DNA of 57,004 bases from a virus, in the IMG/VR virus record IMGVR_UViG_3300047497_000008, positions 1 to 57,004 of that record; one strand, 5' to 3'. Of this stretch, positions 1 through 57,004 are shown piece by piece; the first letter of the stretch is position 1; each line of letters begins with the position of its first letter. A program made the translations under genes and the position numbers. A model generated the notes under the pieces. The model saw nothing but the letters and a program-made list of their open reading frames with translations. It was not told the DNA's origin and did not search any database.

Positions 1-127
1 GAACTTAGTTCCGGGGTGTCATTCTCTGCCACGTTGGATTTCCTATTTGAGCGAGCGCGCGATGGATCGATAGTGTTCGGCCACTGCGGCGCAGAACTCG
101 TGCCTCGGAAGACCTGTCGAAAAGAAA
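1..127. repeat. Terminal overlap copy 1, identical to 56878-57004 (circular contig closure)
   Basis: Direct reading: gaacttagttccggggtgtcattctc...ctgtcgaaaagaaa is present at both ends. ORFs continue across the junction. Confidence 0.95.
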
Positions 128-339
128 TCCGATACACTGCCCGATCCCCAAATCGCCGGGTTATCCGCCGCGCGCGCTACTTCGAGTCGGGCTTCGTTCG
201 CGCCGAGATAGCGAACCGCGTCTCCAAAGACTAGGTGAACCAAATCCGCGCTCGGATTGTGAAGCACCGCGACGCCGTCCGCAAACCTTGCGCTCACAAA
301 AAGCTCTGTGCGCTTCCTTATGATGTTTATGTCGGTCAT
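43..339 (-). CDS. hypothetical early protein
   Basis: The track ORF 43..348 starts at TTG. ATG 339 has GGGAGA about 10 nt upstream. Its stop lies 10 nt before the start of the 56358..56909 gene across the junction. Confidence 0.6.
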   Translation of the reverse strand: MTDINIIRKRTELFVSARFADGVAVLHNPSADLVHLVFGDAVRYLGANEARLEVARAADNPAIWGSGSVSDFFSTGLPRHEFCAAVAEHYRSIARSLK

Positions 340-390
340 AGTTTCCAATTCTCCCGCGAGTTACCCGCGTGCCGTTGTTGGCGACACGCG

Positions 391-403
391 GGAACTTAGT
401 TCC
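391..403. repeat. GGAACTTAGTTCC palindrome
   Basis: Intergenic, 52 nt upstream of ATG 339. Confidence 0.95.
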
Positions 404-417
404 GACAGGCCGAGCGG

Positions 418-786
418 TTAGAGACCGCCGATGCTTTCGTCGGGCTCCTCCAGAAGCTTCGCGTTGCACGCCTCCACGAAAGCATCCCAGTTGGGCTTCT
501 TGTCGTCGGCGAGAAGCGCCTTGAGATTGCCGCCGCCGTGCTCCTGAATGAGTGCGACCGCCGCCTCGGCGCCATGCTTGTCCTTGACCGCGCGAGCGGC
601 CTCCTGAACCTGTGCCGCCGTGTGCTTCGTCACAGCCGCCTCCTTGGGAGGCTTTGACGCGGTCGACTTGCCGGACGCGGCCGGTGCGGCAGATCCGGCA
701 GATCCGGGCGTGGCGCCCTTCAGCAGTGCTTCCGTGTTCTTGTTGATCGCTGCCGTGAGCGACTTGATATCATCTTCAAGTGCCAT
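418..786 (-). CDS. hypothetical Ala/Lys-rich early protein
   Basis: 122-aa ORF with ATG at 786 and GGAGA 9 nt upstream. It is the first gene of the leftward unit, next to the divergent promoter region. Confidence 0.7.
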   Translation of the reverse strand: MALEDDIKSLTAAINKNTEALLKGATPGSAGSAAPAASGKSTASKPPKEAAVTKHTAAQVQEAARAVKDKHGAEAAVALIQEHGGGNLKALLADDKKPNWDAFVEACNAKLLEEPDESIGGL

Positions 787-835
787 AGGAACGTGTCTCC
801 GTTGTCGTTAGGGCAAAATCGCCAGTGACAGCCAG

Positions 836-864
836 ACGATAACCGCCGACCCCAAGGCTGTCAA
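836..864 (-). promoter_or_regulatory. putative sigma70-like promoter, leftward (TTGACA-N17-TATCGT)
   Basis: On the minus strand, TTGACA (864-859), a 17-nt spacer and TATCGT (841-836) lie upstream of gene 418..786. Confidence 0.4.
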
Positions 865-878
865 CAAAGAAAATTCGA

Positions 879-907
879 TTGACGTAAAGATTATTCCGCT
901 CTATGAG
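879..907 (+). promoter_or_regulatory. putative sigma70-like promoter, rightward (TTGACG-N17-TATGAG)
   Basis: TTGACG at 879-884, a 17-nt spacer and TATGAG at 902-907 lie upstream of the AAGGAG RBS (924-929) and ATG 940. Confidence 0.4.
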
Positions 908-939
908 TATTGACTTCCCGATAAAGGAGTGAAACCTAG

Positions 940-1221
940 ATGGAAGCCGAGGTTATACCATTGCCGGGCTGGTTGGCAACAATACCGCCCATCGAGCGAG
1001 AGCTTTACTATAACAAGTTCATACTGAATGTTGCCGCGTTGTACGTGAGTCCTGAAATGAGTCTCAACGCGCTTGCCGACAAGCTGGAAATCTCGCCACC
1101 AGCGCTCCACCATCAAATGTCGCGGACGGGCGGCATCTCGGAGCGGTGGGTGATGAGGATAAATCGGCTCGTGGGATCGAAGATCCTGCCGATCGCAAAG
1201 ATAAACCCGCGCTTCCGTTGA
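940..1221 (+). CDS. small HTH-type DNA-binding protein (putative regulator)
   Basis: 93-aa ORF with an AAGGAG RBS. The segment MSLNALADKLEISPPALHHQMSRTGG looks like a helix-turn-helix. Confidence 0.6.
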   Translation: MEAEVIPLPGWLATIPPIERELYYNKFILNVAALYVSPEMSLNALADKLEISPPALHHQMSRTGGISERWVMRINRLVGSKILPIAKINPRFR

Positions 1222-1251
1222 CGATGACGCGCGCATAAAGGATTACATTCC

Positions 1252-3771
1252 ATGGCAGTACCGGGGGAAAGCGCCTTCATGGCGCTCTACGCACTCGACG
1301 CCGTAGAAAACGGGTACGAAATCGTACCGATAAAGCTGGACTCCAAGGCTCCAGTGTTTGCAGAGTGGCAAAAAGTACCAAGTAATAAGAAGACGGTGCA
1401 AAACTGGATACCGCAATACGGGCGAAACGGTTTTGGCATCCGAACAAAACTCACTCCAGGCGTAGATATAGACTGTCTTGACGCCGATCTGGTCGAGCAA
1501 ATGGTCGATTTCGTGCAATGCGAAGTCGGATTCGGCCCTGTCCGCGTTGGAAAAGCGCCAAAAACCCTTCTCGTCTACCGATCGTCGGTCCCGTTCAAGA
1601 AGGTGTCGAGCAAGGTTTGGGTTGATGAGTGGTTACAGGAAAACAAGGTTGAAATTCTCGGCGACGGGCAGCAATTTGTCGCTTACGGCATTCACCCCGG
1701 CACGAAAGCGCCCTATCGATGGATCGGCCGCGACACGCCTCTAGTAACGGCGGCTGGGAAGCTCTGTGAGATCACACAAGAGCAAGCGCGAGCGATCTGC
1801 GCCGAGTTTGACCGGCTGGCCGAGCTGAAAGGCTGGGAGCCGAAGCGAAACACGTCGCCGCAGCTCACGAACGGCCACCTGCGCGATCCCGACGACGTGT
1901 TCTTGAGCGATACGCCGATCGCCGATATCTCGTCAGAACAGCTTAGGGCGAAACTGTTCTCGATCCCGAATGATCCGATGGAGGGTGAACAGGATTACGA
2001 TACTTGGACGAACATCGGTATGGCGTTGCACCACCAATTCGACGGCGCCGACGAAGGATACGATCTTTGGGTTGAGTGGTCGGAACAATCGAGCAAGCAC
2101 GAAATCGGGCAGAACGAATACAAGTGGCCGTCGTTCAAGCATGACGAGAGCCGGGCGCCGATCACGGCGCGGTACATCATAAAACTGGCCGGCGAGTTTG
2201 AAGCCGAAGAGATCCGCGAACAGAAAGCCTCGATCGAGCAACTACTGGCAAACGCGTTGAACGCGCAGCACATAAAAGAGCTATGCGCCAAAGTCAAAGA
2301 AGTGAAGTTGGACGACTTCGACAGATCCGAGCTGCAAAAGCGAATCCAAAAACGCTACAAGGATCTGACCGGCCACGTTCTCACGAGCGCCGAAGTCCGC
2401 AAGCTCACGCGATACGAACAGCCGGGCGACTTGCTCCGGGCAAGTCACAAATGGCTTGAGGATTGGGTTTTCATTTCGGGTGAAGGTAGGTTCCAGCAGC
2501 TCAACGGCGACCCGTTGGCATTGAGCCGAGAAGCGTTCAATCTCGCGTTCGCGCATAAGCTGTTGACGCCGACTGAAATCGCCGAAGGCCAGTCCGTGCC
2601 GAGCGTGGAGCCATCCACCTTCGCGATAACGAATTACGGAATCCCAGTCGTCAACGCGATGATCTATGCACCCGATCAGGACCGGGTTTTCACGCGTGAC
2701 GGCGTGCAGTACGGCAACACCTATTCGGAAGCTGGCCGGGCCGTCATACCGGAACTAAGTTCCGCACGCGACCGTGAGAACGTCAAGCTGGTCGAGAAGC
2801 ATTTCGAGCATCTTATCGAAGACGAACTAGAGCGCGAAATGTTCAAATCGTGGATTGCTTGGGTCGTTCGCAAACCCGGCAACCGCGTGAAATGGGCTGT
2901 CCTGTTGCAAGGCGCCAAGGGTATCGGCAAGACGACTCTTTTCAACTTGTTCGAGGCGATCCTTGGCGAGTCCAATTGTCAGGCCGTCAGCAACGATGAC
3001 CTGAAGGGCGTCTATAACGAATGGGCGATGAAGTCGCTGGTGTTCGTGGAGGAAGTGAAGGCGCAAGGGTCACAGTACGACGTGTTGAGCCGTCTCCAGA
3101 TATTCATTACTAATGACAAGATCCCAATCCGGCGTATGCGTATTGCCCCGTTCAATGTTCGGAATTATGCGAGCTATCTGTTGACGACAAATCGTGTGAA
3201 CGCGTTACCGTTAAGTGAGGACGAGAATCGTTACTACGTCATCTTCTCACGGTGGCAGGAATCCAACGCCGAAGAGTACGCCGCGTGGGCGGCCGAGAAT
3301 CCCAAATACTTCGATCGACTTCGCCGGGCGATCAGCGAATCTCCGGGCGCGTTGCTCAAGTGGTTCTCAAATATGAAACTGCACCCGAAGTTCAATCCGC
3401 ACGGTCGCGCGATCAAGTCGGAAGGTCGCGATACGATGGTGAGTCTGGAGACAGGCGAGAAGTCGTCGGCGCTGGCGGCATTGCTCGCGGAAGGCGAACC
3501 CGGCATGAACGCGGAGCTGATAAGTTCCACGAATCTACGCCAGCTTATCGGCGAAAACCTGCTCGAGATCCCGTTGACGGGCGGCGGCTGGCGCAACACT
3601 TTGATCGACGCGGGGCTCCGGCCACTAGGTCAAGTGCGGCTGGAGGGCCGATTTGGACCCCAAGAAACCTACTGGAGTCGCACCCCAAAACGCTTCAAAA
3701 ACCTCGATCTAAGCCCGAATTTGGACCTGATGCGAAAGACCCTCGGGATAAAGTCGCCGTCAAGTAGTTAA
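1252..3771 (+). CDS. bifunctional primase-polymerase / D5-P4-type replicative helicase
   Basis: 839 aa. AEP/prim-pol-like motifs: GVDIDCLD, VEILGDGQQFVAYGIHPGT. PriCT-like segment: YDTWTNIGMALHH...GYDLWVEWS. P-loop: LLQGAKGIGKTTLFN. Walker B-like: LVFVEEV. Confidence 0.9.
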   Translation: MAVPGESAFMALYALDAVENGYEIVPIKLDSKAPVFAEWQKVPSNKKTVQNWIPQYGRNGFGIRTKLTPGVDIDCLDADLVEQMVDFVQCEVGFGPVRVGKAPKTLLVYRSSVPFKKVSSKVWVDEWLQENKVEILGDGQQFVAYGIHPGTKAPYRWIGRDTPLVTAAGKLCEITQEQARAICAEFDRLAELKGWEPKRNTSPQLTNGHLRDPDDVFLSDTPIADISSEQLRAKLFSIPNDPMEGEQDYDTWTNIGMALHHQFDGADEGYDLWVEWSEQSSKHEIGQNEYKWPSFKHDESRAPITARYIIKLAGEFEAEEIREQKASIEQLLANALNAQHIKELCAKVKEVKLDDFDRSELQKRIQKRYKDLTGHVLTSAEVRKLTRYEQPGDLLRASHKWLEDWVFISGEGRFQQLNGDPLALSREAFNLAFAHKLLTPTEIAEGQSVPSVEPSTFAITNYGIPVVNAMIYAPDQDRVFTRDGVQYGNTYSEAGRAVIPELSSARDRENVKLVEKHFEHLIEDELEREMFKSWIAWVVRKPGNRVKWAVLLQGAKGIGKTTLFNLFEAILGESNCQAVSNDDLKGVYNEWAMKSLVFVEEVKAQGSQYDVLSRLQIFITNDKIPIRRMRIAPFNVRNYASYLLTTNRVNALPLSEDENRYYVIFSRWQESNAEEYAAWAAENPKYFDRLRRAISESPGALLKWFSNMKLHPKFNPHGRAIKSEGRDTMVSLETGEKSSALAALLAEGEPGMNAELISSTNLRQLIGENLLEIPLTGGGWRNTLIDAGLRPLGQVRLEGRFGPQETYWSRTPKRFKNLDLSPNLDLMRKTLGIKSPSSS
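2751..2763. repeat. GGAACTAAGTTCC palindrome
   Basis: Inside the primase-helicase gene, read as PELSS. Confidence 0.95.
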
Positions 3772-3813
3772 TAAAAATCAAAAAATTTTAGACAGATTGC
3801 AACACAAAACCGA

Positions 3814-4144
3814 CCTAAGTACCTAAGTACACCTAAGTACCTAAGCACGGCCGATCGAGCTGCTGGACCCGTGCTTAAGCGTGCTTACCCCCCGTGCTTA
3901 CGGTAACGCGTTGATATATAAGGCGTACTTAGCTCTTTTGCCGTACTTAGGTCCCTGGCTTCATTCTATATATGATGTAGTAACGAATCATGTATCGGCC
4001 ACCGGGTCGAAAAAGATCTCTTATATGTATATGTATTTTACCTAAGCACAGCTAAGTACCTAAGTACCATATGATAAATCGTTAGGGTTTGCCTCACTTT
4101 TTGGTGCTTGGCTCCCGTGCTTAGGTGTTCTCGGACCTAAGAAC
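3814..4144. repeat. origin-like iteron cluster (CCTAAG[T/C]AC / GT[A/G]CTTAGG) flanking an AT-rich segment
   Basis: Direct copies at 3814, 3822, 3832, 3840, 4041, 4052, 4059 and 4136. Inverted copies at 3871, 3881, 3894, 3925, 3943, 4105 and 4117. The cluster lies immediately downstream of the primase-helicase gene. Confidence 0.75.
3961..4040. other. AT-rich putative DNA-unwinding segment inside the iteron cluster
   Basis: tcattctatatatgatgtagtaacgaatcatgtat ... cttatatgtatatgtatttta stands out in an otherwise GC-rich genome. Confidence 0.55.
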
Positions 4145-4492
4145 AGCCCGGAGAACGCGTTTTCAGGAAAAAATTTTCACCGAAACGACGGCCGAAGAGC
4201 CGGATCGGTCGATCTCTGGTCCAGGATGACGCGTTTGCCACGAAAAATTGGACCTGTCTGGCCGTTTTCGCAAAATTTCCCCCACCGGGCTCAGCGCCCC
4301 TCGCCCACCGCGCCAGGACCCTAGGAGGGACCCAAACACCCTTCAACCCCTTGATTTTGCACGCTTTTCCGATGTTTTCCCGCTCTAGGGATGGGCGATC
4401 TACCGCACCTAAAATCCGCGCGTTCCCGCTCAAAACCTGAGGCAATCCCTCACTTTTCGCCGATCCAGCCGCGTTCCTGTCACCTGCATCTA

Positions 4493-4505
4493 GGAACTCA
4501 GTTCC
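4493..4505. repeat. GGAACTCAGTTCC variant palindrome (centre C)
   Basis: First unit of the 30-bp tandem repeat. Confidence 0.9.
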
Positions 4506-4522
4506 ACCGTGCGGCCGATCTC

Positions 4523-4535
4523 GGAACTCAGTTCC
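4523..4535. repeat. GGAACTCAGTTCC variant palindrome (centre C)
   Basis: Second unit of the 30-bp tandem repeat. Confidence 0.9.
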
Positions 4536-4888
4536 ACCGTGCGGCCGATCTCGGAACCACATCCGAGACGTAGCCAAACATCGCCGCTAATGCCGATTTG
4601 CCGGCCGCCTGGTGGGGGAAAAGGGATAGGCCGCTAGGGTAGTACCAGAATGGGGTCAACATCGCTGTACGGCCGTTAAAACGGCACTAGCGTCGATTTC
4701 AACCTGCGAGACGTGTTCATCCCACACTCATACAACCGATAACGCGTCTGTCCGACCAAAGTGGCCGATTTGCGACTATTGCACGTTTGTATAACATCGT
4801 GAGATATCAACGCGTTAAGGCGTAAATTAGTACACTGGCTTACTACCTTCTCACACCTGGTACGCGGTGCAGCGTCGTTTCGGACAAC

Positions 4889-4920
4889 AAAAAATCCCGA
4901 TAGATCTCTCTATCGGGATT
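4889..4920 (-). terminator. rho-independent terminator (minus strand) after gene 4953..5159
   Basis: 12-bp stem aatcccgataga / tctatcgggatt with loop tctc. On the minus-strand transcript it is followed by a U6 run (A-run 4889-4894 on plus). Confidence 0.7.
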
Positions 4921-4928
4921 GTCGAGGT

Positions 4929-4941
4929 GGAACTTAGTTCC
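4929..4941. repeat. GGAACTTAGTTCC palindrome
   Basis: Lies between the stop of 4953..5159 and its terminator. Confidence 0.95.
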
Positions 4942-4952
4942 GATGGTCGCTG

Positions 4953-5159
4953 CTATGGGCGACACTCTCGCATGATATCATCCGAACGCCAGTCACACTC
5001 GGGAAGGGCTTGATACCGAGCTACCGACGCCGCAATCGATCGCTGTTGATCGATATGGCGATGATAGCTGTCAGCGTAATCCGTACCGACGAAAAGCAGC
5101 ATGAGAACGACGGTGGCGATTCCTAGCGTTCCGATGATCGCCGCGCTTGGGCTTTCCAT
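4953..5159 (-). CDS. small membrane protein
   Basis: Hydrophobic helix AAIIGTLGIATVVLMLLFVG. ATG 5159 has GGGAGAG upstream. The track ORF starts at GTG 5168. Confidence 0.5.
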   Translation of the reverse strand: MESPSAAIIGTLGIATVVLMLLFVGTDYADSYHRHIDQQRSIAASVARYQALPECDWRSDDIMRECRP

Positions 5160-5161
5160 GA

Positions 5162-5377
5162 TCAGCACTCTCCCATGACGCGGCCGTTTTCACCCCATAC
5201 GAACCACTTGTTACCGTTGGACGTCACGATGTGGAAGCCTTCCACCCACCAGTCGCTACCGCGTTCCGCGCTTATGATTCGTGTTCCCGACAACCGCCAT
5301 CTGGCCTCCATCGCTAAGACATAATCTATAGCGGCGTCATGAGACGGGACGAACAATTCGGCGACATACTCAGACAT
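5162..5377 (-). CDS. hypothetical protein
   Basis: 71-aa ORF with AGGAG 7 nt upstream of ATG 5377. Confidence 0.6.
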   Translation of the reverse strand: MSEYVAELFVPSHDAAIDYVLAMEARWRLSGTRIISAERGSDWWVEGFHIVTSNGNKWFVWGENGRVMGEC

Positions 5378-5441
5378 TCTAGGCTCCTATCAGGTTTGAA
5401 ACGCGGTATCGGCCGCGACGTTTTCCATAAAACGTAAGAGC

Positions 5442-5470
5442 GTTTTAATTCGCCGATTCCGATCCGTCAA
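5442..5470 (-). promoter_or_regulatory. putative promoter (minus strand) TTGACG-N17-TAAAAC for gene 5162..5377
   Basis: Minus-strand reading gives TTGACG (5470-5465), a 17-nt spacer and TAAAAC (5447-5442), just downstream of the 5504-5535 terminator. Confidence 0.3.
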
Positions 5471-5503
5471 TACGTGAAAACGAGTTTTTTGCGAAATCGG
5501 CAC

Positions 5504-5535
5504 AAAAAATCCCGATAGATCGCTCTATCGGGATT
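5504..5535 (-). terminator. rho-independent terminator (minus strand) after gene 5567..6007
   Basis: Same 12-bp stem as at 4893-4920 with loop tcgc, followed by a U6 run on the minus strand. It belongs to a duplicated roughly 58-bp cassette that also contains the palindrome. Confidence 0.7.
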
Positions 5536-5542
5536 CTCACTC

Positions 5543-5555
5543 GGAACTTAGTTCC
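5543..5555. repeat. GGAACTTAGTTCC palindrome (17-bp TCGGAACTTAGTTCCGA)
   Basis: Lies between the stop of 5567..6007 and its terminator. Confidence 0.95.
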
Positions 5556-5566
5556 GAACGACGCGG

Positions 5567-6007
5567 CTAGGACGCGACTCCTGACGCTAGGCTGTTAAGC
5601 CGTAGCAGGCCCAGATCATGCTGTAACAGCGTTTTAAGGTAGCGCTGTAGAGCGCGCCGCAACACTGGTCGGCATGGTCCCGACACCTTTACCGAGATCC
5701 CGTCGAATAACGGCTTTACCGTCGCGAAATTCGACGCGTGGAATCCCGCTTTCTCGTCTCGGAAATAGAGCGCAATCGTGATCCGAGACTCGTCGGAATG
5801 CTTTAGATCGATCGTTCCGCGAATCGCTTTAGTCGTTAGATCCGGCTCGGGATAGATCACATGATTCAGATAATCCGCTTCGAGTCTGTGAATCTCAGAT
5901 CTCATGGCGTTTGCTCGTTCAGGATAATTGTTATCCCGTAGCGTACGGTACGCAATAACGAGTTTATGTATCTGCCGTATTAGCGTGATATCTTTCGACG
6001 CGTACAT
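5567..6007 (-). CDS. hypothetical protein
   Basis: 146-aa ORF with AAGGAG 9 nt upstream of ATG 6007. Confidence 0.65.
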   Translation of the reverse strand: MYASKDITLIRQIHKLVIAYRTLRDNNYPERANAMRSEIHRLEADYLNHVIYPEPDLTTKAIRGTIDLKHSDESRITIALYFRDEKAGFHASNFATVKPLFDGISVKVSGPCRPVLRRALQRYLKTLLQHDLGLLRLNSLASGVAS

Positions 6008-6026
6008 AATCAGGACTCCTTGCTTT

Positions 6027-6338
6027 CTACAGTTTCAGAACGTGACGAGCCGCATGGTGAGCGGCATGGTGAGCGGCATGGTGATAATGCGAGTGATGAC
6101 TCCCGTGCCCATGCGTCGGGAACTGGTACCGACGCATGGGCAGTTTGGCCAGGGACGTACCGATTGTCAGTGAGACCAGAGAGCCTACCGAGTGCCCTAT
6201 GACGAGCAACGCGATAGCGGAAACGACTCCCGCACCTAGCAGCATGGCTGACACGGCCAGCCTCCCGTTAGCTTCCCGTATCGCCGCATTAACGCGATCC
6301 CGTGTCGCGGCGAAATCATCTGGGCAATGCGGCGTCAT
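6027..6338 (-). CDS. membrane protein with His-rich C-terminal tail
   Basis: TM segments AVSAMLLGAGVVSAIALLVIG and LVSLTIG. Tail HGHGSHHSHYHHAAHHAAHHAARH. ATGA overlap with the upstream stop. Confidence 0.6.
   Translation of the reverse strand: MTPHCPDDFAATRDRVNAAIREANGRLAVSAMLLGAGVVSAIALLVIGHSVGSLVSLTIGTSLAKLPMRRYQFPTHGHGSHHSHYHHAAHHAAHHAARHVLKL
6049..6084. repeat. 12-bp tandem repeat x3 (gcggcatggtga) encoding the HHAA repeats
   Basis: Direct reading: gccgcatggtga gcggcatggtga gcggcatggtga. Confidence 0.85.
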
Positions 6339-6760
6339 GATTCAGCCATTGCAGCTTGGAATCCTAGCGCATCGCCAAAAAAGGCCGCGTGGTGTTGCCA
6401 GAAACGCGTGTCCTCGGGACAACTCCGCATAGCATCAAAACACATCGCGGCATGCCGAACGGCAGCAATGTCGCGTGCATCCCCATTAGGGATTCCGTAG
6501 ATGTGGAATTGATATCCCCTATGGTCACAGTGGATGGACCCCTTGCGGTACTTTCCTTTGACGTAGCAATATCCGGGCTGACTAAAGTACGTGTCAGCTT
6601 CTCCCGCGACATATACCACCCGTCGATTGCCGTCACTGCAAAGGCAATTTCGGATCGCCGCGAGCCTATTAGGGAAAAACAGGCTCCCGCGACTCACGAC
6701 TTCTATTGATCCGTTTGCACAAACGTGGCGTTCGTAATCCATTCGGTATCTTGCACCCAT
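6335..6760 (-). CDS. hypothetical Cys/His-rich protein
   Basis: 141-aa ORF with a TAATG start/stop overlap with the upstream gene. Confidence 0.6.
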   Translation of the reverse strand: MGARYRMDYERHVCANGSIEVVSRGSLFFPNRLAAIRNCLCSDGNRRVVYVAGEADTYFSQPGYCYVKGKYRKGSIHCDHRGYQFHIYGIPNGDARDIAAVRHAAMCFDAMRSCPEDTRFWQHHAAFFGDALGFQAAMAES

Positions 6761-7233
6761 TATGACACTCCCGTTGAAACAAGATCCAATACCGGAGACA
6801 CGTAAAGGAGTCCGTCGTCACCCCGATACAGATCCGACTCGCCCATGGTTCTCGCGCGTTCGGTAAGGTGATCGACAACGGCGCCTAGCTCGCGATCCCG
6901 ATATCCGACTCCATGTCCGTTGCGAGTGTACCAGAGATCCCGACCTGCGCACTCTGAGTCATATCCGCCGCGTACACGCTGGATTGTATCGCTCGAGTCC
7001 AGTTCATACGCGATATCGAGATACTTCTCATTGTTGCGTTCAAATGCCCTGCATTCATGAACGATTTGAGCCAGTGCCGACGGAGCCAGCATGTCGAAAC
7101 TGATATCCGACATTTCTTCATCCGACTCGGAAGTGAAAAACATTGCTTCGATATAGCCTCGGCAGAAATACGACAACGCGTTATAGCGTTTTGCCGCTTC
7201 CACACTTCCGAGATCCAATACGAACTCAGGCAT
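6760..7233 (-). CDS. hypothetical acidic protein
   Basis: 157-aa ORF. It has the conserved GAAGGAGTCTGAATCATG initiation cassette and shares its first 8 residues (MPEFVLDL) with the next gene. Confidence 0.65.
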   Translation of the reverse strand: MPEFVLDLGSVEAAKRYNALSYFCRGYIEAMFFTSESDEEMSDISFDMLAPSALAQIVHECRAFERNNEKYLDIAYELDSSDTIQRVRGGYDSECAGRDLWYTRNGHGVGYRDRELGAVVDHLTERARTMGESDLYRGDDGLLYVSPVLDLVSTGVS

Positions 7234-7248
7234 GATTCAGACTCCTTC
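7209..7248. repeat. 40-bp repeat copy 1 (start region of gene 6760..7233)
   Basis: cgagatccaatacgaactcaggcatgattcagactccttc differs at 2 positions from 7590-7629. Confidence 0.9.
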
Positions 7249-7614
7249 CGCTTGTTTGATTGCCGCCCCGCAATCGTTACACTGTTCATCCGCGATCGCG
7301 CGTAGAACGCGGTCTATGGCACCCTTGCGAGTGGCATGCTTTTCCTTCTCCCGTGACAAACGCGCGGAGAAATGAACGAACCACTTAGCACCTGAGCATG
7401 GGTGCGTAATGATTGCGAAGATATCGCCGTCGATTTTGACAGCGATTTCTACCGCGTCGTTACTGCGCCAATAATCGAGGACCACGGCTTTACCGGATTC
7501 CAGAAATTTTTCTTCGATACGCGTTTTCACAATCACGACTCCACTTTGAAGTTGACGCAAGTTCCGAACGGCGGATTGCTGCCACCTGTCGAGATCCAGT
7601 ACGAACTCAGGCAT
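7237..7614 (-). CDS. hypothetical protein
   Basis: 125-aa ORF with the same initiation cassette and the MPEFVLDL N-terminus. Confidence 0.65.
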   Translation of the reverse strand: MPEFVLDLDRWQQSAVRNLRQLQSGVVIVKTRIEEKFLESGKAVVLDYWRSNDAVEIAVKIDGDIFAIITHPCSGAKWFVHFSARLSREKEKHATRKGAIDRVLRAIADEQCNDCGAAIKQAEGV

Positions 7615-7629
7615 GATTTAGACTCCTTC
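7590..7629. repeat. 40-bp repeat copy 2 (start region of gene 7237..7614)
   Basis: cgagatccagtacgaactcaggcatgatttagactccttc. Confidence 0.9.
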
Positions 7630-8010
7630 TTTCGGCACTTCAGCGGTAAGGGATTCATAGAACATTTGCCCTATGTAATCCTTAATATCGTTACGATCAC
7701 GACCGGATACCGTGACATTAATTTCATGAGCAAGGGATGGACGAATGATAACATTGTGTTCCGTCCATCCATCGTAACATCCGTTCTCATCCATACGATG
7801 AAACGACGTACGGAACACCAGCTTTTCGGGAGTCGAGTTCAGCATATCGAAAGCCGTTCCAGAGTCGAATCCGGAACCGGACGGCAGGCATTCGCGACAA
7901 ATGCTGACAAGCCTATCTCTGTGGTTGTGTTCCCAGATGGTATTGCCTGATTTCTGGCAATTCTCGATTGCCGCGACAAGCGACGCGATTTCACGGTAAA
8001 CCTTAGTCAT
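7618..8010 (-). CDS. hypothetical protein
   Basis: 130-aa ORF. The initiation cassette GTAGGAGTCTGAATCATG is the minus-strand reading of 8008-8025. Confidence 0.65.
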   Translation of the reverse strand: MTKVYREIASLVAAIENCQKSGNTIWEHNHRDRLVSICRECLPSGSGFDSGTAFDMLNSTPEKLVFRTSFHRMDENGCYDGWTEHNVIIRPSLAHEINVTVSGRDRNDIKDYIGQMFYESLTAEVPKEGV

Positions 8011-8021
8011 GATTCAGACTC

Positions 8022-9263
8022 CTACTCGATATTGAAGGGAACGACGATTCCGAATGGTGCTGTATCGTCACCAGTCGAAAGCCAAAGAACGGGATAGGTC
8101 GGAACGATTGACGGAAAAGACCCGTACAGATCCGTCAAGTAAATCAGGCAATCGGGATCTTGTCCGAACCCTGATATCTCGTCAAAAACAGGCTCAAATC
8201 TTGTCCCTCCCGTTTCTGTGATTTCCAGCGTCACGGGATAATCGTTTGGCGTAAACTGGACAACGCCAGATACGCGGGAGTGACAGTAGATCACTGTCAC
8301 CAGATCCGGCTTGACGTCTTCAAGTACCGCGTTAACCATCCCTGAGAACGCGTCTAGCTGTATCCTGCCGATCGATCCGCTCGTATCAACTGCGATCACG
8401 ATATGACCGGGACGTTCCGTGACCATGGATGGCAGATAGAGATTATGCGCGATATAGCGGCGATTAGGCCGCGCTAGGCTGTAATCCGATTTGACCTGCG
8501 ACGTCACGAAATCACGCAACAGGGCAGCCGGATCAACGGGAGGATGTTTTACGCTGTTCAGGATGGCGCGTGTTAACGCGTTTCCCTGTCCGCGCTTTTC
8601 GGCCGCGTTCGCGGCTTGCTCCGCCGCGATCTTCCAATCGCCTGCATCGGGTATCGGATCGCCTTCGGAAGTCATTCCGTCCGGCGCCGGTCGCATGCCG
8701 CCGAACGAGTCAGATGGCTCATCCGATGGCGCGTCGCCATCGCCACCAGCGTCGCTAGGAGCGTCACCAGACGCGCCATCGTCCGATTGGCTATCATCGC
8801 CGCCGGCATCGTCTTCCGCCTCTGTACGCTCATCCTGTTGCGACTGAGAGGGCGCCTTGTCCTGTAGCAGCATGCGATACACGGTATCGGCTGATTTCCC
8901 GGTAAACCGCGAGTCTATCAACACATCCGAGGGTAGCGCAAAGCCGGCTTGTAGGATCATAGGGTTGATCACGTAATCGCATGCACGGTTCCATGTCTCA
9001 TGATCGCGCGTCTTGAGTCGCGAGATATGATCGAAAGCGCAATGCATGACTTCGTGGCAAACGAGTCCCTGAGTTTCGGGAAGACTCAAGGAGTCTATGA
9101 AACTCGGATTGTAACGGAGCGTGACTCCATCCACATCCGCCGTGGGGATATCCGTGCATTCTTCTAACCTAAGACGCAACGCCAAGATCCCGAAGAACAC
9201 CTGACTTTGAACCATTCCGGTTCTCGCCTTAACGAGTTTATGCAAAGCAGTGAGACGTTCCAT
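8022..9263 (-). CDS. VWA-domain protein with N-terminal HExxH metallopeptidase-like domain (DUF2201-type)
   Basis: HEVMHCAFDH in the N-terminal half, an acidic linker, and the MIDAS-like IAVDTSGSI. ATG 9263 has AGGAG 7 nt upstream. The track extension to 9326 only adds the palindrome. Confidence 0.8.
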   Translation of the reverse strand: MERLTALHKLVKARTGMVQSQVFFGILALRLRLEECTDIPTADVDGVTLRYNPSFIDSLSLPETQGLVCHEVMHCAFDHISRLKTRDHETWNRACDYVINPMILQAGFALPSDVLIDSRFTGKSADTVYRMLLQDKAPSQSQQDERTEAEDDAGGDDSQSDDGASGDAPSDAGGDGDAPSDEPSDSFGGMRPAPDGMTSEGDPIPDAGDWKIAAEQAANAAEKRGQGNALTRAILNSVKHPPVDPAALLRDFVTSQVKSDYSLARPNRRYIAHNLYLPSMVTERPGHIVIAVDTSGSIGRIQLDAFSGMVNAVLEDVKPDLVTVIYCHSRVSGVVQFTPNDYPVTLEITETGGTRFEPVFDEISGFGQDPDCLIYLTDLYGSFPSIVPTYPVLWLSTGDDTAPFGIVVPFNIE

Positions 9264-9305
9264 ACCGTGACTCCTGTAGGTTAATCGGTTCCAGAAATGC
9301 GCGTC

Positions 9306-9318
9306 GGAACTTAGTTCC
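9306..9318. repeat. GGAACTTAGTTCC palindrome
   Basis: Intergenic, 43 nt upstream of ATG 9263 (VWA gene). Confidence 0.95.
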
Positions 9319-9338
9319 GCGCGCATCTTAGCAAACGA

Positions 9339-10220
9339 CTAGTAGCAATCTTGCATCGACTCCATGATCGTTTTAGCCGACTCCAGAACTTCCATGCGTA
9401 CCGTTTCATCCTCCCGTAGTGTCTCGGGATCGTAAACACAAAGCCGATCCTGCATTTGTGAAACGAGACTTGCGATTCGCGGATCGTCGGTGAAGTTCAA
9501 ACCCGGCAGCCGTTCCACTAGATCGCGGATGTTTTCCACCAGCGTATCGGCGAACCTATTCTTACGTTTGCCTTCCGCCGTGACTTCAAACTTGGAGAGC
9601 CGTTCCACCATTGTCGAGACACAATCGACAATGCCGCCGTCACGGGTGAGCAGATCCCGTATCGCCATATCCGCCGTCGTGTTGATCCGAGACTCTATGT
9701 CCGTCCTGATTCGCTCGATTTCGTCGGATTGCAAGTTGACGCGGAAGTCAGGTGCTTGCGGCAACGGCATAACGGACGTCGAGAACGCGAATTTCCGCTC
9801 GATTCGGGAGATAGGCGGATAATCGCTCGAGTCGAATGCAGATCCGAGATTCGTCCGTGCTACACGGACGGCTTGCTGATAGTCGCCGAGAAATTCAAGA
9901 ACCGAGTTTTCATAGTCGTTCTTAAACGCGCGCATCGCCTCGATATATTTGAGATAGTTCGCCGCTGGCAAGATTCGGTATCCCGAGTCCGCCCAAGGTA
10001 AAGTCATTTTATAGTGGTAGGTTCGCGCATTGCCGCGTGCCTTTTCGACCGCTTTCAACGACTCGGAATCGACTAGGCTTTTCCAGACTCGCAGATGCCC
10101 ATCTTTCGCGCCTTTCGACGCGATGATTTCGGCCGTGGAGTCTTTGTCCAGTTTGCCGCCGGACCATGCAGAGATAGAGAGGAATATGAGCATCGTCTTA
10201 GACGCTAAATCGATTGCCAT
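9339..10220 (-). CDS. hypothetical protein (possibly DUF3150-like), middle gene of the ATPase/VWA cassette
   Basis: 293-aa ORF with the GAAGGAGCCTGAATCATG cassette. The family guess is from memory only. Confidence 0.7.
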   Translation of the reverse strand: MAIDLASKTMLIFLSISAWSGGKLDKDSTAEIIASKGAKDGHLRVWKSLVDSESLKAVEKARGNARTYHYKMTLPWADSGYRILPAANYLKYIEAMRAFKNDYENSVLEFLGDYQQAVRVARTNLGSAFDSSDYPPISRIERKFAFSTSVMPLPQAPDFRVNLQSDEIERIRTDIESRINTTADMAIRDLLTRDGGIVDCVSTMVERLSKFEVTAEGKRKNRFADTLVENIRDLVERLPGLNFTDDPRIASLVSQMQDRLCVYDPETLREDETVRMEVLESAKTIMESMQDCY

Positions 10221-10223
10221 GAT

Positions 10224-10541
10224 TCAGGCTCCTTCCGCGATTCGGAGTGCGCACATCACATCGTCACGATTCACGTATCCCTCGAGTCCGGTGGTCCTGT
10301 CGTCACGATCGATAACGCGACGAAGGAGCCTACAGGCACGCTCGTACGTGAGCTGATCCCCGTACAGCGATCGCGAGTGCGGTCCAGTGTCCAGCGACCA
10401 TTTAGCGCCGCATGCCAGACTGTGCAGGATCGGTAGCGCTTGCTGCGCACGGAGCCGCAACTCGGAATCGCTGAACACGGACTCTTGATCCGCGCGCATA
10501 TCCGCATGGAATTTAGCCCAGAAAACTACATCGTAAGACAT
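10224..10541 (-). CDS. hypothetical protein
   Basis: 105-aa ORF packed tightly between the ATPase gene and the 293-aa gene. Confidence 0.6.
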   Translation of the reverse strand: MSYDVVFWAKFHADMRADQESVFSDSELRLRAQQALPILHSLACGAKWSLDTGPHSRSLYGDQLTYERACRLLRRVIDRDDRTTGLEGYVNRDDVMCALRIAEGA

Positions 10542-10553
10542 GGTCGGTTCCTT

Positions 10554-11615
10554 TCAGATCAGAATGTCAGAATGCTTGGAACCCCAGGCGATGAACGCGG
10601 GAGTCGATGCCAGGGCGCCGTTTGCCGCCACAGCGGACGTTACTAGAAACGCCGCTATCTCCGGCGCCATCCGCTCCGCATATCGGAGCACGGTCGCAAA
10701 GTTCTCGTCTGTCGCATTCCGGGCCAGCATTCCCGCGCAAGCGAATAGGACGGAGGGATCTGTCGGGACGTCGATCCCCTCTGGATCGCGTAGGATCGAC
10801 GCTAGCCGTGGCATGCGATCCGCCACGCGCATGAAACCGAGAAACTCGATCGCGACGCTCCTACCGATGGTCCCCTCGATCAGCTCGCGTTCGATTCCCG
10901 CGCGCGGGAACGGCACGTCACGACCCTCGGTCGCATCGTACCGCGCCATGCAATCCGCCGACTCATGGAGCGTGTCAGATACCGCATGCCATGTGCGCGG
11001 AGACGGGAAAGCGTCGGCGAGGGGATCGAACGCGTAGAACACGGACTGATTCTTGTGTTCCCGGAACTGTAGGAAGGCCGGGACCATCGGGTGAATGCCA
11101 ACCGTCGCCGCCCATTCACACCATTGGGCGAGATCCGGCTCTAGGCTGACAACCTGCATACGGGATAGGACAGTTGCAGGGAGTCGCGTGCCGTTCACTC
11201 TGTCGGATAGGAGATTCGCGGCCGCAATAATCGTTACGTTGTCACCGAGTCTGTGACCGTGGCTCTGACGCGTATGGATGACATTCATTAACGCGTTTAG
11301 GACAGCCGGCGTTGCCTTGTCCAGCTCGTCGAAGAACAGGATTACGTGTTCATCGGAACTAAGTTCCGGCATGATGACCGGTCGCAGGTAAGTCAGCCGA
11401 TCCCCTACAGGATACGGAAGACCTCCCGCGTCAACGGGATCGAGGCGAGCCGCCTCATAGACATAGACCCGCGCGTTGTTCAGGATCTTGGCGGCGGCAA
11501 ACGGTACCGCGCTCTTGCCTGTCGCGGGAGATCCCCTTAGCAGGATCGGACGGCGACGCGCGACAGGGGATCTCGCCCTATCGCATACCATGTCAATAGC
11601 TTCATTCGGTTTCAT
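10554..11615 (-). CDS. AAA+ ATPase, MoxR/CbbQ (AAA_5)-like
   Basis: Walker A LLRGSPATGKS and Walker B VILFFDELDKA. 353 aa with an AAGGAG RBS. Confidence 0.85.
   Translation of the reverse strand: MKPNEAIDMVCDRARSPVARRRPILLRGSPATGKSAVPFAAAKILNNARVYVYEAARLDPVDAGGLPYPVGDRLTYLRPVIMPELSSDEHVILFFDELDKATPAVLNALMNVIHTRQSHGHRLGDNVTIIAAANLLSDRVNGTRLPATVLSRMQVVSLEPDLAQWCEWAATVGIHPMVPAFLQFREHKNQSVFYAFDPLADAFPSPRTWHAVSDTLHESADCMARYDATEGRDVPFPRAGIERELIEGTIGRSVAIEFLGFMRVADRMPRLASILRDPEGIDVPTDPSVLFACAGMLARNATDENFATVLRYAERMAPEIAAFLVTSAVAANGALASTPAFIAWGSKHSDILI
11355..11367. repeat. GGAACTAAGTTCC palindrome
   Basis: Inside the AAA+ ATPase gene, read as PELSS just before Walker B. Confidence 0.95.
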
Positions 11616-11662
11616 TCGGTTCGCTCCTTAACTCGTTATCGTATCGTTATCGGCGATACGCT

Positions 11663-11693
11663 GTAGCACCTGAGAGTCCATCTCAGGTGCTAC
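11663..11693. other. 13-bp-stem perfect hairpin / 31-bp inverted repeat
   Basis: gtagcacctgaga gtcca tctcaggtgctac. No U-run follows on either strand. Confidence 0.8.
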
Positions 11694-11702
11694 CGCATAG
11701 CG

Positions 11703-11777
11703 TCAATGCGGGAGAGTCTGGACAAGCGCGGCGAACATCGCCGCGACGCATGCCAGCAAGAGGATTCGCGCGATCAT
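11703..11777 (-). CDS. possible 24-aa hydrophobic micro-ORF
   Basis: MIARILLLACVAAMFAALVQTLPH starts 6 nt after the RHH gene stop and has GGGTGA upstream. It is too short to be confident. Confidence 0.25.
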   Translation of the reverse strand: MIARILLLACVAAMFAALVQTLPH

Positions 11778-11781
11778 TCGA

Positions 11782-11991
11782 TCACCCTTTCTTCGATTTG
11801 AGGGAAACGAGTTTACCGGTGGAAACGTCGCGGCATGGACCCGCGACAAGGTTCCGATTCGCGCGCATCAGTTCGGCGATACGCTGGAGTTCGGGCAGGC
11901 ATTCGGCCGGCACCCAGATGTTGCATTGACACAGCCCTTGCTCGACAAGCCGAGCCTTGTGATTCCGTTGACGTTCCGCGCTTGTGGCCAT
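11782..11991 (-). CDS. putative ribbon-helix-helix regulator
   Basis: MATSAERQRNHKARLVEQGLCQCNIWVPAECLPELQRIAELM follows an RHH-like pattern. ATG 11991 has GGGAG 9 nt upstream. It sits at the divergent switch region. Confidence 0.5.
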   Translation of the reverse strand: MATSAERQRNHKARLVEQGLCQCNIWVPAECLPELQRIAELMRANRNLVAGPCRDVSTGKLVSLKSKKG

Positions 11992-12087
11992 GATCCCAAA
12001 CTCCCGTCGGTCGCGGCGTATCGGGCCGCAAGGCAAGAGGTAATGCGTTATCCCAAGGTTTTCAAGCGAAAAACCGAAGAAAATTCA

Positions 12088-12109
12088 GGAAAACGTACGG
12101 AAAACGTAC
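12088..12109. repeat. 11-bp direct repeat x2 (ggaaaacgtac) in the divergent intergenic region
   Basis: Direct reading. It lies between the RHH gene and the plus-strand operon, so it is an operator candidate. Confidence 0.7.
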
Positions 12110-12427
12110 GCGAATCGCGCGCGGGATTGATAAGACGCGCGCGGTATCCTTTAATATACGCGTCCGCGCGATCGCCCACGTATATAAGGGCCAGTCTATA
12201 CTGAAATTCGGAAACCAGATCGGCACAAAACCTGGTTCTGTACTACGGTTTTACTTGACGACTATTGGGGCTGGCCGCTATTTGAAAACCCTGTCGCACT
12301 CCCCCGGCCCGATGCCAAATTTGAAAAATCGGAAAACCAATCCCCCGCCCCCACGATCGAGCTTGACTTACCGCCAAGCTGCCGTCAAGATCTCCTGTCA
12401 CCGATGGACGACAGGAGAAGCTATTCA

Positions 12428-12919
12428 ATGGACGCATTTTCGTATGGCTGCGGGATCGTCACCGTCTACGGAGTAGGTCTCGCCGCCTCAATATACTCGT
12501 TCTGGAGGGACGGGGATCGACCGCGCAAACGCAAAACCAAAGTCGATCCACCTGACGCGAACCACACCTATTTAAGCCGCAACGTCGAGGACGCTGCCGG
12601 CGTCGATCGCGCGGTTCTCGGCGTGCAGCTCGCTTATTGGCGCAACCAGTGGGGTGTGATGAGTCAGCCGCAACGGCTGTACATGGCGGCGCGACTGGCC
12701 GGACACGATCACGATTTCGCCGCGGCGCAGGCGATGCTCAACGCGCATGTGCATATCGAGGATTTCGTCAAGCGCGGAGAACCGACCAGCTCGCCAGGAG
12801 TCAACGAGCCGATCGGTTCTCTATCGACGGACGCCGCCGATACAGCGCCGTCTCGCGTCACGGGTGATGAAGCGCCCGACGAGCGAAATACTAGATGGCC
12901 GAAAGATCCCCGTCAATGA
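12428..12919 (+). CDS. hypothetical protein with N-terminal TM helix
   Basis: ATG 12428 has AGGAG 10 nt upstream. N-terminus: MDAFSYGCGIVTVYGVGLAASIYSFW. Confidence 0.6.
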   Translation: MDAFSYGCGIVTVYGVGLAASIYSFWRDGDRPRKRKTKVDPPDANHTYLSRNVEDAAGVDRAVLGVQLAYWRNQWGVMSQPQRLYMAARLAGHDHDFAAAQAMLNAHVHIEDFVKRGEPTSSPGVNEPIGSLSTDAADTAPSRVTGDEAPDERNTRWPKDPRQ

Positions 12920-13146
12920 GTTTGAACCAACAGATAGAGTTCCTGAGATACGCGTTACGGAACAACCTCTTAACTCGTTCTTATAAGCCTTGCACAAGAT
13001 GCAAAGGTGAGGCTCGCGGGCCGTGGGGCGGATTGACTCCGTGGGGAACGCTTATTGTGGTTCCGTGTCCGGCGTGCGACGGAAAAGGTTACGTCGAGAA
13101 TAATTCAACCGAAGCGAAAAATGTTCTTGACGGCAAGTCCGTTTAG
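12895..13146 (+). CDS. small DnaJ-type zinc-finger protein
   Basis: CTRCKGEARG...CPACDGKGYV, which gives CxxCxGxG motifs. Confidence 0.6.
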   Translation: MAERSPSMSLNQQIEFLRYALRNNLLTRSYKPCTRCKGEARGPWGGLTPWGTLIVVPCPACDGKGYVENNSTEAKNVLDGKSV

Positions 13147-13184
13147 ACCCTAGGGTACACAACCGGCCGATACCGGATTGGTTC

Positions 13185-13197
13185 GGAACTTAGTTCC
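13185..13197. repeat. GGAACTTAGTTCC palindrome (19-bp TTCGGAACTTAGTTCCGAA, 13182-13200)
   Basis: Intergenic, 26 nt upstream of ATG 13223. Confidence 0.95.
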
Positions 13198-13222
13198 GAA
13201 ATCGCTACAAGGAGATATCTCT

Positions 13223-13510
13223 ATGGACTCCAAGACTCTACGGGCTCTCCGCTCAAGGGAAAGCATTTGTCTCGAAAACGAGACGAACGACCCGGCCACC
13301 GTCAGCATCGTGCAAGCGAACGTGTCGGAGGGGTTGGAGCTGATCCGATCGCTATCTGATCGTGGCGTAGGCGATCCGCTGCTCGCTGCTTTGGCCTTCG
13401 CCGTGCAACACGTTTCTGACTCCGTTCGTCTTATCCCGAACGGCAGCGAGGCGTATGTCGTTCTCAAGATCAAAAGGGGTGCGCCGGAAACCCGGAGTAG
13501 CATGCGATGA
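13223..13510 (+). CDS. hypothetical protein
   Basis: ATG 13223 is preceded by AAGGAG. The track extension to 13178 only covers the palindrome. Confidence 0.55.
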   Translation: MDSKTLRALRSRESICLENETNDPATVSIVQANVSEGLELIRSLSDRGVGDPLLAALAFAVQHVSDSVRLIPNGSEAYVVLKIKRGAPETRSSMR

Positions 13511-13833
13511 TCTGCCCGGCGTGCGAAGGGGCCGGAGTCCGCTGCAAGTTCGCCGCGCAAGGTGGCAAGATGCTACGCGTATGGCGTAGCTGCCACAAGT
13601 GCGAAGGCTCCGGGCGCATCGCGGACTATCAGGATTTCTACAGTCAATCGTCACTACTGAGAGGAACATTCAAGATGAACCATCTTCGTTCGTTGTTCCG
13701 CGACGATCGTGGGATTACGGCCCTGGAGTTCGGGCTTATCCTGGCGCTAATCGCCGTGATCGTCGCGTCAACCGTCAATCTGTTAGGCACAGACGACGGC
13801 AAGATTTACAACGTCGTTAGCCGCACCCCGTAA
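13507..13833 (+). CDS. DnaJ-type zinc-finger module fused in frame to an Flp-family prepilin-like module
   Basis: ATGA overlap with the upstream stop. N-terminal half: CPACEGAG...CHKCEGSGRI. C-terminal 52 aa look like an Flp pilin. Confidence 0.65.
   Translation: MICPACEGAGVRCKFAAQGGKMLRVWRSCHKCEGSGRIADYQDFYSQSSLLRGTFKMNHLRSLFRDDRGITALEFGLILALIAVIVASTVNLLGTDDGKIYNVVSRTP
13675..13833 (+). CDS. Flp/Fap-family type IVb prepilin-like protein (internal start option)
   Basis: MNHLRSLFRDDRG|ITALEFGLILALIAVIVASTVNLLG contains the G-x4-E-[YF] prepilin motif and the hydrophobic helix. GAGAGGA lies about 10 nt upstream of ATG 13675. Confidence 0.55.
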   Translation: MNHLRSLFRDDRGITALEFGLILALIAVIVASTVNLLGTDDGKIYNVVSRTP

Positions 13834-13847
13834 CAGGAGGACGCGTT

Positions 13848-14258
13848 ATGCACTTCGATGTATTGCGGGAAGCCAACGCCGCCCGTGTCGGGCTGTTCAA
13901 GAATGCCAAAGGCGAGACGCAACACTCAGGCGTTGGTGCCGGCGACGAATGGACGCCGAACGATTGGTTTACGGCCATGGCCGGCGAGCTTGGTGAAGCT
14001 GGGAACGTCCTCAAGAAAATCAGGCGCGGCGACTTCACGATGGACGAAGCTCGTCATAAGGTCGCGCAAGAACTGGCCGACGTGGTTATCTATCTCGATA
14101 TGCTGGCCCACGCGTGCGGAATCAATCTCGGGCAAGCGGTGATGGATACATTTAACGCCAAGAGTCGGGAAAAGAGTTTGCCTATCCTCATTCGTGAACG
14201 CGGCCTCCATCACGGGCGGCATCAGTCGTATTGCGTGATAGATACGAACAAACCATGA
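13848..14258 (+). CDS. MazG-like nucleoside triphosphate pyrophosphohydrolase
   Basis: AGGAGG RBS. Motifs AMAGELGEAGNVLKKIRRGD and ELADVVIYLDMLAHACGINL. Confidence 0.8.
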   Translation: MHFDVLREANAARVGLFKNAKGETQHSGVGAGDEWTPNDWFTAMAGELGEAGNVLKKIRRGDFTMDEARHKVAQELADVVIYLDMLAHACGINLGQAVMDTFNAKSREKSLPILIRERGLHHGRHQSYCVIDTNKP

Positions 14259-14857
14259 GCTTCGATTTCCTGCTGCACGATGTTGTCGGCTACGCCGATT
14301 TCGAGGATGACGACGGAGTTCCAGCCATCAAACAGTTTCGCACCCTCCTAACTCGGCGCTGGGGTGGATCGGACGGCAGGAATTTCGTGCTTTGGGTGAT
14401 GCTCAACCCGTCAACGGCAACCGGCGTTCGGAACGACCCGACGCTGAAAGCAATCATAGAAATGACGCATAACATGGGATACAACGCGCTGCGCGTCGTC
14501 AATCTCGTGACCTACAGAACGTCAATACCGAGTCAGCTCTACGCATGGCTGGATAAGCAGAAAGAACCTCAAGGCGCGTATCTCGACAAGTGCGCGAATC
14601 TGATATGGTTCCAGATTCAACTCGCAAGCGAAGTTATCCTGGCCCACGGGCAACACGTTCTTGTGAAACGCCGCGAACCGTGGCACCGCGTACTGTTGCG
14701 AACGCAAGCCCAGCTCGTGTACAAGTTCACCGTTGACGCCGGCCACGTTCCGTTGTGCGTCGGCGTCAATCGAGACGGCTCGCCGCGTCATCCGCTGGCG
14801 CGCGGTGGGCATCGCGTACCGCGTGACGTGATCCCGCAACCGTTCACAATGAGGTAA
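14255..14857 (+). CDS. DUF1643-family protein
   Basis: ATGA overlap with the upstream stop. RRWGG...FVLWVMLNPSTATGVRNDPTLK...GYNALRVVNLVTYR matches the DUF1643 signature as I remember it. Confidence 0.7.
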   Translation: MSFDFLLHDVVGYADFEDDDGVPAIKQFRTLLTRRWGGSDGRNFVLWVMLNPSTATGVRNDPTLKAIIEMTHNMGYNALRVVNLVTYRTSIPSQLYAWLDKQKEPQGAYLDKCANLIWFQIQLASEVILAHGQHVLVKRREPWHRVLLRTQAQLVYKFTVDAGHVPLCVGVNRDGSPRHPLARGGHRVPRDVIPQPFTMR

Positions 14858-14860
14858 GGC

Positions 14861-15058
14861 ATGAGTCGGTATCTAGGAGCACGTACCAAGTTCACGTTGA
14901 GAATCCCGCTTGAGCTGCATGTTACGCTTACCAGATCCGCCACGTGGCTTGGCGTACCGCTCAACGATTACATCATAAAGCGTTTACGTGAGGTAGAAGG
15001 AACATATGTCAGTGCCGAAATCACCGAGACCCCGCAAACCGCGCGCCAAAAAATCTAA
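14861..15058 (+). CDS. Arc/MetJ-type ribbon-helix-helix DNA-binding protein
   Basis: FTLRIPLELHVTLTRSATWLGVPLNDYIIKRL reads as a beta strand plus two helices. The stop lies 3 nt before the 19-bp palindrome 15061-15079. Confidence 0.65.
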   Translation: MSRYLGARTKFTLRIPLELHVTLTRSATWLGVPLNDYIIKRLREVEGTYVSAEITETPQTARQKI

Positions 15059-15063
15059 CACTC

Positions 15064-15076
15064 GGAACTTAGTTCC
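15064..15076. repeat. GGAACTTAGTTCC palindrome (19-bp CTCGGAACTTAGTTCCGAG, 15061-15079)
   Basis: The 19-bp form starts 3 nt after the Arc-like gene stop. The core lies 8 nt upstream of ATG 15084. Confidence 0.95.
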
Positions 15077-15083
15077 GAGACAC

Positions 15084-15290
15084 ATGAGGTTCCCATTCGA
15101 GCGTGGTTTCCGGGCCGCGTTACTGCTGACGGCGAGCAAGTGTGCCGCTTCTATCCCGTGCTACAATCGCGTGACGGAGCGGTGGGCTTTCGATGGAGCG
15201 CGAGACGCGTTCGATCGGTATTTGCAACGTGAGTTCCGCGCATTCGCGGAGCGACTGAGAGGATCGCCCGATGGCAAAACCACTGCTTGA
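15084..15290 (+). CDS. hypothetical protein
   Basis: ATG 15084 lies 8 nt after the palindrome and the RBS is weak. The track ORF 15006..15290 overlaps the Arc-like gene. Confidence 0.45.
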   Translation: MRFPFERGFRAALLLTASKCAASIPCYNRVTERWAFDGARDAFDRYLQREFRAFAERLRGSPDGKTTA

Positions 15291-15681
15291 CGAGTTGTTC
15301 CCGGGAGACGCATACGACGCGGCTTTCGAGGCTCTGCGAGACGCACTACTCACCGACATGCGCGCTACGCCGAACGCGGAGGAGGCCGACGCACTGCGAA
15401 AAGAAGCGATGGCGACCATAATCGAGTGCCTGACTCAAATACAACCGGGCACCGACCACTCGCTAGTGACGTGCATCGCCCGATCATGTATAGGTCACGG
15501 CGCACCGGCAGCGCTGTTGCCGGAGGTATTCATGCTACTGGCCGGAGCCGCATGCGAAGGCGCCGGCGAGAGCAAGGCGGGCATGTACAGCACGGCTATG
15601 TACGCGCTCAACCTCGGCTATGAGCGCTCCGCCGCCAGCGTCATCAACATCGTTTCGTGCGAACGTATTAAGGGGGAGTAG
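15271..15681 (+). CDS. hypothetical protein
   Basis: 136-aa ORF with GAGAGGA 7 nt upstream. Confidence 0.6.
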   Translation: MAKPLLDELFPGDAYDAAFEALRDALLTDMRATPNAEEADALRKEAMATIIECLTQIQPGTDHSLVTCIARSCIGHGAPAALLPEVFMLLAGAACEGAGESKAGMYSTAMYALNLGYERSAASVINIVSCERIKGE

Positions 15682-15685
15682 TACC

Positions 15686-16069
15686 ATGCCGAAAGACGAT
15701 ATGAACAAGCCGACGTATCTGGTGGCGTTTCGCACGTTTCCACGCGCTCTTGCTGCCGTCGATCGTCACATGCGAGCACATGCAATCAAGCACGGCGACA
15801 ATCCGCGAGAATTTCTCAATGTTCAAGACGGATACCGTCGATACAGTGAAGCGCTGTTGCGGCACGTCGGCCGAATCGGCGAAGGCTCCGCGCTCGCTCA
15901 TGCGGTCGCGGTTGCCGCCAACGCGTTGATCGCACTTGAGATTGCCCTGGAGCATGACACGTTGGAACCAAGTTCCGAGGCGCAACAGCTCACGCTCGAT
16001 CGTGCCGCGTTCCTCAAGGATCGATACGACGGCGTGCCGGGCGGCGATCACCCGAACGGAAAAATCTGA
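15686..16069 (+). CDS. helical NTP-diphosphohydrolase-like protein (DUF5664-type, tentative)
   Basis: AGGGGGAG RBS. AIKHGDNPREFLNV..YRRYSEALLRHVGRI..ALAHAVAVAANALIALE resembles the KYG..NW..RH..H pattern. Confidence 0.5.
   Translation: MPKDDMNKPTYLVAFRTFPRALAAVDRHMRAHAIKHGDNPREFLNVQDGYRRYSEALLRHVGRIGEGSALAHAVAVAANALIALEIALEHDTLEPSSEAQQLTLDRAAFLKDRYDGVPGGDHPNGKI
15964..15976. repeat. GGAACCAAGTTCC degenerate copy
   Basis: Inside gene 15686..16069. The 5-bp arms GGAAC/GTTCC are kept. Confidence 0.5.
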
Positions 16070-16159
16070 TCCGACTTACGAATCTTTCTTGACACTCAAC
16101 CACGGCAATCGCATTGTGCGTTTGTCACTTCCCGACAACATCTTTCAGGAGGCTACCAA

Positions 16160-17296
16160 ATGCCCGACACCGCTGGCGAAGCAACCGCCGGAATCGATGT
16201 TCCGTCCATTCTCACTCACATGGGCGCCGTCAAGCGCAACTATTGGATGGCCGATCTGGACATGATCCACATCCGGCCGGATTTCAACAAGCGGGACAAG
16301 AAAGATCCCGAGTATGGCGCGCATATCGATCTGCTCACGCGCAACATGCTGGAGGAAGGCTTTCGCGAAGACCGGCCGCTGCTTGTCAAGATCGCCAACG
16401 TCTCCGGTCTCGATCGCCTCGTGCTGGTGGATGGAGAGTCCCGTATGCTCGCCGTCGCCAAGGCCAACGAGTCGCTGCCCGAGGAACGCAAGATCGTCGC
16501 CGTCCCGATCATCGTCAAAACGGACCTGACGCCCGAAGAAGAGCTGCTGACCATGGTTCGCTCGAATCAAGGGCGTCCGTTTACGCCGATCGAGCTGGGA
16601 TCGGTGATCGTGGATTACATGAACCTGCCCACGGCTACCGGTGAAAAGCGCGGCGACAACGAAGTGGCGGCGCAGTTCAACGTGACTCCGCGCTACATCA
16701 ACGATCTGCTCCTGCTCGCCAAGGCACCGAAGTACCTCAAGGATCTCGTCGCGGCTGGCACCGTTTCCAGTACGCTCGTTCGTGAAGAGCTGCGCGCCGA
16801 CCCGAAGAAGGCCACTGCCCGGTTCAAGGAAGCCGTCGCCGCCATGAAGGCGGCGGGCAAGGACAAGATCACGAAGAAGTACCTGCTGAAAGCGGGCGCG
16901 GAGACGCCGGCCGAAGGAGAGCCGCCTGTCGTCAAGTCGTACAAGCTGAACGACGCGGATTTCCCGAAGGCCGCGATCCAATACGCCCTGGATACCATGA
17001 TTCACGGCGAAGATCCGACGGCACAGCTCCTGTGGCTGGATGCCTGGAGCAGCGGCGACACGGAAGCCGTCGCCGATCTGGAGAAATACAAGGGCTGGCC
17101 GGCTGGGAGCACGAACAACCCGAAGGCTCGCACGGTCAAGCCGCCCAAGAAGGCTCGCAAGCCCAAGGCGCCGAAGGAAGGCACCAAGGCGGCCGAGAAC
17201 GTCAAGAAGGACACCGCTGCCGCCGCGAAGACGCCCGGCAGGCGGAAGCCCCAGGCGACGGCGCCCGCCGCCGACGACGGACTCGCCGGGCTCTAA
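16160..17296 (+). CDS. ParB/KorB-family protein (N-terminal ParB/Srx domain + HTH + basic tail); no ParA partner
   Basis: AGGAGG RBS. N-domain IHIRPDFNKR and LVLVDGESRMLAV (GxxR box). HTH region RSNQGRPFTPIELG...VAAQFNVTPRYINDLLLLAKAP. K/P/A-rich C-terminus. Confidence 0.85.
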   Translation: MPDTAGEATAGIDVPSILTHMGAVKRNYWMADLDMIHIRPDFNKRDKKDPEYGAHIDLLTRNMLEEGFREDRPLLVKIANVSGLDRLVLVDGESRMLAVAKANESLPEERKIVAVPIIVKTDLTPEEELLTMVRSNQGRPFTPIELGSVIVDYMNLPTATGEKRGDNEVAAQFNVTPRYINDLLLLAKAPKYLKDLVAAGTVSSTLVREELRADPKKATARFKEAVAAMKAAGKDKITKKYLLKAGAETPAEGEPPVVKSYKLNDADFPKAAIQYALDTMIHGEDPTAQLLWLDAWSSGDTEAVADLEKYKGWPAGSTNNPKARTVKPPKKARKPKAPKEGTKAAENVKKDTAAAAKTPGRRKPQATAPAADDGLAGL

Positions 17297-17365
17297 GCCC
17301 AAGGGTCGACTCTACTCCCGGCGCTGCCCGATACGCGGCGCCGGGAAGTTACAGGAGAACGAGTT

Positions 17366-17569
17366 ATGTGGCACGGAAGGCCGTTGACCCTTACGAGATC
17401 CGAGCGCAAAACCGCCGACGAGCTGAAGCCCGTCGTCATGCCGCTGGCGAAAGAGCTGTACCCGAAGTTCGACCGCTGGCCGGATTACAGTCGGGATCAA
17501 GCACTACGCCGACTTATTCGGCTCGTCTCGATCCTGCGTATGCTAGGCTGGACGCCGCCCGTATCATGA
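17366..17569 (+). CDS. hypothetical protein
   Basis: 67-aa ORF with an AGGAGA RBS. Confidence 0.6.
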   Translation: MWHGRPLTLTRSERKTADELKPVVMPLAKELYPKFDRWPDYSRDQALRRLIRLVSILRMLGWTPPVS

Positions 17570-18057
17570 CTCAGGATCTCCCGCGCCCCTGCATGATCGT
17601 GGCCGGCTCCCGGTCGATCTATAACTACAAGCTGACACTGCAAGCGGTCAAACGTGTCGTCATGATCCTGCATCACGACACCCCAAAGTCGATCATGTCC
17701 GGCATGGCGGCGCGCGGCCCTGACTCTCATGCAGGTACGATCGCAATCATGCTTGGCCTTCCCCTCATTCCACGCCCGGCAAAATGGTTCCCCAACGGCA
17801 AGAACGCGCCGATGGACCGTGGCGCCGGCTTCAAGCGAAACGCCCAAATGGCGGTCGAAGCGGATCTGCTCACAGCCATGTGGGATGGCGAGTCACGTGG
17901 CACGGCGCACATGATCTGCGCCATGCTGGATTTACGCAAACCTGTTTATGTGTTCAACGTCGGAGGGAGACAGTACGATGTGGAAGAGTTCACCGAGCAG
18001 GCTCGAGTCGTCCTGGCACGGACGGAATACCAATCCCGAGAAGCTGGTACCGATTAA
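17566..18057 (+). CDS. SLOG-superfamily protein (DUF2493 / YspA-DprA-like)
   Basis: ATGA overlap with the upstream stop. Motifs MIVAGSRSI...IMSGMAARGPDSHAG...GAGFKRNAQMAVEADLLTAMWDGESRGTAHM. Confidence 0.7.
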   Translation: MTQDLPRPCMIVAGSRSIYNYKLTLQAVKRVVMILHHDTPKSIMSGMAARGPDSHAGTIAIMLGLPLIPRPAKWFPNGKNAPMDRGAGFKRNAQMAVEADLLTAMWDGESRGTAHMICAMLDLRKPVYVFNVGGRQYDVEEFTEQARVVLARTEYQSREAGTD

Positions 18058-18229
18058 ATATCCACCGAACCGCGCCGATGCGCTATTCTGGATCATCGTT
18101 ACGCTCGTGATGATTCTGTTTTTTATTTTCATCGCGGCCACGTTCGTCTTTCTGCTTACGCCGACGTGCTCGCTGTCGCCGTATCACGCCGAGCTGAATC
18201 GGCTACCGGGCGAGTGGAGTCCACCATGA
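17978..18229 (+). CDS. small membrane protein
   Basis: GGAGGGAGA RBS. TM segment ALFWIIVTLVMILFFIFIAATFVFLL. It overlaps the SLOG gene's 3' end by 80 nt. Confidence 0.45.
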   Translation: MWKSSPSRLESSWHGRNTNPEKLVPIKYPPNRADALFWIIVTLVMILFFIFIAATFVFLLTPTCSLSPYHAELNRLPGEWSPP

Positions 18230-18447
18230 GCGGCTATCTGGTACGTTGCTACGGCAAGCAATACTCCCTCTATCATGATGAGGCGCCGACGATCAAAGAC
18301 GGTCGTACGCCGGCCGGCGAGCTGGTAGACCCCGGCTACCCGAAAAAGATACCCGATCGATATGCGCGCCTGTCGTTCAAGGCGATCGTCGGCCTCGACA
18401 TGGCGTGCCAACTTGAGGACAAGGAAAAGGCGCCGAAAGGCGCCTGA
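18226..18447 (+). CDS. hypothetical protein (last gene of the plus-strand block)
   Basis: ATGA overlap with the upstream stop. 73 aa. Confidence 0.55.
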   Translation: MSGYLVRCYGKQYSLYHDEAPTIKDGRTPAGELVDPGYPKKIPDRYARLSFKAIVGLDMACQLEDKEKAPKGA

Positions 18448-18455
18448 TCCATCCC

Positions 18456-18468
18456 GGAACTTAGTTCC
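18456..18468. repeat. GGAACTTAGTTCC palindrome (+GAGTGT flank)
   Basis: The only structured element in the 27-nt convergent gap between the plus and minus operon ends. Confidence 0.95.
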
Positions 18469-18474
18469 GAGTGT

Positions 18475-18891
18475 CTAATGTACAGATCCGTAAACGACGT
18501 TTGATGTTGCGACCTGGACCTGCACTTTCTGAAGATCCTTCACGATACCGTCGAGCCATTTCGCGGACTCGGCAGTAACGAGTTCCGGGGTTTCCGCGCT
18601 ACAGAACTTCGTCCCGTATGCGTTGAGGCTCGCGACAACCTCGGACGCCGGCACAAGCCCGGCAGCTCCGGGGATATACTTCCCGACGAGCCCGGCACCG
18701 TCCGTCAACGCGGACACGATCGGCGAGCCGTATGCCTCCCATTGGCCGCACATACCGGACTCGAACTTGGACACTTTGGCCGCTCCCGCGTCGATCGCCG
18801 CCGTGTCCGTCTCGACTTGTTCCGGCGTCAGCGCGCACCCTGCAAGGGTGAACGCCAACGCGAGAACCAGTGCGACACGAAACCCGTTCAC
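18475..18891 (-). CDS. lipoprotein (last gene of the late operon)
   Basis: GTG start overlaps the upstream stop (GTGA). Signal peptide with lipobox: MNGFRVALVLALAFTLAG|C. Confidence 0.7.
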   Translation of the reverse strand: MNGFRVALVLALAFTLAGCALTPEQVETDTAAIDAGAAKVSKFESGMCGQWEAYGSPIVSALTDGAGLVGKYIPGAAGLVPASEVVASLNAYGTKFCSAETPELVTAESAKWLDGIVKDLQKVQVQVATSNVVYGSVH

Positions 18892-19184
18892 GTTGCGGCT
18901 TTCGTGGCGAGGACGTTGCCGGTTGCATTGCCGGTGGATGGCACCTTCAACAGATCCTCGATCAGCGTTGCGCCCTCGTTCACCGCCGAATCCACCTTGG
19001 CGATCGTGACGTTGCCAGGGATCTGTGCCTTGAGGTCGTTTACCGTCTTGACAACGGCGTTGAGCACGGCCAGCTCCGTCTCCGTAGTAAAGCCCTTGGA
19101 CTTCAAGTCGATCAGCGACTTGACGAGCGCCGGCGCGTCTTCCGCCAGATCCACCACGATACCGAGATAGTCAAATGCCGACAT
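18888..19184 (-). CDS. hypothetical protein
   Basis: 98-aa ORF with an AGGAGAGGA RBS. Confidence 0.65.
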   Translation of the reverse strand: MSAFDYLGIVVDLAEDAPALVKSLIDLKSKGFTTETELAVLNAVVKTVNDLKAQIPGNVTIAKVDSAVNEGATLIEDLLKVPSTGNATGNVLATKAAT

Positions 19185-19269
19185 TGTTTGATCCTCTCCT
19201 GATTATGAACACTAAAACACGACGGCCAATGCTATGGCCGCGACGGATATTACCAGAATCCCGCGTGTC

Positions 19270-19767
19270 TCACAACGTCTCTAAGCTCGGTTGGCCCAAC
19301 AGATCCGCTGTCCATCCCGATAAACTAAACACGCGCCCTTTGATACTCGGTAACGCGTTCTCCCAACCGCGCCGGTAGTGCTGCAAAAACCCTTCCAACG
19401 ATGGCCGACCTGGATAGCAGTTCGGCGCCCCGTCGATCGGGCACCCGGCGAGAACTACTTTCGTCGCCCCTAGGTGAAACGCGACTTCGCACGCGTAGAG
19501 CGCGCTTGTGCCGTGCCAGCCATGCGTCATCGGAACCAAGTCCGTCACAGCTACGCCGTCGTCAACGTGAGAATAGATCGGCCCACCGTGGCCGCGCCAC
19601 TTGTGAGCCGCTTCCGCGTGCAGCGTGGCGCCGGCGATCCGCGGCCCGATGTACTTGAGCATCATGTCGTTTACCGGGATGACGCAGCCGGTTTCCAGTA
19701 GCGGCGGGATCTTGGCGAGATCGGCCCAAACGCATTGAGCGGACCCTACTACGACAAACGTACTCAT
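19270..19767 (-). CDS. hypothetical protein
   Basis: ATG 19767 has GAGG 6 nt upstream. The track start at GTG 19800 has no RBS. Confidence 0.55.
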   Translation of the reverse strand: MSTFVVVGSAQCVWADLAKIPPLLETGCVIPVNDMMLKYIGPRIAGATLHAEAAHKWRGHGGPIYSHVDDGVAVTDLVPMTHGWHGTSALYACEVAFHLGATKVVLAGCPIDGAPNCYPGRPSLEGFLQHYRRGWENALPSIKGRVFSLSGWTADLLGQPSLETL

Positions 19768-19857
19768 GGACGCCTCATAAGTGTAGGTTTTGCCGGGCAC
19801 TGGATAGGGGAAACGGTGTAAGGCGCTAGGGTGGTAGCCAAAATCATCTAACCCCTC

Positions 19858-20283
19858 TCAGCGCTCATCTGCGGGCGTCTTTGACGACGACGACGGTTTT
19901 CCGATCGGGTCTACGGGAGCTGCCGGGTCTTCTTCGGGCATAAGATCCTCCAGAAACGGGATCGGAGGCACCATCTCGGGATTGCGCGCGGCGTACCGTT
20001 CGTTGTTCCAGTTGTGCCGCATGGCGTGCGCGAGGCGATCGAGATGCCGGCAAGCGCGCTCCCACGCTTCGGCTTTGCGCTCCATCGCGTACAGCGCTCG
20101 CTCAAGCCGATCGTTCTGGCGCTCAAGCCGATCGGTGTACTCGCGCATTGTGGCATCGAGCTGTGTTCGGTCCAACAGCGTAGTCGTCACCGCACGCCTG
20201 GACGCGAACCACTCGCGCAATGTTACGCCGACCCCGGCAGGCAGCATCCCGATAAGCAACGCAATGATTTCGTGTATCGGCAT
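19858..20283 (-). CDS. membrane-anchored coiled-coil protein (i-spanin-like)
   Basis: N-terminal TM IIALLIGMLPAGVGV, coiled coil RLERQNDRLERALYAMERKAEAWE and a Pro-rich tail. It lies in the lysis block. Confidence 0.5.
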   Translation of the reverse strand: MPIHEIIALLIGMLPAGVGVTLREWFASRRAVTTTLLDRTQLDATMREYTDRLERQNDRLERALYAMERKAEAWERACRHLDRLAHAMRHNWNNERYAARNPEMVPPIPFLEDLMPEEDPAAPVDPIGKPSSSSKTPADER

Positions 20284-20284
20284 G

Positions 20285-20716
20285 TCATTTGCGCTCGCCC
20301 CAAAGACGACAAAAAGCCACCGTGTTAACGAAAACGGGGAGCATGTACCACGCTACGCCGCCAACCAGCCGACCCTCGTAGACGAAATTCTCCAGCGCGA
20401 TCGTCAGAATGTAGGACGCGAGTCCAGCGGTAACGAAGCGCCACGCGACATTGTTCGCGAGCACCGCGATGAGCTGGCCGGCGCTGGCGAACAAGGAGAT
20501 CACCATACACACCCATTCCGGCGCTACATGCTGGATCGCGGAAAAATGTTTTACCGCGTGAGGATCTTCCGTCGTTAGGCAGATTATGGACCAACACAAG
20601 AAGAACAGAGACGTGGCAAACTCCATCCACCATGTAGGTTGAACGAACATTTCGCGGCAGTGTTTCCACACCCGCGCTCCGGCTCCATCGTGATTGAAGA
20701 GTGCCATGTCTGTCAT
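20285..20716 (-). CDS. multi-pass membrane protein (holin-like or lysis accessory)
   Basis: About 4 hydrophobic helices, for example FATSLFFLCWSIICL and WVCMVISLFASAGQLIAVL. Confidence 0.5.
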   Translation of the reverse strand: MTDMALFNHDGAGARVWKHCREMFVQPTWWMEFATSLFFLCWSIICLTTEDPHAVKHFSAIQHVAPEWVCMVISLFASAGQLIAVLANNVAWRFVTAGLASYILTIALENFVYEGRLVGGVAWYMLPVFVNTVAFCRLWGERK

Positions 20717-20759
20717 GTCCGGCCAGCCCCGCTGTGTTTCGTGGATTGGGAGTTGATCC

Positions 20760-21251
20760 CTACGTGATGATTGCTTGCTTGTAGGTATCGTATGCTTGGA
20801 CTGCGCTCGTCATGGATTTGGTAACTTCCTCGATCGTCGCGGCGCCCAACACCGTGTTGTAAACTCGTTTGTAGTAAGCCGCGAGTGCTGGAGCGTCTCC
20901 CGCGTCGGGCAGCGGCGCCGGATCGACATAATACCTGAGTCGGCACAGCGCGCACGCAAGATACAGATTCCCCGGTAGCTGCGCCAGCGCGGACACCGAA
21001 GGCATCGCAAACGCGGCCAGCTTCTCGGCGAACCGCTCTGGCACACGCGCATAGAGATCCGCTACGGTAGCCGGCTCCAACTGCCACGGCGACACGGCTG
21101 GACCGCGTATCTGGATCAGGTACGTCCCGGCGTTTGACTCCTGAATTGCGGTTCCCAGCACGAGCTGTTCCGCTGCCGGGCTGTCGAGCATTAGATACGT
21201 CAGCGTAGGAGCGATGACCGCCTGAAGCAGTTGCGAGAGGTCGATACCCAT
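20760..21251 (-). CDS. putative endolysin (lytic transglycosylase-like)
   Basis: GTAIQESNAG resembles the SLT catalytic E-S motif. It lies between two membrane-protein genes. Confidence 0.5.
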   Translation of the reverse strand: MGIDLSQLLQAVIAPTLTYLMLDSPAAEQLVLGTAIQESNAGTYLIQIRGPAVSPWQLEPATVADLYARVPERFAEKLAAFAMPSVSALAQLPGNLYLACALCRLRYYVDPAPLPDAGDAPALAAYYKRVYNTVLGAATIEEVTKSMTSAVQAYDTYKQAIIT

Positions 21252-21252
21252 C

Positions 21253-21265
21253 GGAACTAAGTTCC
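21253..21265. repeat. GGAACTAAGTTCC palindrome
   Basis: Its centre supplies the TAG stop of 21257..21514. It ends 2 nt before ATG 21251. Confidence 0.95.
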
Positions 21266-21514
21266 TTGTGTTGGCGGCGCGGCGGGAGGGAGCTTGTCGG
21301 CAGTCGTGAGGGAGCGGCCCACGATGCCGACAATCAGGACTCCGACCGTCACGCGGATGATTAAGTGGTAAGGAAGTTCCGCCTTGATATCGTCCGGTAG
21401 AACTTCAAGCGAACTGAGAAGCGCGATGCTCGCGGCCATCGCTTGAGTGGAAACGTAAGAGAAAATCCGATGTGCGTTCGGGATAAACCGAATATCTAGC
21501 GGGTTCAAATTCAC
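21257..21514 (-). CDS. small two-TM membrane protein (holin candidate)
   Basis: GTG start with AGGAG 7 nt upstream. Its TAG stop is the centre of the palindrome at 21253-21265. Confidence 0.5.
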   Translation of the reverse strand: MNLNPLDIRFIPNAHRIFSYVSTQAMAASIALLSSLEVLPDDIKAELPYHLIIRVTVGVLIVGIVGRSLTTADKLPPAAPPTQGT

Positions 21515-21570
21515 GATCGGACTCCTGTATCACGTTGCTTATACTTAACACGTTACGGCGCTATTGTAAA

Positions 21571-24420
21571 TCAAACCCGAAGATTTACTATGACGCCTTG
21601 TACGGATTCATAGTTGCCTTCGATTGGCATATTTCGTGCCGTCGTACCAATTTCGCACGCGGCGATGTACGGCCACGTTCCGGGCGTGGCGACGAGACCG
21701 CTCCCGCTCGGATAGAGCGCGCTACCCTGCACGAGTTCATCGCCGGAGTTGGTCTGCTTGACGAACACGGCGGCTCCGCGCTTATACACGGGCGCTAGCG
21801 GATAGTAGTCCGTTCTTGTCGTTCCGTTGATCCCAGGTGCCGCCGCCACGCCGCCCGGAGGATTCGTGCCGTATTGAGCACCGAGCTGATAGGAGCCTTG
21901 GTGATAAACGACGTCGCCTCGCGCGAGCGTCGCCGACGCGGTAACGAAGATGCCGTCGCCGGACATCCCATCGAAACGCGTGTTGGCGTTCTCGCCGTTA
22001 TTGTACGGCCCCATCAGCATGATCGGAGCGACGGCTTCGTTGCAGGATAGAATCGTACTGTCGTCTCGCCACGAGCATCCGCCACCGCCGCCGATGATGA
22101 TCGCCACGATAGCGCCCGTTCTCGGAATGATACTGTAGCATGTCGTTCCTTCGGGAATCGTTTGTGCCGTGTCCATTTCATAGACGCCGGTCGATATCTC
22201 GCTCAGGATCTTGGTGCCCCACTCGACGCCGATTCCGCCCAGCCAATCGCCGACCGTGAGCGATCCAGACTCGACGGTGTAGGTCGTTCCTGTCGAGTGG
22301 CCGACTACCTTGGAACGAATTTGCGCGTAACCGCCGGTCTGCGTCCGGTCGAACTGCGTATCGAAGAGGTTGCCGCTCCTCAAGTCGAACACCGCGACCG
22401 GCTTGGGCGCACCCGAGCTTTGATCTATGTAGTCGTCGTAAGTCGCGCCGACAGTCCACGTGCCACCCATGGTGAATTTGTTGCTCCCATAAACGCCGTT
22501 GAGGAAACCGCAATTGCCCGCGCTTTCGAGCGCGATAATTCCAGACGTATTGGTTACGGCGTCGTTCACGGGATTGGTTAGATTGCCGCTGCTGTCTGGC
22601 AGCTCTTTGTGGATACCGATCGGGCCAAACCCCAGGGAAAGGCCGTTCCAGATATTCGAGTCGAACGATGCCGATGCCGCAATCGCCATCGAGGCCCAAT
22701 ACGACGACGCCAATTCGACGTTTTTCATGTTTACGCCGCCGTTCGTAATCATCCACGGCTCCGCATAACAGTTCTTGTAGTTCGCCGCCGAAGAAACATC
22801 CTCGATGTATATGTGATCGCCGTTGATGCCGAAGCCGACGCCGAAGCCCTGGAACGCAGCGCGAGCGACGGTGTTGCGACCGCCCACGCCCAACCCCGTC
22901 ATTTGGGCGCCTTGTACGCCGACCGTGTGACCGCCCGGCCCCGCCATGAAGAAGTTGGCGTAACGCGTTCTCAGGTACGCCGGCCCGCGCACAGGAGACC
23001 CGAGGCCGAACCGATCCACGCCTAGATCAGTCTGCCAGCTAAACGCCGTTCCGTAAGCGCCCAGCCCCTCGACGTCGAACATGCCATAGATCAGCCCAGA
23101 CGGAACGAGAATCGTATCGTTGAAGAAGAACGACGATCCACCGAAGACGACTTTGCGCCCGAAGCCACTGGCGATATAGCAGGCTTGCGCGATGGCTGTC
23201 TGCGCGCCGAACGTGTCGAGTGACAGGGCACCGAATTGTGCCGGCGACACGCGAAACGTGATCGTCTCGCCCGACGCGATGGGCGCGGTCAGCTCGTTTG
23301 ACAGAACGATCGAACCGTAACCGGCAGATCCGAACACACTGTTAAACGAGACGAGCGTCGTGCCGTTCGGAATGCCGGCGCCTGAAACACCCATGCCCGC
23401 CTTGAGCAGCATGTAACGCTTGAGCGGGTTCTGCCACTGCGCCACGTTGGCGCTCCATCCGCCCGTGCCCGACAAGGCGTCGAGAAAATAGAGCTGCGTG
23501 TCGCCTTCGCTCGCTGCCGCGCTTACGGTTCCGGTAAACAGGCGCCCGAACAAATAGCCGTGAGTCGGATCGGTCAGATACGCGTATGGCGTGGCGCCAT
23601 TGACGACGATCGCCGCCATGGACTCCAGCGTGTCGTATTGCGATGGATACTTGTCGGCGATCGTGTTGCCGGATTGATTGCCGGTGCCGTCGCCGAGCGC
23701 GCCGAACTCGCAAACGTCGAAGATGATCGACGCACGCGTTGAAGGCTTGCGCGGCTTGACCGCACCATCGGCGATCAACGGCGCGTTGGATTGGCTCGTA
23801 TCCGTGAAGTCGAGCGTCACAGCGCCTTCGCTGCCGCTTACGTCGGCACCTGTTATCACCATGCTCGTTACATTGGTGATCGGCGCTCCGGCGCCCGTGA
23901 TGCTCAACGTGGCGCCAGACACACCGGCTAGATCCAGCGTGGCCGCGCCGTCCGATCCTGTAAGACTTCCGCCGCCCGTCACCGTCAAATCAGTTACGGA
24001 GTCAACCGTAGTGGCTCCAACTGTGACAGTGACACCGTTATTGCTGGATGCGTCTTCCGACCAGCTCGTTCCAGTCCAAACGAGAGTCGCGTGAAGTGTT
24101 TGATCCCAGGATTTCCAGCCGACGCGCGGACGGTAGAACACCCAAGCGCCGAGCCGCCATACGGCGAGCTGCGTATCCTTGCCGGCCCACGCGCCCGTGG
24201 CGCCGGCTGCCACGATGTAGCGTTGACCGTCGATCGGATTCGACGGCGGCGCGGTCAAAACACTCGATAAAGTCGATAAGTTTATCACGGCGCCGAGTCG
24301 TTCCAGCGCACCATTCATGCCGCCAGCGTTCCCGTCTGCCACGTCGGGCGGCACCGTCGAGAACGCGTCTCCGTCCGCGTATCCTGTCGGCAATCCTAGA
24401 TTTGGTTCCTGACTCGCCAT
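21571..24420 (-). CDS. tail fibre/tailspike with DUF2793-like N-terminal anchor and beta-helix (pectate-lyase-like) domain
   Basis: 949 aa. The N-terminal roughly 120 aa are paralogous to 24466..25623. FDVCEFGALGDGTGNQSG is typical of the start of tailspike beta-helices. Confidence 0.8.
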   Translation of the reverse strand: MASQEPNLGLPTGYADGDAFSTVPPDVADGNAGGMNGALERLGAVINLSTLSSVLTAPPSNPIDGQRYIVAAGATGAWAGKDTQLAVWRLGAWVFYRPRVGWKSWDQTLHATLVWTGTSWSEDASSNNGVTVTVGATTVDSVTDLTVTGGGSLTGSDGAATLDLAGVSGATLSITGAGAPITNVTSMVITGADVSGSEGAVTLDFTDTSQSNAPLIADGAVKPRKPSTRASIIFDVCEFGALGDGTGNQSGNTIADKYPSQYDTLESMAAIVVNGATPYAYLTDPTHGYLFGRLFTGTVSAAASEGDTQLYFLDALSGTGGWSANVAQWQNPLKRYMLLKAGMGVSGAGIPNGTTLVSFNSVFGSAGYGSIVLSNELTAPIASGETITFRVSPAQFGALSLDTFGAQTAIAQACYIASGFGRKVVFGGSSFFFNDTILVPSGLIYGMFDVEGLGAYGTAFSWQTDLGVDRFGLGSPVRGPAYLRTRYANFFMAGPGGHTVGVQGAQMTGLGVGGRNTVARAAFQGFGVGFGINGDHIYIEDVSSAANYKNCYAEPWMITNGGVNMKNVELASSYWASMAIAASASFDSNIWNGLSLGFGPIGIHKELPDSSGNLTNPVNDAVTNTSGIIALESAGNCGFLNGVYGSNKFTMGGTWTVGATYDDYIDQSSGAPKPVAVFDLRSGNLFDTQFDRTQTGGYAQIRSKVVGHSTGTTYTVESGSLTVGDWLGGIGVEWGTKILSEISTGVYEMDTAQTIPEGTTCYSIIPRTGAIVAIIIGGGGGCSWRDDSTILSCNEAVAPIMLMGPYNNGENANTRFDGMSGDGIFVTASATLARGDVVYHQGSYQLGAQYGTNPPGGVAAAPGINGTTRTDYYPLAPVYKRGAAVFVKQTNSGDELVQGSALYPSGSGLVATPGTWPYIAACEIGTTARNMPIEGNYESVQGVIVNLRV

Positions 24421-24446
24421 GGTGCTGAATCCTTTCTTTGTCGTTC

Positions 24447-24459
24447 GGAACTTAGTTCC
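24447..24459. repeat. GGAACTTAGTTCC palindrome (17 bp with TC/GA flanks)
   Basis: Intergenic between the two fibre genes, 27 nt upstream of ATG 24420. Confidence 0.95.
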
Positions 24460-24465
24460 GACGCG

Positions 24466-25623
24466 TCAATGAGCCGCCGATCCGGGCGGAACGAGTTTCC
24501 GAGTGAGGCCGTTTTCATCCCACGTCCAAAGTGTGAATGTCGCTCCGGCGTCTGTTCCGCCGACCGCGATTCCGATAAGGCTCCACATGCTCAAATAACC
24601 GCTCGCTTTCGGGAAACTGTAGCACGTCGCTTGACACCCGTTCGCGCCGTTCCCGTCGCGGAAATACTCATACGTGATGTAGGTTCCATCGTCCTCGATA
24701 GCGAGAGTCGTAAGCGCGTAAGGATCGTAATACGGCTGTCCGTTCCAAGGCGATCCGCCGCCGCCGCCCGTATCCCATACGGCGCTCCAGTTCACCACGT
24801 TCAAGGCGCTGAAATTGTTCCCCTGAAACATGCTCTGGAAAGAACAGAACTTGCCGGTGCTGGTATCGAAAAACCCAATTCCGCCGAACGAGTTTGCGCC
24901 AGATCCCGACACGTTGAACTGTACGACGAGTCTGTACGGCGGCGTCGGAGCTGGCCGACTAACGAAAAACTTGTTTCCTTGAAAAACGATCCCGACCCCG
25001 GCGTTCTCCTTCAAGATCGTAGGCGATCCCGTTTGTGTCGTGAAAGTGCTCGCTGCCGGAACCGGGCCATAGGAGCTGCCGCTTCCGCCACCGCCGCCGG
25101 CGTTGGCGAGAACATAAGCACGCGTGGCCGCGTCCTGCGGGTTTACCGGGTCTGCCAAATTCGTTATGCGATTGGTACCCATATTCAGATTGGCCGTGGC
25201 GGATGCTAATTCATCCAGCGTCAAAAGACGGGCGAAAGTCTGAACCGCGGCACGATCGTCGGCCCACGTCGTTCCGTTCCAGGTCAGTCGGTAGCCCAGC
25301 GTTTCCTCGAATGCCGACCAGCCTTTCTGCGGCGTGTAGAACACCCATGCGGCGCGCCAAACAGCGACGCAATGATCTTTTCCCACCCACGCTCCGGTCG
25401 CGCTTGGTGCGACAATGTACCGATCGCCGTTGGCCGGTGAGGACGGCGGCGCGGTCAATGCGCTGTTTATGACCGCGAGCTGCGTCAGCGCATCGAGGCG
25501 TTCGGCCGCACCGTTCCAGCCGCCTTGAGTGCTATCCCGTGTGTCGGCCGGTTGTGTGGCCCACGGATCGCCGCCCGTATAGCCAAGCGGTATTCCGAGA
25601 TTCGGGCCTTGTGATGCTGCCAT
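24466..25623 (-). CDS. second tail fibre with the same DUF2793-like N-terminal anchor
   Basis: MAASQGPNLGIPLGY...APPSSPANGDRYIVAPSATGAWVGKD...WVFYTPQKGW parallels the 949-aa protein. Confidence 0.75.
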   Translation of the reverse strand: MAASQGPNLGIPLGYTGGDPWATQPADTRDSTQGGWNGAAERLDALTQLAVINSALTAPPSSPANGDRYIVAPSATGAWVGKDHCVAVWRAAWVFYTPQKGWSAFEETLGYRLTWNGTTWADDRAAVQTFARLLTLDELASATANLNMGTNRITNLADPVNPQDAATRAYVLANAGGGGGSGSSYGPVPAASTFTTQTGSPTILKENAGVGIVFQGNKFFVSRPAPTPPYRLVVQFNVSGSGANSFGGIGFFDTSTGKFCSFQSMFQGNNFSALNVVNWSAVWDTGGGGGSPWNGQPYYDPYALTTLAIEDDGTYITYEYFRDGNGANGCQATCYSFPKASGYLSMWSLIGIAVGGTDAGATFTLWTWDENGLTRKLVPPGSAAH

Positions 25624-25629
25624 GATCTA

Positions 25630-28002
25630 TTATCCCCATCCGCCGCCGTATTCGTTGCCCCAGCCGTCGCCGCCTTCGGCGTCACTGAATGATACCTGAA
25701 ATCTGTAAGTGTTCCATGAGACGAGTGTGTCTCTGACTGATTCGATGGCAATCCATATTGATCCGCCGGCTCCGTCTTCCGCTTGCATAGCCGCCGTATA
25801 GGACCACGTGTTCCCGACGATCCCGGTTGTCGTGCGCAAGAGCGTCGAATTGTCGGCTGCATAGATATCTATCGTGTAGGTCTGTCCTGTTTCGAGCGGC
25901 CCGGCATCGCCGTCGTCCTGGCCCAATAGAACATCCTGCACGAGAAGCCGGTTGCGGTTCGCCCAAGTGAGAACCATATCCGTTCCCGTGCTCGATCGCG
26001 GACCATCGGCGTAAGACGTTCCGTTTATTTTCATGAGCGCAGATATCCATGGGCGCCCAAGGCGACTCGCCATGACAACCGTATCGACCGCCGCAAGGCT
26101 CGGGTCCAAGGTTTGTGATGTAAGCCGTGGTAACGTCTTCACGTAAACGCTTTCGCCCGAGACGTACTCTTGCTGATCGCTGCCGGTCGCACCGTCGATC
26201 AGGAAGTACGGCGCTCCGGCCGCGTGCCCGGCAGGGAGCGTATCGACGCAACCGCGCTTTACGACGGCGTGACCGGTCGCGTCATTGAACGCGACAATCT
26301 CTACAATCTCGCCCTCGATATACATGGCATCGCCAGCCGCGATCTCCCCGAAGTCTGTGCCACTCAACAGGTACACGTCGCCGTCAGACAAGCCGATCGC
26401 GCTCGTTATCGTAGCCGTCGCCGACCATGCGACACCCGTATTGTATTGCGCGCCGTCCGCATCCGTAGGATCGTCGGTTGACGTCTGAAGCAGATAGTTC
26501 AAGCTGTTGCTCGTCGGCCGACCGATGAACGTTGCGATGTAGCCGGCGTCTTCGGGAAGCGTCTGCGCGTTGGCCGCACCCAAACGAATCACTACGTCCC
26601 GGTAGCTCGCTTCGACTACAAGCCTGACCGTGGCCGGGATTGCCTGAGTTGGCGGCGGCGTGTAGGTAGGTTCGGTCGAACTCGTGTAAGCCGTCGCGGG
26701 AAAATCGAAAATGTCCGTCACCGCTTGAACGGTGATCTTGCCACCTTTCAAGCCGCCGATCGTGACTTTGCCGATGCGAAGTACCATGTACTCCAAGCCG
26801 CGATCCGGCAGCTCTATCGCGACCAAGCCGCCCGGCTGAAGATTGTATCCGCGCCGATCGAAGACCAAAGTGAAACGACGAAGCCCAACCACGGCGGCGT
26901 TTAGATCGCGAAGCGCCGCGCGGTGCGCAAGATCGTCCTCCGCGATCATCGGGTAGTTTCGCGTATCCGAGAATATCTCGCCGAGCGCCTGAATGCTTGC
27001 GATGTTCTGTGATCGCACTTCCCGATCGTCATTGCGCAACGGCGTGTGATAGACGACTATGATTTCGTTGAGGCCAGTATCTTGTGCCGACGACTCGTCT
27101 TCCGTAACGTCGAGAAGCCCGTTCGAAAAGTTGAACGCTGGATAATCAGACTCGCTGTAATCTTGCCGGATCATGATGATATTGAATAGGCCCGTCTGCC
27201 GGTTCAAGAACAGGGCTGCGGCGATATGATCTATGATCTGACCGATAATGTCTTCGATCGGGTTTGTTCTATCCCAGGCGAAGCAGAGGCCGAGACCTTC
27301 GGATACGCACACGTCGGCAGCAGCTCGAAAATTCGCGTCGTCAATCAGCGACGGATCGTAGCCTTTACCCCAATCCGGGTTTGTCAGCGCTTCGTAAATC
27401 ATGTGAATAGGATTCATCGCATAGATCGGACCCTGAAACCATTGATTGAAGTGCGGGTCTGATTGGTCCTGCATGAAATCCCAGCCGAGCAAGTCTATCG
27501 CGCAAGCTGACTGGTACCAGCACATATCCGATCCGTACTGACTCGGATTGAACCAGCCGTTGATCGTGCGCGAAACCCGGAACATCCAAGTCTTCGGGTA
27601 CGGATTGTTGGAGCAAACTTGTCCCTGAAACCAGATTGCGAGAAATCCGTGCATCCCTGACATGGGCGAGCCGAGCGGCGTCTGCACGTTGGTATCGACT
27701 CCCTGGTTCGGGAGTCCTTGGTAGGCGTTCATCGTGCCTTCAACGCCGCCCTCGCCGGTATCGCCGCCGAAGATCTTGGGTTGACTCATTTTGGCTTGAA
27801 CGTTTACGTTGTCGATCCAAGAACAGCCAGGCTCGCCGGAGTATGTGATATTCGGCCCTGATCCCCAGCCACGATTGTACCAAAGATATTGACCGCCGAT
27901 TACGATCTGAATTACTTGATCGACGGGACCGCGACAGACACCCATAAGAATGTCCATGAAATACTTGTAGCCGGTTACTTGACCGCCTTTGATACTACCC
28001 AT
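25630..28002 (-). CDS. host-specificity / central tail fibre protein (lambda J-like)
   Basis: 790 aa. The start MGSIKGG resembles lambda J MGKGSSKG. It lies downstream of the tail-tip genes. Confidence 0.8.
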   Translation of the reverse strand: MGSIKGGQVTGYKYFMDILMGVCRGPVDQVIQIVIGGQYLWYNRGWGSGPNITYSGEPGCSWIDNVNVQAKMSQPKIFGGDTGEGGVEGTMNAYQGLPNQGVDTNVQTPLGSPMSGMHGFLAIWFQGQVCSNNPYPKTWMFRVSRTINGWFNPSQYGSDMCWYQSACAIDLLGWDFMQDQSDPHFNQWFQGPIYAMNPIHMIYEALTNPDWGKGYDPSLIDDANFRAAADVCVSEGLGLCFAWDRTNPIEDIIGQIIDHIAAALFLNRQTGLFNIIMIRQDYSESDYPAFNFSNGLLDVTEDESSAQDTGLNEIIVVYHTPLRNDDREVRSQNIASIQALGEIFSDTRNYPMIAEDDLAHRAALRDLNAAVVGLRRFTLVFDRRGYNLQPGGLVAIELPDRGLEYMVLRIGKVTIGGLKGGKITVQAVTDIFDFPATAYTSSTEPTYTPPPTQAIPATVRLVVEASYRDVVIRLGAANAQTLPEDAGYIATFIGRPTSNSLNYLLQTSTDDPTDADGAQYNTGVAWSATATITSAIGLSDGDVYLLSGTDFGEIAAGDAMYIEGEIVEIVAFNDATGHAVVKRGCVDTLPAGHAAGAPYFLIDGATGSDQQEYVSGESVYVKTLPRLTSQTLDPSLAAVDTVVMASRLGRPWISALMKINGTSYADGPRSSTGTDMVLTWANRNRLLVQDVLLGQDDGDAGPLETGQTYTIDIYAADNSTLLRTTTGIVGNTWSYTAAMQAEDGAGGSIWIAIESVRDTLVSWNTYRFQVSFSDAEGGDGWGNEYGGGWG

Positions 28003-28165
28003 GTGAGTCTTTCAGAGCTTCGGCCGCAAGTCTAATGGCAAACTCGTTTCCCGTCAACTGAAGTTCCGATACCGGAATCCCGGCATCGAGAAACACTTTC
28101 CAGTCAAGCCCGAGCTGCCGCGCATAGGCTCTCCCGCCAGACATGCAAACGCCCATTCGGCGCAT
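27995..28165 (-). CDS. possible small ORF between the I-like and J-like genes
   Basis: MRRMGVCMSGGRAYARQLGLDWKVFLDAGIPVSELQLTGNEFAIRLAAEALKDSHG. Its stop overlaps the J-like start (ATGGGTAG). There is no clear RBS. Confidence 0.3.
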   Translation of the reverse strand: MRRMGVCMSGGRAYARQLGLDWKVFLDAGIPVSELQLTGNEFAIRLAAEALKDSHG

Positions 28166-28189
28166 GTGAACCGGACGGGCGCGTGTTTC

Positions 28190-28202
28190 AGAACTTAGTT
28201 CC
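28190..28202. repeat. aGAACTTAGTTCC near-copy (12/13, +GAGTGA flank)
   Basis: Lies 7 nt after the stop of 28209..28436. Confidence 0.85.
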
Positions 28203-28208
28203 GAGTGA

Positions 28209-28436
28209 CTATTTTCCCTTGGCATAGATCGGCTTGTTCGTAAGGTTGCCATACCATATCACCGTCCACCCTGACAGGAACGCGTCACCCCATACTACGG
28301 GAATCGGCGTGCCGTCGATGCACTGCGGCAGTACGAAATTGTTAAGCTGTTCCGACTTCGGTTTCTGTTGCCGGTTTGCGATGGCCTGAAGAACCCCGCT
28401 CGCGACCATCAGAACAACGACCCAAATGAAAGGCAT
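28209..28436 (-). CDS. tail assembly protein, lambda gpI C-terminal-like
   Basis: AGGAG RBS. A TM helix is followed by TPIPVVWGDAFLSG (compare lambda I LPVLYGEMRVG). Confidence 0.55.
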   Translation of the reverse strand: MPFIWVVVLMVASGVLQAIANRQQKPKSEQLNNFVLPQCIDGTPIPVVWGDAFLSGWTVIWYGNLTNKPIYAKGK

Positions 28437-28447
28437 ATCGTTTGCTC

Positions 28448-29269
28448 CTAGAAAACCGGATCGCCGTCGAACGGAGAACGCCCGGACATATACGGCTCAC
28501 CGTCATAGTTTAACGTGTTGCTGTAATACGTGCTGCAATCGCTCCATGTGCGTTGGCAACCGGGGTAGGCGTTTACCACGTCCCCGACGCTCAAGCCGAA
28601 GAACAGGCCGATGACGGTTATGGCCGAGCTTGCGTGCGTCAGGATTCCGCGCGTCTCTACGGTACCGTCCGCGAGCTGCCATTCAACTGTTCCTCCGGCG
28701 AACCGGCCATTAGCGAGACTGGCGAACGCCGCGCCGACCATGCCGTTTCCGGCTACCGATATGATCGTCACTTCCACCAAGTAATCCGCCTTGACGACAC
28801 GGCAGTTGTGATCGTAAAGACAGTTGCCGCACTCTCGACCCCAGACTTTGCGTAGCCCATTCGACGTGAGATCCGATAGCAGGCTGGCGCACTTGATGAT
28901 CGCAGTTCCGATCTTCGGGATGTTAACCGACCGAACGGTTCCTTTCCAGCTCACGTAAACCTGTCGGTCTGGATCGTCGCTGTGCATTTCCGACACGGTG
29001 ATATATGTTTTGGTGCTTGGCGGCGTGGCCGAGAACAGCATCGGCATAGGCTCGGAATTGCTCATGGTGATCTCAAGCGAGTCGTCCTGCCGACTGCCTG
29101 ACTGAGTAAACCCGGAGTCGGATATCGGAGCCGATTTATAGACGATATCGCCGATCGTGATGTTCGTATCCGAACTCGTGTAATACCAACTTCCGCCGCC
29201 GCGCGTAAACGTGTAAAGCCTGATCGGCTCGCCCAGCGATAACGAAGTCTCGTAAGTCGGAAACGTCAT
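28448..29269 (-). CDS. tail-tip protein, DUF2163 / BR0599-type
   Basis: CGNCLYDHNCRV, FAGGTVEW, AYPGCQRTWSDC, NYDGEPYM. Confidence 0.8.
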   Translation of the reverse strand: MTFPTYETSLSLGEPIRLYTFTRGGGSWYYTSSDTNITIGDIVYKSAPISDSGFTQSGSRQDDSLEITMSNSEPMPMLFSATPPSTKTYITVSEMHSDDPDRQVYVSWKGTVRSVNIPKIGTAIIKCASLLSDLTSNGLRKVWGRECGNCLYDHNCRVVKADYLVEVTIISVAGNGMVGAAFASLANGRFAGGTVEWQLADGTVETRGILTHASSAITVIGLFFGLSVGDVVNAYPGCQRTWSDCSTYYSNTLNYDGEPYMSGRSPFDGDPVF

Positions 29270-30663
29270 GTTTCATCTCGCGTCGATTGGAAAGTTATCG
29301 CCACGGTGGCGCCGCCGGCCATGTCGGATCGGTGCAGGATATCTATAGAGTCTTGTGCCAGCCGCGAGTACACCATGAACGATATAAACTTGACTTGCGA
29401 AGCCGCAACCGTGGGCGGTGCCGTATCGAGAAACAGGCGCTCAAGGGCGCTACCACTCGGAACCGATACGGACGTGATGCGCGCTTGGAACTTAGTTCCG
29501 TCGCGCATCAGCATATAGATATCCTGCCGCCCTTCAAACGGCCCGAAGATGGCCATTCCGATAGGGTTCACGTCTATGTAGCCGTTAGACGATACGATAT
29601 TCTCGGCCGGCACAAGATCTTGCGCGAACGACGGCACCCATACGGGAACGCGTTGTCCGCAAAGTGTGTAGAGAAGATCCACGAGAGCCCAATACTGCGC
29701 GCGACCAAACAAAACCCAAGTGTTAATCTGCGCCGAGAACTGCGTCCCTGCCGTGTCGATCTGGATCGTGGCGCCCGTGTCGCCATCTAGTATCTCGACC
29801 ATGCGAGTAACCGCTGTCGAGATATCCTGACTCTCGTCCGGCCGCGTCTCAAGCATGATAGCGCCGCGATACGAATTGAATGTAGTCGCTGGCGTGTAGT
29901 ATTGCGTTCCCTGCACGAGATATTTCACAGTCGCCTTGAACGCGCGAGATCCTTGCCGGCTGTACGTTGGCTGTGTATCGACGCGCGCGCTCACGATGGG
30001 GTACACGCGCGCTCCGGCGCCCCAGGAGAGCCCTGTCGGGTTAGTCAGGCCCAAGGTGCCGCTGCCGACCGTTTGCACCCCTACAAGCTCACCGGCGAGC
30101 GCTGTACGCCCTCGTATGAACGCATACCCTTCGGCAAAGCGTGTGTTGACGGTTTTGACATAAAGAGTCGTGATTCCAGCCGGCGCCGCTTCTAGTAACT
30201 TGCCGCCGTCCTGCCAGTCCGGCAGATAGAACGTAGACCCGCCGTAAGCACGCATGAAAAGATCGAACGACGCCCGATCCTGATTGAACACAGTGTAGGA
30301 GATTTCCAGATAGCGGCGCGGCGAAAGTCGGAGCTGCCGGCGTTGCTCGTGGCCGAACTTGGAAACGAATACGTCGGTCATCCACTCGAACGTTTCCGTG
30401 ACGCCTTGATCCCAATCTGGCGGAACGACAACGGACGGCGGCGGCGCGATAGGCGTAGGCGGGACGTAAAGAACTTCGCCGACCATGGCGCCGATGACGG
30501 TCAGCGATGCGTGAGTCCTGATAACTTCGCCGACGAGACCGCCCGCGTGCGCGACCGAGGCCGCGAATACAGGGACTTCGCCGACGACGGAGCCGACTTT
30601 GACCGACGTCGTTCCAGCGACGTCTAGCTCCGTAACGAAAGATCCGACAACCGCCTCAGTCAT
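29266..30663 (-). CDS. distal tail / tail-tip protein
   Basis: 465 aa with ATGA coupling on both sides. It sits between the TMP-proximal gene and the DUF2163 gene. Confidence 0.65.
   Translation of the reverse strand: MTEAVVGSFVTELDVAGTTSVKVGSVVGEVPVFAASVAHAGGLVGEVIRTHASLTVIGAMVGEVLYVPPTPIAPPPSVVVPPDWDQGVTETFEWMTDVFVSKFGHEQRRQLRLSPRRYLEISYTVFNQDRASFDLFMRAYGGSTFYLPDWQDGGKLLEAAPAGITTLYVKTVNTRFAEGYAFIRGRTALAGELVGVQTVGSGTLGLTNPTGLSWGAGARVYPIVSARVDTQPTYSRQGSRAFKATVKYLVQGTQYYTPATTFNSYRGAIMLETRPDESQDISTAVTRMVEILDGDTGATIQIDTAGTQFSAQINTWVLFGRAQYWALVDLLYTLCGQRVPVWVPSFAQDLVPAENIVSSNGYIDVNPIGMAIFGPFEGRQDIYMLMRDGTKFQARITSVSVPSGSALERLFLDTAPPTVAASQVKFISFMVYSRLAQDSIDILHRSDMAGGATVAITFQSTRDET
29487..29499. 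repeat. GGAACTTAGTTCC palindrome
   Basis: Inside the tail-tip gene 29266..30663, read as GTKF. Confidence 0.95.
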
Positions 30664-30664
30664 G

Positions 30665-31696
30665 CTAAGTCGTTCTCACATATCCGGCCGTGATGCTGTT
30701 GAGCGCGGCGGGAGTCCACGCTACGCCAGTAGCCGGATTGTTCTGCCAGCTCCAACTATACCATTGCGGCGTCGTACTCAGGAAAATCTCGTCGCTGTAG
30801 TATTTTGTGCCGCCCACGTTTATGAAGAATTTGACTCCTGCGGCTCCTGAATCGCTCTTCCACATATAGTATTTGACACTGGCGCACAGGATCGTAAGGC
30901 TCGTATCGACCGAAAAAAGGCCGTACTCGTCCTCAAGCCCTGTCGTCGCTGCCGAGTTGAACGTGACCGTCTGTGTCGTCTTGTTGATGTTGGTATGATT
31001 CGCGGCACCTGTGCTCGACGTCCACTCGCTCACCGAATCTGAGACCGGGAAATACGGAACCGTGATCCGGCCTTCACCGAGAAAACCTGTCTCGCTGATC
31101 GCTAGGCTGGCAAAGCCGGCGGTCGCTGAAAAGAAACGCAGAACGTTTATGTATGCGGACTGACCCGTAGCAACATCCGACGCACTCTTGACGGAAACGC
31201 CGTTCAGTTTGACTTCAAAGGCGCCCGATCCTTCCGTAAATGGTGCAGAGCCTCCGGTCCATGGTCCTAGATCGACGTGAAATCCGATATGGATTTGACT
31301 TGTGCCGCCGAACAAACCGACTGCGGACGCCCATAGAAGAGTGTACTGAGACGCGCCAGGCAAACCGTTCGAGTAGAAATAGACCGATAGCTGCCCAACA
31401 AGCCCGTCGATCTTCAGGTAGCATTGATCAACGTGGCCGTCCGCGCTAAAGAATACAGTTTTCACGTCAGTCGATAGTTGGCACTTGAACTCGGCCGTGA
31501 TGCTCGTAAGGTTCTCGGCTATCGCGACGTTCGGGTTACTGTACCCATCCCAGGTAAGCTCGCCGAGAGAAGTTTCCCCAAACGCGTTTCCTTGCATAGA
31601 AAAATACGTGAGCTGTCCAATACGAGAGTTCGAATCGCCTTCGTTATTGTAACCCTGCATACCTTCGATTACTGGAAACGGATAAGCCATCGTCAT
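30665..31696 (-). CDS. tail protein (beta-rich, lectin-like)
   Basis: 343 aa, immediately downstream of the tape measure gene with an ATGA overlap. Confidence 0.6.
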   Translation of the reverse strand: MTMAYPFPVIEGMQGYNNEGDSNSRIGQLTYFSMQGNAFGETSLGELTWDGYSNPNVAIAENLTSITAEFKCQLSTDVKTVFFSADGHVDQCYLKIDGLVGQLSVYFYSNGLPGASQYTLLWASAVGLFGGTSQIHIGFHVDLGPWTGGSAPFTEGSGAFEVKLNGVSVKSASDVATGQSAYINVLRFFSATAGFASLAISETGFLGEGRITVPYFPVSDSVSEWTSSTGAANHTNINKTTQTVTFNSAATTGLEDEYGLFSVDTSLTILCASVKYYMWKSDSGAAGVKFFINVGGTKYYSDEIFLSTTPQWYSWSWQNNPATGVAWTPAALNSITAGYVRTT

Positions 31697-34600
31697 CCTC
31701 CACCGACAACGCTGCGCACCGTGCCAGCGTTGCGCTTTATGTGCGTCAATACGATCTTCTCGCCCTCGGAAGATGCCATGGCCGCATGAATGCCAGCCGT
31801 GTCATCGACCAGTATGTTCCTGATCGCGATTTGCGGGGTCCGCTGCGCGCCTTTGTCCGGCACGTTCTTCGCTGTAACTTTCTCGCCACGTTGCAAGATG
31901 GCCGGCACTTCATCGCTCTTGAGCCCGGCTACGCCGCCCGAGTGCATCCGGGGAGCATTGGCGAACCATGATGAATCTGCCGAGCGCCGCATACCGCCTT
32001 GACCGACGACGCCGCCCGAATGAAACGCGAAAGCGGACAAGTCTGGAAGCAGACTCGACAGACTGTCAGCCGCGCCGCTCGCTGCCGCGTCCCCAGGGAG
32101 ACCGGCACCTGCATCGGCTGCGGACAAGATACTCGACGGCCCGGACGCGAGCGGGTCTGCACCGCCACCGCCGAACAGGCCGGACAGGAATCCTCCGCCA
32201 CCGCCGAACAAGCTAGACAGAAAACCGCCGCCCGAAGCGCCGCCGCCACCGTTTAGTCGGGCGTCGGAAGACGATAGATCGCCGCCGCCGCCAAACAGGC
32301 TTGAGACAAAACCGCCCACGCCGCCTGTGCCACCACCGTTGCCTTTTTCGTCCAATCCGAACATCTGCAAAAGCTGCTGCTTCAGGATGATCTTTGCGAT
32401 ATCCTCAAGCACGCTCGCTGCCATGTCGGCAAAAGCGGACTCGATCCCGTGAATAGACTGACGCCAGCTTTCTGTATGCGTAATCAAGCCGCCGATGTTT
32501 TTGCCGATCGAGTCGAAGGCGTTAGTCGCGCCGGAGACAAGATCCTCGTTGAACGTCTTATTGATTTCGACCGCAAGGCTTTTCGTCGCGTCGGATTCAG
32601 TCGTAATCGTTTGGAGCTGCGTCGTCAGCTTGTCGTAATTCTCCTGCGTAATCGTCCCGTCTTTGAGCTGAAGATCTAGGAGCTGCTGAAGCGCGGACGC
32701 TTGCTCTTTGATTTTGGCGCTCGTCTCGGCGTAAGCGGCTTTGACTCGAGCCTGTGCCTCTTCACCCGTGATCGCGCCTTGCTCTTCAAGCGCTTTGATC
32801 TGATCGATCATCTGCTTGCGAGCATCGACTTCAGATGTAACGTTCGTAAGGCCGCTCGTGTCGTCCGTAAGCGCCTGCTTTACGAGAACGGACGAGTTAC
32901 CGCCCGTGCCGGCACCGGATTCGATCACGGCCTTGTTCGCATTCGCGACAAACTCAGCGTTCTCTTGCGACGGGTTCACCTTGTAGAGCGCCGCCGCGTA
33001 GTCTTTCGCCCGCTGCGCCGCGACCTGAAGTCTGGCGTTGACTTCGTCAAGCGCCAGAACTTGCTGATCGTAGGCTTGCTGCGCCGTGATCTGGCCGGCT
33101 TTAAGCTGCTCGTCTATGGTGCTCAAGCGCGCTGCACGTTCGCCCTGAAGACCGCTTATGTCGGCCTCCATCGCTTTGCGTCTCGCGTCGGTTTCCATCA
33201 GCTCTTTGGTCGCGGTTATCTCTTTCTCAAGCGCGGCCGTGGAAACTTGTTTGCCGTCGATCGTGACGGACGATCCGCCCAGCTTGGACTTGAAAACCTC
33301 CAGTCGGTTGAACAGCGCGACGTACTTATCCTCAATAGACTTGACCTGATCGTCAACGCTCGTCTTTTGCGCCGCCTCATATACCGAGTGCATTTCGGCC
33401 AGTTCGTCGGCGAGCGCCCGAGCCGCGTTGTCCCGCTGCTCCGCGAGCGGATCTTTGGCGTCGGCGAGTGCCGGATTGCTCAAGCCTTTGACGCCGCCCT
33501 CGACTTGACTGTTGAACTCGCTACGGGATGCCGTGCTCGCGTTGGCGAACGCAAACGGGTTCGCGGCCTTAATCCGATCGGCTTCGGCTTGCGCCGCTTT
33601 CGGTTGCGTGGCGTAGAGTTTCGCCATGGCCGCCGCCATCTTCGCGGCGTCCCCTTCGGCGTCGGCAACGGCTTTCTTGCGGACGGCTTCTTGCTGATCT
33701 ATGAACTTCTTGAACGACGCAATCGCCGCCTCGATATCCTTGTCCGCTCGAATGGACTCCGGCGTGACGAGATCCGGCTTTTCAGGATGATCGCCGGCCT
33801 TGATAGCCGCGTCGTATTGGTCCTGCACGCGTTTGTTGTGCGCGTCGGCCGCATCTTTGTCGGCTTGCTGTGCAGCGGTAAGCCCGGTCCCTAGATCGAC
33901 GCCGGTTCCGATACGAGACTTCATGTCGCTGGCGACGCCGTTGACGGCAGCAATCCCGTCTTTGAACCTTTGCACGAAACCTGTTAAGGAGAAATCGTTG
34001 AACGTCTTTTGCAGGTTATCTATAATCAGGGCAATGTTCAAGCCCATGACCGTGAACGCGGTATCGAGAACGCCGGCTGCCGTAGACCCTTCGTCGGCCT
34101 GTTTGTGAATCCAATCACCGACCGCGTAAGCCCCGATCACGGCAATACCGGCGATCATTACGGCGTTCAAGCCCGACAGCGCCGTAGCAAGCAGCGCGCC
34201 GCTCGCAGCCGCACCCTTGAGCGCAGTTCCCGCTGCTGCCGCCCGGCTGGCCGCCACGACAGTAAGCCCGTTGTACTCGGCCCACGACGCATTGAGCCGC
34301 CACATGGCTGCGGTCTGTTCCGTCTCAGCCGCCGTCACCGTTTGCGCGGACGCCGCCATAGCCGCCGCCGCCTCGACTGCTGCAAGCCGGAGCTGCACCA
34401 TTTGAGCGACAGTGCCGAGAACCCATTTGGCAAACTTCACGCCGAACAGTAAAGTCATCGCCGCTGATATCGCGTCTATGTTCTTGACGAACAGCTCAAG
34501 TACGTTCGTCACTGCTACAAACGCGTTCGTGATAATGCCGCGCCACCGCTCACCATCGGGCGAATTGAAAAACGCGGTCATGGTTTGGAGCAATTCCGTC

Positions 34601-37011
34601 CACGCTTGGGCGAAACCGCCTTCGGCGATACGCTTATTGAAGTCGAAAAGACTCGTCTCGAAACGGCCCTCTTCCGCCTGGAGCGATCGGATGGCCGACG
34701 GGATCTGCTTTTCGTATTGCTCGCGGATGACCGTAGCTGCCGCTGTGACGGCCACTTGCGAGCTAATCGCGCCCTTCTTCATCTCGGCGTACATCTGCGC
34801 CATGGACATGCCGATGCCCGACGCCATGGCCGCTTCGATACCCGGAACATTCGCTGCCAAGCGATTAAGGTCCATCATCTCGACCTTATTGCGCGACAGC
34901 ATGTGCTCTAACTCAAGATACGAGTTGGCGACTTGATCCGAGGACGCGTGATTGACGCGCATCGCTTCGGTAAGCCGCTCGAAAATGAAATTTGTCCCGT
35001 CGAGTGTCAGGCCGGCGTTCTTCGCGGCGATTGCGAAACTGGAGTAGGACGCCGACAAATCCTTGAAGCCGATGCCCAGGCGCACGGATTGATCGTGAAC
35101 ATAGTTGTAAAGTTCGGCGGCTTGCTTGGCATCGCCGACCGTGACAACCATTAACTTGTTCTCGACAGCTTGGGCCGTGACATACGCCTCAAGCGCCTTG
35201 TGCGCGCCTTCGATCGCCGCCATCAGCCCGACGAAAGCGGCGATCTGCTCCAGCACTTCGCCGCGCCACCGTTGCGTGAGCGACAGACTTTCACGCTGGC
35301 CGGCGCCGAACAGGCTTACTTTCTTGCCGGACTCTTCGACCGCATCGCCGTATTTGCGGTGCTGTTCCGTAAGCGCGTTCTGCGCCGTCGTCGCGGCGCG
35401 GGACACCGCGAGAAGTCTTTCCTGATCGGCGGCGAGATTTGTTGACGATATCCCGGCACTCTTGAGCGCCGCGTCTAGTTGCACGAGCGCTTCGGTTTCA
35501 GTCTCGACGCTTCGCGCTGCTGCCAGTAATTCACGATCAGCGCGTGCAAGACTCTCAGCAAGCTCTTCGTCGGGCGCGATGGCCGACTGAACGGCTAGAC
35601 GGTACTTGTCGGCCGATGCTGCGGCTGCGTCATAACGAGTTTTCGCAGTCGCCAGAACTGCCGCTTGATCGCGGTAAGCGTCGATCGCTCCGGCTTGCGC
35701 CAGCGCCGCCTTATTGATATCTGAGAACTTCTTAAACGACTCTGAAAAATTCTTAACCGGCTCATTGGCGAACACGAACGCCGCTGCCAGTTGCTTCGTT
35801 TGGTCTTCGAGTCCGGCCAGTGTCGTCCGCGCCGCCGCTGCCGGGCTGGCGATCGACTGGATCTGCCCTGACACGTTGGAACTAAGTTCCGGCGCACGCG
35901 GAGCGCCCGGCGCCGAACGGGACGCGGCGGCTTGCGACCGTGCCGCGAGCTGCTGAAAGTTGGCGAGCTGCTGCCGCGCTTTCTGTTGCGCTTCATACGA
36001 CTCCCGCGCCTCGGCATCGCGGTCCAACGCGCGAAGCCGGGACTGTTCCGCCTTCAGGAGAAGTATGCGCTCTTCTTCGGCCGCTTGCTCTTGCTTCAGC
36101 CGTAGCACTTCGGCATCGGCGGCGGCCTGTTTTTCCGTCTCCACCGTGGCGGCTTTCTGTGCCTCTAACGCCTTCTCTTGAGCGAACTCCTGATCGAGGA
36201 TAGCTGCGCGGAAATCGCGCGCTGCATCTTCGGCGCTTCGGCTCGAGCCGTACTGCGGCAGTGCAGTGTTCGTAGTGCGCGCCTCGTTACGCTGCACAAC
36301 CGGAGAGAAATTCCGGTTCTCGGCAATCCACTTTTCGTTAGCCGCGACCGCCGCCTGCTCAAGCGCGATCTTCTCGGCCTTGAGCATTTCGACGTTCGCC
36401 GCCGTCGCTTCGGCCGCGTCCCGCTGCTCCTGCTTGAAGACTTGAAGGTTGCGGTTGTACGCGTTTAATGCTTCGCCGCTTTCGCCGATCGCCAGAGATA
36501 CTTGCGTGATAGTGGCCGTCAACGCATCGTTCGCATCGCCGAGCTGCGCTACGTCGATCCCGACGGCTTTGAGCGCGGCAGCTTGTTTGTCGAGCGCGTC
36601 TGTTTGTTTTTTCAGGGCGGTTTGAGCGAGCGTGATTTTACCCGTCAAACCATCGTAAGCGTTCTGCTCTGCGCGCTTTAATGTGACACCTGCTTGAACC
36701 TTCTTGTTAAGCTCATCGTAACGAGCCTGAAGGGCTTTTACTTTCTCGGCTTGTTCGGCCGCTTTTGCCGTCTGCGCCGTGTAGCCGGATACGTCGTTCT
36801 GCTGCTTGACAAGCGCTTTTTGCGCGCGCTCAAGATCCCGTTGGCTTTCCGACAGTTCGGCGTAGGTGATCTCGCCGTGCTTCGCGGCTTCGACGTTGCC
36901 AGCGAGCGCAGCCGTGAACGAGTCAACGGCTTTCGCAATATCCTGAAACGGCTTGCTCGCAAGATCTCTTGCCCTAAGTATCAGCTCCGCATCGCGTGAA
37001 CTACTCGGCAT
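31693..37011 (-). CDS. tape measure protein
   Basis: 1772 aa. Long A/Q/E/K coiled coils, central hydrophobic segments and C-terminal GGGFLSSLFGGGG repeats. Confidence 0.9.
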   Translation of the reverse strand: MPSSSRDAELILRARDLASKPFQDIAKAVDSFTAALAGNVEAAKHGEITYAELSESQRDLERAQKALVKQQNDVSGYTAQTAKAAEQAEKVKALQARYDELNKKVQAGVTLKRAEQNAYDGLTGKITLAQTALKKQTDALDKQAAALKAVGIDVAQLGDANDALTATITQVSLAIGESGEALNAYNRNLQVFKQEQRDAAEATAANVEMLKAEKIALEQAAVAANEKWIAENRNFSPVVQRNEARTTNTALPQYGSSRSAEDAARDFRAAILDQEFAQEKALEAQKAATVETEKQAAADAEVLRLKQEQAAEEERILLLKAEQSRLRALDRDAEARESYEAQQKARQQLANFQQLAARSQAAASRSAPGAPRAPELSSNVSGQIQSIASPAAAARTTLAGLEDQTKQLAAAFVFANEPVKNFSESFKKFSDINKAALAQAGAIDAYRDQAAVLATAKTRYDAAAASADKYRLAVQSAIAPDEELAESLARADRELLAAARSVETETEALVQLDAALKSAGISSTNLAADQERLLAVSRAATTAQNALTEQHRKYGDAVEESGKKVSLFGAGQRESLSLTQRWRGEVLEQIAAFVGLMAAIEGAHKALEAYVTAQAVENKLMVVTVGDAKQAAELYNYVHDQSVRLGIGFKDLSASYSSFAIAAKNAGLTLDGTNFIFERLTEAMRVNHASSDQVANSYLELEHMLSRNKVEMMDLNRLAANVPGIEAAMASGIGMSMAQMYAEMKKGAISSQVAVTAAATVIREQYEKQIPSAIRSLQAEEGRFETSLFDFNKRIAEGGFAQAWTELLQTMTAFFNSPDGERWRGIITNAFVAVTNVLELFVKNIDAISAAMTLLFGVKFAKWVLGTVAQMVQLRLAAVEAAAAMAASAQTVTAAETEQTAAMWRLNASWAEYNGLTVVAASRAAAAGTALKGAAASGALLATALSGLNAVMIAGIAVIGAYAVGDWIHKQADEGSTAAGVLDTAFTVMGLNIALIIDNLQKTFNDFSLTGFVQRFKDGIAAVNGVASDMKSRIGTGVDLGTGLTAAQQADKDAADAHNKRVQDQYDAAIKAGDHPEKPDLVTPESIRADKDIEAAIASFKKFIDQQEAVRKKAVADAEGDAAKMAAAMAKLYATQPKAAQAEADRIKAANPFAFANASTASRSEFNSQVEGGVKGLSNPALADAKDPLAEQRDNAARALADELAEMHSVYEAAQKTSVDDQVKSIEDKYVALFNRLEVFKSKLGGSSVTIDGKQVSTAALEKEITATKELMETDARRKAMEADISGLQGERAARLSTIDEQLKAGQITAQQAYDQQVLALDEVNARLQVAAQRAKDYAAALYKVNPSQENAEFVANANKAVIESGAGTGGNSSVLVKQALTDDTSGLTNVTSEVDARKQMIDQIKALEEQGAITGEEAQARVKAAYAETSAKIKEQASALQQLLDLQLKDGTITQENYDKLTTQLQTITTESDATKSLAVEINKTFNEDLVSGATNAFDSIGKNIGGLITHTESWRQSIHGIESAFADMAASVLEDIAKIILKQQLLQMFGLDEKGNGGGTGGVGGFVSSLFGGGGDLSSSDARLNGGGGASGGGFLSSLFGGGGGFLSGLFGGGGADPLASGPSSILSAADAGAGLPGDAAASGAADSLSSLLPDLSAFAFHSGGVVGQGGMRRSADSSWFANAPRMHSGGVAGLKSDEVPAILQRGEKVTAKNVPDKGAQRTPQIAIRNILVDDTAGIHAAMASSEGEKIVLTHIKRNAGTVRSVVGGG
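35878..35890. repeat. GGAACTAAGTTCC palindrome
   Basis: Inside the tape measure gene, read as PELSS. Confidence 0.95.
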
Positions 37012-37686
37012 GAGACAAATCTTTCACAAGATCTTGGAAATGCTTTGCGGCCTGTTTTCCTGCTAGGGCGCTGCATATAGCAGATTGCACCAAAATAGCT
37101 TGAGTTGCAAGCCATCTGTCAACCCGCTGTTGTGCAAAATGGTATTCGCTCCATAAGTATCCGATCGGATATCTATGGACTTCGGATCTCGTATGGCCTT
37201 CGGATACGAGGAAGCTCGTTTGCGCTCTAGTAACCGAGAAGATTTCTACTAGACGGCTTTCAGGTTCGGCGATGCCGCGGCCTTTGGCGCCACGCTTTGA
37301 GCGAGATTTCGCAGCATCGCCAGAAAGTTTTTTGGGCCTCCTACGTCAACGAACGTGAGTTCGCCGATCTCCTGAATCGCCTTGATCTGCGTGGGCGCCG
37401 GCAACGTGGCCGCAATGCCGATCAGGTCTGGAGCGTCACACGCGTAAGCGATGATCGCCGCCGCCAGCGCCGGAGTCTCCACCATCATCTTCGCGGCCAT
37501 CGGGCCGATAGCCGAGAGTCCAGCTTCCCCGTACAGTTTGAACATCTTGTCCATGTCAGGAAAGTGGTCGTGCAACAATGTAGCAAAATCCGTCATGTTG
37601 AGGCCGCGCACGCTCAATGGACTTCCGCCCGCGATCGGCACGTTTCGGCGCATCGGCTTGTAGTCGGCTAGGCCGGTCATAGGCAA
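37001..37686 (-). CDS. putative -1 frameshift product of the chaperone gene (gpGT-like)
   Basis: My hand translation shows the -1 frame open for about 80 codons (SRLVEIFSVTRAQ...KHFQDLVKDLSHAE), from the end of the G ORF to a TAG at 37001-37003 that overlaps the TMP start. I did not identify a slippery heptamer. Confidence 0.4.
37249..37686 (-). CDS. tail assembly chaperone (gpG-like)
   Basis: 145 aa, located between the major tail gene and the TMP gene. Confidence 0.65.
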   Translation of the reverse strand: MPMTGLADYKPMRRNVPIAGGSPLSVRGLNMTDFATLLHDHFPDMDKMFKLYGEAGLSAIGPMAAKMMVETPALAAAIIAYACDAPDLIGIAATLPAPTQIKAIQEIGELTFVDVGGPKNFLAMLRNLAQSVAPKAAASPNLKAV

Positions 37687-37705
37687 CGATCTCCGCGCAA
37701 GGTAA

Positions 37706-37732
37706 GTCGCGCTGATTTACTGTCAGCGCGAC
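37706..37732 (-). terminator. stem-loop after the major tail gene (attenuator/terminator candidate)
   Basis: 10-bp stem gtcgcgctga / tcagcgcgac with a 7-nt loop. It is followed by UUACCUU on the minus-strand RNA. Confidence 0.45.
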
Positions 37733-37757
37733 CTTGTTTCTAGTAACCGAACGTCGG

Positions 37758-38546
37758 TCAGGGAACGCCGACGATATCCGAAATGATGCGCGGCGAACCA
37801 TCTTGAGGAAGCAGAACCTCCACCTTGAAGCTCATGGTCTGCCACGTATCGCCTTTCAGCGAATACGTTCCATCCGAACTGATCTGCGAATACGGGCAGT
37901 AGAAATACCGATCCGGGCCGTAGCCTTGCTGACTGACGTAGCGCAGCGCGCCATAGATCTGCGCGCCCTGGCCGATGACCTGAGTGCGCGTGCCGGCGAG
38001 TTGATGATAGGTAAGATGCACCGCGATCGGCGTGCTCGTGAAAACGGTACTGCCGGGCAACGTCTGGACGCGGCCGTTGAGCGCGTCCACCGCGTAATCA
38101 GTGTTGAGCACGATTGCCGGAGTGCCTGACGGAACGGTCAGCGTGATCGTGGCGAGATTGCGAAGACCGGCCGGATTCGTCGGCGACACGCCGAGCTGGT
38201 AGAACCGATTGCCGATCATTTCGATGGTTTCGGTGAGGCCGGTAGCCGCGACGACGGTTTCGTTTTCGCGAGCGCCCAGGAACCAGACTGCCAGATTGTC
38301 GGCGTCGATCGCATCCGTGTCGAAAGTGACGGTGATTTCCGACTCCAGAATGATCGAAGCGTCCTTGAGCTTCAGCCCTTCGTCGGAATCGTAATGCTCC
38401 AGCATCGTATTTGCTATCGCGAAGTCGACTTTCGGCGTATTGCCGAAATACCGCTCGCCGGTTTTGAGCCCGGTGACGGGATCGAGCATATCGAAGTAGA
38501 GCCGGCCACGGCCCACTGTCAAGTATTCGGTATTCGATGTTGCCAT
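37758..38546 (-). CDS. major tail protein (gpV position)
   Basis: ATG 38546 has a GAGGAG RBS. 262 aa, beta-rich, upstream of the G/GT chaperone. Confidence 0.7.
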   Translation of the reverse strand: MATSNTEYLTVGRGRLYFDMLDPVTGLKTGERYFGNTPKVDFAIANTMLEHYDSDEGLKLKDASIILESEITVTFDTDAIDADNLAVWFLGARENETVVAATGLTETIEMIGNRFYQLGVSPTNPAGLRNLATITLTVPSGTPAIVLNTDYAVDALNGRVQTLPGSTVFTSTPIAVHLTYHQLAGTRTQVIGQGAQIYGALRYVSQQGYGPDRYFYCPYSQISSDGTYSLKGDTWQTMSFKVEVLLPQDGSPRIISDIVGVP

Positions 38547-38559
38547 GGTGACGACTCCT

Positions 38560-39120
38560 CTACGGCGTGAAGATATTGTAGGCGAACTTGAGGACGAGAG
38601 GCAAGTAGAACATACAGTAATCCGTCGTCGTGTCAACTGGCGGGCGAACTATCCCGGGCGAAAACTTCATGTCGGATATTAGACCGCCCAGCATAAACCA
38701 TGGCGCAATGCCGTTCCCCATAGTATCGACCGCAATAATCCGAGAACACGCTTTCGCAACATCGGCGGCAAGATAGTACGCGGGAACACTTGGGTTCACG
38801 GGATCATCTATTGCCCAGCCTTGGACAAGAAGAATCCAGTCGAACTCGCCGCCCTGCTTGAACTCGCCGGCAAAGATCGTTTCCGGTGGCCGGTCGTTTT
38901 CGACAACCGACAAGAATGGCCGTGGTGTGTCGTCACCGAATAAGCCGCGTCCGAAAAAGACGTTCTCGCCCACGTCGTTATTGTAGCCGTTGGCCGTCGT
39001 GATCGTCATGAACAACTGTTGAAGCTGCTTCATGATCTGTAGCTGACGCGGCATCACAACGCCGGTCGTGCTCCACTGGCGACCCCAATTAAGGCCGTAT
39101 GTTCCGCCCTCACCAAGCAT
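38560..39120 (-). CDS. tail terminator-like protein (gpU position)
   Basis: 186-aa ORF in lambda gene order. The start is uncertain (ATG 39120 or 39054). Confidence 0.5.
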   Translation of the reverse strand: MLGEGGTYGLNWGRQWSTTGVVMPRQLQIMKQLQQLFMTITTANGYNNDVGENVFFGRGLFGDDTPRPFLSVVENDRPPETIFAGEFKQGGEFDWILLVQGWAIDDPVNPSVPAYYLAADVAKACSRIIAVDTMGNGIAPWFMLGGLISDMKFSPGIVRPPVDTTTDYCMFYLPLVLKFAYNIFTP

Positions 39121-39748
39121 TTAGAAGCCTATCAAGCTGACGGAAGAACTCGGCGGAACTAAGTTCCAAAAGCATCGGCATGAAGCCGCCGGCACCCTCC
39201 CGCAACACTTGGCCCACCGAAGGCCCGTAAAGCAGAAACACGTTTGGGAATATCTCTTGCGTGTTCCCCTTGTAACGATTCTCGATCCGCTCGCCCGGCT
39301 TCAGCCTGATCGCCAAGCCCACGTTGTTTACCGTCTCGGTAAGCTGACTCCCGGCGCGAAGCCGAACGAAGAACGCGTGAGGGATGATCTTGATCGTGCC
39401 CGGCTTCACGCGCACGTCAACCGTCGTGCCTTTCGGCTGCGGTCCGAACCGGATCGGGCTGACCGCAAACCGGGCAAGCGACGTTGGGCGCTCACGGCCG
39501 ATGATCGACGCCTCTAGTCTCGTCGGAGAGGCCGTTTTGCCGGGCACCAGACGGCCTGACTCCAGATACCCTTTAGGGAAGGCTACCTGTTGATAGACCG
39601 CCTTCCTTGCCCCTTGTAGCCCGGCGCGCTGCATGGTCTGATTCAACGCCATACTGGCAGCTTTGGGCGCCAGCGTCGGGAATGACTGCACAAGCGGAAT
39701 GAGCTTGTCGTTCGCCGTGAAATCGAATCTCAGTTCAATTCCCGCCAT
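39110..39748 (-). CDS. minor tail / tail completion protein (gpZ-like)
   Basis: 212 aa. KAASMALNQTMQRAG parallels lambda Z AAMAINRVASSA. Position is as in lambda. Confidence 0.55.
   Translation of the reverse strand: MAGIELRFDFTANDKLIPLVQSFPTLAPKAASMALNQTMQRAGLQGARKAVYQQVAFPKGYLESGRLVPGKTASPTRLEASIIGRERPTSLARFAVSPIRFGPQPKGTTVDVRVKPGTIKIIPHAFFVRLRAGSQLTETVNNVGLAIRLKPGERIENRYKGNTQEIFPNVFLLYGPSVGQVLREGAGGFMPMLLELSSAEFFRQLDRLLNAW
39155..39167. repeat. GGAACTAAGTTCC palindrome
   Basis: Near the 3' end of 39110..39748 (LELSS), 35 nt upstream of ATG 39120. Confidence 0.95.
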
Positions 39749-40130
39749 GGCTCGCCACGTTCCAGGCTACGTTTATCGGCCCATCGGCCGGAACCTTCGT
39801 ATCGAGCTTGTACGTCAACGTCGCGTTATACTGCGGTATGGTCACGATCCCCAGCCGTACCGGCGTCACGCCGCCCCAGGTGACGCCATTCTCATCGGTG
39901 TATGGCGTCGCGATCTCGTCGGCGCTAAAGAGTATCCGGTCAACGCCCTCAAGCACAACCGCGTACGCTTTAGAGTCTCCGTCCGTAAACTGACCTTGTT
40001 TGTTGTTCCAGCGAACATGGAAATTCGTTACCACGCCAGTTATGGGCGCAGTGTAAGTCGCGGCCACGCCGAACGTGCTATGCACGATCCGGCGTGTCGC
40101 GATCTTGAGTGCGGCAAAATCGAAAGGCAT
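39735..40130 (-). CDS. head-tail joining protein (gpFII-like)
   Basis: MPFDFAALKIATRRIVHSTFGVAATYT parallels lambda FII MADFDNLFDAAIARADETIRGYMGTSATIT. Confidence 0.6.
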   Translation of the reverse strand: MPFDFAALKIATRRIVHSTFGVAATYTAPITGVVTNFHVRWNNKQGQFTDGDSKAYAVVLEGVDRILFSADEIATPYTDENGVTWGGVTPVRLGIVTIPQYNATLTYKLDTKVPADGPINVAWNVASHGGN

Positions 40131-40459
40131 CAGAGCCCGTCGAGCGGATCTTTCGCCTTCGCGGGCGCCGATCGAGGCTGTGCGATTGCTTCGATCGGCG
40201 CATTCTTGCCCGGTCCCGTCGAATTGGGATCGGGATTGAGCGTCGTCGCCGTGTCCACCGTTGGGCCGTCCGGTTGTGCTACGAAGCCGGGCTGATTGGC
40301 CTCGTTCCGCACTTCGCGGATCGCGTTCGGATTGACGGCGAGAATATCCTTGATCTCGTCGTCCGTCAGCTCCGGCGTATCGCCGGGCTTGAACCGGAGC
40401 CGTTCGGTGCCGCGGCCGAGGGTAACGGACGTGACCATGACCATTTTGCGTTTTGCCAT
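40130..40459 (-). CDS. hypothetical head-associated protein (gpFI position)
   Basis: 109-aa ORF downstream of the capsid gene terminator. Confidence 0.5.
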   Translation of the reverse strand: MAKRKMVMVTSVTLGRGTERLRFKPGDTPELTDDEIKDILAVNPNAIREVRNEANQPGFVAQPDGPTVDTATTLNPDPNSTGPGKNAPIEAIAQPRSAPAKAKDPLDGL

Positions 40460-40494
40460 TTTGGCGTTCTCCGTTGTAACGTGTTTGCAGGGAA

Positions 40495-40516
40495 ACGGCG
40501 CGCCGAAGCGCGCCGT
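40495..40516 (-). terminator. rho-independent terminator after the major capsid gene
   Basis: Minus-strand RNA reads ACGGCGCGC-UUCG-GCGCGCCGU followed by UUUCCCU, starting 2 nt after the TAG stop. Confidence 0.6.
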
Positions 40517-40517
40517 C

Positions 40518-41567
40518 CTAACTTGTGCAGGTGATACGCGCCGAGCCGTTCGGCCACGCGGGGAGCGGTAGAGGCGCCGATTGCGTCATGGTGTAGGTAA
40601 CGCTCGGATCTTCCACATCCCAAAGTTTCGGGAACCATTTCGTCGGGACGAAGTTCGCCCGGCGATCCTTGATCGCGCCGTAGAGCTGGAATCCCTCGAT
40701 ACCGGGTCCGGTGAAAATGACCTCGTTCGGCTGCACATAATATTGCAGATTCCCTTGGTCGTCCTGATACCAGGAATTGTTTACCCATAGCTGGAGGCCG
40801 TTCACGTCGCTGCCGGAGCCGGCGAGCACGCCCTTATACTCGACTTCAAGCCCGGCCGATACCAGGGAGAAATCCGTCGTGCTGCCGCGATAGAACGCGG
40901 ACAAGAGCTGATAGACTTGCTGATTGCTCGAAAACAGCTCCCACGCATTCTCGCCGAACGTGATCCGGTTGATCGACGTGCGGCCAATCAGCCGAACGAG
41001 ACGCCGGATGTTGGCGATATCGGCGAGCGGATCGGCGGCGCTGCCATCCCATTTCGCCGTGCCGGCCAGCGTCACGTCGAGCTGCGTCGCTCGCCCGAAG
41101 CCGACGGTGACGGACGGGTAGTCGTCCCCGGCGACCGTGATCTGCCCCGCCGCCAGTCCGCGAGCCGCCATCCACTCCATGCGCCGGAGGATCTGATTGC
41201 GTTCCGCTTCAAGATTCATGCCGATACGCGCCTCGAATTTCTGCGCGAAGCTCATGGGTGCGTTGATCGGCGTTCCGGCCATGCGCGGGAGCGGCTTGGA
41301 CGGGTCCACCACATGCTTCGGCTTGACGTAGGCCGGCTTGAACGACTTGGTGCTGTAACCCTTCTCCGTCATCACGCGGCCCTGCACGTTCGGCGCGACG
41401 AATGGCGCCATTTCGCGCGTGACGTACACCGAGTCGAACAGGATCACGTCGGTATCGAACGTCAGTTCCTTGTTGAAAACGAGATCCAGAAAGTAGGAGC
41501 CGGGCGGGTCCGGCTGGCCGTTCAAGACCATCTGCAAGACCGCTTGATCGTAAATTCCCCAAACCAT
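40518..41567 (-). CDS. major capsid protein, lambda gpE-like
   Basis: PAYVKPKHVVDP parallels lambda E PGYVKPKHEVNP, and MAPFVAP parallels ALYVSPIV. 349 aa. Confidence 0.85.
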   Translation of the reverse strand: MVWGIYDQAVLQMVLNGQPDPPGSYFLDLVFNKELTFDTDVILFDSVYVTREMAPFVAPNVQGRVMTEKGYSTKSFKPAYVKPKHVVDPSKPLPRMAGTPINAPMSFAQKFEARIGMNLEAERNQILRRMEWMAARGLAAGQITVAGDDYPSVTVGFGRATQLDVTLAGTAKWDGSAADPLADIANIRRLVRLIGRTSINRITFGENAWELFSSNQQVYQLLSAFYRGSTTDFSLVSAGLEVEYKGVLAGSGSDVNGLQLWVNNSWYQDDQGNLQYYVQPNEVIFTGPGIEGFQLYGAIKDRRANFVPTKWFPKLWDVEDPSVTYTMTQSAPLPLPAWPNGSARITCTS

Positions 41568-41610
41568 TTGTCACTCTCCGTAGTTATGAGCTTCGCGTTA
41601 CCGTGCGCCC

Positions 41611-41623
41611 GGAACTTAGTTCC
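41611..41623. repeat. GGAACTTAGTTCC palindrome (17-bp CCGGAACTTAGTTCCGG)
   Basis: Intergenic, 44 nt upstream of the major capsid ATG 41567. Confidence 0.95.
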
Positions 41624-41629
41624 GGCGCG

Positions 41630-42067
41630 TCAGGAGTACGTCGGCGGCTGGCCGGTCGTATCGAGTGTGCCGACCGCGAGCGTACCGCGATCCCAGAGAA
41701 CCTGTAGCTCCAGCATGGTCGCGCCGGAGGGGACGACGAGTGCCGCGAAGTTGAAGAAACCGCCCGTGTAGAATGGCGCGCTGGTATCGGCGTTCGTGCC
41801 GGTTCCGCTGGTATCGCACGGTTGCGCCAGAACGCCGATCGCGACACCCGCGCCGCCGCTGCCGCCCGGAACCCAGGGAACGAGTTTCCCGGTCGCGGCC
41901 GTACGCGCGAGAACCGTATAACGCTTGTAGACCGTGCCGGCCGTCAACAGCCCGTAGTCCGTGGTGACGGGCTTCTCGCCCGCGAAGAGCTGAAACGGAG
42001 TGTAGGAATCGAAATTCGGATCACCGCCGGCTAGGTCGCGGGCGGGATCGTTGTAAAGGCTCGTCAT
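41630..42067 (-). CDS. head decoration protein, lambda gpD-like
   Basis: 145 aa between the protease and capsid genes. GKLVPW...AIGVLA follows the pattern of lambda D RKLVAW...AVGILA. Confidence 0.65.
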   Translation of the reverse strand: MTSLYNDPARDLAGGDPNFDSYTPFQLFAGEKPVTTDYGLLTAGTVYKRYTVLARTAATGKLVPWVPGGSGGAGVAIGVLAQPCDTSGTGTNADTSAPFYTGGFFNFAALVVPSGATMLELQVLWDRGTLAVGTLDTTGQPPTYS

Positions 42068-42109
42068 GGTTATGGTCTCCCTGTCCTGCCGACTGCCGGC
42101 GAAACGTGA

Positions 42110-43537
42110 TTACGCGGCGACGAGCTTGACCTTGCCGCCGCCTGCCACTTGCTGATTGCGGAGCATCCGCGCCGCAACGGCCTCCGGCGTGTCGCCCTTG
42201 ACGCCGCCATGCGGATCGGCCGTAATGTTGGGGTGCTCGGATCGGTCCATGGCGCGCTGAAAGCGATCGGGATCGAGTCCGGCGTCGGTGATGACCGGCG
42301 CGGTGACGACGGGCGCGGCTTCCGAAGCGGCGGCTCCCAGGATGACCTTGGCGGCATCGATCGACATATCCTGCTCCGCGAGAACGGCGGCGAGGCGCGG
42401 CTTGTCCTTGGCTTCGGCGCACGTCAGGATGCCGTTGCGACGGGCGCGATCTTCGGCGAGCGCGTTGCGGGCGGCTTCCGCCGAAATCCGGGCAACGTCG
42501 GCGGCGGTAAGAGTCGACTCCGGCGCGGTGGCCGTCGTGGTATTCGTCGTCTTCTCGGTCTTGTCCATGGCGGGCTCGTCCTCTTCGTTTGAATCATCGT
42601 CGGGGCCAATGTCGGCGTCGTCGTCACTCAGGAAACTCGACAATGCTTGCGGCGGCGAATAGGTCGCATTGATGAAACCGACTTTCAACGCGTCGTCAGC
42701 CGCGTAAATTTGTGCTTCCGTTCCGCGAACTGTCGAAGCATCCATGTTACGGTTGCGGGCGACAAGACTGACGAACGAATCGTAAATCTTGTCAATCTCT
42801 GCTTGCATATCAGCTTTTACGGCATCTGACAATACGTTATAGGGATTTCTATCCGCCTTATGCGCGCCGGCAAAGACAAACGTAACCTTGATCCCCACGT
42901 CCGCAAGCATTTCCGAGTAGTCGGCGTGCATGGAAACCACGCCGACTGATCCGATCCATGAACTCGGGGTCGCATAGATCTTGTCACACGCGCTCATGAG
43001 CGCGAACGCTGCCGAGCAGCACGCGGAGTCCACTATTGCGGCCATCGGCTTGACGCCGCGCTGCGAATAGATGTAGTCGGCCAGCTCGAAACAACCGGAA
43101 ACCTGACCGCCGTAGCTGTTGCAGTCGAAAATAACGCTTGTCACTTCGGGATCGGCCATCGCGGCGGCGAGCTGCTGCTGAATGAAATTGTACCCGGTGA
43201 CATACGTCCCGTAACTATACGAAAACCTGTTTATGAGAGTCCCTTGAACCGGGATGATCGCCACGCCGTCTATGAACAGAAACGGCTTCTCTCCGGCTAC
43301 GGTGTAATTCGGGTATCCGTAAGCCGCCGCGACTTCCGCCCGGCGTGCCAGCTCCCGCGAAATCTCTTGCTCGTGATCGGCCGAGCAAAACGCCCGAAGA
43401 TCCGCCATGAAATCCAGATCCACCTTGGCTGGCGTCGGCTCGATCGTGACCGGCGCTCCGGCGTGAACTGGCAACAGCAACATCGCCCGGCCGGCGACAC
43501 GCGCGAGAACGCTTCGGAAGTTTCGCTGAAACGTCAT
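42110..43537 (-). CDS. S49-family head maturation protease with C-terminal scaffold-like region (gpC/Nu3-like)
   Basis: VIFDCNSYGGQVSG and DSACCSAAFAL, with an acidic then Ala-rich C-terminal third. Confidence 0.85.
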   Translation of the reverse strand: MTFQRNFRSVLARVAGRAMLLLPVHAGAPVTIEPTPAKVDLDFMADLRAFCSADHEQEISRELARRAEVAAAYGYPNYTVAGEKPFLFIDGVAIIPVQGTLINRFSYSYGTYVTGYNFIQQQLAAAMADPEVTSVIFDCNSYGGQVSGCFELADYIYSQRGVKPMAAIVDSACCSAAFALMSACDKIYATPSSWIGSVGVVSMHADYSEMLADVGIKVTFVFAGAHKADRNPYNVLSDAVKADMQAEIDKIYDSFVSLVARNRNMDASTVRGTEAQIYAADDALKVGFINATYSPPQALSSFLSDDDADIGPDDDSNEEDEPAMDKTEKTTNTTTATAPESTLTAADVARISAEAARNALAEDRARRNGILTCAEAKDKPRLAAVLAEQDMSIDAAKVILGAAASEAAPVVTAPVITDAGLDPDRFQRAMDRSEHPNITADPHGGVKGDTPEAVAARMLRNQQVAGGGKVKLVAA

Positions 43538-45252
43538 GGGCTGTTGTCTCCGCTTCCGTCGTCCGTCTTATCGCCCGCCGTCTCGTCCTTCGGATCGCCA
43601 GCGTTAATCGGATCAGTGGGCGCCTGCGTCGAGCCGCCGGGCCGTTTCGTGGAGAGGTCAAAGTTGAGCCCTTTCGCCGCAATGATACCTTCCTCGCGCG
43701 CCCGCTGCGCGAACACCTTGCGCCAGTCAGCACCGTTGTACCGGCCGATTTCTTGTTCGTAAGTTGAAAGCCCGGCCTGTATGCGAAGCACGGCAGCTTG
43801 CGTCTCCTTCAGCTCGTCAATCTGACCGCGTCCAGCGCCGATCCACTCACACGACGTAAGCGCATCCTTTATGAGCGACTGGTAGAACCAGTCTTTCGAT
43901 TTGCCGGGAGGGCGCGGCAGATTGCCAGCATTCCAGTCTTCCTCAAACCAAAGACGGTAAACCTCGGTGGCAAATTTATCGGCAACGATTTTCTTGCGCG
44001 ACTGCATGAAGCGCCATGTCGCAAGCATACTCGCGCGCGCGCTGCTGTAACTCGTTTGGGAGTAGTCCCGCGAAAACTCTTCGTAGGAGATCCCGAGGCT
44101 GGCGCAAATGTGGCGCAGCAAACTCTTCTCGAAATCCTGCCCGACGCCGCCGGGCGTACCCATAGGCTGCATGTGCAGCTTTGTACCAGGGAACAAGTGC
44201 GGGATCTTGGCGCCGTCCATGGAGATATTCGACGTACCGCTTAGGTACGCTTGAAGCGCCTGCATGAACTGGCCGGAAGGCTGCATCCAATTGAACGGCC
44301 CGGCGCCTTCGACCATGCTGCCGGGACCACCGAGCTGCTGATAGACGATATCAGGCGGCAGTTCCGACTCGATAGCGGCGGCGAAACTGGCGTTGATGAC
44401 CGCGTTCTGTAGAGTGACATCCTGAAACGCGGAAGTCATACGCATCTGTTTGAGTGAAGCTGCCATCTCGGATATGCCGCGATTCTGGCCCGGCTCTTGC
44501 TGCTCGACAATGTGAATAATCTGCCGGCGTCCCCAAGCCATTGTCGCGGGAACACGTTTCCAGATATACGAATTAGCGTCGAAATACTCTGTCGGGAACG
44601 ACTGCCGGATGTAATACGCAACGGGACGCCCGTACGTGTCGATCTCGACACCGCGCTTCATCGTCGGCGTGTCCATCGCCGTCATGGCCGAGTCTGGATT
44701 GCTCAACCGATCCGGGCTTATCATTTGCAAGCAGGTTGACATGGGCCGGTTCTTGTTCTTGAGCCACTCGACGGACGCGAGCACTTCGCCCGTCTTCAAG
44801 AACATCCCGACCGCAAGGCGCACCATCCCCGTCAGGGTCATGCGACCTTGTACGTCAAGCCAACAGTCCGGCGAGTCGGCAATCAGATTGAACCGCGCTT
44901 CCACCGCGTCTTGCAGCTCTTCGCAATAGTCGTCGGAAACGCCGAGCACCTTAGCGTTCGGCTGTGCGTTGAGGATGTACTGTGCGCCGACAATGCTATC
45001 ACGGTGAATCGCAACCGCGCCGGAAACATAACCATCGTTCTGAGCCCGATCGCGCGCCCGCGCGTCGGCCATCGGCTTAACCCAATTAATCGCCTGATCC
45101 GGCGATCGGAAGTCGGGCGCCCACTTGGCCGTCTCGCGCGACGTGCTTTCGGCACCCTCCCAACCACCGCCGATCGCCAGAAAGTCGCGCTTAGTCGCGC
45201 CGGAACTTAGTTCCGAAACGCTTGGCCCGGTCGGAACTGGCACGTCGGCCAC
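43534..45252 (-). CDS. portal protein, lambda gpB-like
   Basis: GGGWEG...DRAQNDGYVSGAVAIHRDSIVG aligns with the lambda B N-terminus. GTG 45252 overlaps the gpW-like stop (TAGTG). Confidence 0.85.
   Translation of the reverse strand: MADVPVPTGPSVSELSSGATKRDFLAIGGGWEGAESTSRETAKWAPDFRSPDQAINWVKPMADARARDRAQNDGYVSGAVAIHRDSIVGAQYILNAQPNAKVLGVSDDYCEELQDAVEARFNLIADSPDCWLDVQGRMTLTGMVRLAVGMFLKTGEVLASVEWLKNKNRPMSTCLQMISPDRLSNPDSAMTAMDTPTMKRGVEIDTYGRPVAYYIRQSFPTEYFDANSYIWKRVPATMAWGRRQIIHIVEQQEPGQNRGISEMAASLKQMRMTSAFQDVTLQNAVINASFAAAIESELPPDIVYQQLGGPGSMVEGAGPFNWMQPSGQFMQALQAYLSGTSNISMDGAKIPHLFPGTKLHMQPMGTPGGVGQDFEKSLLRHICASLGISYEEFSRDYSQTSYSSARASMLATWRFMQSRKKIVADKFATEVYRLWFEEDWNAGNLPRPPGKSKDWFYQSLIKDALTSCEWIGAGRGQIDELKETQAAVLRIQAGLSTYEQEIGRYNGADWRKVFAQRAREEGIIAAKGLNFDLSTKRPGGSTQAPTDPINAGDPKDETAGDKTDDGSGDNSP
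45202..45214. repeat. GGAACTTAGTTCC palindrome
   Basis: Codons about 14-17 of the portal gene (SELSS). Confidence 0.95.
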
Positions 45253-45542
45253 TAGAAGAAGTACCCGTATGGGGCTTTCGGCCCGGCGAAGCCTCTGCCA
45301 CGCTGCTGGATTGCCGCGTTGAGCGTGCGAATCCACACCATCAGCTTGTCGGAATTGCCGGTGTTGAAGCGCACGGTTTCACCGTTCTGATCGCGCACTT
45401 CGACGGGATTTGTCCCCATCTGAATGTTGGTGTACGCATTGATCGCGTTCGTCAGCCACGTTTGAAGAGTCGGCACGGGGATCAGCGCCAGAAAATCCTG
45501 CGGCGTCGGCCCACTGCAATACCCAAAAGCGCCATAGCTCAT
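45252..45542 (-). CDS. head-tail joining protein gpW-like
   Basis: 96 aa between TerL and the portal gene. The C-terminal RGRGFAGP resembles lambda W RRRGPAGF. Confidence 0.7.
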   Translation of the reverse strand: MSYGAFGYCSGPTPQDFLALIPVPTLQTWLTNAINAYTNIQMGTNPVEVRDQNGETVRFNTGNSDKLMVWIRTLNAAIQQRGRGFAGPKAPYGYFF

Positions 45543-47617
45543 TATGCGAGTGCTTTTCCGAAAGCGGTGAAATCGAATTGCTGCGCGGGCTTACTGTATA
45601 ACTCTTTTTCAGGAGATACAACTAGAGAATTTTTATCCCAAGTTGCGGCCCAGCCGGGCGGATTTTCCCAATTGATCTGATCTGCTCGAATCAATTCTGA
45701 GAGACAAATGCCGATAGTATAGTAGCCGAGATCCCAGGCTTCGTTTCGAGTATGACTCGGGTTTTCCCAACCTTTCTCTGTGCGCGTCTCGGCGCACAAC
45801 TCGCGGAACACTTCATCTGGCACCCAAGCCGGAACGCGGAACATGCCTTTACCCGGCTCGGTACAATCCAAGCGGCCGGCAAGCGTATCCTTCAAAAGAT
45901 TCGAATTTATCAGCATGACCGGCACATCGCCGCGAGCGGGCGCCATGCGATCGCGCTGATTGGAATCAGGGTAGACGATCCGCGTGCGAGGCGCGCGATC
46001 GGAAGGCTCACCCTTCACGAGCATGAATCTCCCGTGCTTGTTCTCGCGGCGCAGCTTGCGCCAGTAGTCATAGGCGTTTGTCGTGACGCCGTGCCGACCG
46101 CCCGAGTCACAGACGGTAAGTTTGATCTTCATGCGGCGCCCGCTGTTATCGGCGAGCGGATACGTTTTGTTGATAACTTGTTCCTCTATGAGATCCCAAT
46201 CGTCCAAATATGTGTGAGGTTTCACCCAAAGCCGCTCGCCGTCTTCGTCGGTGCGCTTGGATTTGCGTATATCAAACCGATCTATCAGCACCGTGTCGAA
46301 CTGTATCCCAGGCAGGATTCCCGTGATCTGTACGACAAACTGATTTGCTTGAACGTCGATCGCCGCGACAAGCATTCTAACGTCGTCCGGTACGACGTGC
46401 TCCGGCAAGTCTTCCGCACGGTTCTTGAGCGCTTCCGGCACGCGCACAGAGTCGTTTCGCTTTGGTTTGTACGGCTCGCCTAGATCGTTATTGTAGAACT
46501 TCTTTAGGGAGTCCTCGCTGCCGGTGCGCTCGTAATCCGTCATAGCGTCGAGATAGAGCGAAACGAGATTAGCCCACGACACAAAACTCGCCGCAACCCC
46601 ATTCAACCAGTAGCTCAATATCCGCGTACGCGGACCCTCACCGACAACTCGCCCTTTCTCGATACGCTGGCCGTCCGCGAGCCATCTGCCGAAAATGTTC
46701 ATCTCGCGCCGATCCGAATACTCGATACGGCACCCGTTTATGGGACACTCCATGTAGACAGATTGCCCGATACTCAAGTTACCGTGCAGCTTTTCGTTAA
46801 AACGCAAATGCGAAAAGTCGCCCATGAAATACTGGCCGCAATGCGGGCACGGCCAATACCATCGACGCCGATCGCCGCGATTGTACAAACCGATTATACC
46901 ATCGCACGGGGGCGCCTCGTGCGGCGTTTTCTTGATCCATTTCTGCGGATCTTTGATCGGCCGCGACGGCGACGACTCCGCAACGCACATGGCGAACGAT
47001 CCGAACGTCGTAGTTCGCTTGGACGCTAAATCGTATGGCGCACCTTCGCCGTCGATATCGTCGGGCATCCGATCGTAATCCGTCATGAAAACATGCGGCA
47101 CCGGCCGACCGGCAAGCTGACTGATTGCCGGCCAACTCAACGTGAGAATGTTTCCCGAGCTGTAGTGCTTGTCAAACTTGTTATCGGCATCCTTGGACTT
47201 CTTGAGCCGGTTTCCGACTTCCGTGGAATCGCGATGCAGTCGATCGACGCGACGATTGGAGAAGTCGCGAGCCGTCGTGTTCGTCGGGCAAAACAGGAGA
47301 ATGTCGAGCGGATCGACAATGATGCTATGTAGTAACCCGTTTACGATAAGGCTGTCCGTCTTGCCGACCTGAGCGCCGCCCACGAATATCAAACCATTGT
47401 GATGCGGAGATATGCACCCATCCATGGGTTCTACCATGTACGGCGTTTCGTCATTCGACCACGGCCCGATAAAACCGCCGGGATTGTTCACCTTACGGTA
47501 TTTCGTAGCGGCTTCGCTTACCGACAACCGTTCTGGCGGCGTCAGTATTTCGGCAAGATCGAGAACGATTTCTTTGAGTGTATTATAAATCCGCGTATCC
47601 GTCTTCTTCGTCAGCAT
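45542..47617 (-). CDS. terL: terminase large subunit, lambda gpA-type
   Basis: Walker A LIFVGGAQVGKTD and CPHCGQYF. The track ORF extends to 47791. ATG 47617 has AAGG upstream and gives a plausible 35-nt overlap with the TerS candidate. Confidence 0.9.
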   Translation of the reverse strand: MLTKKTDTRIYNTLKEIVLDLAEILTPPERLSVSEAATKYRKVNNPGGFIGPWSNDETPYMVEPMDGCISPHHNGLIFVGGAQVGKTDSLIVNGLLHSIIVDPLDILLFCPTNTTARDFSNRRVDRLHRDSTEVGNRLKKSKDADNKFDKHYSSGNILTLSWPAISQLAGRPVPHVFMTDYDRMPDDIDGEGAPYDLASKRTTTFGSFAMCVAESSPSRPIKDPQKWIKKTPHEAPPCDGIIGLYNRGDRRRWYWPCPHCGQYFMGDFSHLRFNEKLHGNLSIGQSVYMECPINGCRIEYSDRREMNIFGRWLADGQRIEKGRVVGEGPRTRILSYWLNGVAASFVSWANLVSLYLDAMTDYERTGSEDSLKKFYNNDLGEPYKPKRNDSVRVPEALKNRAEDLPEHVVPDDVRMLVAAIDVQANQFVVQITGILPGIQFDTVLIDRFDIRKSKRTDEDGERLWVKPHTYLDDWDLIEEQVINKTYPLADNSGRRMKIKLTVCDSGGRHGVTTNAYDYWRKLRRENKHGRFMLVKGEPSDRAPRTRIVYPDSNQRDRMAPARGDVPVMLINSNLLKDTLAGRLDCTEPGKGMFRVPAWVPDEVFRELCAETRTEKGWENPSHTRNEAWDLGYYTIGICLSELIRADQINWENPPGWAATWDKNSLVVSPEKELYSKPAQQFDFTAFGKALA

Positions 47618-48389
47618 CCGCCGCGCCTTTACCTTGGCGGCGCTGGCGGAACGTTGCGCCATCCGCGGAGTCGGCGCTGTCGTCAAAGTTTTCTGGACGA
47701 TCTTCGGAAGATTCTTTCCCCGCGTCCGAACCGGCTCGATCGGCGGCGTTGACTTTTGCGATTTCTGTGAGGTCCGTTGCAAGGCTTTCACGAATCACCT
47801 TCATGGTATTGTCGATCAAACGCTTGATGAGATTCCGTTGCTCGTCCGTAAGCCCTATCTCGCGCTCAACCTGATCGCCGAGAAGCAGGAGACTCAGACG
47901 CAGCGTTTTGAAGACTTCACCGATCATAATCTGCACGTCGGCCGTGCGCCACAAATCACCGGCCAGTTCTTCATACCGAAGTTGAGCGTGCATCCCGTTC
48001 CAGTATTCCTTGAGCATATACGGGTTGAGATCTTGGGGCGACATCTTTTTGATGTACTCGCCAATATCGACTTTCGGCTGCACGAGATATTCGGCCACGT
48101 CTCGAATGGCGTACAGGTGCGTATTCATGTGAACGCCGGTAGGCGTGCAATGGGATATCGCTTCCTTGACTCGGTTGCTCGCCACCTTGAATATATCGCG
48201 CAGCTCTGTAAGTGACGCGCCGACGTACATCACGCGTCTTTCCGATTGCATTTCTTGTCGCGTCACGGGCGCCGTCGTCTTCGACACCGCCGGAACTAAG
48301 TTCCGAGTGTCTTTCGGCTTCGGAGCCGGCGTTGTTTTCTTGCTGGGTGGCCGGCCGACCGGACGTTTCGGCAGTATTGGTGCCATCAT
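47583..48389 (-). CDS. terminase small subunit candidate
   Basis: 268 aa directly upstream of TerL. Basic N-terminus RPVGRPPSKK and acidic C-terminus. Confidence 0.5.
   Translation of the reverse strand: MMAPILPKRPVGRPPSKKTTPAPKPKDTRNLVPAVSKTTAPVTRQEMQSERRVMYVGASLTELRDIFKVASNRVKEAISHCTPTGVHMNTHLYAIRDVAEYLVQPKVDIGEYIKKMSPQDLNPYMLKEYWNGMHAQLRYEELAGDLWRTADVQIMIGEVFKTLRLSLLLLGDQVEREIGLTDEQRNLIKRLIDNTMKVIRESLATDLTEIAKVNAADRAGSDAGKESSEDRPENFDDSADSADGATFRQRRQGKGAADADEEDGYADL
48292..48304. repeat. GGAACTAAGTTCC palindrome (+GAGTGT flank)
   Basis: N-terminal region of the TerS candidate, read as RNLVP. Confidence 0.95.
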
Positions 48390-49945
48390 AGAATCCCTTT
48401 CAAGTCTTCCGATACGCTGTTCTCCCGCATAAGTCGTTTGCGTAAAGCGCGCAGTTTGTTGAACAGCATATTTTGCGCGCCTTCTTTCCGGCGCAACTTG
48501 TCAACTACATGCACGTCCAACGTACCGACCGCCATAAGCAAATGCACAAACACTTGTCGGGCTTGCCCTTGCCGTGCCACGCGACCTATAAGTTGCAAGA
48601 ACAGCTCTAGGGACCAGCATATATCAAAAAACACAATACGGCGACCAGGGCCAAGCTGAAGATTAAGACCGTGGCCGGCACTTGCCGGGTGAACCAATAG
48701 CATCGGGATTCTACCGGCGTTCCAGGCGTCTTTTTGCGATCCCGTTTTGTCGAGAACGACCGCTTGCGGAAATGCCTTTTGAAGTCGCGCCAAGTTTGGT
48801 TTGTACCAGTATGCGACAAGTAAGGGCTCGCCGTCCGTCTCTTCAACAATTTCACGTAGCTCTTCGATTTTCGCATCATGGAAAAACCGGGCCTTTCCGT
48901 CATTATCATAGACGCATCCCGACGCGAGCTGTAAGAGCTTACCGGCAAGCGCGCCGCCGTTCACGGCTTCTATGAACTCGTCATCGGGAAGACGAAGGAC
49001 AAACTCACGCTCGAATTTCCTGTACTGCTTGAGCTGATCCGTTTCCAGAACTACCGGACGCCGGAGAATTTGAGGGATCAACCGATCTGGCAAATGATCT
49101 TCGGCTTTCATCACCAAACATATGTCGGATATCTTGCGGATAATCTCAGTATCGGCGCCCGGCAACAGCGTGTAGGAGTGCGAGAACCTGTTATGCGCGA
49201 AATACTTGTTACGAAAGTGAGTGATAAAAGTCCCGAAGCGTTCGCCACGATCAAGAAGATAGATCTGCGCGAACAAATTCATGTAGCTTTCAGTGCATGG
49301 CGTCGCCGTAAGCTCCACAAGTCTTCTCACAAAAGGTAGCACCTTGCACAGCGCCTTGAAGCGTTTTGTCGAATGATCTTTGAACGCCGAGGCTTCATCT
49401 ATGATGACCGTGTTATACGGCCACTTGCTGCCCCAATGCTGCACGAGCCATTCGACGCCTTCGCGGTTGATGATATGAATGAACGTGTTTTCTTTCGCGA
49501 GCCTGACTTTTATCTCGTGCCGCTTCGCTGTCGTCGCCTTCGTCGCCGCTTTCCCCGCTTCGGCCTGATCGTCGCCATTCGACAGCGCGTTACGCCGCGC
49601 CCAATTGCCAGCTTCGCAGATCTCGTCTTCGTGTCCCTCGTGCCGTAGAATTGTGTAAGTGAGATCTGAGCTAAAATCCCAACCTTGGATCTCGTCGGGC
49701 CAAGTCTGGATCGCGACCTTCATGGGTGCGATAATCAGAACACGTGTATCGGGTAGCCACTCGCGGAGCATCTTCAAGAGCATGAGGATGATTACAGTTT
49801 TGCCGAGTCCCATATCGGCATACAGCCCGGCAAACGCGTTATCCCATAAGAACTCCAACGCCATGTGTTGATACGCGTGCATGTCCGGCGCGTAGTGCCG
49901 TATAAGCAATTCGCGATCGAACTTGTCAACGTCAAACGAAGTCAC
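48386..49945 (-). CDS. SNF2/DEAD-like helicase
   Basis: DMGLGKT (motif I), IIDEAS (motif II), HPASAGHGLNLQ. GTG 49945 overlaps the methyltransferase stop (GTGA). The track extension to 50185 overlaps the methyltransferase gene. Confidence 0.85.
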   Translation of the reverse strand: MTSFDVDKFDRELLIRHYAPDMHAYQHMALEFLWDNAFAGLYADMGLGKTVIILMLLKMLREWLPDTRVLIIAPMKVAIQTWPDEIQGWDFSSDLTYTILRHEGHEDEICEAGNWARRNALSNGDDQAEAGKAATKATTAKRHEIKVRLAKENTFIHIINREGVEWLVQHWGSKWPYNTVIIDEASAFKDHSTKRFKALCKVLPFVRRLVELTATPCTESYMNLFAQIYLLDRGERFGTFITHFRNKYFAHNRFSHSYTLLPGADTEIIRKISDICLVMKAEDHLPDRLIPQILRRPVVLETDQLKQYRKFEREFVLRLPDDEFIEAVNGGALAGKLLQLASGCVYDNDGKARFFHDAKIEELREIVEETDGEPLLVAYWYKPNLARLQKAFPQAVVLDKTGSQKDAWNAGRIPMLLVHPASAGHGLNLQLGPGRRIVFFDICWSLELFLQLIGRVARQGQARQVFVHLLMAVGTLDVHVVDKLRRKEGAQNMLFNKLRALRKRLMRENSVSEDLKGIL

Positions 49946-50664
49946 GGAACTAAGTTCCGACGTGCATCCGCGTTCGCGGACAAAGCTGTTTGCAGCCGCG
50001 CCTTGAGCACCGCAAACGGCGGCTCCGGCACCGGGCCGCGCGGTCGCGGAAGCGGCTTGAAGAGCGGCAACGGATGCTCGTAATCTTGCTCCATCTGCAT
50101 CCGCATACCGCGATGCCACACGTTCCATTGCACGTCCATCAGCGGTGAGACGCCGCGCTCTTCCGCGAGGAACGCCGGACGCCACATGAGCGGCAGCACA
50201 AGCTGCGGCGGATTCTCGTCAAAATACCTCGCGTTCTCCGCGACGTTCCAGAAATTGCACTTCGTTAGCATCGCATAAACAGAAACAGATTTGTACCACT
50301 CTGCGCGCCGAATAAAATCGAGCGCAAGTGCGAAAGGCGGATTGGTGATGATCGAATCCGTTCCCATAATCTGATACATCGGTTCCGACCAAAGAAAATC
50401 GGACAGCTCGCCGTATCCCGTATTGCGGATATCCGTCGAGACGACTTCGACGCCATAACTTTCGATAACATAGCTCATGCTGCCATCGCCGCACGCCGGC
50501 TCCCAAACGCGGCGGATCGGCGTCTCGTCAAGATTCATGAGCACGTTCATAAGCGCCATCGTAACGTCAGGCGGCGTCGGGTAGAAATCCGAGGGCTTGC
50601 GATCGTAGGTCTTACTCGACTCGATCCAGGCCGATGACACTTTGCTTACTTCACGTACCGGCAT
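49942..50664 (-). CDS. N6-adenine DNA methyltransferase
   Basis: SDFYPTPPDV, EPACGDG (SAM motif I), ITNPPF (motif IV). Confidence 0.8.
   Translation of the reverse strand: MPVREVSKVSSAWIESSKTYDRKPSDFYPTPPDVTMALMNVLMNLDETPIRRVWEPACGDGSMSYVIESYGVEVVSTDIRNTGYGELSDFLWSEPMYQIMGTDSIITNPPFALALDFIRRAEWYKSVSVYAMLTKCNFWNVAENARYFDENPPQLVLPLMWRPAFLAEERGVSPLMDVQWNVWHRGMRMQMEQDYEHPLPLFKPLPRPRGPVPEPPFAVLKARLQTALSANADARRNLVP
49946..49958. repeat. GGAACTAAGTTCC palindrome
   Basis: Encodes the last residues (RNLVP) of the methyltransferase. It ends 1 nt before the SNF2 GTG start. Confidence 0.95.
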
Positions 50665-51029
50665 TGCGCCCTCAAACTCGTTTGTGCGAAGTTTTCCATA
50701 TCGTCATATTTATACAAACTCGGATCACGAAGTCTCGTCGGCGAGTAGAACGTGATCGGCGCCGCAAGAACGCGCCTGAAATAGTCCACGTTCGCGACAA
50801 AGTACACTTCAAACCCCGATTGCGCGATATCACAAGCTCGCAAGATCTGTTGGGGCTTCGCCGGCTCATTCCGCCGCTTGAACTCGAAATATACGCATCG
50901 CCCGCGGCGCATGAAGCATCGATCCGGCCAGCCGTTCGTTGACGACAGAGCAATCTTGTAGCCTTTCCAGCCGGCCCATTCCGCGATATCGACGCACTCG
51001 CCCTCGATCTTGGATTCAAGTTCCTCCAT
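50646..51029 (-). CDS. VRR-NUC nuclease
   Basis: GWPDRCF...VYFEFKRRN gives a PD-(D/E)xK signature. 127 aa. Confidence 0.75.
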   Translation of the reverse strand: MEELESKIEGECVDIAEWAGWKGYKIALSSTNGWPDRCFMRRGRCVYFEFKRRNEPAKPQQILRACDIAQSGFEVYFVANVDYFRRVLAAPITFYSPTRLRDPSLYKYDDMENFAQTSLRAQCRYVK

Positions 51030-51381
51030 TGCGACCTCCTGTCGGCGCTCGGCTCAACTGATTGACGCAGCCTGTCTCGTCCAACGCCCGGAACCGTTCC
51101 CAGGAGCCGCCGCGCAACGACTCATTGATCTGCACCGCACGATGCAGCGCGTGTAACAGCTCCGCCAACCCCGGATTCCCGGCCGTGTAGCCCTGTTTCT
51201 GCCGGTCCCGTAGTATCGCCTCGAAACCCGTCATCTGCGCCGTGGCGAGCTTTATGGCGCCCTCAAGCGTCTCGTGCGAAGCGTGACCGCTGAAAGGGTA
51301 CGTCGAAAGCGAAACGTCGTATCGCCAGACGTGCGCCCGGTAGCCGCCGATCACTTCCCAGGTTCTAATCTGCATCTGCAC
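51016..51381 (-). CDS. hypothetical protein
   Basis: 121-aa ORF in the replication operon. Confidence 0.6.
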   Translation of the reverse strand: MQMQIRTWEVIGGYRAHVWRYDVSLSTYPFSGHASHETLEGAIKLATAQMTGFEAILRDRQKQGYTAGNPGLAELLHALHRAVQINESLRGGSWERFRALDETGCVNQLSRAPTGGRNGGT

Positions 51382-51721
51382 GGCGGCGCTCCCGTGCCGC
51401 GCGGTTCATGACGATCGCGTTGCGTAATTCGGTAATCACGCGCATCTGATCGGGAGTGACGTTGTGCCAACCAAACGGAACGCCTACGTCGGTGTAGATT
51501 GTCTCGCGCACGATGCGATGCTTGCGCCCGTCAAGATCGAACACCGCCTGTCGGATAGCTTCCTCCGGCGAGCTGCCTGATCCGAAGCCTTGGGCGTCCC
51601 GATCATCGCCGCGGCCGACGCGCCAACGTACTGCTGCGCAAAATCCCGCATTTATCTCCCGAAGATCCGTGAGACAAGCGTCCGGGCCGGTGATATCTCC
51701 TATGATAGATCTAATACCCAT
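51365..51721 (-). CDS. hypothetical protein
   Basis: 118-aa ORF in the replication operon. Confidence 0.6.
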   Translation of the reverse strand: MGIRSIIGDITGPDACLTDLREINAGFCAAVRWRVGRGDDRDAQGFGSGSSPEEAIRQAVFDLDGRKHRIVRETIYTDVGVPFGWHNVTPDQMRVITELRNAIVMNRAARERRRADAD

Positions 51722-51751
51722 AAACCGGTTCTCCTGTAGCCGTGTCGGCGG

Positions 51752-53854
51752 CTATCCCTTACGGTAGAAATCGGCGGCGTATCCGTCCGCTCCAAGTACG
51801 AGTCCACCGTGACCGGGCGGTACAATAGACATCAGCTCGCATAACGTGTCAACGTCATAGTAGTTATCTCCGCGCCGCTCCAGGCACCAAAGCTCATCAT
51901 GAATGTCGCCGATAAGATGAAACCCATAATCGTAGACCTTACGCATCCCGTGCGCGAGCACGTCCCGCGCGATAGCCTGTACGGCGTTCTCGAATAGCTT
52001 GGCGCCTCGTGTGTAAATACGCGTCCATTTGTTACCTTTCTGACTGTCCAAACCCATGTAGCTGACAATCAGTTTCTCGTAAGTGTTGCCGGTACGCGGA
52101 GACACGCGCAGCTCGCGCGTCACACGCGGCTGAAAGTAATAGATGCGCCGATCGCTTGGCAACGTCATCACGAGATAGGGCTTTTCGTAGCTGAATGTGA
52201 TGAGTCCATTTACCGTGATCGGCCGATGCGACACGACAGCGGTAACGGCTCCTTCCTCCATCGCATACCACGTTTGGGGAATCTCTAGGTAAACTTGGCG
52301 GAACGTCCTAACCGAGTGGTGACTTTCTTCTCGTGTAAGTTTGATCCCCATGCCGTCGGCGTGACCCCACAAGCCCGTCTTCTTGCCGTCCTCCATGTCG
52401 CCGCCGCCGAGTCCATAAATCGCACCAAGGACTCCCGGCTTCGCACCTTGGCGTTGATGGGAATCAACTTCTTCGTACGCGACTTTATACATGAACGTGG
52501 CGAAATCTTTGTATGGGTCCAAGTCGTTCGCAAACACGTTCATAAGACGAATGCACTTGGCTACCCAAGCGGCAACGCGTGTCTCGATCGACTTCAAATC
52601 CGAAAACAGTAAAACCATTCCTTCGGGCGCCTGAATAGCCGATCGGATTGAACCTATGATGACATCCATCGGATCATCGATCCAGGCCATGTCGGCGAAA
52701 CTGGAGTCTCGTATCGCTTGCATGACACACCGAAGCATCTTGTCGCCGGATACCTTATTCGGGGACAGGATCGGCGGCGTGCGAACGAGATTCTGCGGCT
52801 GAAACCCGCGTCCCGACCATCGGCCAGTTCTGGCGGCGCCGGCGAACTGAAACCCGAACCGATACCTACCGTCAGCTCCGGTGCGATCGACCAGGGCTTT
52901 GAGTTTCGCGTGACTCTGGCGCGCGGCTTTCTGGCGTAACTTGAGAACGTGTCTGGCGTGCTCATCTATCCGATAGCCGAACAGAAAATATGTCCCGCTT
53001 GGACCATGTTCCGCGTCTTCGTTTACAACCTTCGTGATCGAGTCTTTCTGCAAATCGTCAAGCGGGTAGCCGTGCGCCTTGAGCCAGGGCAGGAGCTGAT
53101 CGGTAGAATTGGCGTTCTTGACTTCGATCTCAGGATTGATCTCGTTCGCGTATTCTACCATTTCCGCAAGGAGCTGCCGTTTGCGCTCGTTCGCCATTTC
53201 CAGCGCTCGCGCGGCAAACTCAAGATCAACCGGGAAACCGTTCAGATTGATCTCCAAATCTATCTCGAATAATTCCCATTCGTGCTCGGGGATGTAATAC
53301 TTGATGAGCCGGCGCTTGATAGCCTTTTCGGCCACGTTGTCCTGAATGTTATACTGTCGGAATCTCTCCCATTTGTCGGGATCGGTGAACTCGTCGCGCC
53401 AGACGAATGAGTTTGACTTGGTGATTTTCTGCGGCACGCAAAACAGCCGAATGAGCTTCTTTCCGTCGGCCATCTTCTTGCGGTCCATCGGCATTTCTAC
53501 CTGATCGCCGATCTCGCCCAAGCCGCCGGAGAACCCCTGCATGTTGGCGAGCGCCATGGAGCACCGCCAGCCTTTGAACGGCGTGTTGATGTTCAAAACC
53601 CGCCGCGTAATCATGAACTCGAACGAAGAGTTAAAGCCCCACTTGAGCACGTTCGGATCTAGCAGCGCTTTCCTAAACTCGTTCGGGAGTTTGTCTCCGC
53701 GCGCAAGATCGAAATGCTTATCGGGACCGCCGTTGATCGAGTAAGCGCCCATGAGGACAGCCGTCTCAGGGTGCGCGGAATAACGGTCTATCCCGTGCGC
53801 CCTGATATCGACGGGACTCCTGGTTTCGTAATCCAGGTGAATTTCGTCCGGCAT
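51752..53854 (-). CDS. family A DNA polymerase with 3'-5' exonuclease domain
   Basis: Exo I LDYETRS, motif B QRQGAKPGVLGAIYGLG, motif C IGDIHDELW. Confidence 0.9.
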   Translation of the reverse strand: MPDEIHLDYETRSPVDIRAHGIDRYSAHPETAVLMGAYSINGGPDKHFDLARGDKLPNEFRKALLDPNVLKWGFNSSFEFMITRRVLNINTPFKGWRCSMALANMQGFSGGLGEIGDQVEMPMDRKKMADGKKLIRLFCVPQKITKSNSFVWRDEFTDPDKWERFRQYNIQDNVAEKAIKRRLIKYYIPEHEWELFEIDLEINLNGFPVDLEFAARALEMANERKRQLLAEMVEYANEINPEIEVKNANSTDQLLPWLKAHGYPLDDLQKDSITKVVNEDAEHGPSGTYFLFGYRIDEHARHVLKLRQKAARQSHAKLKALVDRTGADGRYRFGFQFAGAARTGRWSGRGFQPQNLVRTPPILSPNKVSGDKMLRCVMQAIRDSSFADMAWIDDPMDVIIGSIRSAIQAPEGMVLLFSDLKSIETRVAAWVAKCIRLMNVFANDLDPYKDFATFMYKVAYEEVDSHQRQGAKPGVLGAIYGLGGGDMEDGKKTGLWGHADGMGIKLTREESHHSVRTFRQVYLEIPQTWYAMEEGAVTAVVSHRPITVNGLITFSYEKPYLVMTLPSDRRIYYFQPRVTRELRVSPRTGNTYEKLIVSYMGLDSQKGNKWTRIYTRGAKLFENAVQAIARDVLAHGMRKVYDYGFHLIGDIHDELWCLERRGDNYYDVDTLCELMSIVPPGHGGLVLGADGYAADFYRKG

Positions 53855-53857
53855 CGT

Positions 53858-54265
53858 TCACGAACCCTCGAAAGTGTTTCGCGCAATGAATTTATCGAAC
53901 TCCAGCGCGTCCGCAATACTGATATGGAGAATGGGCTTTCCGGCTTCTCGGAAATACCGCTCTTCGGCACGGATGCCTGCGGATTCCGCCCAGCCGTCCA
54001 TCTTGACGATGATAAGCAATGTCGCCGCGTCCATGAACGGCGCGTTGACTTTCTGCCAGTACGCGCCCGTCTTCGCGTCAACATCGCTCACGATCGAGTG
54101 GTAGTGCGCGATCGGGCAGTAGACGGCTTCGCCGACTTTCAGGATGCCTTCCGCTGCCGTGCAGGCGTCCTTGTAAGCCTTCTCACGCCCTAGCTGATAA
54201 TTCGTGTACGGAGTCGCGACATAAAACAGCGGCCTTAGCGCCTCGTTCAATTTTCGCATCACCAT
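53858..54265 (-). CDS. DUF1937 / nucleoside 2-deoxyribosyltransferase-like protein
   Basis: FYVATPYTNY, YCPIAHYH, VKMDGWAESAGIRAEERYF. Confidence 0.6.
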   Translation of the reverse strand: MVMRKLNEALRPLFYVATPYTNYQLGREKAYKDACTAAEGILKVGEAVYCPIAHYHSIVSDVDAKTGAYWQKVNAPFMDAATLLIIVKMDGWAESAGIRAEERYFREAGKPILHISIADALEFDKFIARNTFEGS

Positions 54266-54284
54266 GATGTTCTCCCAAGCGTTC

Positions 54285-54297
54285 GGAACTTAGTTCC
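54285..54297. repeat. GGAACTTAGTTCC palindrome (17 bp, +GAGTGA flank)
   Basis: Intergenic, 20 nt upstream of ATG 54265. Confidence 0.95.
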
Positions 54298-54306
54298 GAG
54301 TGACGA

Positions 54307-54330
54307 CGGACGCCGGTTTCCCGGCGTCCG
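54307..54330. other. GC-rich 10-bp stem-loop next to the palindrome in the 54266-54338 spacer
   Basis: cggacgccgg tttc ccggcgtccg. No U-run follows. Confidence 0.6.
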
Positions 54331-54338
54331 CGTGACGA

Positions 54339-54989
54339 CTAGAGACCGTCGAAATCGTCCTCATCGAAGGACGAGTCTTCGCCTTCGTCATCGAACGTTG
54401 CGTCAATCGCCTCTTCCGAGATCCGGCCGACGCCGAACGGCTCGTCGGGGCGCCCGTTACTAGGAATGCGCTGCACGGCGATAAGATTGGCGTTGACTCG
54501 CGTTCCGTACTTGCCGGGCAGCTGGAACCACGGGCGCAACAGGATGTTCACCCAACAGCCGGCGTAGAATACTTCCGCCGCCTTCTCGGGCGGTACGACG
54601 CGCTTTTTCGCATCGCGAAGAGCCGGCGCGCGCTTGGGCTCGCGGACGGAGAAGTACCACGAGTCTACCAGCTCTTCCTTGCCGGCGTTGTCGCCGTCGC
54701 GGCAGAACTTGCGATCGGCGGGAAACCCCTTGCCGGTTTTCTGATTGTTGGCCTTGAGTTCCTTGTCGATCTCTTCGACAATCAGCGCAAGTGCCTTTGC
54801 GTGAGTCGCCTTCGGCATGATGCCGACACAGCCGTAGGCCGCTTTCTGCGGCTGGCCGTTGTCGTCCAAGCCGCCGCTCCAAGGTGCGTCAAGATGTGGA
54901 TAGGACAGGCGAACACCTTTCACGAGAATAGTGCCGTCAGAAAACAGCGTTGCGTTCTCGACGGTTTTGACAACCTTACGATCGGTCAT
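54339..54989 (-). CDS. DUF2815 ssDNA-binding-like protein
   Basis: The VKGVRLSYPHLDAP start is typical of DUF2815. Acidic C-terminal tail DEDDFDGL. Confidence 0.7.
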   Translation of the reverse strand: MTDRKVVKTVENATLFSDGTILVKGVRLSYPHLDAPWSGGLDDNGQPQKAAYGCVGIMPKATHAKALALIVEEIDKELKANNQKTGKGFPADRKFCRDGDNAGKEELVDSWYFSVREPKRAPALRDAKKRVVPPEKAAEVFYAGCWVNILLRPWFQLPGKYGTRVNANLIAVQRIPSNGRPDEPFGVGRISEEAIDATFDDEGEDSSFDEDDFDGL

Positions 54990-55032
54990 GATTTATCCTT
55001 CGGATTATGCGTTACGGATTCACGGATTATCC

Positions 55033-56361
55033 CTAGCCTTCGATATCGAAACTATCGTCGGCTAGGTTTGTCACTGACTCCCGATCGTCGCTTTCAGGTG
55101 CCAGCGTTGGTTTGCCGGGCGTCCGCTCGACAAGCGAGCCGACGAGAGCCAGGGCGTCTTTACGTTTGTATCCAAGTTTCTCGATAAGCAATTCCTCCAT
55201 CTCTGCCGGTGAAATCGTAGTGACCTTGCGCGTATCAGCCGGATTGAGACCAACAAACTTGGCCTCTTCGGTTAGATCCGCGCCGAGTTTGAAGCTGCGG
55301 GAGGCGCGGCCATCGACCAGTTTATAGCCGGGGATCTTCTCATTCAAGCTGAAAGCGCGTCGAAACATTTCAGCTTCGACGGCAGCGAAAAACTTCTCGA
55401 ATACTTTTCGGTATCCGTACATTCTCGCCAACGCGTTTACGTGAAGATTGGGTAAACGCTTCTTCCCTGACTCCAGCCTTTGCGAAACGATGATTTCGGG
55501 CTCCGGCATAAACGCCGTGACGGCCTGTACATCAACAGCCTGATACTCGCCCTCGATCTCGAATGCGTCGTCCGCAAACGACTCGGTTAAGAGCTGCATA
55601 GCCGGGCACGTCGCAATGACTTTGCAGTACCGGCACGCCTCTTCCGAGGCGACTCGCGGCGCGTCGAGTGACCACGCTTCCCGCGCTTTGTCCCGAAAGA
55701 ACGCTTCCGCTAGCATCAAGTCGTCAATATCGAGGCTCCACGTTTCCCAGCGATCATGAACCGGCTGGCCGATCGCCAGCGTGACTTTTTTGATGCACCA
55801 CAAACCATTGAAGCGAACATACGCGCCGATCGCGTAAATGAGAAGCTGGTAGTTCTCTTTCGCGTGAACCGGAATATAACCCGTCTTGAAGTCCGCGATA
55901 ATCAAATGACCGGGCAACAGCAACACGTCGTCAGCCGTGCCGCCTTGGCCGGCGATCGGCGCCCAATCCGACTCGAGCCGTAGCTCGTGATGATGCTCGT
56001 GCGCCTGAAATCCGCCGATCCAGGCGACGTATTGCCGGCAGAAATCGATCATCTGCGCGGTTACGGTGATCGTGAATCCGTCAACTACCTCCGTGCGCCC
56101 TATGAGCGCGTCAACTTCATCGCCGTACGGCGGCGGGTCTCCGAAAATCGCGGCGCGTTCGTCCGTGTTGAACCAGTCGTCAACGATCCGATGCGCGACC
56201 GTTCCCCATGCCGCCTCTTCGCCGGCTTTGTCCGGCTCAAGCAAGTTCGGCACGAGCGACCCGGTGCAGCGCGCCCAGCGGCTCGCCGACGACGGCGAAA
56301 AGATCGAGTGCGCCTGAGTGCGGTAGTGCGCCTCCAGGTCGCGCAGAACGTCGTCGCTCAC
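55033..56361 (-). CDS. DUF2800-type PD-(D/E)xK (Cas4-like) nuclease
   Basis: SPSSASRWARCTGS, IIADFKTGY, CRYCKVIATCP. GTG 56361 overlaps the upstream stop (GTGA). The track start is 56445. Confidence 0.8.
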   Translation of the reverse strand: MSDDVLRDLEAHYRTQAHSIFSPSSASRWARCTGSLVPNLLEPDKAGEEAAWGTVAHRIVDDWFNTDERAAIFGDPPPYGDEVDALIGRTEVVDGFTITVTAQMIDFCRQYVAWIGGFQAHEHHHELRLESDWAPIAGQGGTADDVLLLPGHLIIADFKTGYIPVHAKENYQLLIYAIGAYVRFNGLWCIKKVTLAIGQPVHDRWETWSLDIDDLMLAEAFFRDKAREAWSLDAPRVASEEACRYCKVIATCPAMQLLTESFADDAFEIEGEYQAVDVQAVTAFMPEPEIIVSQRLESGKKRLPNLHVNALARMYGYRKVFEKFFAAVEAEMFRRAFSLNEKIPGYKLVDGRASRSFKLGADLTEEAKFVGLNPADTRKVTTISPAEMEELLIEKLGYKRKDALALVGSLVERTPGKPTLAPESDDRESVTNLADDSFDIEG

Positions 56362-56909
56362 GGCTTCGACAGCTCTCTGGCGACTTCCCGAAGAAAAGTG
56401 CGCCAAGACGACGCCGATCCGCCAGGAGGCGAGTTGAGGAGACACTTCAAGTTGTGCGGTTCAGAGAAACCACAAGAAGCGCACACGTCCGCGATTAGTT
56501 TACGGGCGCACTCTTCACCTTTCATCGCTTTAAGCTCCACGGCGGCAGACATAACTTGCTGCGCCGTGGGGGAGGGAGGGCCATCGGCGATCTTAGCCCG
56601 CTGGCGCCTAGCGCGCTTTATGTTCTTGGCGAGTGCCGCGTCAAAAACCGTGTTCTCGGCGAGTGCCGCGTCAAAAACCGTGCGTTGTGAGTTTTGCATC
56701 AGAACGCGCATCGCGTGAATGTCCGTAAAAAACCCATAAACGGGTTTCAGCGCGTGGTGGATTAGCGGGAGCGCGTTGCACGGAAGCGGTTCGCCGTGCG
56801 TATCCGCTGCGAACTCATCCGCGAGACGGATCAAACCACCAAACCATTGCTCGAAAGCAAATTCTTCGGCGTCTTTGGAACTTAGTTCCGGGGTGTCATT
56901 CTCTGCCAC
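56358..56909 (-). CDS. hypothetical early protein with an internal 10-aa duplication
   Basis: 183-aa ORF. TVFDAALAEN/TVFDAALAKN is encoded by a 30-bp tandem repeat. Codons 7-11 (PELSS) are the palindrome. Confidence 0.6.
   Translation of the reverse strand: MAENDTPELSSKDAEEFAFEQWFGGLIRLADEFAADTHGEPLPCNALPLIHHALKPVYGFFTDIHAMRVLMQNSQRTVFDAALAENTVFDAALAKNIKRARRQRAKIADGPPSPTAQQVMSAAVELKAMKGEECARKLIADVCASCGFSEPHNLKCLLNSPPGGSASSWRTFLREVARELSKP
56628..56684. repeat. 30-bp tandem repeat (1.9 units) inside gene 56358..56909
   Basis: ggcgagtgccgcgtcaaaaaccgtgttctc is followed by ggcgagtgccgcgtcaaaaaccgtgcg. Confidence 0.9.
56877..56889. repeat. GGAACTTAGTTCC palindrome (also at the window start, bases 1-12)
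   Basis: Codons 7-11 (PELSS) of gene 56358..56909. Confidence 0.95.
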
Positions 56910-57004
56910 GTTGGATTTCCTATTTGAGCGAGCGCGCGATGGATCGATAGTGTTCGGCCACTGCGGCGCAGAACTCGTGCCTCGGAAGACCTGTCGAAAA
57001 GAAA
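56878..57004. repeat. Terminal overlap copy 2, identical to 1-127
   Basis: Same 127 nt as the window start. The unique genome length is therefore 56,877 bp. Confidence 0.95.

Follow-up and report, generated by a model that had tools for sequence, protein, structure and literature searches.

The spacer 24421–24465, which separates the minus-strand gene 24466–25623 from gene 21571–24420, holds one copy of a palindrome, CGGAACTWAGTTCCG, that is present in 13 exact copies in the window, by which we mean the whole 57,004-nt stretch of viral DNA that was analysed. A scan of the window for CGGAACNNNGTTCCG returned those 13 exact copies where 0.02 would be expected; with up to two mismatches to the 15-mer there are 23 sites (0.11 expected), and with up to one mismatch to the 13-nt core there are 24. 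Arm positions 2–6 and 10–14 are near-invariant across the window sites, with A or T at the centre, giving a 6-1-6 core inside a 15-bp perfect palindrome in which the centre base is the sole asymmetry. The palindrome was found at all of the places named in a first-pass annotation of this DNA, and the eleven palindrome-to-start distances given there are all correct to within ∼2 nt. The sites are listed here together with one gene that bears on their interpretation (palindromes carry no strand):

390–404: GGGAACTTAGTTCCG, 1 mismatch; spacer between minus-strand genes, 13 nt past the stop of 418–786, with the start of 43–339 50 nt further on
2750–2764: exact; within the primase-helicase gene 1252–3771
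4492–4506: variant AGGAACTCAGTTCCA; unit of a 30-bp tandem repeat
4522–4536: variant CGGAACTCAGTTCCA; second unit of the 30-bp tandem repeat 4488–4557, in a convergent non-coding region
4928–4942: 1 mismatch; 10 nt past the stop of the small ORF 4953–5158, with an intrinsic terminator 7 nt on
5542–5556: exact; 10 nt past the stop of 5567–6007 and 6 nt ahead of a copy of the terminator found by the 4928 site; next start 164 nt away
9305–9319: exact; spacer 9264–9338, with extended complementary flanks ATGCGCG/CGCGCAT
11354–11368: exact; within the AAA domain of a MoxR-type AAA gene, encoding PELSS
13184–13198: exact; plus-strand gene 13223–13510 begins 24 nt downstream
15063–15077: exact; 4 nt past the TAA of the HicB-like gene 14861–15058
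15963–15977: variant TGGAACCAAGTTCCG; within gene 15686–16069, with the ParB-like gene 182 nt downstream
16160–17296, plus strand: orphan ParB/KorB-family gene; N-terminal ParB/Srx domain and helix-turn-helix DNA-binding domain
18455–18469: exact; between convergent genes, 7 nt and 5 nt past their stops, adjoining terminator 18428–18445
21252–21266: 1 mismatch; centre is the TAG stop of 21257–21514; adjoins the ATG of 20760–21251
24446–24460: exact; spacer 24421–24465, 5 nt past the TGA of 24466–25623 (minus strand), with the ATG of gene 21571–24420 25 nt further on
28189–28203: 1 mismatch; 5 nt past the TAG of 28209–28436, with the start of 27995–28165 23 nt on
29486–29500: 1 mismatch; within tail gene 29266–30663, with extended flanks GATGCGCG/CGCGCATC
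35877–35891: 1 mismatch; within the tape-measure gene
39154–39168: 1 mismatch; in the final 60 nt of gene 39110–39748, with the start of 38560–39120 33 nt on
41610–41624: exact; 5 nt past the TGA of the decoration-protein gene, with the major capsid gene 42 nt on
45201–45215: exact; codons 13–17 of the portal gene (SELSS)
48291–48305: exact; 5' part of a small-terminase-like gene (RNLVP)
49945–49959: exact; supplies the final five codons of the methyltransferase gene, adjoining its TGA and the overlapping GTG start of the SNF2 helicase gene
54284–54298: exact; spacer 54266–54338, preceded by a strong GC hairpin, with the start of 53858–54265 18 nt on
56876–56890: 1 mismatch; codons 7–11 of gene 56358–56909

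Twelve of 23 sites are fully intergenic, against 7.0 per cent of all 15-nt positions (binomial p = 8.5e-9), and the other 11 are genic or partly genic. Those at 2750, 11354, 15963, 29486 and 35877 are clearly intragenic, two (39154 and 49945) occupy the 3' ends of genes, and three (45201, 48291 and 56876) lie 19–84 nt past the likeliest starts; at least seven window sites are well inside genes, one falls between convergent genes, and 4492, 4522 and 4928 all belong to a single convergent non-coding region of 1.2 kb. The divergent (promoter) regions 787–939 and 11992–12427 contain no sites at all. It had been proposed in the first-pass annotation that the palindrome prefers positions a short distance upstream of start codons. 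The cases listed in its favour amount to only 11 of ∼24 sites, however, and the preference vanishes when the strong intergenic bias is taken into account. Inside spacers the sites in fact sit closer to the preceding stop codon: in nine co-directional spacers their mean relative position is 0.30 rather than the expected 0.5 (z ∼ −2.1), and the gap from stop to site is 4–5 nt at 15063, 24446, 28189 and 41610. The distance from site to start ranges from 0 to 193 nt in the window. For most spacers it is 18–50 nt and the motif does not include the ribosome-binding site, and most sites overlap neither a ribosome-binding site nor a start codon.

Three of the window sites are found 6–9 nt ahead of intrinsic terminators, and the palindrome-plus-terminator module is present in duplicate; sites placed in this way, or carrying longer flanks, could point to an RNA-level role. 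The motif itself was rejected as an intrinsic terminator, which would combine a GC-rich hairpin with a T run: in a loose terminator scan only three motif copies pass, with poor T tails, and total matches are not above those in shuffled sequence. Neither sigma-70 promoters nor terminators are enriched. Also rejected was an ECF-sigma −35 element (GGAACTT), there being no conserved −10 downstream and no fit to the sister motifs described below.

Megablast of the structural region of the window against GenBank phages gave no match, and the nearest large terminase among 5.8 billion proteins has only 62 per cent identity; judged by such comparisons, this phage has no close relative. When viral, genome and metagenome collections were searched for the exact 15-mer, the matches listed were only chance singles and unrelated Bacteroidota repeats. 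The window motif is the form taken in one lineage by a family with the consensus GGAA-X-TNA-X'-TTCC, found in Nazgul-like siphoviruses, in which the arms are invariant and the centre base is free. X is C in the window phage, G (GGAAGTNACTTCC) in BcepNazgul, Erythrobacter phage R16L and many IMG/VR metagenomic contigs, and A (GGAAAYNRTTTCC) in Sphingomonas phage Carli, which has 39 sites. Densities of the sister motifs in these relatives are similar to that in the window, the X = G motif numbering 13–18 sites in BcepNazgul (∼0.2 expected) and 20–26 in R16L, and a scan for the family motif found none in AH2 and >40 other terminase relatives. Contig L053 mixes versions of the motif and combines non-complementary half-sites at 6 of its 14 sites. 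The palindromy, and the co-variation of X with X' between lineages, would be equally expected of a hairpin.

Of 156 sites counted over the family, half (78) are intragenic, in all three reading frames, and the sites are selected at the nucleotide level. A site in the terminase gene, for instance, is made by codon choice (GGA AGT TAC TTC) within the conserved peptide CPHCGxYFE, and among the motif-bearing genomes compared it is confined to the closely related contigs L048, L051 and L054, plus L021. Junction sites of the sister clade adjoin an ATG (0–1 nt) in 17 of 64 cases, and at nine of them the upstream stop codon occupies the loop position. The core is shared by phages of alpha- and of beta-proteobacteria, which argues that whatever reads it is encoded by the phage.

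Along the DNA the sites are evenly spaced. The gaps have a coefficient of variation of 0.57 in the window and 0.54 in R16L (p = 0.003 for each), 0.43 in contig L048 (p = 1.5e-4), and 0.40 in Carli and 0.33 in contig L329 (p < 5e-5 for both), and the regularity persists in the window and the IMG/VR loci when the numbers of junction and intragenic sites are held fixed. BcepNazgul has fewer sites, and their regularity is not significant (p = 0.42). The intervals are roughly even, at 1–2.5 kb, throughout the genomes of Nazgul-like siphoviruses. Regular spacing combined with the presence of sites in genes in all three frames points to a process that operates along the DNA and not at genes, and the palindrome is most likely a DNA docking site for a phage protein rather than a switch ahead of individual genes.

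The most promising candidate for such a protein is the product of the ParB/KorB-like gene. It matches phrog_1033 (E = 1e-39), and by profile it matches Spo0J (E = 6e-10) and KorB, including the operator-binding domain (E = 5e-6). A Foldseek search with its predicted structure, a single-sequence model of low confidence outside the DNA-binding domain, placed KorB, Spo0J, Noc and the KorB DNA-binding domain with operator at the top, and word-indexed searches with the protein found only itself and one weak match. Its tail resembles the acidic C-terminal tail of SSB and other proteins. The gene is present in four of four complete or near-complete motif-bearing genomes. Along with the Cro-like protein 940–1221 and the small terminase it is also present in AH2, where the motif is absent, and gene presence therefore does not predict the motif; in phyletic profiling every shared DNA-binding candidate likewise occurs in AH2, none being restricted to motif-bearing phages. 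Over seven sequences the column aligned to the arginine of the ParB GHAR motif holds R, I or L by motif type, and the recognition helix does not obviously track motif type. The putative CTP-binding motifs read GESRMLA and SNQGR in the window protein, against GERRxRA and ENxxR; in the seven homologues the arginine and asparagine are invariant and other positions vary, within a domain that is modelled at low confidence. The scan of the proteins revealed no ParA-like ATPase, the sole AAA protein among them being the MoxR-type one. In BcepNazgul the ParB-like protein is Nazgul29, and the candidate site for it is GGAAGTAACTTCC.

Two links to DNA modification were considered and rejected. Dioxygenase-linked ParB proteins lack a DNA-binding domain and have trinucleotides as preferred contexts (PMC13229309); the present candidate does have such a domain and no TET/JBP enzyme was found, so ParB-dependent targeting of a thymine dioxygenase was set aside. 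A methyltransferase target was discarded because neither BcepNazgul nor the L048 clade has the methyltransferase.

The first-pass annotation had offered two mechanisms, an RNA operator or processing site and a DNA roadblock. A stem-loop on the transcript might control or couple translation, mark a processing site or stabilise the RNA; in all the spacers tested the 15-mer does fold, some sites directly precede terminators, the ATG and stop geometry of the sister clade could couple the translation of neighbouring genes, and longer site-specific complementary flanks are seen at 9305, 29486 and 48291, although those of 9305 and 29486, which looked like covariation, resemble each other and may therefore be a single extended variant that lends a hairpin no independent support. 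The stem, however, is short and weak, with 5–6 bp and −5.8 kcal/mol in the window version and −3.3 to −1.6 kcal/mol for the core hairpin of the sister versions (−1.6 kcal/mol in Carli), and RNase III requires far longer duplexes. What is conserved is base identity and not pairing alone: imperfect sites carry 16 G.U against 18 A.C on the sense strand and so show no preference for wobble, the outer base pair is complementary at 75 of 176 sites (43 per cent), and compensatory or wobble-conserved pairing was not found, the sequence itself being kept and L053 having its non-complementary hybrids. A search of Rfam with the motif matched no family. Neither the overlap with a ribosome-binding site or start that marks an operator nor the ∼20-bp duplex of an RNase III site characterises these sequences. 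T4 RegA operators are tied to a constant position, at the start codon or the ribosome-binding site. Cluster K start-associated sequences are fixed in the same way (PMC4351075), and the motif resembles both in consisting of short repeats near starts, the sister clade in particular, but is unlike them in that its distance to the start varies, from 0 to >150 nt, and half of the family sites are deep in genes. RNA signatures are thus lacking, and we give a role on the transcript little credence. In the roadblock proposal a repressor bound to the sites would halt RNA polymerase in numerous places and so silence operons or set their timing; stoperators have been described in Cluster A mycobacteriophages (PMC4351075). 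Both sets comprise tens of short dispersed sites, lying mostly in short intergenic gaps in Cluster A and enriched between genes here; placement just past stop codons, where RNA polymerase has no trailing ribosome, and ahead of terminators at three window sites would also suit a roadblock. Yet a stoperator is an asymmetric site that follows the direction of transcription and is recognised by a temperate phage's immunity repressor (PMC4351075), whereas the window sites are symmetric, which makes orientation with transcription impossible. No integrase, CI-type repressor or other immunity repressor was found among the proteins scanned, many small ones of which have no match of any kind; moreover, 50 per cent of family sites are intragenic, spacing is regular along the DNA and not per operon, and the window's divergent promoter regions are free of sites. 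A stoperator function is accordingly unlikely: the general form of the annotation's DNA–protein idea agrees with the best explanation, and its gene-by-gene control is not supported.

Even spacing of 1–2.5 kb that ignores gene structure would also suit a replication signal, in which a single-stranded DNA hairpin on either strand is read by the primase-polymerase or helicase, or recruits the replisome, and so provides priming or reloading points at about Okazaki spacing. The palindrome reads alike on both strands, its tandem copies adjoin a putative origin just after the primase gene, the ParB-like protein has its SSB-like acidic tail, and one type of family-A polymerase is common to all motif-bearing genomes and missing from AH2. 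This polymerase was the only gene found by phyletic profiling to track the motif, yet 13 motif-less relatives share it; a homologous primase is present in motif-less AH2, and the hairpins are very weak, most of all in Carli. To our knowledge no phage has been described with dispersed priming signals of 13 bp, and a replication signal seems to us rather improbable. More improbable again is a reading as sites for a host nucleoid protein or global regulator, or as selfish miniature palindromic elements or recombination scars. That the sites are short, numerous and, in the window, mostly intergenic, that one palindrome-plus-terminator module is duplicated and that clusters of the same 15-mer occur in unrelated Bacteroidota genomes could all be read in this way. 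Against it, Burkholderia and Erythrobacter phages share the core, close relatives differ at X and one contig mixes versions, sites are evenly spaced and built from codons in conserved proteins, a unit of 13–15 bp is too short for mobility, and no possible-host genome showed enrichment among the matches listed, which were chance singles besides the Bacteroidota clusters.

The explanation that we favour, if tentatively, is that the palindromes are evenly dispersed dyad DNA sites read as duplex by a phage-encoded dimer, for which the ParB/KorB-like protein of 16160–17296 is the best candidate. We infer the binding of a protein, the identity of the binder and the purpose of binding from the patterns above. 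One subunit of the dimer would recognise each GGAAXT half-site, and the sites may act as genome-wide loading or nucleation points, much as OB does for KorB on RK2. They would gather at gene junctions, where a fixed sequence of 13–15 bp is proposed to be easiest to fit, and elsewhere be written into coding sequence. It is conceivable, though somewhat unlikely, that in a probably virulent phage the orphan ParB/KorB protein is a clamp that loads at 24–39 even parS-like palindromes and covers or marks the genome, its half-site specificity having been switched at the one position X (C, G or A) between lineages on different hosts. Such a clamp might discriminate phage from host DNA, shield the genome or recruit the replisome through the SSB-like acidic tail.

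The closest parallel is a 17-bp dyad repeat (5'-TGTTCGGNNNCCGAACA) of Cluster O mycobacteriophages, which has >30 copies through a genome of ∼60–70 kb and no known function (PMC4351075). Its inverted arms are invariant and its centre variable, many copies are intergenic and about one third are in coding regions, and it is linked to neither promoters nor starts; the phages are not obviously temperate, they encode a protein with a ParB-like domain, and a dimeric DNA-binding protein has been predicted as the binder (PMC4351075). The window likewise has tens of inverted-repeat copies with invariant arms and a variable centre, spread genome-wide through intergenic and coding sequence and missing from the divergent promoter regions. 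The phages and the sequence are nevertheless unrelated, with a 7-3-7 geometry there and 6-1-6 here; the Cluster O repeat is reported to be denser towards one genome end whereas the window spacing is regular, and the Nazgul-like motif changes one position by lineage.

Systems in which a ParB-family protein meets dispersed sites offer a second comparison. Noc uses NBS sites on a chromosome, the SopB sites of phage N15 are dispersed over its genome, and RK2 has roughly twelve OB sites, at which KorB loads and then slides and acts at a distance. The core of OB is itself a 6-1-6 palindrome, TTTAGCGGCTAAA (PMC11790492), and N15 has four natural palindromic SopB-binding sites, IR1–4 (PMC7205306). The window resembles ParB–parS, KorB–OB and Noc–NBS in encoding a ParB-family helix-turn-helix protein and in having palindromes within the 13–16-bp range. 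It differs from KorB–OB and N15 in that the sites number 24–39, many of them intragenic, and are regularly spaced, and from KorB–OB in lacking ParA, KorA and any partition setting, in a phage that is probably virulent. Conservation of the CTP-binding motifs is only partial compared with those of ParB and KorB systems, and the link between protein and site is a proposed one.

For annotation, the lesson is that spacer motifs of this kind should not be taken for start-codon-linked operators. In Cluster O, palindromic repeats dispersed over the genomes of non-temperate phages have been on record since 2015, with no function assigned, and the Nazgul-like motifs form a second and unrelated family. 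It makes the question testable, as it supplies isolates with named hosts (the motif-bearing phages listed as isolates are BcepNazgul, Erythrobacter phage R16L and Sphingomonas phage Carli), variants in specificity with X as C, G, A or mixed, and a quantitative signature. If the ParB-family protein is the reader, the biology of ParB/KorB clamps would be extended from partition and plasmid regulation to the whole genomes of lytic phages.

The palindrome is real and far exceeds chance: the window carries 13 exact copies of CGGAACNNNGTTCCG where 0.02 would be expected and 23 copies at up to two mismatches (0.11 expected), while its 13-nt core, GGAACTWAGTTCC, occurs 24 times at up to one mismatch. 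Both its occurrence and its intergenic enrichment, reported in the first-pass annotation, are borne out (12 of 23 copies are fully intergenic against 7.0% of 15-nt positions, p = 8.5e-9), and the eleven palindrome-to-start distances listed there are correct to about 2 nt. The preference for positions upstream of starts read from those distances does not hold, however, because co-directional genes are so tightly packed that each spacer lies upstream of a start; intergenic enrichment accounts for the whole effect, and the other half of the sites was omitted from the list. Control gene by gene is at best partly right; the motif and its intergenic enrichment stand, the start-proximal preference does not. 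Across the nine co-directional spacers with a site, the site is shifted to the preceding stop (mean relative position 0.30, z about -2.1), with a stop-to-site gap of exactly 4-5 nt at 15063, 24446, 28189 and 41610. Neither of the two divergent promoter regions of the window holds a site.

Positions of palindrome copies in the window
24446-24460: in spacer 24421-24465; the upstream tail-fibre gene ends (TGA) 5 nt before it, and the next ATG comes 25 nt after it, with the ribosome-binding site GAAAGGA in the gap
2750, 11354, 15963, 29486, 35877: deep within genes (11354 within the AAA domain)
39154, 49945: final codons of genes
45201, 48291, 56876: 19-84 nt inside the likeliest gene 5' ends
18455: between convergent genes
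4492, 4522, 4928: in a 1.2-kb convergent non-coding region
21252: motif centre supplies one gene's TAG stop, and the next gene's ATG directly adjoins the motif

The centre base on the plus strand is T (once C) at all 12 intergenic window sites, irrespective of which way the neighbouring genes run; at genic sites it is mostly A, explicable by codon choice. Spacer 24421-24465 is flanked by paralogous tail-fibre candidates (21571-24420 and 24466-25623) with near-identical N-termini (MASQEPNLGLPTGY / MAASQGPNLGIPLGY), which are probably alternative tail fibres.

Sequence comparison places the 57,004-base window, a complete contig, as the genome of a siphovirus with Burkholderia phages AH2 and BcepNazgul as distant relatives; it shares their gene order, and its major capsid protein matches theirs at 49% and 43% identity, respectively. 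No close relative was present in the collections searched (the top large-terminase match has 62% identity), and a scan of the window proteins found no integrase or CI-type repressor. Most genes lie on the minus strand; tail genes, capsid, portal, terminase, SNF2 helicase, methyltransferase, VRR-NUC, family-A DNA polymerase, SSB-like protein and exonuclease are recognisable.

Further features of the window
940-3771, plus strand: plus-strand gene block
12428-18447, plus strand: plus-strand gene block
1252-3771: primase-polymerase/helicase
8022-11615: MoxR/VWA module
16160-17296: ParB-like protein, with acidic tail
418-786, 40130-40459, 47583-48389, 54339-54989: other genes ending in the acidic tail

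The module at 8022-11615 comprises a MoxR-type AAA ATPase, DUF3150 and a metallopeptidase/VWA protein (DUF2201), and is missing from BcepNazgul, R16L, Carli and AH2. The same acidic C-terminal tail ends unrelated proteins (SSB-like, small terminase, exonuclease, ParB-like and small proteins) and differs by lineage: ..D..GL in the window, DPAAGL in Nazgul, DDDI in R16L and LDLDGL in Carli, with tails in AH2 proteins as well. By analogy with SSB tails, this suggests a docking motif for a single hub protein.

When terminase relatives were screened de novo for over-represented palindromes, a sister motif emerged, GGAAGT-N-ACTTCC. One group of IMG/VR contigs carries it roughly once every 1.1 kb, and it recurs in further IMG/VR contigs, in BcepNazgul (13 sites at up to one mismatch; the 11-nt core 18 times where 0.2 would be expected) and, with 20-26 sites, in Erythrobacter phage R16L. 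Sphingomonas phage Carli has 39 sites of a third version, GGAAA-YNR-TTTCC, and contig L053 mixes versions, 6 of its 14 GGAANTNANTTCC sites joining non-complementary half-sites. On these sequences the family consensus reads GGAA-X-TNA-X'-TTCC, where the window has C at X, the Nazgul type G and Carli A. No repeated palindrome was found in AH2 or more than 40 other relatives examined. AH2 does have a few copies of AACAACA-N3-TGTTGTT in divergent regulatory regions (L257:5481, 13514; L378:4563, 4600), adjoining Cro-like and DNA-binding genes, which look like ordinary operators. Clusters of the 15-mer in unrelated Bacteroidota/Cytophagales MAGs (L161, with six within 2 kb, L137, L144, L165 and L207 among the matches listed) are presumably an independent repeat family.

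Selection acts on the motif at the level of DNA sequence. Of the 156 sites counted in a non-redundant set of family members, 78 are intragenic, 64 lie at co-directional, 10 at convergent and 4 at divergent junctions, the non-coding share of these genomes being 9.5%. Intragenic sites use all three reading frames (EVTS, GKLLP and GSYF in contig L048), and between related phages the arms are constant while the centre base and adjacent synonymous positions vary. The terminase site GGA AGT TAC TTC, present in some motif-bearing phages only, is made purely by codon and residue choice within the conserved zinc-ribbon peptide CPHCGxYFE. At nine family junction sites the central TAA/TGA doubles as the upstream stop, and at seventeen the next ATG is 0-1 nt away, a dual use that shows pressure for site retention rather than a fixed relation to starts. 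Gaps between sites are also more even than under random placement, and in the window and IMG/VR loci this persists when the simulation keeps the junction and intragenic site counts constant.

Coefficient of variation of inter-site gaps
Window: 0.57, p = 0.003
L048 (IMG/VR contig): 0.43, p = 1.5e-4
L329 (IMG/VR contig): 0.33, p < 5e-5
R16L: 0.54, p = 0.003
Carli: 0.40, p < 5e-5

The exceptions are BcepNazgul, whose gaps are not significantly regular (p = 0.42), and one contig in whose early-gene region the sites cluster. Such spacing points to a process along the DNA, not to control of individual genes.

The motif could instead act as RNA hairpins, and sites 4928, 5542 and 18455 do sit 6-9 nt before intrinsic terminators, site 54284 comes after a strong hairpin and, at a few sites, complementarity extends further into the flanks. 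Against an RNA element, the 15-mer by itself folds at -5.8 kcal/mol and the sister versions' 13-nt cores at just -3.3 and -1.6 kcal/mol, and what is conserved is base identity, beyond complementarity. Wobble pairs are not in excess (on the sense strand, 16 G.U vs 18 A.C core mismatches and 15 vs 26 at the outer pair, where 75 of 176 sites are complementary), no Rfam family matches the motif, and promoter-like or terminator-like patterns are not enriched. These sequence properties favour a symmetric dimer that recognises duplex half-sites, although a weak single-stranded-DNA hairpin may form, because the invariant GGAA/TTCC arms are always complementary. Stoperator-like roadblocks and replication or priming signals are further rivals, as are selfish elements or sites for a host factor; since the same core occurs in alpha- and beta-proteobacterial phages, a phage-encoded reader would be likelier than the last.

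Several local structures lie near sites. About 12 copies of the 9-mer GTRCTTAGG, in both orientations and with AT-rich stretches, occupy 3813-4090 directly 3' of the primase-helicase gene, likely a replication origin; ACTTAG is common to this iteron and the palindrome centre. Beside this putative origin, a 30-bp tandem repeat (4488-4557, 2.3 copies, motif variant GGAACTCAGTTCC in each unit) has a centromere- or iteron-like arrangement. A duplicated module (4893-4942 and about 5505-5556) consists of the palindrome, 6-7 nt and a near-identical intrinsic terminator (AATCCCGATAGA..TCTATCGGGATTTTTT), and a strong 13-bp GC hairpin (54300-54335) separates site 54284 from the SSB-like gene, in a spacer that folds at -40 kcal/mol (z = -4.9).

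Short palindromes dispersed over replicons are known to be read by ParB-family proteins, as NBS sites are by Noc. The window encodes an orphan member of this family, matching phrog_1033; a profile of five homologues matches Spo0J (E = 6e-10) and KorB, operator-binding domain included (5e-6). Confidence in a single-sequence model is limited to the helical DNA-binding domain, and the model's best structural matches are KorB, Spo0J, Noc and a KorB domain-operator complex. KorB OB sites have a 6-1-6 palindromic core (PMC11790492), SopB of N15 has four IR sites (PMC7205306), and non-temperate Cluster O mycobacteriophages, with their unexplained repeats, also carry a ParB-like gene (PMC4351075). All four motif-bearing genomes that are complete or nearly so have the window's ParB-like gene, but motif-less AH2 also has it, along with every other shared candidate; only family-A polymerase is confined to motif-bearing genomes, yet 13 motif-less relatives have that polymerase. 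One lead is the column aligned to the ParB GHAR arginine: the window (X = C) has R there, the four X = G phages have I, and both Carli (X = A) and AH2 have L. Over seven sequences such a pattern could be shared ancestry, so the protein's link to the sites is an inference. IMG/VR contig 3300044726_000026 (L330) has a second gene (L330:8660-10483, 532 aa) with an N-terminus similar to the ParB N-terminal motif. About 200 nt upstream of it, an unusually long spacer contains two sites separated by 36 bp, and three further sites lie in this contig's divergent early region, L330:1072-1611.

A literature search found no paper on the GGAA-X-TNA-X'-TTCC family, its specificity series, its regular spacing or its in-gene sites. 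The most likely explanation, which we hold tentatively, is that the sites form an array along the whole genome and are bound as duplex DNA by a dimeric protein that the phage encodes, the ParB/KorB-like protein being the leading candidate. The palindrome would be the same kind of feature as the repeats of Cluster O phages and the KorB, N15 and Noc site arrays, to which it adds a family of related motifs with a specificity series, regularly spaced and written into genes.
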